This document shows, in pieces, positions 1 to 28,131 of a stretch of DNA of 28,131 bases. Position 1 is the first letter of the stretch. Every line of letters begins with the position of its first letter. The stretch covers positions 1 through 28,131 of the forward strand of contig JAQTRB010000001.1 in NCBI GenBank assembly GCA_028712015.1. Reading direction: 5' to 3'. The translations under genes and the position numbers were made by a program. This DNA comes from Syntrophales bacterium. GTDB lineage: Bacteria; Desulfobacterota; Syntrophia; Syntrophales; UBA5619. The notes below the pieces were generated by a model. The model did no database searches. It was not told where the DNA came from and saw only the letters and a program-made list of their open reading frames with translations.

Positions 1-70
1 CCGCGCCGACGACCGGACTGAAAGTCAGCAAACAAAACGCTGCCAAACATGCAAATATGATCTTTTTCAT
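1..70 (-). CDS. 5' end of an exported protein (runs off left edge); probably the TctC periplasmic binding protein of the first TTT system
   Basis: ATG at 70 preceded by AGAAAGGA; reads MKKIIFACLAAFCLLTFSPVVGA (basic N-terminus, hydrophobic core, signal-peptide-like); lies 33 bp after tctA. TctC identity is inferred from context only. Confidence 0.55.
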   Translation of the reverse strand, partial: MKKIIFACLAAFCLLTFSPVVGA

Positions 71-103
71 GGTACCATCCTTTCTGAACAAGTTTTTTTG
101 AAA

Positions 104-1621
104 TCATACATTTTCTCCCCCTACCCTCTCCTGGAGTTTCTTTCGTCGTCTGCCGATCCAGGGGATGAAGGGGGAAACCAGTAAAACAAAAGTCACGGCC
201 ATCAGGCTGGCCGAGATCGGGTGGGTCAAAAAAATCATCGGATCACCCTGGGAGATCACCAGGGAAAGACGAAGATTGTTTTCCATCATCGGTCCCAGAA
301 CCAGGGCCAGGACGAGAGGCGCCATTTCGTACTGAAACTTTCGGGCCAGATATCCGAAAATACCGAAGCCGATCATCATGGCCACTTCCATGGAGCTGTA
401 ATTCAGACTGAAAACCCCAACGAGACAGAAGAGCAAAATGATGGGGAAAAGGATCGGATAGGGAACCTTCAGCACCTGCACCCAGAGGCCGATGAGCGGT
501 AGGTTCAGAACCAGGAGCATCGCATTCCCCAGATACATGCTGATCACGGTCCCCCAGAAGAGGTCGGGATATTTTGTAATCATCATCGGCCCGGGCTGGA
601 TGCCGTAGATCATGAAGGCCCCCAGCAGGACCGCGATGACCGAGTTGCACGGAATCCCCAGCGTGAACAGCGGTATAAAGGCCCCGCCGGTGGCGGCATT
701 GTTGGCCGCCTCCGGACCGGCCACCCCCTCGATGACCCCGGTGCCGAACCGCTCCGGATATTTAGAGAGTTTCTTCTCGATTGCGTAGGAACTGAAGGCG
801 GAGATGACCGGCGCCGGCCCGGGGAGAATGCCGATAAAGAACCCGAGCACCGATCCCCGCAGGATCGGTAAAATTGAGTTCCTCCAGTCCTGAAGGTTGG
901 GCAGCAGATCCCGGACTTTGGTGGTCACAACGCTCCGCGTGATCCCCTCTTCGAGATTGACGATAACCTCGGCCACGCCGAAGAGCCCCATGATCGCCGG
1001 GATCAGCCCCACCCCATCGCTGAATTCGAGGATGCCGAAGGTCAGCCGCTGGGTGCCCGATATGCTGTCCATCCCGATCGTGCTGATCAGCAGGCCAAAG
1101 ACGCCCATCATCAGGGCCTTCAGCATGGAACCCGCAGCCAGATAGATGAGCACCATCATGCCCAGGAGCATCAGGGCAAAATATTCCGGAGGTCCAAAGG
1201 CCAGCGCAAACTTGGCCAACGGGGGCGCCACCAGCATCAAGCCGAGGATGGAAATCGTTCCGGCAATGAAGGAGCCGAATGCGGCAATGCCCAGGGCTGG
1301 CCCCGCGCGCCCCTTGAGGGCCATCTGATAACCGTCGAGACAGGTGATCACCGCGGCCGCCTCGCCGGGAATATTGACCAGGATTGAGGTGGTCGACCCC
1401 CCGTACATGGCTCCGTAGTAAATCCCGGCCAGCATGATGATCGCCGTGACCGGAGGAATGTGAAAGGTGCTGGGCAGGAGGAGGGCGATGGCCGCCGTGG
1501 GCCCCAGACCGGGAAGCACACCGACCAGCGTCCCCATCAAAACACCGATGAAGCAGAAGAACAAGTTCGTCGGCGTAAAGAGAACCTGCGCACCGAGGCC
1601 GATATGAGTCAGCAAATCCAT
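104..1621 (-). CDS. tctA: Tripartite tricarboxylate transporter large permease TctA (copy 1)
   Basis: 505 aa, highly hydrophobic; TctA repeat motifs [57 protein letters not shown]. Confidence 0.92.
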
Positions 1622-1628
1622 GAATCAC

Positions 1629-2099
1629 CTAAAATCCAAAGAAACCCAGAGGAAGCTGGGTTTCCAAGAAATTGATGAAGAGCAATCGGGCCAATATCGC
1701 AGTTGCGCAGGCCGTAATCAGGGTGCGCTTCCAGTTCTGGGGAAAAATGGTTTTAAGCAAAAAAGCGATGAATACAAAGGTCATCAGCGTAAATCCGATT
1801 ATTTTGAAAAGAAGCAGATAGGCCACCATGGCCAGAAAGGCCATAACGACTCGCTTCCAGGAATCGGCCAGCGGAAAGAAGGGCGGCATGGCCTGCCATT
1901 CTCTCCGCTTGAAGCTGCCCAGCAGCAGAAAAACGGCCATCACCGCCAAGACAATGCCGGACCAGAAAGGCATGAAACCGGGACCCGGCTCACTCCAGTC
2001 GCCAATTTCGACGGTTCGTCCATAGAAAGAAAAAAAGATTCCCACGCCAAGAAAAAACAATGCGGATATCCGATTGTAATGATTTAGTTTCTTTTCCAT
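1629..2099 (-). CDS. tctB: Tripartite tricarboxylate transporter small membrane subunit TctB (copy 1)
   Basis: 156 aa, about 4 TM segments, PGPGFMP motif and C-terminal LPLG, 7 bp upstream of tctA. Confidence 0.85.
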   Translation of the reverse strand: MEKKLNHYNRISALFFLGVGIFFSFYGRTVEIGDWSEPGPGFMPFWSGIVLAVMAVFLLLGSFKRREWQAMPPFFPLADSWKRVVMAFLAMVAYLLLFKIIGFTLMTFVFIAFLLKTIFPQNWKRTLITACATAILARLLFINFLETQLPLGFFGF

Positions 2100-2170
2100 A
2101 CTTCTCTCACCGATCGTGATGGCTCGCCCACAATGTCAAGCCATAAACGCCTTTCAGCTCGTCCCGATTC

Positions 2171-2845
2171 TCAGATCATTGCGTCGATATGCTCCAAAGC
2201 CATGGTCCGGACGCTGACGACATGCTTCCTCATCAGCAACTCCGCATCGGCAGCCTTCCCTTTCTCGATCCGCTCCAGGATTCCGGCATGTTCGTCCAAG
2301 CTTTTCTGCGCCCGTCCGGGCAGAACGACGGTTCTCAGCCGGATGATCTGGAGGCGCGCGTTGACCATTGCCATGATCTGTTTGAGCATCTGATTCGGAC
2401 ATTTTCTCAGCAAGAGATCATGAAATTCCAGTTCGGAGTCGGTGTATTCGATCACATGACGCTCCTGTTCCGGGGTAGCGCGAAGCTTGTCCAGACAGGA
2501 CCGGAGTTCGCGGATGTCGGACTCCTCCAAAAGCGGCGTAACAAGACGGACCACCAAACCTTCCAGCAATTCGCGGATCTGGAGGATCTCGATGATATTT
2601 TCCTTCGATTGTTGGATGACAAAGGCGCCGCGACGGGGAATGATCTTGACGATGCCCTCGTTTTCCAGCCTGAAAAGCGCCTCACGAATGGGGGTGCGGC
2701 TGACGCCGATGACCTGGGCCAGCGTCTCCTCGCTTATTTTTTTCCCCGGCAGGATCTCCCGGGTGATGATCATGCTCTTCAGCATTTTATAGGTTTGACC
2801 CCGTAGATTGGGGTTATTGATCAGTGTCTGCATGTCTCTTTCCAT
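2171..2845 (-). CDS. GntR-family transcriptional regulator with FCD domain
   Basis: wHTH motif LAQVIGVSRTPIREALFRLENEGIV, RRGAFV wing; FCD His residues (EFHDLL, DEHAGI, RKHV). Start placed at ATG 2845 (2833 also possible); the TTG at 2893 in the ORF track lies in the promoter region. Confidence 0.92.
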   Translation of the reverse strand: MERDMQTLINNPNLRGQTYKMLKSMIITREILPGKKISEETLAQVIGVSRTPIREALFRLENEGIVKIIPRRGAFVIQQSKENIIEILQIRELLEGLVVRLVTPLLEESDIRELRSCLDKLRATPEQERHVIEYTDSELEFHDLLLRKCPNQMLKQIMAMVNARLQIIRLRTVVLPGRAQKSLDEHAGILERIEKGKAADAELLMRKHVVSVRTMALEHIDAMI

Positions 2846-2867
2846 GACCGATCGGAGACAATCTGTA

Positions 2868-2879
2868 TTTTGTATACGG
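2868..2879. promoter_or_regulatory. Candidate GntR/FCD operator (TTTTGTATACGG, GTATAC palindromic core)
   Basis: Exact reverse complement of CCGTATACAAAA at 17486-17497 upstream of sauS; GT-N-AC palindromes are typical GntR-family sites. Confidence 0.45.
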
Positions 2880-2900
2880 GATATCTTTATCAAAACGTCT

Positions 2901-2932
2901 TGTCAAGAATAAACTTGACAGAATAAACTTGA
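2901..2932. repeat. Overlapping inverted repeat and 13-bp tandem direct repeat upstream of gntR
   Basis: TGTCAAG-aataaa-CTTGACA (2901-2920) and AGAATAAACTTGA at 2906-2918 and 2920-2932; the minus-strand TTGACA (2906-2901) is a plausible -35 for gntR. Confidence 0.6.
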
Positions 2933-2999
2933 AACATTTCTCTCAAGACTGCCTGATATCGATCTCCGCCTGGCTCGGCCTCTCTCTCACCGCGGCCCT

Positions 3000-4262
3000 C
3001 TATCTCCTCTCCACAATGGCGCAGATCCCGAGTCCTCCGCCGCCACAGATGGTGACGAGCCCGTATCGGACGTCGCGCCGCATCATCTCATGGATCAGGG
3101 TGACGAGGCGTATGGACCCGGTGGCGCCGATGGGGTGGCCCAGGGAAATACCCGATCCGTTCACATTGACCTTTCGCTCCAGATCCGCGGTGCTGAGCGC
3201 CATCAATTTTGCATCGGCCAGCGTCTGGGCGGCAAAGGCCTCCTGGATCTCGATAAGATCGATCGAATCCATGGCCAATCCCGCCTTTTGAAGGGCCTTG
3301 TTCACGGCGGAGGAAACCGCCGGATAGGTCAAGGTCGGATCCGCCCCGGCCACGCCGAAGGATTTGAGATAAACCAGCGGTTTGACACCATGACGTTCAG
3401 CGATTTCCGGGGTTGTCATCACCAGTGCCGCCGCACCGTCGTTCTCACTGGAAGAATTCCCTGCCGTGCATATCCCGTCGGGATAAACGGCTTGAAGCTT
3501 GGCCAGTTTTTCCAGTGTCGTCTCCCGGCGAGGCGTTTCATCCCGGGCAAGGGTGAGCTCCTCCCCCTTTTTTTTAACCGTCACGGGAGTGATTTCATCT
3601 GCAAACTTGCCCGCGTCCATGGCCTGGATTGCCTTGCGGTGCGAGTCCAATGCCCATTGATCGGCCTCCTCGCGAGCTATCCCTTCTTTCCGCGCCGCCG
3701 CCTCCGCCCAGGTCATCATCGAATTGAGCTCGCCGAATCGGTCGATGGGCTGGTGCCGGGGACGACCGCGCTGGATCCTGTCGTAGAATGGAAGTCCCCA
3801 CAGGGAAAGGCTGCCGTGATGCCGGGGGGAAAAGCCCCACTTCGGATCGGCGCCCCCTCCCAATCCCCATTTGATGAGCTCACCGGGGATGTAGAACTCG
3901 CCGCGACTCATGCTTTCGGCGCCTCCGGCAACGACGATACCGGCATATCCGGTTTGGATTTCCATGGCCGCCGTCCATATCGACTGGAGCCCGGAACAGC
4001 AACGCCGATCGACCGTGAAGCCGGGAATCTCAACCGGCCAGCCTGCCTCCAGAAGCGCCAGCCGCGCCAGATTGGGAGTTTCGCCATTGGCAAAAGAGTG
4101 CCCGAGGATGACATCGTCAATCTCATCCGGTTCAATATGGGCCCTTCGCACCGCCTCTTGCAAGACGATGGCGGCCAGTTTTTCCACGGGGACATCCCGG
4201 AACATGCCGCAGTATGCCCCGATGGGTGTCCTGACCCCACTGACGATTGCGACCTCTTTCAC
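3000..4262 (-). CDS. Thiolase (acetyl-CoA C-acyltransferase family), atypical
   Basis: GTG start at 4262 after AAGGAGG; N-terminal EVAIVSGVRTPIG, nucleophile region DRRCCSG, GGAESMS, GNSSSENDGAAA, QEAF in place of NEAF, SLGHPIGATG, C-terminal TICGGGGLG. Confidence 0.92.
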   Translation of the reverse strand: MKEVAIVSGVRTPIGAYCGMFRDVPVEKLAAIVLQEAVRRAHIEPDEIDDVILGHSFANGETPNLARLALLEAGWPVEIPGFTVDRRCCSGLQSIWTAAMEIQTGYAGIVVAGGAESMSRGEFYIPGELIKWGLGGGADPKWGFSPRHHGSLSLWGLPFYDRIQRGRPRHQPIDRFGELNSMMTWAEAAARKEGIAREEADQWALDSHRKAIQAMDAGKFADEITPVTVKKKGEELTLARDETPRRETTLEKLAKLQAVYPDGICTAGNSSSENDGAAALVMTTPEIAERHGVKPLVYLKSFGVAGADPTLTYPAVSSAVNKALQKAGLAMDSIDLIEIQEAFAAQTLADAKLMALSTADLERKVNVNGSGISLGHPIGATGSIRLVTLIHEMMRRDVRYGLVTICGGGGLGICAIVERR

Positions 4263-4520
4263 TTTCCCCTCCTTGCTCGCCGTCAATTCCCGGATTGAAG
4301 CCATCACCGGCTCGTCTGCTCACGGATATTGCATTTGAATGGATCCTGCGGCCCGCGTGGCTTCCACACGTTCTTCGGGAAAGAGATCCTGCAGCAGGAT
4401 TACGTCGTCGGAAATACCCGGGCGGCCGATTTCCTTTTGCAGATCCTCGATGGTGGGCTGGGGTTGTTCCCAGTTCAGATATTTCTTGCCCTCAACCGTA
4501 TCGCTGGATGAAAGCTCACG
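4263..4520 (-). pseudogene. Start-less relic resembling the C-terminal part of a pyruvate/oxaloacetate carboxyltransferase (pyruvate carboxylase subunit B-like)
   Basis: Frame open from 4520: RELSSSDTVEGKKYLNWEQPQPTIEDLQKEIGRPGISDDVILLQDLFPEERVEATRAAGSIQMQYP, TGA at 4322-4320, then ADEPVMASIRELTASK in the thiolase frame. No start codon; TGA immediately upstream. Family assignment is from memory and unverified. Confidence 0.45.
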
Positions 4521-6024
4521 TCACTTGTTTGTCGTGCCTGATCTCGCGGAATTTTCTCAACAGGGGCAAAAAAAGGGCGATGATCGTCAGGGCCATGATG
4601 ATCCCGCTGATGGGCCGGCGGAAAAAGATGGTCCAGTCGTTCTGGAAACTGATCATCGTCGTCATGAAGGAACTCTCCGCCAGCGGTCCCAGGATCGTTC
4701 CCAGAACCATCGGTGCGATCGGAAATTTAATCTTTTCGAAGATATACCCCACGACGCCGAAGGCCACCATAAGCCAGAGATCGGAGATGCTGTTCCGGAT
4801 GGAGAAGGCGCCGATAAAGCAGAGGAGCATGATAAATGTTGAAACCACCGATTCGGGAAAATCGAGGATCTTCACGAGCGGTTTGATGGCGATGTATCCG
4901 ACGATGCTCATGAGGATGATCCCCAGGAACATCGAGGCGAAGACGGTGTAGACCATCCCGGTGGAGGTGATGAATATCTGCGGACCCGGTTGGATCCCGT
5001 GGAGGAGAAAGGCCCCGAGAATAACGGCCGTAGCGCCGCTCCCCGGAATGCCCAGGGTCAACAGGGGGATCAGGGCGCCGCCGACGGAGGCGGTGGCCGC
5101 CGCCTGGGGCGCGACGATCCCCTCGGGGATCCCACTGCCCATTTGTTCCTTTCGTTTTCCGTACTGAGCCTCCACGCCATAGGTGACAAAAGAGGCGATG
5201 GTGGCCCCGGCGCCGGGAACGATACCGATAATCGTACCGAGTATGGAGCTTCGGCAAAAGGTCGTTCCGATCCCCCAGGCCTCTTTGAGGGAGGGCATCC
5301 TGGTCTTCATGGCGCCCACGGTTTCCACGGGAACGGTTGTGAAGCCTTCGCCCAGTCGCGTCAAGACCTCGCCCACGCCGTAGGCGCCCACCATGACGGT
5401 GAGAAATTCAATACCGTCCATCAGGATGGGAGAACCGAAAGCGAAACGGGGCGTACCGTACGTCGCATCCACGCCCACGGTGGCAATGATAAGCCCGAAA
5501 AAGAGACTGATGAGGGCATTCGTCAGGGACCCGCCGCCGAGGGAAACGACGCTCGTCAGGCCGAAGAGGACGATGGCAAAATATTCGGGTGTGGAAAAGG
5601 TCAGGGCAAACTTGGCGACCGGTTCCGACAGGGTCACCATGATCACGCACGAAACGAGTCCGCCGATCAGTGCCGCGCAGATGGTCCAGCCCAGGGCCTT
5701 GGCTGCCTGACCCTGCTTCGCCATGGCATAGCCGTCCCAGAGGAGCGGGACATGGATGGGTTCGCCGGGAATCCGGAAGAGAATGGATGTGGGGGCGCCC
5801 CCGTAGGTGCCGGAAACATACATGGCCGTCAGCAGGACGATGGCGGGCGTCACGTCCATGGCATAGGTGAAGGGGAGGACCAGAATGACGCCCATGACGA
5901 GGGTCAGTCCCGGCAGGACGCCGACCAGAAGACCCACAACAATCCCCACGACAAGAAAAATCAGGTTGACCGGTTGGAAACAATTCAGGAAACCGACGCC
6001 GAGGTGGCTGAGAATATCCAACAT
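4516..6024 (-). CDS. tctA: Tripartite tricarboxylate transporter large permease TctA (copy 2)
   Basis: 502 aa hydrophobic; GVLPGLT, GTYGGAPTSILFRIPGE, GIVPGAGAT, LLTLGIPGSGATA, GIQPGP; RBS AAGGAG. Confidence 0.92.
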   Translation of the reverse strand: MLDILSHLGVGFLNCFQPVNLIFLVVGIVVGLLVGVLPGLTLVMGVILVLPFTYAMDVTPAIVLLTAMYVSGTYGGAPTSILFRIPGEPIHVPLLWDGYAMAKQGQAAKALGWTICAALIGGLVSCVIMVTLSEPVAKFALTFSTPEYFAIVLFGLTSVVSLGGGSLTNALISLFFGLIIATVGVDATYGTPRFAFGSPILMDGIEFLTVMVGAYGVGEVLTRLGEGFTTVPVETVGAMKTRMPSLKEAWGIGTTFCRSSILGTIIGIVPGAGATIASFVTYGVEAQYGKRKEQMGSGIPEGIVAPQAAATASVGGALIPLLTLGIPGSGATAVILGAFLLHGIQPGPQIFITSTGMVYTVFASMFLGIILMSIVGYIAIKPLVKILDFPESVVSTFIMLLCFIGAFSIRNSISDLWLMVAFGVVGYIFEKIKFPIAPMVLGTILGPLAESSFMTTMISFQNDWTIFFRRPISGIIMALTIIALFLPLLRKFREIRHDKQVT

Positions 6025-6038
6025 AGCAACTCCTTACG

Positions 6039-6569
6039 TTACCGGATGCCGAGCATTTTCAAGACCAGCAGGGAGAATTGCTGGAACATCCCCTGCCCGA
6101 GGGGGAGGGAAACATAGACCGCCTTCATAAAGATCACGACAAACAAAACCGTTCCGAGGACGCTGTTGGCCGCAATCACCCAGACCTTGCGGTAGCGGCC
6201 AACAATCATGAAGAGGAGAAGATAGAGAAACGTGCAGAGGATGAATCCCAGGATGCTCACGAAGTATACATAGGCAATGGTCATGAGGGTCCCGATGATG
6301 AGGAGACCGGTATATCGCTTTGGCGTTTCCGTCTTTTCCTTGCCGGCATCATTTTCCAATGCCTTGCCTCGATGAAACAGCATGATTTTGGCGATTTCAT
6401 ACAGACAGACCGCCATGGTCAGACCGAGGAGAAGCTTCGGCCAGAAGTCCGGGCCCAGATTCCCCGCTTTGGCGCCAAATCCGAACCGGCCGGCGAGAAC
6501 GTAGAAATATACGCTGATGAGAAGAACAACGGCGTAGGGAAAGATCCGTTTGATTTTTTCCATGGCCAT
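6039..6569 (-). CDS. tctB: Tripartite tricarboxylate transporter small membrane subunit TctB (copy 2)
   Basis: Start moved to ATG 6569 (GGAGGT upstream; 6563 also possible); 4 TM segments, LGPDFWP motif, C-terminal VSLPLG; between tctC and tctA. Confidence 0.85.
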   Translation of the reverse strand: MAMEKIKRIFPYAVVLLISVYFYVLAGRFGFGAKAGNLGPDFWPKLLLGLTMAVCLYEIAKIMLFHRGKALENDAGKEKTETPKRYTGLLIIGTLMTIAYVYFVSILGFILCTFLYLLLFMIVGRYRKVWVIAANSVLGTVLFVVIFMKAVYVSLPLGQGMFQQFSLLVLKMLGIR

Positions 6570-6649
6570 GATCCGCAATAACCTCCACAGGAATGTCTGC
6601 CTCCCGGTCCGAACCGGGAGACAGACCGAGCCGAAATGAAAAAAGGTCG

Positions 6650-7633
6650 TTACTTTTTCTTGGCGCCCCAGGTTTTTTTCATCGAATCCAGTTCGGAAAG
6701 GATGAACTTGGTGCACTCCTCATGGTTCATGAAGCTGTCCGCCGTCGCATACTGTTCCTCGAGGAAAGCCTTGAACTCCGGGGTCGCCGCCACCTTGCCG
6801 AAGGCATCCGAGAGGACCTTGATCTTCTTCGGGTCCGTCCCCGCCTTGGCAATAATGGCCCGGAACTGGGGCAGGCCGATATCATAGCCGAGTTCCTTGG
6901 AGCAGGGAACATCCTTGAAGGCCGGGAAGCGCTGGGAACCGAAGACGACGATGGGTTTGATCTGCTTGCCCGTAATGTACTGCCGTACGTCACCGGCCTG
7001 CTCGTAAAGGGCGTCCACATGGGTGCCGAGAACCGATACATACCGCTCACTGGGTTTGGAGTAGGGAACCTGGATGACCTTGACCCCTTTGCTTTCCAAG
7101 AAAGTCAGGGTGATGTCATCGACGCTGCCGAAGCCCAGGGTCGCCACCTTGAGAGTGCCCGGCTTTGCCTTGGCCTCCTTCTCGAAATCCGCCCAGGATT
7201 TGAAACGGCTGTTTTCCGCCACGAACAGGAAGGACGGGCCCAGCATCAGCCGTGCCACCGGCATGATGTCGGTCATCTTCCAACTGGCCGGTGAGGTCGC
7301 CAGCACGGCATGGGAATCGGCAATGTAGACGGCAATGGACTGGCCGTCCGCCGGCGCAGCCAGGAGTTTCGTAATGCCCGTGCCGCCGGTGGCGCCGGGA
7401 ACATCGATCACGGGAAATGGAACATTCAGCACCTTTTCCAGCAGGACGCCGCTTTTGCGGGCAAGCTGGTCCGCCCCGCCGCCGGGACCCCAAGGGACGA
7501 TGTACTCAATCGCCCGGGAAGGGTATTTCTCCTGAGCCGCCGCTTCCTTCAGGGCCGGACCTGCCAGCATCGCCGCTGAAAAGGTCAACGCCATGACCAT
7601 TACCAGGTATTTCCGCATGCGCTTTTTCATCAT
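6650..7633 (-). CDS. tctC: TctC/Bug-family periplasmic substrate-binding protein
   Basis: Signal peptide, YPSRAIEYIVPWGPGGGAD, PGATGGTG, APADG, DVPCSKELG, AKAGTD; start ATG 7633 after GGAGGAGG. Confidence 0.9.
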   Translation of the reverse strand: MMKKRMRKYLVMVMALTFSAAMLAGPALKEAAAQEKYPSRAIEYIVPWGPGGGADQLARKSGVLLEKVLNVPFPVIDVPGATGGTGITKLLAAPADGQSIAVYIADSHAVLATSPASWKMTDIMPVARLMLGPSFLFVAENSRFKSWADFEKEAKAKPGTLKVATLGFGSVDDITLTFLESKGVKVIQVPYSKPSERYVSVLGTHVDALYEQAGDVRQYITGKQIKPIVVFGSQRFPAFKDVPCSKELGYDIGLPQFRAIIAKAGTDPKKIKVLSDAFGKVAATPEFKAFLEEQYATADSFMNHEECTKFILSELDSMKKTWGAKKK

Positions 7634-7752
7634 TTCCTCCTCCATTTGATTTTCTACCCCTTCAACCAGGGCATCGATTTACGGAAACGAATCCGCCGTT
7701 TTTTCAAAGGGGCCCTTGACCGCCGGGATGTGACGACCGGCCTTCCAGCCGA

Positions 7753-9480
7753 TCAATCGGCAAAATATACGGGCGAAACGTTGGCTCTCAAAGCCGCCAG
7801 CTCCACTTCCGTCGGAGGCGGCGTCATCCCGACATCCGCCGGAACAATCAAATCGAATCCCGTCGCCGCCACAACCTGATCGACGGTCACTCCCGGATGA
7901 ACCGAGACCAGTTTCATCCGTTTGCTCAGAGGATCGAAGCCGAGGACCGCCATATCGGTAATGACCTTGTCCGGTCCGCCGCCGGTCAATCCGGCGTCGG
8001 CGCGCGATGTTCCGCCATTGAGATATCCAGGGCTGGTGATATAATCCACCCGCTCCAGAAAACGCCGCTTTTCATGTTTCATGATAATCATGGTCCGCTT
8101 TGCGCAGGAGGCGATGACATTGGCGCCGCCGCTGCCCGGAAAACGTTTTTTGGGTTTGTGGTAGTTTCCGATGCAGGTGGCATTCAGATTGCCGTATTGA
8201 TCGATCTGGGCCCCCCCCAGGAATCCGACATCGGCGAAACCCCGGTGGACGATGTGGCCCAGACCGTCCAGCGTCGCCGTAACAAAGGCGGGCTTCGCGA
8301 TACCGGTCAAACGCGGATCGGCAACCGACAGCGATGAATCGACCGGCTTCAAACCACCGATTCCCGTCTCAACAACATAGTGGCAATGGGGCGCATGGGA
8401 CAGCTTGGCCACGGTCGTTGCCGCCATGGGCAAACCCGTTCCCGCCACGACGATATCATGGTCTTTCAACTCGCGGGCGGCGGCGATGATCATGAGCTCC
8501 CGAAGGTTGAATTCTCCGGGCGGCTTCTCCTGCAGCTCGATCGCGGGACTGACGAGGCTGGTTGTGTATTTCGAATAACCAAGCCGGGGATCGATGGCCA
8601 GCCGGCGGTACGTCAGCGGCGTTCCGGCGATTTCGAGATAGGCGGTAAAATCCTCGACGCCGTAAACGAACCGGTCCAGATAGGCCTTGAAACTCTCCGG
8701 TGTGCTGGAAATCTTCTGGTAATTCCGGAGCGCCTCATAGTCATAGTCATAGCAACCGGGAACGCAGGACGGATAAGCGCCCCGCGGGCAGTGGACGATG
8801 GCGTTCACCCGGAAGAACGGAATGATGGTGGACTCGGGATTGCGCCGGATCTCATCGTTGGGAATCAATTGTTCCGTGACCAGGATCACCTGGCGGGCGG
8901 CCTTGGCGATATACTCGTCCGCAAAACTGGATCCGTCGATCTGGCAGTTGCCGCTTTCGTCGCAACGGGGCACGTGGATGACGGCGAGGTCGGGAGTGCA
9001 GGCGGGCAGGAGAACCACTTTCTGGTTTGTGAAGGGGCAATTCATCATTTCAAACTTTTTTGCCTTCAGGACCTGGTACTTGAGCATATCGGAACCCAGC
9101 ATGGATGTCATCGGGATGAAGGGAAAACCGAGGGAACCGGCCAGGTAGCGAAATGTCATCGCCCCGTGCTCATAGTCTTCGGAGAGGATTCGCCCCTCCT
9201 GAACGCTGCGGCAGAAGTTTTTCGGCAATCCGAGACGCTCCATGTTCACGCAGCCGGATTCGATGGACTTGACCAGCCCGGCGCCGATCAGGATATCCAC
9301 GGAATAGGAGGGATTCACGCTGGAAATATGCAGATCGCCGATTCCCTGACGGATCACTTCATGGGAAAAGGCCATCGGACTGCGACACAGGGAAAATCCA
9401 CCATAACCGAGATGCATCCCGGGATGGACAAAGCGAGAAACGGCTTCCTTCATGGTCATCAATTTGCACTCTTCACTCAA
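7753..9480 (-). CDS. Family I CoA-transferase, glutaconate/3-oxoadipate CoA-transferase type, alpha and beta subunits fused
   Basis: TTG start at 9480 after GAGGAGG; alpha part MTMKEAVSRFVHPG, PDLAVIHVPRCDESGNCQIDG, HCPRGAYPS; beta part ELMIIAAAREL, GTGLP, catalytic-type VETG, GGAQIDQYGNLN, GSGGAN, ERVDYITSPG, LVSVHPGV; no internal stop. Confidence 0.88.
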   Translation of the reverse strand: MSEECKLMTMKEAVSRFVHPGMHLGYGGFSLCRSPMAFSHEVIRQGIGDLHISSVNPSYSVDILIGAGLVKSIESGCVNMERLGLPKNFCRSVQEGRILSEDYEHGAMTFRYLAGSLGFPFIPMTSMLGSDMLKYQVLKAKKFEMMNCPFTNQKVVLLPACTPDLAVIHVPRCDESGNCQIDGSSFADEYIAKAARQVILVTEQLIPNDEIRRNPESTIIPFFRVNAIVHCPRGAYPSCVPGCYDYDYEALRNYQKISSTPESFKAYLDRFVYGVEDFTAYLEIAGTPLTYRRLAIDPRLGYSKYTTSLVSPAIELQEKPPGEFNLRELMIIAAARELKDHDIVVAGTGLPMAATTVAKLSHAPHCHYVVETGIGGLKPVDSSLSVADPRLTGIAKPAFVTATLDGLGHIVHRGFADVGFLGGAQIDQYGNLNATCIGNYHKPKKRFPGSGGANVIASCAKRTMIIMKHEKRRFLERVDYITSPGYLNGGTSRADAGLTGGGPDKVITDMAVLGFDPLSKRMKLVSVHPGVTVDQVVAATGFDLIVPADVGMTPPPTEVELAALRANVSPVYFAD

Positions 9481-9545
9481 AACGAAAACCTCCTCTTCAA
9501 TTTTCCGGGCAGTAGGATGTTGCCCCTTGGCGGGAGAGCGGGGGG

Positions 9546-9574
9546 AGCGTAGCGAAACCAATTTTCATTGTCAA
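9546..9574 (-). promoter_or_regulatory. Sigma70-type promoter for the CoA-transferase-tctCBA-thiolase unit
   Basis: TTGACA (9574-9569), 17-nt spacer, TACGCT (9551-9546), about 65 bp upstream of the TTG start. Confidence 0.65.
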
Positions 9575-9718
9575 GAAAACATTGACGCCTTCGGAAAAAA
9601 CAATCCCGTCAACCCTGTACCTTTGAACACCATACCATCGCAGAACCGGACGCAACGTGCGGTTAAGGATTCGCGCTGCAGCGGCCTGCCCTCGGAAGGA
9701 TCGCTGGAATACGACATC

Positions 9719-11107
9719 TTAAACGCTCACTTTGTCGATGGCGCTCCGGATGGCTGAAACGATCCGGTCGATGTCACCCTTCGTGGCCACCAGCGCCGGG
9801 GCGAGATTAATGGTGTTGTTCAGACCGGGAAGGCTCCGATTGGTCCGGCCCACGAGGACGCCCTGATCGGCGATTCCCTTTACGATGTTCATCAGGAAGG
9901 GTTCCGACACCGGCTGTTTCGTTTTGCGGTCCTCGACAAACTCAATGCCGGCAAAGAGCCCCCTGCCCCGCACATCGCCTACGATCGGAAAGGCCCGGAG
10001 CTCCTCCAGACGGCCAAGCAGGTACTCCCCGACGATCCGGCTGTTTTCGCAGAGATGTTCCTCTTCGATGATCCGGGCGTTCTCCAGCGCCGCGGCGCAG
10101 GCGCCGGCGCAGCCGCCGTAGGTGCTGATGTCCCTGAAATAGGCCATCTTGTCGGCAGGATCATTGACAAACGCATTGAAAACGTCTTCCGTGACGACCG
10201 TGGCGGACAGCGGCATATAGGCGCTGGCCATTCCCTTCGCCAGGGTCACCATGTCGGGCTGAACGTCATAGTGCTGATAGCCGAACATCTTCCCCGTCCG
10301 GCCGAAACCGCAGACCACCTCGTCCAGGATCATCAGGACTTCATATTTCCGGCAGATTTTCTGCAGAAGCGGGTAATACTCCTTCACCGGCGGAATAATG
10401 CCTCCGCCGGCCGTAATCGTCTCAAGGATGACCCCCCCCACCGTGTCCGGGCCCTCCTTCAGGATCGCGGTCTCCAGGGCCATCGCGCAGTCGATGTCGC
10501 ATCCCGGATAGGTCCTTCCGAACGCGCACCGGTAGCAGCAGGCGTGCGGAAACTCCGCAAAACCCTCGAGGAACGGGCCGTAGCCTTCCTTCCGCTCCTG
10601 CTGTCCGCCGGCGCTCAGCGCCGCCATCGTGGTCCCGTGGTAATCCCGGTTGCGGTACAGGATCTTGTACTTGTCCTTCCCCTTGTATTTCAGACGGAAG
10701 TACTGCCGGACCATCTTGAAGGCCTTTTCGTTCGCCTCCGAACCGCTGTTGGAAAAGAAAATCTTGCCCAGGCCGGGCATCAGCGCTATGACCTTGCCGG
10801 CAAACCGGATCGTCGGGATGTTTCCCGCCGTGCCCGCATAGTAGGGCATCGTCTTCAACTGCTCGCGGACGGCGTCGGCGATGGAATCCCGTCCGTAGCC
10901 GACATTCACGCACCAGACCCCGCCCGATGTGGCGTCCAGATACTCCCGGCCCCGGATGTCCTTCAGGATCAGGCCCCGGCCTTCCACCATGACCTGAGGC
11001 TCGCTCGTCTGGAATACCTTGTGCTGCATCAGATGATGCCAGAGGTAATCCCGGTCCTGTTTCAACAATTCGTCGACGTCTTTCCGCATCAAATCCCTTT
11101 CGTTCAT
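9719..11107 (-). CDS. tpa: Class III PLP aminotransferase, taurine:pyruvate aminotransferase (Tpa)-like
   Basis: ATG 11107 after AAGGAGG; WHHLMQH, YLDATSGGVWCVNVGYGR, SNSGSEANEKA, YRNRDYHGTT, DEVVCGFGRTG, PLP lysine in TLAKG, and FVNDPADKMAYFRDISTYGGC closely recalling Bilophila Tpa (from memory). Family certain, substrate probable. Confidence 0.8.
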   Translation of the reverse strand: MNERDLMRKDVDELLKQDRDYLWHHLMQHKVFQTSEPQVMVEGRGLILKDIRGREYLDATSGGVWCVNVGYGRDSIADAVREQLKTMPYYAGTAGNIPTIRFAGKVIALMPGLGKIFFSNSGSEANEKAFKMVRQYFRLKYKGKDKYKILYRNRDYHGTTMAALSAGGQQERKEGYGPFLEGFAEFPHACCYRCAFGRTYPGCDIDCAMALETAILKEGPDTVGGVILETITAGGGIIPPVKEYYPLLQKICRKYEVLMILDEVVCGFGRTGKMFGYQHYDVQPDMVTLAKGMASAYMPLSATVVTEDVFNAFVNDPADKMAYFRDISTYGGCAGACAAALENARIIEEEHLCENSRIVGEYLLGRLEELRAFPIVGDVRGRGLFAGIEFVEDRKTKQPVSEPFLMNIVKGIADQGVLVGRTNRSLPGLNNTINLAPALVATKGDIDRIVSAIRSAIDKVSV

Positions 11108-11284
11108 GACTCCAAACCTCCTTGTTTCCAGCGACGGCGCCGGGCGCCGTTCTCCCAAATGACCTGCGGGGAAAGGCCTTTTTCCAGGCCGTTCAAATAT
11201 GCCCTGATGTCAAACCCCATCCCGGGACGCGTTGCTCGGCAAAGGTGGGGGAACCCCCTCGGGCGGGTGTTGATCCGCGGCCTG

Positions 11285-12064
11285 TTACAGCGTCAGCTCC
11301 GAGGCCTCGGTGATTTCGTGACGGAGCTTGAGAAACGCCATGTCCGTATGCTCCCGCGGCCGGGGCAGATCGACATTGTAGACAACGTCCATCCGGCCCG
11401 GCAGTTTGCCCACCATGGTGACGATGCGGTCCGCGAGATAGATCGCCTCATCGATATTGTTGGTCACAAAGAGGATCGTCCGCTTCTCGGTTTCCCAGAT
11501 GCGGGCGGTCTCCTTCTCCATGAAATAGCGGGTCTGGGCGTCGAGCTGGCCGAAGGGTTCATCCAGAAGCATGACCTGGGGATTGTTGGCATAAGCCCGG
11601 GCGATCCCCACCCGCTGCTTCATTCCGCCGCTGAGCTGGTGGGGATAGTGGTTCTCGAAGCCGTCCAATCCGACCAGATGGATGTAATGGGCGGCAATTT
11701 CGCGCCGCTCGTTCTTCGGTACGCCGCGCAGTTTGGGACCCATCTCCACGTTTCCCATGACCGTTTTCCAGGCGAAGAGCATGTAGCCCTGGAACACCAG
11801 ACCCCGGTCCGGTCCCGGACCTTCCACCTCCCGGCCGTCCAAGAGCACGCGCCCTTCCGTCGGCGTTTCCAGGCCGGCGATGATGCGCAGCAGCGTGCTC
11901 TTGCCCGACTGGCCCGGCCCCAGGATCACGACAAACTCGTTCTCCTTCACGTCCAGGCTGATGTGGTCCAGCACATGAACCCGCTGCTTCCCCTTCTGGA
12001 TGAAGATCTTGGTGATGTCTTCACACACGATCTTGGTCTGACCGGGATGCGTTTCGTCTTTCAA
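11285..12064 (-). CDS. TauB/SsuB-family ABC transporter ATP-binding protein (degenerate Walker A and H-switch)
   Basis: GPGQSGKST, VFQ Q-loop, LSGGMKQR, LLDEPFGQLD, FVTNNIDEA, DLPRPR. Start placed at TTG 12064 (AGGAG upstream); ATG 12124 is an alternative. Confidence 0.9.
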   Translation of the reverse strand: MKDETHPGQTKIVCEDITKIFIQKGKQRVHVLDHISLDVKENEFVVILGPGQSGKSTLLRIIAGLETPTEGRVLLDGREVEGPGPDRGLVFQGYMLFAWKTVMGNVEMGPKLRGVPKNERREIAAHYIHLVGLDGFENHYPHQLSGGMKQRVGIARAYANNPQVMLLDEPFGQLDAQTRYFMEKETARIWETEKRTILFVTNNIDEAIYLADRIVTMVGKLPGRMDVVYNVDLPRPREHTDMAFLKLRHEITEASELTL

Positions 12065-12127
12065 TCTGATCTCCTGCGACAAAGAATTGAATGTTCCGAG
12101 GCTCCGGTCCGGGCCGGCGCCCATCTC

Positions 12128-12961
12128 CTACGGGCTGTCGATCTCCCGCTTCCAGGGGCAGACGAACCGCTCCAGAACCGAGACGAGTTGGCTCATTCCC
12201 CAGGAAACGAGCGCAATGACAACCATGCCTCCCACGATCATGGCCGGTCGTGAGAGGTTCATACCCAGGATGATGATGAACCCCAGACCGGAGCGGGCGC
12301 TGACCAGTTCGGCGGCAAGAACGCAGCTCCAGGCGATGCTCAATGCGATCTGCAGCCCCGCGAAAATGGCGGGGAAAGCCGCGGGAAAGCATACCTGGAC
12401 GATCTCGTCGCGGCGGTTTCCGCCCAACATGCGGACCACGTCGTACAGCTCGGGCTCCACCAGCCGAACGCCGTTATAGGCGTCCAGCAGACAGGGCACG
12501 AATGTGCCGATGATGATGATGAATACCTTCGAGGTCTCGCCGATGCCGAACCAGAGGATCGCGATGGAGATCCAGGCCAGCGGCGGCATCGGTTTGAGAA
12601 GGTCGAAGAGCGGCTTCACAATGGCGTTGACATAACGGTTGAGCGCCATCATCAGTCCCAGCGGCACCGCCACCAGCGTGGCGATGGTGAAGCCGATGAG
12701 GATCCGCTGGGTACTGGCCCAGACATGACCCAGGAGCGACTTCCCCGCGAGCGGATCGAAGAGCATGCGCCAAAGCTGGAGGACCACTTCATGGGGCCGG
12801 GGCAGACCACTGGCGAACATGCGGGCCGAGCTGTCCCAGACGACGAAAAAGAACATCAGCGAAACGCCGTAGAGGAACCAGCGGTTCTTGAGCATCGCGG
12901 CCGGGGTCAGAGGTTTTCGTTCCCGAACCTGCTGCTGTATTTCGTTGGCAATATCGACCAC
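12128..12961 (-). CDS. TauC/SsuC-family ABC permease
   Basis: LKPMPPLAWISIAILWFGIGE, AAELVSARSGLG, about 6 TM segments; GTG start after GGAGG. Confidence 0.9.
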   Translation of the reverse strand: MVDIANEIQQQVRERKPLTPAAMLKNRWFLYGVSLMFFFVVWDSSARMFASGLPRPHEVVLQLWRMLFDPLAGKSLLGHVWASTQRILIGFTIATLVAVPLGLMMALNRYVNAIVKPLFDLLKPMPPLAWISIAILWFGIGETSKVFIIIIGTFVPCLLDAYNGVRLVEPELYDVVRMLGGNRRDEIVQVCFPAAFPAIFAGLQIALSIAWSCVLAAELVSARSGLGFIIILGMNLSRPAMIVGGMVVIALVSWGMSQLVSVLERFVCPWKREIDSP

Positions 12962-12967
12962 GTGACG

Positions 12968-13762
12968 CTACCTCCTAATCCCGGCCAGCAGCTTCTTCTC
13001 AAAATAGTTGATGATGATCCCGATCACGACGCCGGTGAGACCGATCATGATCATTCCCAGCAGGACCATGTCGGGCAGGGCGAGTTTCCTCCCCATCGTG
13101 ATGAGAAAACCGAGCCCCCGGTCCGCGGCCAGCAGTTCGGCCGCGACCAGGTTGGTCCAGCAAAGGGCAAGGGCAATCTGCAGTGCCCCGAAGACCATGG
13201 GCAGGGCCGAGGGAATGCAGATCTGCTTGAAGATCTGCCAGTCCGTGGCGCCGTATGTCCTGGCCATCTGGACCAGCGTGGGGTTCGTCATGCGGACCCC
13301 TTCATACGAATTGATCACGCAGGGTACGATGCCTCCAATCCAGATGATGAAGATCTTGCCGCTGATGCCGATGCCGAACCAGAAGATGACCAGGGGGATC
13401 CAGGCAACGGGAGGAATGGGGCGGATCATTTCGAAAATCGGACGGCCCAGGCCTTCGACGACGACAAACCAGCCCATGGCCAAACCCAGCGGTATCCCCA
13501 CAAGCAGGGCAAGCAGATAGCCGGCGAAAGCCTCCTGGACGCTGGTCCAAATATGCTGCGAAAGCAGGGCGCCGTCAGGATTCACCTCCGTCCACTTCAC
13601 CAAAAAAAGCTGAAAAATCTGGATCGGCGAGGCGAGCATCGTCGACGGGACGATCTCCCGATCCACAACCATCTGCCACGCGCCGAAGAAGGCAAGGACG
13701 CTCAGGACGGGAAGCAGCCTCAGGATCAGGGGCGTCTTGACTTTGACTTGCTCATAGGCCAT
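12968..13762 (-). CDS. TauC/SsuC-family ABC permease (second paralog)
   Basis: IRPIPPVAWIPLVIFWFGIG, EAA-like QMARTYGA, AAELLAADRGLG; GGAGGTG RBS. Confidence 0.9.
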   Translation of the reverse strand: MAYEQVKVKTPLILRLLPVLSVLAFFGAWQMVVDREIVPSTMLASPIQIFQLFLVKWTEVNPDGALLSQHIWTSVQEAFAGYLLALLVGIPLGLAMGWFVVVEGLGRPIFEMIRPIPPVAWIPLVIFWFGIGISGKIFIIWIGGIVPCVINSYEGVRMTNPTLVQMARTYGATDWQIFKQICIPSALPMVFGALQIALALCWTNLVAAELLAADRGLGFLITMGRKLALPDMVLLGMIMIGLTGVVIGIIINYFEKKLLAGIRR

Positions 13763-13916
13763 GGATCACCTCCGAATGTTCTCCCGGCGCGGGAGAAAAA
13801 CAGTTTAAAATCGATCTGACGTGGAAAAGGGATCTTCATGCTTTGCATCGTTTTCCACGAGACGGATACAGGAAAATCATCATGTCTCAGACGGCCGCAC
13901 ACCTTATGAGCGCAGG

Positions 13917-13965
13917 GCCCATTTCGGGAACCGGCCTTTTCCCCGGGCCGGTCCCCGAAATGGGC
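13917..13965. other. Strong inverted repeat (20-bp stem with 1 mismatch, 9-nt loop) just downstream of the binding-protein gene
   Basis: GCCCATTTCGGGAACCGGCC (13917-13936) pairs with GGCCGGTCCCCGAAATGGGC (13946-13965); no poly-U tail on the minus strand, so more like an mRNA-stabilising hairpin than a classic terminator. Confidence 0.75.
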
Positions 13966-14011
13966 AGCATCCTCGTCCCGTCGCAACGGATCAGAACCCG
14001 CCATCCGCGCC

Positions 14012-15088
14012 CTAGGGAATGGGCTGTTTGACCATTTTGAGGAATTTGTCCGTGATGTAGGGGGTCTTGAGCGCCTTGTCCCTTTCCTCCGGCTTGAACC
14101 GCCCCAGTGTCGTGAACACCTCGGTGATGGTTCGCTGCCAAGACTCGACCGTGCTGTCCCCCTTTGCCGGTTTCTTGAACAGCTTCAACTGTTCCTCATA
14201 CGTGAAAACCGGATGCCACTCGAAATCGTTCTTCAGCATGTCGTCTTTCAGGTCCATACCGGCCCATTCCTTGTAGAAGCGCTTGTATTCGGGCAACAGC
14301 TTGATACCTTCCTTTTTGATCAGGTTGATTCCCCGCATGTACATCCTCAAAAACTTGGCGACAATTTCCGGGTTTTTGTCGCAGAATTTCTTGTCGCCCA
14401 TCAGGATGATGGGCAGGGCAGCGCCGGCGGTTTTCACGTCGCCGGCCACCTTCCATCCCTTCCCCATGCCCGTGAACATATGGGGCGCCCAGAGGACGAC
14501 GATGTCGCCGACGCCCGAATCAAAGGCCGCCACGGCCTGGGCCTGGTCCATGTTCTTGACCACCACGTCGCCGTCCTTGAGCCCGAATGCCTTGAGCCAG
14601 AGGCTCATGGCGTAATGGCCCGATGAAACCGTCGTGACCAGGATCGTCTTGCCTTTGATCAAATCGGGATTGCCGTAGAGTTCGGGGTGTTTCTTGTTCC
14701 AGCCCTTAACCTTCAGGATCGGGCTGTCGGGCCGAACCATGACGACATTCGTGATGGACTCGTCATTGCCGAGGGCGATCAGATAGGCTCCGTGACGGAG
14801 GGCGCCCACCACCATCGGCACGCCGCCCTGCCCGCCCAGGACCCACTGTCCGGCAGGCAGCGCTTCCCATTGCGCCATGCCGGAGTCGAAGTAGTGCATC
14901 TTGATGTCCAGCCCCTCTTCCTTGTCCCAACCCTTCTGCTTGGCATACCAGACCACGAAGGTCTCATGCTCCGGCTGCCAGCTGGTGTTGAGTTCGAAGA
15001 GTTTCTGCTGCGCGAAAGCCGCGCTGGCCCCGCCGACGAAAAACGCCAACGCCAACAATACAATGCCTGCAACTTTGAGCTTCCTCAT
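14012..15088 (-). CDS. TauA/SsuA (NitT/TauT family) ABC substrate-binding protein
   Basis: ATG 15088 after AAAGGAG; signal peptide ending SAAFA; KGWDKEEGLD, FDSG, LIKGKTILVTTVSSGHY, AFDSGVGDIVVLWAP. Confidence 0.87.
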   Translation of the reverse strand: MRKLKVAGIVLLALAFFVGGASAAFAQQKLFELNTSWQPEHETFVVWYAKQKGWDKEEGLDIKMHYFDSGMAQWEALPAGQWVLGGQGGVPMVVGALRHGAYLIALGNDESITNVVMVRPDSPILKVKGWNKKHPELYGNPDLIKGKTILVTTVSSGHYAMSLWLKAFGLKDGDVVVKNMDQAQAVAAFDSGVGDIVVLWAPHMFTGMGKGWKVAGDVKTAGAALPIILMGDKKFCDKNPEIVAKFLRMYMRGINLIKKEGIKLLPEYKRFYKEWAGMDLKDDMLKNDFEWHPVFTYEEQLKLFKKPAKGDSTVESWQRTITEVFTTLGRFKPEERDKALKTPYITDKFLKMVKQPIP

Positions 15089-15208
15089 ACCGTCCACTCC
15101 TTTCTGTTTTTGATGGTCTCCTCCCGGACAGGCCCCTGCCTGTACCCCCGAAACGCGTTGTCCCGATGCAGACAGAGCCGGGACGTCTCTGTTCATTGAG
15201 ACCCGCCG

Positions 15209-15976
15209 CTACCACCAGCGGATCAGTTCCGTCACCTCCTTGCGGATCTCCACAAGGCGGGGATCGATAAGACTCCGGGGACGGGGCAGATCGACCTTGA
15301 CTTCGGCCTTGACCTTGGCGGGCTTGTTGCTCAGAATGAGGATGCGCTCCGACACGTAGACCGCCTCTTCGATATTGTGGGTCACAAAGATCACCGTGCT
15401 CTTGAGCTGCTCCCACAGGCGCACCAGTTCATCCTCCAGATAGTAGCGAAGCTTCACGTCCAACTGGCCATAGGGCTCATCCATCAAGAGCAGATCCGGA
15501 TTGACGGCAAAGGCCCGGGCCACGGCGATCCTCTGCAGCATGCTGGCCGAGATCTGGTTGGGATAAAGATCGGCGCAGTCGGCCAAGCCCACCAGGCTCA
15601 TGATCTGATTCAGCTTCTTCTCCATTTCCGCCTTCGGAACCCGCTTGACCTCCATCCCGTAGGCCACGTTCTCGCGCACGGTGCGCCAGGGCAGGCAGGT
15701 CGGTTCCTGGAAAACGAAGGAGAGATGATGTTTCTTGGGATCGGCAACTTCGCCATCGATGAAGATGTCTCCCGCCGTGGATGGAATCAGTTTGGAGAGT
15801 GTATTGAGAAATGTGGTCTTGCCGCAGCCCGTGGGCCCGACAATGCTTAGAAATTCGCCTTCTCCCACATCGAAGGATATCTGATCAAGGACCAGCAGAT
15901 CCCCGAATCGCTTCGTCAGATTTCTGACCTCGATTTTTGCCTTTCTTGTTTTACCACCGTCCACACTTCCCCCCAC
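15209..15976 (-). CDS. TauB/SsuB-family ABC transporter ATP-binding protein (degenerate signature motif)
   Basis: GPTGCGKTT, VFQ, signature ISASMLQR instead of LSGGQ/M, LLMDEPYGQLD, FVTHNIEEA, DLPRPR. Start GTG 15976 or 15964. Confidence 0.9.
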   Translation of the reverse strand: MGGSVDGGKTRKAKIEVRNLTKRFGDLLVLDQISFDVGEGEFLSIVGPTGCGKTTFLNTLSKLIPSTAGDIFIDGEVADPKKHHLSFVFQEPTCLPWRTVRENVAYGMEVKRVPKAEMEKKLNQIMSLVGLADCADLYPNQISASMLQRIAVARAFAVNPDLLLMDEPYGQLDVKLRYYLEDELVRLWEQLKSTVIFVTHNIEEAVYVSERILILSNKPAKVKAEVKVDLPRPRSLIDPRLVEIRKEVTELIRWW

Positions 15977-16031
15977 TTCACAAATATACCGCGGACGAAA
16001 TTCTCAGGGGAATTTGGCCGAAAACCGCGGG

Positions 16032-17438
16032 CTAGCGACCATATTTCGCCCAGAGCGGGCCCCAGATTTCATCTTCGGTCGGCTTCACCACCGGCAGCGG
16101 TTCGGAGACCCATGTCACATTGATAAAATGCTTCCAGTGGATATTTTCGCTCGTGATGTTGCCGCCCCAGGTGCCGCATCCCAGCGTGACCGTGGAGGGC
16201 ATGCCGTTGTGGAAATGGCCCCCGGCGGACGGCGCATGGGCCTGACGGACCAGAATGCGGCTGACTTTGGCGGCAGTCGCCACCTTCCGGATATAGTCGG
16301 AATTGAAGGAATAGATGCCGCAGGAGTGTCCCAGCCCCGCATAGTTGTGGAGTGTCGCGATGAGCTCTATGGCATCGTCGATCGTCTGGTAACGCCACAG
16401 GGCCATGACGGGGGATAGTTTCTCGCCGCTGAATCGCTCCTCGCCGGGTTTTTCCCCGATGACCATGAGCATTTTGGTGCCCTCGGGAACGGCGAGCCCG
16501 GCGTCTTCGGCGATGCGACGGGCCGATACGGCGATAATCTTGGAATTGAGGGCAACATGACCTGTTTTTGAGCTCGCGACCCACATCCAGCTCTCCAGTT
16601 TTTGCTTTTCTTCCTCATTGCAGAGGTATCCGCCCTGTTTTTTGAGCTCCGCCACCATCCGGTCGAAAACGCCCTCCTGGATCAGCAACGAATTATCGGA
16701 ACTGCACGAGGTTGCATTGTCGAACGTTTTACTGATCCGGATCTTCTGGGCCGCATCCGCCAAGTCGGCATCTTCGGCGATAATGATGACCGGGTTGCCG
16801 GCGCCGACGCCATAGGCGGGCTTTCCGCTGGAATAGGCGGCCTTGACCATCACGGCGCCGCCGGTCGCCACCACCAGGTCCACCTGCCGCATCAACTCCT
16901 GGCTCATCGGTACGCTGGGCTCCTCGATATATTGAATCAAATCCACCGGGGCGCCGACCTTGCGCAGTCCCTCCCGCATGAATTCGCAAACCACCCGGCA
17001 GGACCGCTTCGCCGCCGGATGGGGGGCAAAAATGACGGCGTTACGTCCTTTCAGGATCCCCGTGCCGTTGCTGGCCGCCGTTGCGGTGGGATTCGTCACG
17101 GGCGTCAGCGCCCCGATGATCCCTACCGGCTTCGCGTATTTCGTCAGCCCACGGGCTTCGTCCCGTTCGATCACCCCCACCGTTTTCGCCTGCTTGATAT
17201 CGCGGCAGACCCCAAGGACCTTGACCTTGTGTTTGGTGAGTTTGTCCTCATAGACGCCCATGCCGGTCTCTTCCACGGCGATTTTCGCGCAGGCGGCAAT
17301 GTTGTCGTCCTTGTATACCTGCCATGCCACCGAGAGGGCCACCTCGTCGATCTGCTCCTGCGTATAATTTTCCACCAGTTTCTGTGCGGCACGTGCCTTG
17401 GCCACCAAAGTGCCGACGATCTCTTCGTTGCTCGACAT
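16032..17438 (-). CDS. sauS: CoA-acylating aldehyde dehydrogenase, sulfoacetaldehyde dehydrogenase (SauS)-like
   Basis: ATG 17438 after AAAGGAGG; KPVGIIGALTPVTNP, ATGG, GVGAGN, SKTFDNATSCSS (catalytic Cys; matches SauS as remembered rather than AdhE-type DNGxICASEQ), EKLSP, GCGTWGGN; no C-terminal alcohol dehydrogenase domain. Confidence 0.75.
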   Translation of the reverse strand: MSSNEEIVGTLVAKARAAQKLVENYTQEQIDEVALSVAWQVYKDDNIAACAKIAVEETGMGVYEDKLTKHKVKVLGVCRDIKQAKTVGVIERDEARGLTKYAKPVGIIGALTPVTNPTATAASNGTGILKGRNAVIFAPHPAAKRSCRVVCEFMREGLRKVGAPVDLIQYIEEPSVPMSQELMRQVDLVVATGGAVMVKAAYSSGKPAYGVGAGNPVIIIAEDADLADAAQKIRISKTFDNATSCSSDNSLLIQEGVFDRMVAELKKQGGYLCNEEEKQKLESWMWVASSKTGHVALNSKIIAVSARRIAEDAGLAVPEGTKMLMVIGEKPGEERFSGEKLSPVMALWRYQTIDDAIELIATLHNYAGLGHSCGIYSFNSDYIRKVATAAKVSRILVRQAHAPSAGGHFHNGMPSTVTLGCGTWGGNITSENIHWKHFINVTWVSEPLPVVKPTEDEIWGPLWAKYGR

Positions 17439-17484
17439 GTCTCCTCCTTTTTTTGAAACGCCCGTCCGGCGACCAGCGGCTAAA

Positions 17485-17513
17485 TCCGTATACAAAAATA
17501 TCATGGTTGTCAA
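17485..17513 (-). promoter_or_regulatory. Candidate promoter of the sauS-ABC-tpa unit overlapped by a GTATAC operator
   Basis: TTGACA at 17513-17508; imperfect -10 (TACGGA) at 17-nt spacing; CCGTATACAAAA at 17486-17497 overlaps the -10 region. Confidence 0.5.
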
Positions 17514-17585
17514 TAAATTTCCCGATCAGCCAGTAGACTTTCTTAATAGGCTGAATCCGGCGTCTTCCGCTTTGCCTTTTTGAGT

Positions 17586-17614
17586 TTGACTTCCGGCGAA
17601 ATTTCCGCTAAAAG
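17586..17614 (+). promoter_or_regulatory. Possible sigma70 promoter for the LysM-NlpC/P60 gene
   Basis: TTGACT (17586-17591), 17-nt spacer, TAAAAG (17609-17614); -10 imperfect. Confidence 0.3.
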
Positions 17615-17712
17615 ATACGACCATTGTCGAACTCCGCTTGTAATGTAACCGCGGAATCCGGGTACCACAACCGGTGTGGGGAGGCCCCCGAATTTCAATG
17701 AGGAGGTGCTTC

Positions 17713-18690
17713 ATGATGAGACAGCGAATGTTTCCATGGATGGGATTGTGTGTCCTGTTCGTGTTTACAGCCCTTGGCGGAACAGCCATCGCGAACGGGA
17801 CCTATGCGGTGAAGCGCGGCGACACCCTGACCCGAATCGCCGCGAAGACGGGAATGACCGTCAAGGCCCTGAAAGCGGCCAATGCTTCGGCGGGCAGTCT
17901 GCTCCGGGTGAATCAAATTCTCATCATCCCCTCCAACAAAATCGACAAAACGGCAAAGAGTACCCCCTCTTCCATTCCTCAGGGGAAGAAATATGTGATC
18001 AAAAAGGGAGACTCGCTCTTCGGCATCGCCAGAAGGGCAGGCGTATCCGTTCGTGAGCTTCGGAAGCTCAACCGGATGCGCGGAAACAAACTGAAGGTCG
18101 GGCAGGAACTCGTCTTGACGGAAAAACCGAATGACGAGATCGCGGCGCCGGCGCCCCTTGAATACGCGAATCGTGAAATCAGGCCGCAGATCGAGGACGA
18201 AGAGGAGGAAGATGTCGATAACCTTTTCACCCCGGAAGAGGCATGGGCGGAAATCGAAAGGCGCAAACAGGAACGTACGGCGCTCCTCGGAAATTGGAAC
18301 CATCCCGACGAGCAGAAATTGCTCGTCAAGGTCGCGTTGGGTTTCCTCGGCGCTCCCTACCGTCTCGGAGGCTATTCGGTCAACGGAATCGATTGCTCCG
18401 GCTTCGTCAAGAAAATCTATCAAATCTTCAATGTCGAGCTTCCCCGAACGGCCTTCGATCAGTCCCATCTCGGGATGCGCGTCGCCCGGGATGAGCTGGC
18501 CGAGGGGGATCTCATCTTCTTCAATACGAGAAGGCCGGTCGGTCACGTCGGTATCTATATCGGCAACAATCAATTCGTCCACGCCGCATCGCGGAAAAAG
18601 GGCGTCCGGGTGGACAATCTCAACACCCCCTATTACAAAAAGCGCTTCTTCCGGGCCGTCCGCCTGAAGGGAACCCATGACGGCCTATAG
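17713..18690 (+). CDS. LysM x2 + NlpC/P60 peptidoglycan endopeptidase
   Basis: ATG 17713 after AGGAGGT; signal peptide; LysM repeats YAVKRGDTL and YVIKKGDSL; acidic linker; NlpC/P60 motifs GAPYRLGG, GIDCSGF, LPRTA, GDLIFF, GHVGIY, FVHAAS. Confidence 0.93.
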   Translation: MMRQRMFPWMGLCVLFVFTALGGTAIANGTYAVKRGDTLTRIAAKTGMTVKALKAANASAGSLLRVNQILIIPSNKIDKTAKSTPSSIPQGKKYVIKKGDSLFGIARRAGVSVRELRKLNRMRGNKLKVGQELVLTEKPNDEIAAPAPLEYANREIRPQIEDEEEEDVDNLFTPEEAWAEIERRKQERTALLGNWNHPDEQKLLVKVALGFLGAPYRLGGYSVNGIDCSGFVKKIYQIFNVELPRTAFDQSHLGMRVARDELAEGDLIFFNTRRPVGHVGIYIGNNQFVHAASRKKGVRVDNLNTPYYKKRFFRAVRLKGTHDGL

Positions 18691-18750
18691 TCCCCCCGTA
18701 CAAAATCTTCCGTTCGTTTCCCCGCAAGAGGACCGGAAGCGGATGATGCC

Positions 18751-19791
18751 GTGACGACCAAACCCAACATTCGGGACTTGTCTCTGGAAGAATTGGAAGC
18801 CCTGATCGTCGGACTCGGCAAGGAGAAGTACCGCGCACGGCAGATCATGAAGTGGCTTTATGCGGGTGGAGCGACGACCTTTGCGGAGATGACGACGCTT
18901 GCCCGTGATTTTCGCTCCCGGATGGAGGGAATCACCCGAATCGTCGAACCCGCAATCGACAGGATTCTGGTGTCGCAGGACGGGACCAAGAAGCTCCTTT
19001 TTTCCCTCGAAGACGGGCTATTCATCGAAAGCGTCCTCATTCCCGGCCGGAATCACTGGACCGCCTGCATCTCGACCCAGGCCGGCTGTGCGATGGAATG
19101 CCGTTTCTGCCTGACCGGAAGGCAGGGACTGAAGCGCAATCTCCAGCCCTCCGAAATTACCGGACAGGTGACGATGCTCCGCCGCCATACGCCGGAAGGG
19201 CCGCAGATCAAAAACATCGTTTTGATGGGGATGGGGGAACCGCTTGCGAACTACAATCACACCGTAAAGGCGATCCGAATTCTCACCTCCGATTTCGGGC
19301 TCGGCTTCTCCAGCCGGAAGATCACGGTTTCAACCTGCGGGCTCGCCCCGAAGATCGCGCAACTGGGGAAAGAGGTCTGCGTCAACCTCGCCATTTCTTT
19401 GAACGCCCCGGACAACGAACGGCGGGATGTGCTGATGCCCGTGAACCGAAAATACCCGTTGGAAGAGCTGATCAGGGCCTGTCGAGACTATCCCATGCCG
19501 GGTCGGCGAATGCTGACCTTCGAATACATCCTCATGGCCGGCTTGAACGACTCGCCGGCGGACGCGGAGAAGCTTGCGCGGCTTCTCCGGGGACTCCACT
19601 GCAAATTGAATCTGATCGCCTTCAACGAGTTTCCCGGCTCCGACTATCGGACACCGGCGCCCGAGGCGATTTCAGCGTTTCAGCAGATCCTGCTCGACCG
19701 CCATTACACGGCCATCCTGCGAGCCAGCCACGGCCGGGACATTCTCGCCGCCTGCGGCCAGTTGAGCGGTCATGCCCCATCCTTCGCTTGA
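18751..19791 (+). CDS. rlmN: Dual-specificity RNA methyltransferase RlmN (23S rRNA m2A2503 / tRNA m2A37)
   Basis: IESVLIP, CISTQAGCAMECRFC (radical SAM CxxxCxxC), MGMGEP, ITVSTCG, LAISLNA, FEYILM, AACGQL. Confidence 0.96.
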   Translation: MTTKPNIRDLSLEELEALIVGLGKEKYRARQIMKWLYAGGATTFAEMTTLARDFRSRMEGITRIVEPAIDRILVSQDGTKKLLFSLEDGLFIESVLIPGRNHWTACISTQAGCAMECRFCLTGRQGLKRNLQPSEITGQVTMLRRHTPEGPQIKNIVLMGMGEPLANYNHTVKAIRILTSDFGLGFSSRKITVSTCGLAPKIAQLGKEVCVNLAISLNAPDNERRDVLMPVNRKYPLEELIRACRDYPMPGRRMLTFEYILMAGLNDSPADAEKLARLLRGLHCKLNLIAFNEFPGSDYRTPAPEAISAFQQILLDRHYTAILRASHGRDILAACGQLSGHAPSFA

Positions 19792-19878
19792 TCTTCGACA
19801 GGATGGGCGGTCTCCCGGAAAGGAAGATTCGGACGGATTTCCCCAATGAAGCCGCTTCGCTGCCCGCGGCAACGAAAT

Positions 19879-20805
19879 TCATTCCAGAAGATCGCGAAGC
19901 ATCGGCAGCATCAGGTCCATCGCCCGTTTCCCCTCTTCGATGGATTCCTCGGCCCGATTGAACTCCATCAGGCCGATATGGGCGAGTTTAGGCTTGACGA
20001 GGATGTCCGGGGGATCGGAGGCAAGGCGCTCACGGGTGATCCGGTCCTGCATGATCTTGACGGAGGTCGCCACGACATCGAACACCGATGGAACGCGCTC
20101 CGGCTGTTCCTGAAAGAGGTGCCGGAAAAGAGTGAGATTCCCCTGCTGCACCGTCTGATTCAGAAAAGCGGTCCATTTGCTTATCGTCTTGGGATTGTCG
20201 CCGTTCCGGACGCCGATCGGCGGATCGACCATCCGACTGATCCGGGATTTCCCCATGATGTCGGAATTGAGATTGACGGCAATGACGAGGTCGGCGCCCA
20301 TCGATCGACACAGCGACACGGGAACGGGATTGACAAGACCACCGTCCACAAGCCACTGGCCGTTCCGCTGACAGGGGGTAAAGATTCCGGGGAGAGAGAT
20401 GCTTGCCCGAATGGCATCCATCAGCGATCCGTCTCGCAGCCAAATCTCCCTTCCGGTCTTCAGGTCGGTGGCGACGGCCGCGAAGGGGAGCGCGAGCTCT
20501 TCGATTTCCGGGTCGGCCATGTTCTGTCGGAAATAGGCCGTCATCCGCTCGCCTTCGATCAACCCCGACCTCGGGATCATGACGTCCATGAAGCCGATGA
20601 TGTAGGACCAGCTCAGCCGTCGCGCCCAGCGGTCCAGAGGGTCGAGAAAGCCGGCGGCAAAGGAACCCGCAACGAGTGCGCCGATTGATGTCCCGCAGAC
20701 GATATCAATCTTGACGCCCGCCTCCAGCAGGCTTCGGATTACGCCAATATGGGACCATCCCCGGGCCGATCCGCTTCCCAGGGCAATGCCGATTTTTTTG
20801 GCCAT
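19879..20805 (-). CDS. Patatin-like phospholipase (RssA/NTE family)
   Basis: IALGSGSARGWSHIG, nucleophile elbow GTSIG, AIRASISLPGIF, catalytic DGG, VNPVP. Confidence 0.92.
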   Translation of the reverse strand: MAKKIGIALGSGSARGWSHIGVIRSLLEAGVKIDIVCGTSIGALVAGSFAAGFLDPLDRWARRLSWSYIIGFMDVMIPRSGLIEGERMTAYFRQNMADPEIEELALPFAAVATDLKTGREIWLRDGSLMDAIRASISLPGIFTPCQRNGQWLVDGGLVNPVPVSLCRSMGADLVIAVNLNSDIMGKSRISRMVDPPIGVRNGDNPKTISKWTAFLNQTVQQGNLTLFRHLFQEQPERVPSVFDVVATSVKIMQDRITRERLASDPPDILVKPKLAHIGLMEFNRAEESIEEGKRAMDLMLPMLRDLLE

Positions 20806-20832
20806 GACGGTAAAACCCTTTGATGAACCAAC

Positions 20833-23800
20833 TCAGCCTTGTTGAAGAACCTCGCGGGAATTTTCTGGATTTCGGGTTGGTGTTGCCCCTTCTCGCGCCG
20901 ACATGACGATAAAATGGAGGCGATTGAGGATATTCACCTCGCTCATCCCCGGATCCATGTCGAGGAAGAGCAGGTTGAGGCGGTTGTACATGGATTTCAG
21001 TTTCTTTTCAACACCTTTCCCGATAATATGGTTGGCGAGGCAACCAAAGGGCTGCAGACAGATAATGTTTCCGATACCCTGTTTGAGCATGGCGATCATC
21101 TCGGCGGGAAGCAACCACCCCTCCCCGGCCTGGTTGGCCAGACTGGTCGTCCGGGTGGTTTCCTCGGCAAGTTTCTTGAGATCGTAATGTCGACGGTGAT
21201 AACGGAAATCTTTCATGACCCGTTCCACACGGGCCAGGTAAAAACGAACATAGCGCTCCAGCAGACGGTTCACCAGGAGATCTCGGAAGGAGCGCTTCAG
21301 ATAGGCGCGCTGGTCAAATTCCTCGTTCACGAAACGCTGCTCGAAAAAGCTCAACAGCGGGGGGACGACGACTTCGATTCCCTGCGATACGAGCCATTCC
21401 ACGATGTTGTTGTTCGAAAAGGCGTTGTATTTGACGAAAATTTCCCCCAGAACCCCGACGATCGGCACCGGCCCTCCATCCACGGGCAACGCATTAAAAT
21501 CGCGGACGGCCTCCCGCAAAAGCTCCAGAAGCGCCCCGAAATCTCCTTCTCCGGCGAGCCTTCCGATTTCGGCGATGTATCTCTGCTGAAGGGTCATGGT
21601 CGATCCGGCAAGAATCTCGTGCGGCGCCGTTGCCAACGCGATCCGCGCCAGCGCATCGCTGAAGATGAGAGCCAGGGCCAGCCGCCTGACCAGCGTGCGC
21701 CGGTCGATCGGAAAGATCGACGGAGGGGGTGTCTCTTCCGCGGAGAGCGAAACGACCGGCACCTCGCCGAACCCCGCGGCCGCGAGCGCCTTTCGGGTCA
21801 GCGGCAAATAGTTGGACGCGCGGCACTGACCGAAGGTCTGGGACAGGAGGACCGTTGTCTTCCGCGGGTCGTACCTTCCGGACCGGAGGGCCTTGATGAT
21901 GTCGCCGATCACGATGACGGCGGGATAGCACATATCATTGTTCACAAACCGGAGGCCTACGTCCACGGATGAACGGTCCTGGGGGGTGAGAAGCTCCACG
22001 CGGCAGCCGAAAGAGGCAAAGACCGGCGGGATGACCGGCGAATAGAGAGGTGAAAACCACGGGATCAGGATCGTCCTTTCCCCGGGCTTGTCCGGGGAGG
22101 AATCATTGGAATGTTCAGACCGATGCTCGGGCTTCCCGGCGCCCGCACGCTCCCGGATCGCATCCAGCATGGAACGGAGGCGGATCCGGACGGCCCCGAG
22201 GTTGGTGATCTCGTCCATCTTGATCAAGCTGTACATCTTTCCCTCGTTTTGCAGGATTTCCCGTACCTCATCTGCACAAATCGCGTCCAGACCACACCCG
22301 AAGGAGGTGATCTGCAGCATTTCAAGATGGGGGGTATGGGCGACCGCCTTGGCCACGGAGAGAATCCGGTTCGTGTAGGCCCACTGGGTCAGAATGTTGC
22401 TCTGTTTCAACGAAAGATCCGCGGCAAGCGGTACCGCGCTCTCCGGAATAACATCCACACCGAACCCCGCAAGGAGTTCCGGCAGGCCATGGTTGATCAG
22501 CGGATCTGCGTGATACGGTCGACCGGAAACGACAACGGCAAAACGGTTCTCCTCCCGAGCCTTCTCCATCAATTCGACAGCCCGCTCTTGCAGTTCCCGT
22601 AAAACCCCCCGCTGCGCCTCGATCCCCTTTTCCACCGCAACATCGACTCTCTTTTTTCCGATCCCGAAGGATTTGAGATAGAGATAAACCTGTTTCTTGA
22701 GGAGCTCCGTATCCTTGAAACTGACCGCCGGGCTGTCGATCGGAACGCCGTATCGCCCCTCCGGATCGATCGCACTGCGGACGACATCGGGGTAACCGGT
22801 CACCACGGGGCAGTTGAAGCTGTTTTGGGCATTTGTTCCCTCCATGCGCTCGAAAATCACCATCGGATAGAAGATCCGATCCACCCCTTTCTCAATCAGA
22901 TCGAGAATGTGTCCATGAGCGAGCTTCCCCGGGAAACAGATGTTGTCGGACATCACCGTCCCGATCCCTTTTTCGAACAGTCCCATCCCGGACGGCGACG
23001 ACAGAACCACACGAAACCCGCAATGGGTCAAAAGCGAGCACCAGAAGGGGAAATTCTCATACATGTTCAGCACGCGTGGGACGCCGAAGGTCAGGATCGG
23101 CGGCCGGTCCGGATTTAGCGGACGATCAAACAGGAGGTTGATCCGGGCCGTAAATAGGTTTTCGCCTGCTCGGTTGCCCCGCACCCCGTTGCCGAAATGG
23201 CGTTCGCATCGATTGCCCGTGAAATAATTACGCCCTTCCCCGAAATTGATCCGGGTCACCGCACAGCGGTTCTCGCAACCGGTGCAGGCGTATTTCTTTT
23301 TCGTGGCTTTGCGTGTCGCCTCAGTCCCGTCGAGACCGACAAAAGCCGTTAATGACGCCGGTTCGGCTCGATGGTTCTGCAGCGCCGTCAAGGCCGCGCC
23401 GTAGGCCCCCATCATCTCGGAGATATCCGGACGGATGACCTCCCTTCCCACCAGCAGTTCAAAAGCGCGCAGAACGGCGGGGTTGCGAAAGGTCCCCCCC
23501 TGGACGACGATTCTCTCCCCGAGAGCGGCCGGATCCTTCAGCTTCAGGACCTTGTACAGGGAATTGCGGATCACGGAATAGGCGAGTCCCGCCGATATCT
23601 CACCTACCGTGGCTCCCTCGCGAAGAGCTTGTCTGACGCGGGAATTCATGAAGACGGTACAGCGCGTACCGAGATCGAAAGGTTCTTCCGCCTCGCAGGC
23701 GATCCGGGAAAATTCGGTCATCCCGAGATTGAGTGAGCCGGCAAAGGTTTCGATAAAGGAGCCACAGCCCGAGGAGCAGGCCTCGTTGATCTGGATATCG

Positions 23801-25137
23801 GAGACGCAACCATCACGGACGGTGATCGCCTTCATGTCCTGGCCGCCGATATCAAGGACAAAAGAGACGTCCGGCGCAAAGAAACGGGCCGCGCGATAGT
23901 GGGCCATGGTTTCGACGACGCCGTCGTCGACGGCGAACGCGGCCCGGATGAGATCCTCGCCGTACCCCGTCACGGCCGTTCGAACGATGTGGGGCGATGC
24001 GCCTCTCTCCCGGCAGGTTTCCCGCAGCGCTTCAATCCCCCTGCGCACCGCTTCCAGCGCATCACCGCCGTTCAGCGCATACCACGTGAACGCCACACGA
24101 TTTTCGTCGTCCATCAATAGAATCTTCGTGGTCGTTGAACCCGAATCGATTCCCAGGATGCAGCGTGATCGATCCAAAAGACCGATGTCGATCTTTCGTA
24201 CCCGATGGCGCTGGTGGCGATCTTCCCAGGCGTTGAACTCCTCACGGCCCCGGAAAAGCGGGTGGAGCCTATTTCCGGTCTCCTTTAGCCCATGCGGCGC
24301 ATTGCCTTCGAGAACCTTCAACCATTTTCCCAGGCTGAGCCGGATTCCGGCGTCCCCGTGATGGCATGCGGCGCCTTCGGCGGCGATCCGTTCCGGGTGA
24401 CCGCAGGCCGCGATATCCTTTTCCGGATCGAGATGAAGCAGACGAACAAAAGCGTCACGCAAACGCGGGAAAAAAGTGAGCGGACCACCGGCGAAGAGGA
24501 CCCTTTTCCGAACATCGCTGCCGCGTGCCAGCGTGGATATCACCTGGAGAGCCATGGCATGAAAGACCGAGGCGGCGATTTCTTCCCGGGAGACTCGATT
24601 GCTCAGAAGCGCCTGAATGTCGGTTTTCGCAAACACCCCGCAGCGCGAGGCAATGGGATAAAGCGTCCTGCTGTTTCCGGCCAGTCCGTCGAAGGCGTCC
24701 AGCGGAACATCGAGCAGGATCGCCATCTGTTCGATGAAGGCCCCCGTGCCGCCCGCACAGCTCCCGTTCATACGGATGTCGGGCTGGAACTCATCGTCGA
24801 AGAAGGCGATCTTGGAATCTTCTCCCCCGATTTCAATCAAGGTTCGCACATCCGGCCACCGCCGACGGATCAGTTTGGCGGATGCAACGACTTCCTGAAT
24901 GAACGGGAAACCATAATGTTCGGCCACACCCATGCCGGCCGAACCGGTAAAGGCCGGATCCACAAGGCAATCGCCCAGCGTCTGACGCGCCTCCGTCAAC
25001 AGCGACCGTACCGTGTCCACGGTCAGGGCATGATGGCGGCGGTAACGTGAAAAGACAACGTTTCCCCGCGGATCACAGATGACCAATTTGACGGTGGTCG
25101 AACCGATATCTATTCCTGTAGGATTCGCATTTTCCAT
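20833..25137 (-). CDS. plsA: Multidomain protein with two BadF/BcrAD-type ATPase activator domains and two Fe-S reductase/dehydratase-like domains (DUF2229-type); PlsA/Ger-like ether-lipid enzyme
   Basis: 1434 aa; GIDIGSTTVK..IEIGGEDSK..MNGSCAGGTG..SRCGVF; GIDSGSTTTK..LDIGGQDMK..INEACSSGCG..TRCTVF; CTGCENRC..GNRC; DNICFPGK, NCPVV, SFGCGLD; CYPA, GQCRASNY, QPFGCLANH. Architecture and length match anaerobic plasmalogen synthase PlsA / glycerol ester reductase Ger (from memory). Confidence 0.65.
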   Translation of the reverse strand: MENANPTGIDIGSTTVKLVICDPRGNVVFSRYRRHHALTVDTVRSLLTEARQTLGDCLVDPAFTGSAGMGVAEHYGFPFIQEVVASAKLIRRRWPDVRTLIEIGGEDSKIAFFDDEFQPDIRMNGSCAGGTGAFIEQMAILLDVPLDAFDGLAGNSRTLYPIASRCGVFAKTDIQALLSNRVSREEIAASVFHAMALQVISTLARGSDVRKRVLFAGGPLTFFPRLRDAFVRLLHLDPEKDIAACGHPERIAAEGAACHHGDAGIRLSLGKWLKVLEGNAPHGLKETGNRLHPLFRGREEFNAWEDRHQRHRVRKIDIGLLDRSRCILGIDSGSTTTKILLMDDENRVAFTWYALNGGDALEAVRRGIEALRETCRERGASPHIVRTAVTGYGEDLIRAAFAVDDGVVETMAHYRAARFFAPDVSFVLDIGGQDMKAITVRDGCVSDIQINEACSSGCGSFIETFAGSLNLGMTEFSRIACEAEEPFDLGTRCTVFMNSRVRQALREGATVGEISAGLAYSVIRNSLYKVLKLKDPAALGERIVVQGGTFRNPAVLRAFELLVGREVIRPDISEMMGAYGAALTALQNHRAEPASLTAFVGLDGTEATRKATKKKYACTGCENRCAVTRINFGEGRNYFTGNRCERHFGNGVRGNRAGENLFTARINLLFDRPLNPDRPPILTFGVPRVLNMYENFPFWCSLLTHCGFRVVLSSPSGMGLFEKGIGTVMSDNICFPGKLAHGHILDLIEKGVDRIFYPMVIFERMEGTNAQNSFNCPVVTGYPDVVRSAIDPEGRYGVPIDSPAVSFKDTELLKKQVYLYLKSFGIGKKRVDVAVEKGIEAQRGVLRELQERAVELMEKAREENRFAVVVSGRPYHADPLINHGLPELLAGFGVDVIPESAVPLAADLSLKQSNILTQWAYTNRILSVAKAVAHTPHLEMLQITSFGCGLDAICADEVREILQNEGKMYSLIKMDEITNLGAVRIRLRSMLDAIRERAGAGKPEHRSEHSNDSSPDKPGERTILIPWFSPLYSPVIPPVFASFGCRVELLTPQDRSSVDVGLRFVNNDMCYPAVIVIGDIIKALRSGRYDPRKTTVLLSQTFGQCRASNYLPLTRKALAAAGFGEVPVVSLSAEETPPPSIFPIDRRTLVRRLALALIFSDALARIALATAPHEILAGSTMTLQQRYIAEIGRLAGEGDFGALLELLREAVRDFNALPVDGGPVPIVGVLGEIFVKYNAFSNNNIVEWLVSQGIEVVVPPLLSFFEQRFVNEEFDQRAYLKRSFRDLLVNRLLERYVRFYLARVERVMKDFRYHRRHYDLKKLAEETTRTTSLANQAGEGWLLPAEMIAMLKQGIGNIICLQPFGCLANHIIGKGVEKKLKSMYNRLNLLFLDMDPGMSEVNILNRLHFIVMSAREGATPTRNPENSREVLQQG

Positions 25138-25221
25138 AGTCCTTGCTCAACACAAACCAGCAATGCGCCGCGGACCTTTCCTTGACAAATACCCGTCATC
25201 GACCCTTGCCGACCGGCTGCG

Positions 25222-25237
25222 TCTCATAATTGTGAGA
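25222..25237. promoter_or_regulatory. Near-perfect 16-bp palindrome upstream of the plsA-like gene
   Basis: TCTCATAATTGTGAGA; sits next to a candidate minus-strand promoter TTGACA (25264-25259), 17-nt spacer, CATATC (25241-25236). Confidence 0.4.
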
Positions 25238-25347
25238 TATGAGCCGTCTCCTTGCCATTGTCAATATCCATTTTTCTTTTAGACCGCGATGAAATGTCCG
25301 TTGATCGGAAAAACCAAAATGGGGCCAAAGTTGGATGGTTGGATTGT

Positions 25348-25376
25348 TTGCACCTGAATTGCAACTATGCTATGAT
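25348..25376 (+). promoter_or_regulatory. Sigma70 promoter of zur-znuACB overlapped by a candidate Zur box
   Basis: TTGCAC (25348-25353), 17-nt spacer, TATGAT (25371-25376); TGCAC-CTGAA-TTGCA (25349-25363) is one mismatch from a TGCAA-N5-TTGCA palindrome. Confidence 0.6.
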
Positions 25377-25413
25377 CTTCCGTGGAAGTCATGAAGGCGC
25401 TGGAGGAGAAGCC

Positions 25414-25887
25414 ATGGAAAACACCCATTGCGACGCCGTTGAAACCCTGAAGAAGGCGGGGCTTGCGAAAACGAACCAGCGGTTGGCCGTTCTGGAAAGG
25501 TTGATACGCGCCGATCGGCCCCTGAACGCGCAAGAAATCCTGAAGGATGCGGTTGCGGATCTGAGGATCAATCGGGTTACGGTCTACCGAATCCTCGCTT
25601 CCCTGCGCGACGGTGGGGTCATACGGGAGATCGAATCCGGTCAGGGCATGAGTTTTTATGAAATGGCCTGTCTTCACAACCCGATCCATCCCCATTTTCG
25701 CTGCCGTTGCTGCGGCCGCATCCTCTGTATGTCCCCGTTGACCTTGTCCCAGGCCTGGGAATGGTTTGCCCGACCTTATGATTTCTGCGTCGAGGCGGTG
25801 GACATCCGATTGACCGGAATTTGCGACCGCTGCGGTAGGGAAGATAATCGCAACACGTTTGCATCTATAAGGAATCGGCAGCCATGA
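25414..25887 (+). CDS. zur: Fur-family metalloregulator, probably Zur
   Basis: ATG 25414 after GGAGG; GLAKTNQRLAVL, TVYRIL, HPHFRCRCCG, GICDRC; first gene of the znu operon. Confidence 0.82.
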   Translation: MENTHCDAVETLKKAGLAKTNQRLAVLERLIRADRPLNAQEILKDAVADLRINRVTVYRILASLRDGGVIREIESGQGMSFYEMACLHNPIHPHFRCRCCGRILCMSPLTLSQAWEWFARPYDFCVEAVDIRLTGICDRCGREDNRNTFASIRNRQP

Positions 25888-26726
25888 GCAACCTGCTTTG
25901 CCGAATCCTGCTCATTCTTCCGTTTTTTTCGGGAACCGTCGACGCGGTCCATGCGGCCACGGGGGCCGTCTCCGTTGCCGTCAGCATCCTGCCCCAGGCC
26001 TCTTTCGTCGAGCGGATCGCGGGCAAGAGGGCCGCGGTCCATGTCATGATCCCCAAGGGGGCAAGCCCGGAAACCTACGAACCGACACCCCAGCAGCTCG
26101 TGGCCCTGGCGGATTCGCGCATCTACGTCACGGTGGGATCTCCCGATCTTCCCTTCGAGGCGAAGTACCTCCGGACCATAGTCGACCGGAACCGGAAGCT
26201 GGCCCTGGTCAACATGACGGAGGGAGTGACCTTCCGGCCGGAGGACCCTCATGTCTGGACCTCGCCGGCCGCCGTCCGGATCGGAGCCGGAAACATCGCC
26301 CGGGCTCTGATCGCCTACGATCCTTTGCACCGGGAGGAGTACGAGCGCAACCTTGCCGCCTTTCGGAGGGAGATCGACGCCCTGGACGGCGAGATCCGGA
26401 AGGTCCTTTCCGGCAAGAAGGGATATTCTTTCATGGTTTATCACCCGGCCTGGGGATATTTCGCCGACGATTACGGACTGAACCAGTTGGCCGTCGAGGA
26501 GGAGGGAAAGCCGGTCAGCGCCGCCCACATCCGGAAAATGGTGGATCTGGCAAGGGCAAAGGGGATCAAGGCCGTCCTCGTCCAGAAGGGATTCGACATG
26601 AAGAGCGGCCGGACCCTTGCCCGGGAGATTGGAGCCGAAATCGTGGAAACCGATCCCCTGGAGAGGGACTGGCTCAAGGGGATGAGGGCCTTCACCGCCC
26701 TCATCACGCGGATTCTCCGGAAATAG
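25884..26726 (+). CDS. znuA: ZnuA-like Zn/Mn ABC substrate-binding protein
   Basis: Signal peptide, VSILPQ, SPETYEP, DPHVWTSP, YHPAWGYF, EEEGK, DPL; ATGA overlap with zur. Confidence 0.88.
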   Translation: MSNLLCRILLILPFFSGTVDAVHAATGAVSVAVSILPQASFVERIAGKRAAVHVMIPKGASPETYEPTPQQLVALADSRIYVTVGSPDLPFEAKYLRTIVDRNRKLALVNMTEGVTFRPEDPHVWTSPAAVRIGAGNIARALIAYDPLHREEYERNLAAFRREIDALDGEIRKVLSGKKGYSFMVYHPAWGYFADDYGLNQLAVEEEGKPVSAAHIRKMVDLARAKGIKAVLVQKGFDMKSGRTLAREIGAEIVETDPLERDWLKGMRAFTALITRILRK

Positions 26727-26760
26727 AGGAGGCCGGCGGCGAAGCGCCCGGCGGGAACCG

Positions 26761-27525
26761 ATGGATACGCAAAACCTGATCGACATCGAACTTCTCACCT
26801 ACGGTTACGAGGAGACACCCGTCCTGGAGAACGTCTCTCTCCGGATTGCTCCCCGGGACTTCATTCTCATCATCGGCCCGAACGGAGGTGGAAAGACCAC
26901 GCTCCTGAAACTGATCCTCGGCATCATGGCGCCCTGGAGCGGCAAGATCCGCTTCCGCGACGGGGTACGGGAACATCTCGGCTACGTCCCGCAATCCGCC
27001 AATTTCAACCGGAGTTTCCCGATCTGCGTTTTCGACATGGTCCTGACGGGTTTCCTGCGCGCGGATAATCATCTGAAGAGACACACCCTCCGGGAAATGG
27101 AAAAAACGGCAGCCATACTCGAAAAGCTCTCCCTCCATGAAAAGCGGAAGGAGATCATCACCGAACTCTCCGGCGGCGAGCTCCAGAGGGTCTTGATCGC
27201 CCGCGCCCTCGTTGCCGATCCGCTGGCCCTCTTTCTCGATGAACCGACGACGGCGATGGACGTCACCTCCCAGACCGACCTGCTCGATCTTCTGGCGGAG
27301 CTCCAGGAACGGATGGGCATTGTGGTCGTCACCCACGATCCGACACCCTACGCCCACTCCTACCATCATATCGCCTGTCTCAACCGGAACCTTTTTTTCC
27401 ATGAACGGGGAGAGCTTGATTCGGAAACGCTGGAACGTGTCTACGGCTGCCCGGTGGAAATCCTGGGACACGGCATCCCCCACACGCTTCTGGCCGGTCA
27501 CCAGGAACACAAGGAACCGTCATGA
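26761..27525 (+). CDS. znuC: ZnuC-like metal ABC ATP-binding protein
   Basis: GPNGGGKTT, GYVPQ, LSGGELQRVLIARAL, LFLDEPTT, VVTHD, CLNR, C-terminal YGCPVEILGHG. Confidence 0.9.
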   Translation: MDTQNLIDIELLTYGYEETPVLENVSLRIAPRDFILIIGPNGGGKTTLLKLILGIMAPWSGKIRFRDGVREHLGYVPQSANFNRSFPICVFDMVLTGFLRADNHLKRHTLREMEKTAAILEKLSLHEKRKEIITELSGGELQRVLIARALVADPLALFLDEPTTAMDVTSQTDLLDLLAELQERMGIVVVTHDPTPYAHSYHHIACLNRNLFFHERGELDSETLERVYGCPVEILGHGIPHTLLAGHQEHKEPS

Positions 27526-28131
27526 GGGAAATTCTCTCCTATGAATTCATGCAGAACGCGATCTTCGCCGGAATTCTGGCGAGCGTCCTCTGCGGCATGG
27601 TCGGTCCTTTCATCGTGGCCAGGAGAATGGTCTTCATCAGCGGCGGTCTCAGCCACACGGCGTTCGGCGGCCTGGGAATCGCTTACTGGCTGGGCATCCA
27701 CCCGCTGATCGGGGCAACGGGTTTCGTCCTGGCGGCCGCTGTTCTCATCAGCCGTCTGCAGGAGAAACGGCTCAGCCAAAACGACCTATTCATCGGCATC
27801 CTCTGGACCGTCGGCGTGGCGATCGGGATCGTCTTCATCCACATTACGCCCGGCTACGCCCCCGACCTGATGGCCTTCCTCTTCGGGAACATCCTGATCG
27901 TTCCCCGGACGGATGTGGTCATCATGCTGATCCTCGTGTTGATCGTCTGCGGGGCCGTGGCGCTGTTTTACAATGGATTTATCGCAATCGCGCTCGACGA
28001 GGAGTACGCCCGGGCCATGCGACTGCCCGTCGCCGCCTTGAAGATGGGACTGATGATCCTGACCGCCCTGACCATCGTGACGCTCATCCAGGTGGTGGGA
28101 ATTCTGCTGGTCATCGCGCTTCTGACCATCC
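27522..28131 (+). CDS. znuB: ZnuB-like metal ABC permease (truncated by window edge)
   Basis: ATGA overlap with znuC; reads MREILSYEFMQNAIFAGILASVLCGMVGPFIVARRMVFISGGLSHTAFGG..GYAPDLMAFLFGNIL; frame open to the end. Not in the supplied ORF track. Confidence 0.9.
   Translation, partial: MREILSYEFMQNAIFAGILASVLCGMVGPFIVARRMVFISGGLSHTAFGGLGIAYWLGIHPLIGATGFVLAAAVLISRLQEKRLSQNDLFIGILWTVGVAIGIVFIHITPGYAPDLMAFLFGNILIVPRTDVVIMLILVLIVCGAVALFYNGFIAIALDEEYARAMRLPVAALKMGLMILTALTIVTLIQVVGILLVIALLTI

Follow-up and report, generated by a model that had tools for sequence, protein, structure and literature searches.

A fused CoA-transferase as a candidate substitute for the sulfoacetate-CoA ligase in a putative C2-sulfonate gene cluster of a Syntrophales bacterium

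The window (the whole stretch of 28,131 nucleotides analysed here) carries a run of genes in which a fused family I CoA-transferase (CoAT) is linked to a SauS-type acylating aldehyde dehydrogenase (ALDH), a taurine-type ABC importer, an orthologue of taurine-pyruvate aminotransferase (Tpa) and a TTT importer, and this linkage is conserved at other loci. The view that the CoAT may act on sulfoacetyl-CoA instead of the ligases SauT, SauCD and SqwKL is well founded on sequence comparison. To our knowledge, the described pathways all use an ATP-linked sulfoacetate-CoA ligase at the sulfoacetate/sulfoacetyl-CoA step. In the literature searched, no description of a CoA-transferase replacing this ligase was found; an earlier, sequence-only reading likewise knew of no described pathway with this gene combination. 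If true, the replacement would represent a third route for forming or consuming sulfoacetyl-CoA, one that needs no ATP. Our best explanation as a whole, to which we give about an even chance, is that the host is a sulfite-reducing, Syntrophaceae-like anaerobe and the locus a C2-sulfonate locus organised around sulfoacetaldehyde and sulfoacetyl-CoA. The host is an uncultured anaerobe found in digesters and landfills.

The sequence-only reading had described sauS-like, TauT-type ABC, tpa-like and family I CoA-transferase genes as a co-oriented, contiguous set at 7753-17438. All of these genes were found, contiguous and on the minus strand, as are all features given below, and the ends of that interval fit the ALDH start codon and the CoAT stop codon. 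The interval was too narrow, since same-strand genes run on past the CoAT with TctC, TctB, TctA, a thiolase and a GntR/FCD regulator (2171-7645). Near-identical metagenome contigs from landfill, groundwater and manure tile positions 2100-17600 and span most gene junctions, including TctA-thiolase, CoAT-TctC and the Tpa-CoAT spacer; an assembly artefact is therefore excluded for the gene arrangement. Furthermore, a relative carries the same set of genes (locus L010; 85-96% protein identity), and an unrelated contig has it in shuffled order (L037; CoAT 70%, Tpa 65% and ABC components 54-71% identity), so the grouping is more than chance.

The taurine-type importer comprises ABC ATPase 1 (15209..15976; PF00005), a periplasmic binding protein of the NMT1/SsuA family (14012..15196; PF09084), whose true start may be internal, permease 1 (12968..13762; PF00528), permease 2 (12128..12961; PF00528) and ATPase 2 (11285..12124; PF00005). 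Direct reading of the sequence showed that a 249-bp spacer (13763..14011) follows the binding-protein gene and holds a long inverted repeat. The binding protein scored 82.6 bits against SsuA_fam and 49.7 bits against taurine_ABC_bnd, each under the cut-off, and shares 51% and 54% identity with its counterparts in L050 and L037, respectively. At L050, five ABC genes lie in identical order with 50-74% identity to those of the window (74% for the first ATPase, 74% and 61% for permeases 1 and 2, and 70% for ATPase 2). The class-III aminotransferase (9719..11107; 462 aa; PF00202) scored 496 bits against NCBIfam PRK07678, over the cut-off of 488, and its homologues are named taurine-pyruvate aminotransferase by JGI. 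Orthologues occur in L050 (67% identity), where Ald and a bona fide Xsc flank the gene, in L051 (62%), between two Fe-ADH genes, and in L047 (58%), next to Xsc; the Xsc of L050 scored 841 bits, over its cut-off of 676. This orthology to the importer-Ald-Tpa-Xsc cluster of L050 supports the assignment of Tpa and a taurine importer. Ald is also encoded in the source genome.

The ALDH (16032..17438; 468 aa; PF00171) is predicted to be a SqwD/SauS-type acylating, CoA-dependent sulfoacetaldehyde dehydrogenase. Its top NCBIfam model was SauS (NF047625), where 541 bits fell short of the cut-off of 600. The catalytic Cys245, His371 and the anion-binding Lys73 and Ser246 align with C242, H364, K70 and S243 of CkSucD. 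In a tree whose reference points were homologues defined by gene context, the window ALDH shared a 98/97-supported clade with L005, a homologue of sulfo-TK/SqwKL context, and the sister group was SauCD-linked SauS. Identity to the ALDH of a transketolase/SqwKL cluster in the same clade was 69%, and the context-defined clade members were all sulfonate-linked (sulfo-TK/SqwKL, SauCD or Xsc). This placement supports the earlier sauS-like assignment, despite the sub-cut-off score.

The CoAT (7753..9480; 575 aa) is a fused alpha-beta enzyme of the glutaconate-CoA-transferase type. It matched PF01144 in two stretches (217 bits) and the two subunits in PDB 1poi (GctA, 172 bits; GctB, 191 bits), and Glu371 in its VVETG motif aligns with the Glu of IVESG in GctB; the predicted GctAB-like fold and the catalytic Glu thus appear intact. 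Its clade is rare and tight, with at least 57% identity within it and about 41% to the next relatives. Elsewhere, clade members neighbour SauS-type ALDHs, TTT or MFS importers, and Tpa/ABC genes or OFOR. The clade adjoins three SauS-type ALDH lineages: the SqwD-type lineage of the window and L001, that of L012 (49% identity, 558 bits) and that of L037 (41% identity; 696 bits with the SauS model, above the cut-off). Co-occurrence of the CoAT with tpa/sauS was confirmed in L010, L037, L001 and L012. Together with the enzyme identities, the recurrence of so rare a clade beside SauS-type ALDHs supports the earlier suggestion that a CoA-transferase stands in for the ligase, and we propose that the product is an acetyl-CoA:sulfoacetate CoA-transferase.

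The same two enzymes might instead serve a non-sulfonated omega-amino acid and the corresponding acid, such as beta-alanine/malonate (malonyl-CoA), GABA/succinate (succinyl-CoA) or 5-aminovalerate/glutarate (glutaryl-CoA), with a SucD-like ALDH and a true dicarboxylate CoA-transferase. Among solved structures, C. kluyveri SucD is nearest to the ALDH (364 bits), and the Lys and Ser that bind the carboxylate are conserved; the CoAT is nearest to glutaconate CoA-transferase. In addition, the ALDH falls under the SauS cut-off, NCBIfam holds no SucD model to compete with the SauS model, and the binding protein matches TauA weakly. Nevertheless, we consider this reading improbable, as orthologues of the ABC genes and aminotransferase cluster with Ald and bona fide Xsc, the context-defined relatives of the ALDH are all sulfonate-linked, the CoAT orthologue in L037 adjoins a SauS scoring over the cut-off, and the CoAT co-occurs with DsrAB, Xsc and sulfonate lyases.

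Downstream of the CoAT lie genes for the TTT importer: a TctC-family binding protein (6650..7645; PF03401), the small membrane subunit TctB (6039..6716; PF07331), whose start is probably internal given the internal candidates that exist, and the large membrane subunit TctA (4516..6024; PF01970, 450 bits). A carboxylate importer (TTT or MFS) accompanied the CoAT at all loci with readable flanks; in L037 and L031, an MFS protein of the anion:cation symporter type substitutes for the TTT system. Both TctC (95% identity in L010, 61% in L012, 49-52% in L032-34) and TctA (95%, 65% and 47-49%, respectively) co-vary with the CoAT. The proposal that TctC binds sulfoacetate draws on gene context, because it shares about 27% identity with TctC of SauS-SauCD clusters. 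The run ends with a thiolase (3000..4307; PF00108 and PF02803) and a GntR/FCD gene (2171..2893; PF00392 and PF07729), the likely regulator of the cluster. GntR/FCD genes are also found next to the CoAT loci of L001, L010 and L032-34, and next to L003, a SauS-type ALDH-Tpa locus without CoAT.

The thiolase raises the alternative that the cluster combines two unrelated neighbouring units, namely a taurine unit (ALDH-ABC-Tpa) and a PcaIJF/AtoDAB-like unit (CoA-transferase-TTT-thiolase) that would activate and cleave an imported 3-oxoacid. The thiolase follows the TTT genes, and Tpa and CoAT are parted by a 238-bp spacer (9481..9718) in which direct reading showed a promoter-like TTGACA-17-TACGCT and an inverted repeat TTGACG...CGTCAA; the promoter-like site was not listed by a consensus scan. 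In L010, this spacer is only about 50 bp, and that of the window lacks homology to it. The thiolase was found in independent metagenomes of the source strain but is missing between TctA and GntR in L010 and from all other CoAT loci, which marks it as lineage-specific and outside the conserved unit. Given also that the CoAT scored 48 bits against 3-oxoacid CoA-transferase models (cut-off, 243) and is linked to SauS-type ALDHs in four independent arrangements, two separate units seem very improbable.

The direction of the pathway, like its substrates and CoA donor, was inferred from context. The sequence-only reading had proposed that taurine is converted to sulfoacetate with the thioester kept, a direction that is not favoured here; that reading left out the TTT importer, the most conserved partner of the CoAT. 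In L012, the gene order is CoAT-ALDH-TctCBA-Fe-ADH, and the same genome encodes DsrAB as well as, next to a split transketolase, an HpsG/IseG-type lyase. Five reference genomes encode close CoAT orthologues, and all of them have DsrAB; two encode Xsc and two more a sulfonate-type glycyl-radical lyase; in the source genome, the dsrAB position is exactly an assembly gap, with flanks syntenic with a relative. The TTT partnership, the Fe-ADH cluster of L012 and this co-occurrence point to sulfoacetate uptake and activation. Under the proposed mechanism, the TTT system would take up sulfoacetate, and the CoAT, in the role of SauT, SauCD and SqwKL, would convert it to sulfoacetyl-CoA with acetyl-CoA or another acyl-CoA as the CoA donor, at no ATP cost. 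The ALDH would reduce sulfoacetyl-CoA to sulfoacetaldehyde. The five-gene ABC system would bring in taurine, from which Tpa would transfer the amino group to pyruvate, regenerated by an alanine dehydrogenase encoded elsewhere. As Tpa and the ALDH would both yield sulfoacetaldehyde, taurine and sulfoacetate would converge there. Desulfonation would be encoded outside the window, either as Xsc or as a reductase forming isethionate and a glycyl-radical lyase cleaving it. This route, with imported sulfoacetate activated by CoA transfer and reduced, and taurine feeding in at the aldehyde, is in our judgement about as probable as all other readings together.

Because the reactions of the ALDH and the CoAT lie close to equilibrium, the pair could also run from taurine to sulfoacetate. 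Sulfoacetaldehyde would then be oxidised to sulfoacetyl-CoA and the CoA passed to acetate or another acid, with sulfoacetate excreted and the thioester energy conserved by way of acetyl-CoA as ATP; the TTT importer would serve a different substrate, such as the CoA acceptor. The window and L037 both cluster taurine genes with ALDH and CoAT, without a lyase, and the enzyme next to Tpa elsewhere consumes sulfoacetaldehyde (Xsc in L050, Fe-ADH in L051). The sub-cut-off SauS score and the position of the ALDH at the head of the operon's taurine part also count against the proposed route, as does the SqwD type, its nearest context-defined relative, which runs oxidatively in sulfo-TK. Searches of the source genome (79% complete, 350 contigs) found neither Xsc nor a glycyl-radical enzyme or SuyB-like gene, and those of the closest relative (G401) neither Xsc nor a close HpsG/IseG homologue; this likewise counts against the proposed route. 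The genome further encodes TauE-family exporters. Even so, excretion appears possible but on balance doubtful: TTT systems are binding-protein-dependent importers, and that of the window co-varies with the CoAT even in Tpa-less clusters; L012 fits sulfoacetate reduction; the CoAT-bearing reference genomes are all from DsrAB organisms, which would gain from sulfite release over sulfoacetate excretion; and the absence of a lyase is drawn from incomplete MAGs.

Among known systems, the sulfoacetate cluster of Bilophila wadsworthia, SauXYZ-SauCD-SauS-TauF-IseGH, operates a reductive route (Liu et al. 2023, PMC10413351). The window resembles it in the TTT importer, an acylating sulfoacetaldehyde dehydrogenase of the same family, the sulfoacetyl-CoA intermediate and an anaerobic sulfite-reducing host, all as predicted here; L012 additionally shares the Fe-ADH, its gene order mirroring SauXYZ-SauCD-SauS-TauF. 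In contrast, activation in the window would use the CoAT rather than the ADP-forming ligase SauCD, its TctC is not orthologous to SauZ-type proteins, and taurine genes are interleaved while TauF and IseGH are absent. According to PMC10413351, Cupriavidus necator SauSTU with Xsc follows the sequence sulfoacetate, sulfoacetyl-CoA, sulfoacetaldehyde that is proposed for the window; it does so in an aerobic host with the AMP-forming ligase SauT, the MFS protein SauU and Xsc, whereas the window combines a CoA-transferase with a TTT system, and Xsc was not found. In the sulfo-TK variant, SqwD and SqwKL oxidise sulfoacetaldehyde and make ATP by an ADP-forming ligase (Chu et al. 2023, as cited in PMC12890257); the window instead has a CoA-transferase and lacks sulfoquinovose genes. 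Compared with the canonical anaerobic taurine cluster L050 (NCBI name Desulforamulus ruminis), the importer order and Tpa are shared, but ALDH, CoAT and TTT genes take the place of Ald and Xsc. Finally, both subunits of Acidaminococcus fermentans GctAB match the CoAT over nearly their full length, with the family I fold and the beta-subunit catalytic Glu kept, whereas in the window they are fused into one chain and the gene context is organosulfonate metabolism rather than glutamate fermentation.

The genes for a sauS-like dehydrogenase, an ABC importer, a tpa-like aminotransferase and a CoA-transferase had been described from the sequence alone as co-oriented and contiguous, and this was confirmed on the minus strand. 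The cluster opens with an aldehyde dehydrogenase of 468 aa (ALDH; 16032–17438, minus strand), followed on the same strand by genes for an ABC ATPase, an NMT1/SsuA-type binding protein, two permeases and a second ATPase (15976–11285), a class-III aminotransferase of 462 aa (Tpa; 9719–11107) and a single-chain CoA-transferase of 575 aa with two CoA_trans halves (CoAT; 7753–9480). The interval initially proposed (7753–17438) coincides at its ends with the CoAT stop and the ALDH start, but it was too short as the full extent. The minus strand runs on via TctC, TctB and TctA (7645–4516), a thiolase (4307–3000) and a GntR/FCD regulator (2893–2171), with short gaps separating the co-oriented genes. 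Upstream of ALDH, the strand switches at an NlpC/P60-LysM gene; therefore, the unit was taken to extend from ALDH to GntR. The window is a complete contig of a 2.05-Mb MAG (G000; 350 contigs, 79% complete). The nearest reference locus, L010 of Syntrophaceae bacterium UBA6112 (G401), has the same order perm-perm-ATPase-Tpa-CoAT-TctCBA-GntR, with protein identities of 78%–96% and without the thiolase. The region is tiled by contigs of near-identical sequence from metagenomes of landfill, groundwater and manure, which span most gene junctions, including TctA–thiolase, CoAT–TctC and the Tpa–CoAT spacer, and the gene arrangement is real. The locus is nearly identical in metagenomes from bioreactors, landfills, groundwater, wastewater and manure, so its source organism occurs widely across engineered anaerobic systems. 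A TctB2/TctA2 pair (104–2099), whose counterpart in G401 is a separate TTT locus on contig G401:C78, does not belong to the sulfonate unit. At 19879–25137, a patatin gene comes after the gene for a 1434-aa BcrAD/BadFG-DUF2229 activase-type protein.

The best NCBIfam model for ALDH was SauS (NF047625), with a score of 541 bits, under the curated cut-off of 600. This cut-off evidently leaves out certain subtypes, because context-defined members also scored below it: 525 bits in L005, a locus with SqwKL ligase genes, and 471–485 bits in the SauCD-linked members. The nearest solved structure was C. kluyveri SucD (364 bits), and Cys245, His371, Lys73 and Ser246 of ALDH align with C242, H364, K70 and S243 of this enzyme. 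In SucD, the Cys and His are catalytic and the Lys and Ser hold the distal carboxylate. Because these catalytic and anion-holding residues are conserved, the ALDH substrate is predicted to carry a distal anion on its acyl group, for which the residues do not tell a sulfonate from a carboxylate. The distinction comes from gene context. In L005, the neighbours of a 69% ALDH homologue are a split transketolase, an isomerase of the RpiB type and a pair of ADP-forming ligase genes, a gene set corresponding to the sulfo-TK variant with SqwD and SqwKL as outlined in PMC12890257 (citing Chu et al. 2023). Homologues with 52%–54% identity in three Desulfobacterota genomes adjoin SqwKL/SauCD-like ligases, at loci that additionally contain TTT, a Na/sulfate-symporter-family transporter or Xsc, and these match architectures described for Bilophila (PMC10413351). 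In a maximum-likelihood tree defined by gene-context members, with no characterised SucD, SauS or SqwD included, the window ALDH grouped with those of L001, L003 and L005 (support 98/97), and this clade was sister to the SauCD-linked clade (100/99). The sauS-like assignment was supported by the tree, although not by the model cut-off, and the enzyme was filed as a putative SqwD/SauS-type dehydrogenase on context and phylogeny. A second SauS-like acylating ALDH is encoded in G000 on contig C148 (L067:961–7871; 486 bits, 44% identity to the window ALDH), beside two genes passing the PbfA cut-off (643 and 617 bits vs. 525). PbfA is (R)-1-hydroxy-2-aminoethylphosphonate ammonia-lyase, and this hints that the C148 enzyme is an acylating phosphonoacetaldehyde dehydrogenase.

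The window aminotransferase has the class-III fold (PF00202), and homologues at 61%–85% identity carry the JGI automatic label “taurine-pyruvate aminotransferase”. Gene context was the stronger evidence. In L050, whose aminotransferase is NCBI-assigned to Desulforamulus ruminis, a 67% orthologue is flanked on one side by alanine dehydrogenase and on the other by a ThDP enzyme passing both Xsc models (841 bits vs. a cut-off of 676). These genes are preceded by ATPase-binding protein-permease-permease-ATPase in the order found in the window (50%–74% identity). Other orthologues adjoin Xsc (L047, 58%) or are flanked by two Fe-ADH genes (L051 of Desulfitispora alkaliphila, 62%). Because the binding protein scored far below the TauA-equivalog cut-off (taurine_ABC_bnd, 49.7 bits vs. 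304), and also below that of SsuA_fam (82.6 bits vs. 163.5), taurine was read as the ligand from the orthology of the set, not from a model. We concluded that these six genes probably encode a taurine importer and Tpa. In run X20 from a biogas fermenter, labelled RNA-Seq, contigs 90%–95% alike covered Tpa, the ABC genes and GntR (9756–15859 and 2100–3035), and none covered ALDH, CoAT, TTT or the thiolase. These contigs are probably DNA of a relative that has the taurine genes but lacks the sulfoacetate module, and X20 was set aside as transcription evidence on this ground.

CoAT matched PF01144 (216.8 bits) in two stretches corresponding to the alpha and beta CoA_trans halves. The protein is a fusion of both glutaconate-CoA-transferase-like subunits, residues 9–306 matching GctA (172 bits) and residues 328–571 matching GctB (191 bits). 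The GctB motif IIVESG aligns with VVETGIGG of CoAT, and its glutamate, the catalytic Glu54 that forms the enzyme-CoA thioester, corresponds to Glu371. The protein fell far under the 3-oxoacid CoA-transferase models (pcaJ_scoB, 48 bits vs. 243.6; pcaI_scoA, 22 vs. 128.5). The CoAT clade is tight, with identities of at least 57% and ca. 100 clusters at 90%, all unnamed, and the next proteins are at ca. 41%. A search of 400 further genomes from across the phylum recovered no CoAT, which shows that it is rare and supplied no additional contexts. The more distant clade (ca. 40% identity) was uninformative as a guide, the context in its locus L036 being leucine/HMG-CoA-like.

The CoAT loci with readable flanks showed three arrangements; at L096 and L097, the contigs stop directly past CoAT. 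In arrangement A, CoAT occurs with a four-subunit 2-oxoacid oxidoreductase (OFOR), together with GntR and TctCBA in L032–L034 and with an MFS transporter in L011 and L031. The start of OFOR comes after CoAT in L013, and in genome G405 CoAT (L014) and OFOR (L082) are both positioned at the ends of contigs, making their adjacency only likely. Arrangement B comprises L001 (GntR-ALDH-CoAT-TctCBA), whose ALDH is 85% identical to that of the window, and L012 from a Veillonellaceae MAG (CoAT-ALDH-TctCBA-Fe-ADH). Arrangement C unites ALDH, the taurine ABC genes, Tpa and CoAT, with TctCBA in the window and L010, and with MFS and Fe-ADH in a different gene order in L037, an unrelated contig. The co-occurrence of tpa, a sauS-type gene and the CoA-transferase, which the sequence-only reading had named as a check, recurred in L010 and L037. 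SauS-type ALDHs neighbour the CoAT clade in four arrangements, and this single clade is partnered by three different SauS-type ALDH lineages. The L037 ALDH has only 41% identity to the window ALDH, yet exceeds the SauS cut-off (696 bits). Because different SauS-type lineages partner the same CoAT clade, the shared intermediate would be sulfoacetyl-CoA, for which this non-orthologous ALDH replacement is the strongest evidence. A succinyl-, glutaryl- or malonyl-CoA hub, prompted by the similarities to SucD and Gct, was down-weighted because Tpa/ABC orthologues are linked to Xsc and an above-cut-off SauS lies beside the L037 CoAT.

Some parts of the window locus lack counterparts in its relatives. 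Between TctA and GntR, positions 3000–4515 contain the thiolase and a 208-bp non-coding stretch, neither of which is present in L010, and this segment, seen in independent metagenomes of the window's strain, looks like a lineage-specific insertion. Since the thiolase is missing from L010 and all other CoAT loci compared, a PcaIJF-like reading of CoAT and thiolase is unlikely. The Tpa–CoAT spacer (9481–9718; 238 bp) contains a promoter-like site (TTGACA-17-TACGCT) and an inverted repeat (TTGACG(N19)CGTCAA), and has no homology to the ca. 50-bp spacer of L010; together with its site and repeat, it is specific to the window's lineage. In sigma-70 and terminator scans, neither signal was above shuffled expectation. 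A long near-perfect hairpin, CCCATTTCGGG...CCCGAAATGGG, is located at 13763–14011 after the binding-protein gene, inside the ABC operon.

The route originally proposed led from taurine through sulfoacetaldehyde and sulfoacetyl-CoA to sulfoacetate. This proposal was only partly supported: the identities and linkage of the SauS-type ALDH, Tpa and CoAT agreed with it, but the importer, L012 and DsrA point in the opposite direction. Wherever the flanks are readable, a carboxylate importer occurs alongside CoAT. TctC and TctA co-vary with CoAT (95% in L010, 61%–65% in L012 and 47%–52% in L032–L034), and loci without TTT instead carry an anion:cation-symporter-type MFS (78% identity between L037 and L031). 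TTT systems are binding-protein-dependent importers. Gene for gene, L012 mirrors the published Bilophila reductive route of TTT importer, activation, SauS and Fe-ADH reductase (PMC10413351). DsrAB is encoded in the genome of L012 (G403), as is a glycyl-radical lyase of the HpsG/IseG type, which scored 1542 bits against the HpsG model. Beside this lyase and its activase (L049, G403:C5:146000–165999) are an acetaldehyde-dehydrogenase-like gene and a split transketolase (45% and 38% identity to that of sulfo-TK), and L049 resembles a sulfo-TK cluster to which a C-S lyase has been fused. DsrA scored above cut-off in each of the five reference genomes that have close CoAT orthologues, including the Acidobacteriota and Veillonellaceae MAGs; two of the five have Xsc and two more a sulfonate-type lyase. 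Taken together, it is an even call that sulfoacetate would be imported, activated by CoA transfer and meet the taurine route at sulfoacetaldehyde.

The oxidative alternative, in which ALDH and CoAT convert taurine to sulfoacetate, was considered rather unlikely against this evidence, although several features fit it. ALDH is the head gene of the operon's taurine part, and SqwD-type enzymes work oxidatively. TctC is not close to the SauZ type, with only ca. 27% identity to the TctC proteins of two SauS-SauCD clusters (L078 and L080); the TctCBA architecture is present, and no orthology to SauXYZ, the Bilophila TTT importer, is claimed. Furthermore, no Xsc, glycyl-radical enzyme or SuyB-like gene was found in the 79%-complete G000, and neither Xsc nor a close IseG/HpsG homologue was found in G401, whose lone glycyl-radical enzyme is of unassigned type (33% identity to an HpsG-type enzyme). 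DsrA was likewise not found in the 79%-complete G000, whereas G401 has dsrAB. The genes flanking dsrAB in G401 (G401:C82:3504–5848) have orthologues at the start of contig C261 and the end of C56 of G000. Because these syntenic flanks break exactly at the expected dsrAB position, the absence is most likely an assembly gap. An alanine dehydrogenase scored above cut-off on contig C158 of G000. Both CoA transfer and acylating dehydrogenation run close to equilibrium, so the CoAT–ALDH pair is reversible. Split SuyAB-like pairs, each with a small SAF subunit and a ca. 390-aa large subunit of the altronate/galactarate-dehydratase family, were observed in G401 (L089, contig G401:C32) and in the Acidobacteriota genome G402 (L091, G402:C9:219725–223108), in the latter ca. 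2 kb from dsrAB.

The OFOR of the sister clusters consists of a GltD-like Fe-S flavoprotein and alpha, beta and gamma subunits, for which the best models are of the 2-oxoglutarate type, far below cut-off. It is found beside CoAT in L011/L031 (L031:10001–18809), L013 (7993–10678), L032 (5670–14858), L033 (5661–14899) and L034 (5680–14911), and beside a SauS-type ALDH and Tpa in L003 (5670–12849). These neighbourhoods raise the idea, in our view quite improbable, that the CoAT clade marks a sulfoacetyl-CoA hub of sulfite-reducing anaerobes in which OFOR would interconvert sulfoacetyl-CoA + CO2 and 3-sulfopyruvate. Alternatively, OFOR may simply supply the CoA donor. If the former were true, OFOR would make or break a C-C bond in a new step that joins the C2 sulfonates taurine and sulfoacetate with the C3 route of desulfonation via sulfolactate and SuyAB, offering a hypothesis for a new organosulfonate reaction.

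To our knowledge, every described sulfoacetyl-CoA route spends or makes ATP by a ligase (SauT, SauCD or SqwKL). If the proposed activation is correct, the CoA-transferase would represent a third, ATP-free mechanism for sulfoacetyl-CoA, which would be a real addition to organosulfonate metabolism and would matter to energy-limited anaerobes. Sulfoacetate derives from sulfolipid breakdown and detergents, taurine is plentiful in manure and wastewater, and anaerobes can convert both of these abundant sulfonates to sulfide. Current annotation pipelines could then miss sulfoacetate users because the genes bear the generic labels “CoA-transferase” and “aldehyde dehydrogenase”. No published account of a CoA-transferase acting on sulfoacetate or sulfoacetyl-CoA was found in a literature search, and the sulfoacetate clusters surveyed in the paper on Bilophila comprise those with SauT and SauCD only (PMC10413351). 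We propose, from comparative genomics only, a putative CoA-transferase variant of the sulfoacetyl-CoA module. The window system would work like SauXYZ-SauCD-SauS of Bilophila and SauSTU of Cupriavidus, with a Tpa-type taurine branch attached. In contrast to those modules, its TTT belongs to a different lineage, its cluster contains no lyase, and its activating enzyme is a fused Gct-type CoA-transferase.

Follow-up and report, generated by a model that had tools for sequence, protein, structure and literature searches.

The five genes at 11285-15976 on the minus strand of the window (the whole stretch of DNA analyzed here, 28,131 nucleotides) encode two ATPases, two permeases and one binding protein, and we propose that together they specify one binding-protein-dependent type I ABC importer from the NitT/TauT group, in which only one ATP site works. 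The two nucleotide-binding domains (NBDs), here called ATPase A and ATPase B, are non-identical, and all of their motif deviations fall on one of the two composite sites that an A·B heterodimer would form. We consider it likely that this heterodimer hydrolyzes ATP at one site (site I) and that the other (site II) is degenerate, probably still binding Mg-ATP with little or no hydrolysis. Such a one-working-site design is well known in exporters and is probably new for this kind of importer. The paired-ATPase subfamily to which the system belongs is conserved in more than 150 further genomes of anaerobes, has a single origin and is not peculiar to the genome of the window.

ATPase A (15209-15976; 255 aa) and ATPase B (11285-12064; 259 aa) both match PF00005 (6e-29 and 101.8 bits for A, 4e-30 and 105.5 bits for B; cutoff 25). 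They are 40% identical to one another, contain all six NBD motifs in order (Walker A, Q-loop, signature, Walker B, D-loop and H-switch) and carry no additional domain. The real start of ATPase A may lie 12 nt downstream, as its homologs are 251 aa long; ATPase B has a TTG start preceded by GGAG, and its 259 aa match the length of its homologs. Between the two ATPase genes lie a substrate-binding protein of the NMT1/SsuA type (14012-15196), which matches PF09084 and PF13379 as well as the SsuA_fam model TIGR01728 (2.6e-23, under its cutoff), and two permeases of the BPD_transp_1 type. Permease 1 (12968-13762) is TauC/SsuC/NrtB-like, and permease 2 (12128-12961) is its paralog at 40% identity. 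The true start of the binding protein is likely Met37 at 15088 (MRKLKVAG...), with a signal peptide as read from the translation. A search of the window's assembly yielded no other NBD of the ATPase A/B family.

Motif equivalences were set by residue-by-residue alignment with solved NBDs. In ATPase A the Walker A (GPTGCGKT, 15815-15838), the Walker B (LLLMDEP, 15473-15493, with the catalytic Glu167) and the H-switch (VTHN, 15374-15385, with His200 kept) are consensus, the Q-loop reads FQEP and the D-loop GQLD (15458-15469). Its signature is degenerate: ISASM (15539-15553) aligns with LSGGQ/M, the SAS lining up with SGG. ATPase B has the complementary pattern, with a consensus signature (LSGGM, 11621-11635), a Walker B that keeps Asp168 and Glu169 (VMLLDEP, 11555-11575) and the same D-loop GQLD (11540-11551). 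Its Walker A, GPGQSGKS (11897-11920), lines up with GHSGCGKS of CmpD and has Gln52 at the conserved Gly with Lys55 and Ser56 kept, while its H-switch, VTNN (11456-11467), has Asn202 in place of His (codon AAC, 11459-11461), the TNN lining up with THD of CmpD. These motifs and coordinates, read from the minus-strand translation, match exactly those reported in the first-pass annotation, and its claim that the degenerate motifs of both ATPases map to one composite site holds here and in 154 of the 154 related loci described below.

Site I would be built from the Walker A, Walker B Glu167, Q-loop and H-switch His200 of ATPase A together with the LSGGM of ATPase B; it is fully consensus and is predicted to hydrolyze ATP. 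Site II would comprise the Walker A of ATPase B with Gln52 for Gly, its H-switch with Asn202 for His, and the S-A-S of ATPase A, and would be degenerate. A fully consensus site arises only in A·B and in neither A2 nor B2, which supports a heterodimer with one working site. The complete importer would then combine the two permease paralogs as a heterodimer, the A·B ATPase heterodimer and an NMT1/SsuA-type binding protein in the periplasm. Like heterodimeric exporters, it would split one ATP per cycle at site I, and site II would hold Mg-ATP with hydrolysis very slow or absent, the nucleotide there acting as 'glue' or in an allosteric role. Site II likely still binds Mg-ATP because ATPase B has lost neither the Lys and Ser of its P-loop, nor the Asp-Glu of its Walker B, nor the Gln of its Q-loop; the Walker A of ATPase B also still matches the general P-loop pattern GxxxxGK[ST], which in other P-loop NTPases is enough to bind nucleotide. 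The two-permease, two-ATPase importer hydrolyzing at one site that had been proposed earlier is thereby supported, its assembly and single-site hydrolysis being what we infer from the motifs. The pattern exceeds chance: the odds that three changes fall on one site by luck are only about 1 in 4, and its real weight lies in its conservation in 154 loci.

These 154 non-redundant loci with paired A-type and B-type ATPases make up our pooled count; their hosts belong to the Thermodesulfobacteriota, Clostridia, Spirochaetes, Acidobacteriota and others, and their A-type ATPases are 40-92% identical to that of the window. Loci L104-L137 stand outside the count as they have no A-type/B-type pair, having matched through distant NBDs or an unrelated piece; their source was query P0244, a 397-aa gene call that fuses an ATPase to an unrelated downstream piece. 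The A-type signature is S-x-S in 154/154 loci (SAS 83, SVS 38, SSS 17, STS 10, SIS 5 and SMS 1) and GG in 0/154; GPTGCGKT is unchanged and the H-switch His present in every one of the 154, and the Walker B Asp-Glu is found in 74/74 of the aligned set. At position 4 of the B-type Walker A there is Gln in 127 loci, His in 13, Arg in 8, Lys in 4, Tyr and Leu in 1 each and Gly in none, and the B-type H-switch has Asn in 143, Ser in 11 and His in none. The B-type SGG was parsed in 153/154 loci, the remaining one reflecting a one-residue parsing offset and reading LSGGM by eye. Across the aligned set, all 74 B-type sequences have LSGGM, the Walker A Lys, the Walker B Asp-Glu and the Q-loop Gln, and an unusual D-loop, GQLD, is common to ATPases A and B. 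The variants are also kept by all of the closest 120 homologs of ATPase A and all of the closest 120 of ATPase B.

In a set of 113 sequences, each representing a related cluster at 50% identity, no clade but A lacks the second signature Gly, and the H-switch His is replaced in just three sequences, two of them B-type. The first signature Gly is absent (LSxGM) in eight otherwise canonical relatives, so that its loss alone is weak evidence. The A and B ATPase genes occur together in 154/154 loci, 151 of which have two or more permease genes, so the expectation that homologs with the S-x-S and T-N-N variants always occur as pairs, with two permeases, was borne out across several phyla. Every related locus with sufficient flanks contains A and B along with a binding protein and two permeases, and three conserved arrangements of these genes occur. 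Decay or sequencing error as the origin of the variants is excluded by their retention in these loci. A-type ATPases (SH-aLRT 96-97) and B-type ATPases (98) come out of the tree as two monophyletic clades that are not sister groups. When pairwise distances are compared as matrices between A, B, permease 1 and permease 2, the correlations are r = 0.91-0.96, and the Mantel value for A and B was reached in 0/999 permutations; a correlation of this kind is also expected from plain operon co-inheritance.

As the catalytic Glu is kept in ATPase B, some hydrolysis at site II is possible, and an A·B heterodimer might hydrolyze at both sites, with the Gln, Asn and S-x-S variants tuning catalysis rather than abolishing it. 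The invariance of the B-type Lys, Asp-Glu and Q-loop Gln in the aligned set would fit such a scheme, as would the tolerance of LSxGM in otherwise canonical relatives and the conservation of the replacement residues themselves (Gln/His/Arg; Asn/Ser), which suggests a role over a loss. We nevertheless find hydrolysis at both sites unlikely, as the three deviations are all in one site while the other is consensus and invariant in 154/154 loci, and as few residues of the NBDs studied are as hard to replace as the second Gly of the signature and the His of the H-switch. Replacement of either abolishes hydrolysis in HlyB, MalK, HisP, P-gp and CFTR. It is quite improbable that site II is without any nucleotide, ATPase B being a purely structural partner: the swap of the Walker A Gly for a large residue (Gln, His, Arg or Lys) in nearly all of the 154 loci would be in keeping with an empty site, but the invariant P-loop Lys and Ser/Thr, Walker B Asp and Q-loop Gln of ATPase B are hard to square with a site lacking Mg-ATP, and the P-loop pattern still fits. 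A pair of independent homodimeric transporters (A2·P1_2 and B2·P2_2) with one binding protein in common would be compatible with gene content alone and with the homodimeric TauABC- and SsuABC-type systems, but is very hard to credit, as both sites of either homodimer would be impaired, A and B are never apart where flanks exist and are inherited as a unit, and the consensus halves are invariant solely as they would come together in A·B.

The genes around the importer give some indication of its substrate. Directly upstream and in the same orientation is an acylating aldehyde dehydrogenase that is SauS-like (16032-17513, minus strand; NF047625 541 bits, cutoff 600), and directly downstream is a class III omega-aminotransferase (9719-11158, minus strand; PF00202; NF005812 496 bits, cutoff 488). 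Further context is provided by a fused CoA-transferase (7753-9561, minus strand), followed by TctC/TctB/TctA (4516-7645) and then a thiolase (3000-4307). Class III aminotransferases adjoin many of the related loci, and amine- and sulfonate-catabolic genes lie beside the importer in the window's clade. These neighboring genes point to taurine, or to another small omega-amino compound or similar amine, as the probable substrate.

The hosts of the subfamily include gut Clostridia, Bilophila, Desulfovibrio, syntrophs and spirochaetes, and it is common in anaerobes of the human gut, among them Bilophila wadsworthia, Enterocloster, Anaerotruncus and Faecalibacterium-related MAGs. This occurrence, together with the amine- and sulfonate-catabolic neighbors, suggests that the subfamily may be a missing taurine-type uptake system feeding H2S-producing pathways. 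A literature search on the taurine transporter of Bilophila and Desulfovibrio, with most subscription journals outside its coverage, found no description of the system.

The complementary pattern itself is also seen in fused ATPases of Alphaproteobacteria, for example Roseibium and Hoeflea. On balance we lean towards the view that the paired-ATPase loci represent a large, widespread and as yet undescribed subfamily of type I importers with one catalytic and one non-catalytic site and one ATP used per cycle, and that the design had a second, independent origin in the fused tandem nitrate-type ATPases of marine Alphaproteobacteria. If this is true, catalytic asymmetry would be an adaptive design at which importers have arrived repeatedly, and not a speciality of exporters. 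The ATP stoichiometry of type I importers and the role of the second site have usually been studied in engineered mutants of the symmetric MalK and HisP; the subfamily is a natural and strongly conserved importer in which one consensus and one altered site have been fixed by evolution, and with it one could test directly the stoichiometry, what a non-hydrolytic ATP site does in an importer and how asymmetric NBDs are coupled to asymmetric permeases. The idea that energy-limited anaerobes in particular save ATP through this design is speculation. Roseibium and Hoeflea are believed to be aerobic, and the presence of the complementary pattern there weakens the idea.

With respect to family, the permease, binding-protein and NBD types and the DLPRPR C-terminal tail are those of NitT/TauT-type type I importers (TC 3.A.1.16/17). 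The subfamily cutoffs are missed (ntrCD TIGR01184 against ATPase B, 218 bits, cutoff 292), and on its sequence the system is classed as a divergent NitT/TauT member. The best solved matches of ATPase A are sugar NBDs and CmpC/CmpD/NrtD, those of ATPase B are CmpD (9u9z_D, 5e-54) and NrtD (8wm7_D), and the best NCBIfam matches of the system include TauB, TauC, SsuA, SsuB and SsuC. The TauABC equivalog cutoffs are all missed, with 217.4 and 178.7 bits for TauB (NF008421, cutoff 357), 142.8 and 148.7 for TauC (NF007545, 342) and 49.7 for TauA (TIGR01729, 304). The system is not a TauABC ortholog, although it may transport taurine nonetheless. The SaoA/SaoP models (NF040729, NF040733) likewise failed to reach their cutoffs, with ATPases A and B at 223 and 237.5 bits against 360 and the permeases at 136.5 and 145.9 against 295.

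The first-pass annotation knew of no characterized importer of this family with this design, and our search of the literature on degenerate sites in type I importers, in which most subscription journals were outside coverage, similarly found no description of the paired-ATPase subfamily. The annotation's further statement that the family normally has one ATPase gene is correct for TauABC and SsuABC, which have permease, NBD and binding-protein families in common with the window's system but are homodimeric, with one ATPase gene, one permease gene and consensus motifs; it does not extend to NrtC/NrtD and CmpC/CmpD, where two ATPase genes are known. The cyanobacterial NitT systems NrtABCD and CmpABCD (8wm7, 8w9m, 9u9z) resemble the window's importer in being type I with an NMT1-like binding protein, and their two different ATPases form a pseudosymmetric NBD dimer (PMC10945777, PMC13287603). 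In NrtBCD and CmpBCD, however, all motifs are consensus at two sites, two ATP-Mg are bound symmetrically, a single permease gene provides a homodimer, and NrtC and CmpC bear a C-terminal regulatory domain that the window's ATPases do not have (PMC10945777, PMC13287603). The architecture of the window's system, with two permease genes, no extra NBD domain and one degenerate site, is not that of NrtBCD/CmpBCD.

A parallel in design exists with the exporters that have a degenerate site, TM287/288, TmrAB, BmrCD, PatAB, TAP1/2, CFTR and MRP1, in which the Walker A/H-switch of one NBD and the signature of the other deviate at one composite site, so that the second site stays consensus (PMC7756269, PMC3971661). 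The likeness to TM287/288, TAP and CFTR drawn earlier stands for the single degenerate composite site but not for its severity, as the predicted site II is milder and the catalytic Glu of ATPase B is kept. Those exporters have a type IV fold and fused TMD-NBD chains and have usually lost the Walker B Glu, whereas the window's system is a type I binding-protein importer with separate subunits that retains it. Among importers, the fused sugar and nucleoside ATPases RbsA and NupO also have one degenerate site, as seen from sequence (PMC11466899). They belong to another family with a different TMD fold, and their NBDs are fused, with the Walker A Lys of the second NBD lost (PMC11466899); the window's system, in contrast, has separate ATPase subunits, retains this Lys and has two permeases.

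The two ATPases of the NitT/TauT-type importer, A (15209–15976) and B (11285–12064), lie on the minus strand of the window in a run of genes that all share one orientation. The run begins with a SauS-like acylating aldehyde dehydrogenase (16032–17513) and continues through A, an NMT1/SsuA-type binding protein (14012–15196, with a likely true start at 15088 that yields a signal peptide), permease 1 (P1; 12968–13762), permease 2 (P2; 12128–12961), B, a class III aminotransferase (9719–11158) and a fused CoA-transferase (7753–9561) to TctC/TctB/TctA and thiolase genes situated downstream within 3000–7645. A and B are 40% identical, as are P1 and P2, and the assembly to which the window belongs (2.05 Mb; completeness 79%) contains no further nucleotide-binding domain (NBD) from the A/B family able to partner either ATPase.

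The motifs of A read GPTGCGKT, FQEP, ISASM (15539–15553), LLLMDEP, GQLD and VTHN, and those of B read GPGQSGKS, FQGY, LSGGM, VMLLDEP, GQLD and VTNN, with the Asn codon of the latter at 11459–11461. The first-pass annotation had all of these motifs and coordinates right, and the TTG start that it gave B (12064, with GGAG upstream) agrees with the length of B homologs, 252–259 aa. In HMMER alignments to solved NBDs the S-A-S of A occupies the position of S-G-G, Gln52 of B that of the Gly at position 4 of GxxGxGK[ST], and Asn202 of B that of the H-switch His.

The variants are kept in all of the best 120 database homologs of A and in all of the best 120 of B. We further pooled three sets of loci, containing relatives of A, of a 57%-identical Clostridia representative and of a 42%-identical deep representative respectively, into 154 non-redundant loci in each of which both ATPase types are readable. 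The A-type signature has GG in none of the 154 (SAS 83, SVS 38, SSS 17, STS 10, SIS 5, SMS 1), and Walker A of A is GPTGCGKT and its H-switch His in every one. Position 4 of the B-type Walker A is never Gly (Q 127, H 13, R 8, K 4, Y 1, L 1) and the B H-switch never His (Asn 143, Ser 11), with the SGG of the B signature present in 154/154. It had been allowed earlier that the variants might be confined to the window's genome, which is not so, and the co-occurrence then proposed is seen in that A-type and B-type variants are paired, with at least two permease genes at 151 of the 154 loci; the other three may be cut by contig ends. Three gene orders occur among related loci (A-SBP-P1-P2-B, A-P1-P2-B-SBP and SBP-P1-P2-B-A, SBP being the binding protein). 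The comparison supports the earlier interpretation of one consensus and one degenerate ATP site, with A and B as a probable heterodimer that would hydrolyse ATP at a single site.

A comparison set of 113 single-domain representatives, drawn from the 50%-identity clusters that most resemble A, provides the background. The second signature Gly is absent only within the A clade. The first Gly alone is absent (LSxGM) in eight representatives (protein sequences P0273, P0301, P0305, P0336, P0344, P0347, P0359 and P0373) that are otherwise canonical single NitT/TauT ATPases, a position that seems tolerant in this family. Only two B-type sequences and P0309 have an H-switch without His, and only those two B-type sequences and one oddity lack Gly at Walker A position 4. 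Beyond the core B clade the H-switch Asn is found in two more cluster representatives, P0309, whose Walker B reads DEA and whose signature is consensus, and P0256, which has Walker A GPTSCGKT and is placed beside the B clade.

In an NBD dimer, either ATP site combines the signature of one subunit with the Walker A, Walker B, Q-loop and H-switch of its partner (PMC3971661). Because only A·B yields one fully consensus site, the halves of which are invariant in the 154 loci, we infer a transporter of the form (A·B)(P1·P2) plus the binding protein, in which site I (the A motifs with LSGGM of B) would be catalytic and site II (Walker A and H-switch of B with the signature of A) degenerate. The P-loop Lys, Walker B Asp-Glu and Q-loop Gln of B have no exception in 74 full-length systems. 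As B, judged from its sequence, retains all requirements for Mg-ATP binding, and as the residues replacing the consensus at site II are themselves conserved, site II most likely binds ATP with poor or no hydrolysis, and would work in the manner of the degenerate site in TM287/288, TmrAB or CFTR. That site II is empty of nucleotide is less likely on this evidence. Hydrolysis at both sites would be in keeping with the Glu169 retained in B, although we consider it improbable. Homodimers in place of A·B fit poorly, since A2 would lack the signature glycines, and B2 the H-switch His and Walker A Gly, at both sites. Both subunits also have the D-loop GQLD (15458–15469 in A, 11540–11551 in B), against G-A-L-D in relatives, the unusual Gln being present in 74/74 A and 59/74 B of the full-length systems (the remaining B have Ala or His); because the D-loops of two NBDs oppose one another across the dimer, it may be part of asymmetric coupling.

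In a maximum-likelihood tree the A-type sequences form one clade (SH-aLRT 96–97) and the B-type sequences another (SH-aLRT 98) that is not its sister, a topology indicating that the pair arose once and has been retained since. The correlation between the pairwise distance matrices of the four proteins A, B, P1 and P2 is r = 0.91–0.96, with 0 of 999 Mantel permutations as high as the observed A–B value, and the four are on this basis inherited as a unit, the matrix correlation by itself being no proof of physical contact. The closest hosts are Syntrophales (91–93% identity). Others include Desulfobacterales and Desulfovibrionaceae (among them Bilophila wadsworthia and D. desulfuricans), Desulforamulus, Moorella, Peptococcus, many gut Lachnospiraceae and Oscillospiraceae, Enterocloster citroniae, Anaerotruncus, the spirochaete families Treponemataceae and Sphaerochaetaceae, and MAGs of Acidobacteriota, Chloroflexota and Actinomycetota. 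In the phylum to which the window belongs the distribution is patchy (13 of 300 sampled genomes), which suggests, though it does not establish, horizontal transfer of the whole operon; the system is found in 0 of the 9 same-order genomes in that sample, though 91–93% identical copies occur in Syntrophales MAGs. An A-type ATPase (P0082), 78% identical, is recorded under the mayfly Ephemera danica as a hypothetical protein; bacterial sequence contaminating the mayfly assembly is its most likely source.

A similar layout is seen in 'nitrate ABC transporter ATP-binding proteins' that are tandem fusions some 586 aa long (P0245, P0246, P0249 and 119 homologs) from marine Alphaproteobacteria and Acidimicrobiales (Roseibium/Labrenzia, Hoeflea, Cohaesibacter, Ahrensia and one Acidimicrobiales MAG). 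In 120/120 checked, the N-terminal domain has the H-switch Asn with consensus LSGGM, and the C-terminal domain has Asn at the first signature Gly with the consensus His (LSNGM in 114; LSNGQ, ISNGM, MSNGM and such in 6). Because their N and C halves are sister clades (support 98), these proteins represent a duplication independent of A/B that arrived at the same complementary layout.

Our best guess at the substrate, with about even odds, is taurine or else a small omega-amino sulfonate or carboxylate related to it. The binding protein resembles SsuA/TauA but scores far under the equivalog cutoffs, and class III aminotransferases very often adjoin the system in the close clade. Bilophila wadsworthia, a taurine specialist, has an ABC copy with two binding-protein genes and, at another site in the genome, an aminotransferase that is 57% identical. 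At its locus in strain ATCC 49260 (L029, 409–12982) the order is A-P1-P2-B followed by the two paralogous binding-protein genes, with a hybrid sensor kinase bearing an SBP_bac_3 domain and a sigma-54 activator upstream of A. The literature searched, with partial coverage, identified no taurine ABC transporter of Bilophila. The window locus combines the SauS-like dehydrogenase and CoA-transferase with a TTT transporter downstream. In B. wadsworthia a TTT system beside SauS is the sulfoacetate importer SauXYZ (PMC10413351), and the thiolase and TctA/TctB/TctC (3000–7645) agree with a C2-sulfonate theme running through the cluster as a whole. Binding proteins of the deeper Clostridia clades are just 19–35% identical to the window's; as these clades very likely transport other substrates, the asymmetric engine predates any single specificity.

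In the literature searched, of which coverage is partial, we found no description of this importer subfamily and no type I importer whose NBDs are separate and include a degenerate site. According to reviews, exporters frequently have degenerate sites (PMC3971661, PMC7756269); for importers, one such site has been noted in RbsA and NupO, which are fused ATPases (PMC11466899). Asymmetric exporters mostly differ from B at the catalytic Glu. NrtBCD and CmpBCD, the relatives in the importer's family that have been solved, likewise have two different NBDs but, unlike the window system, they are consensus in every motif, bind two ATP-Mg symmetrically and have one permease (PMC10945777, PMC13287603).
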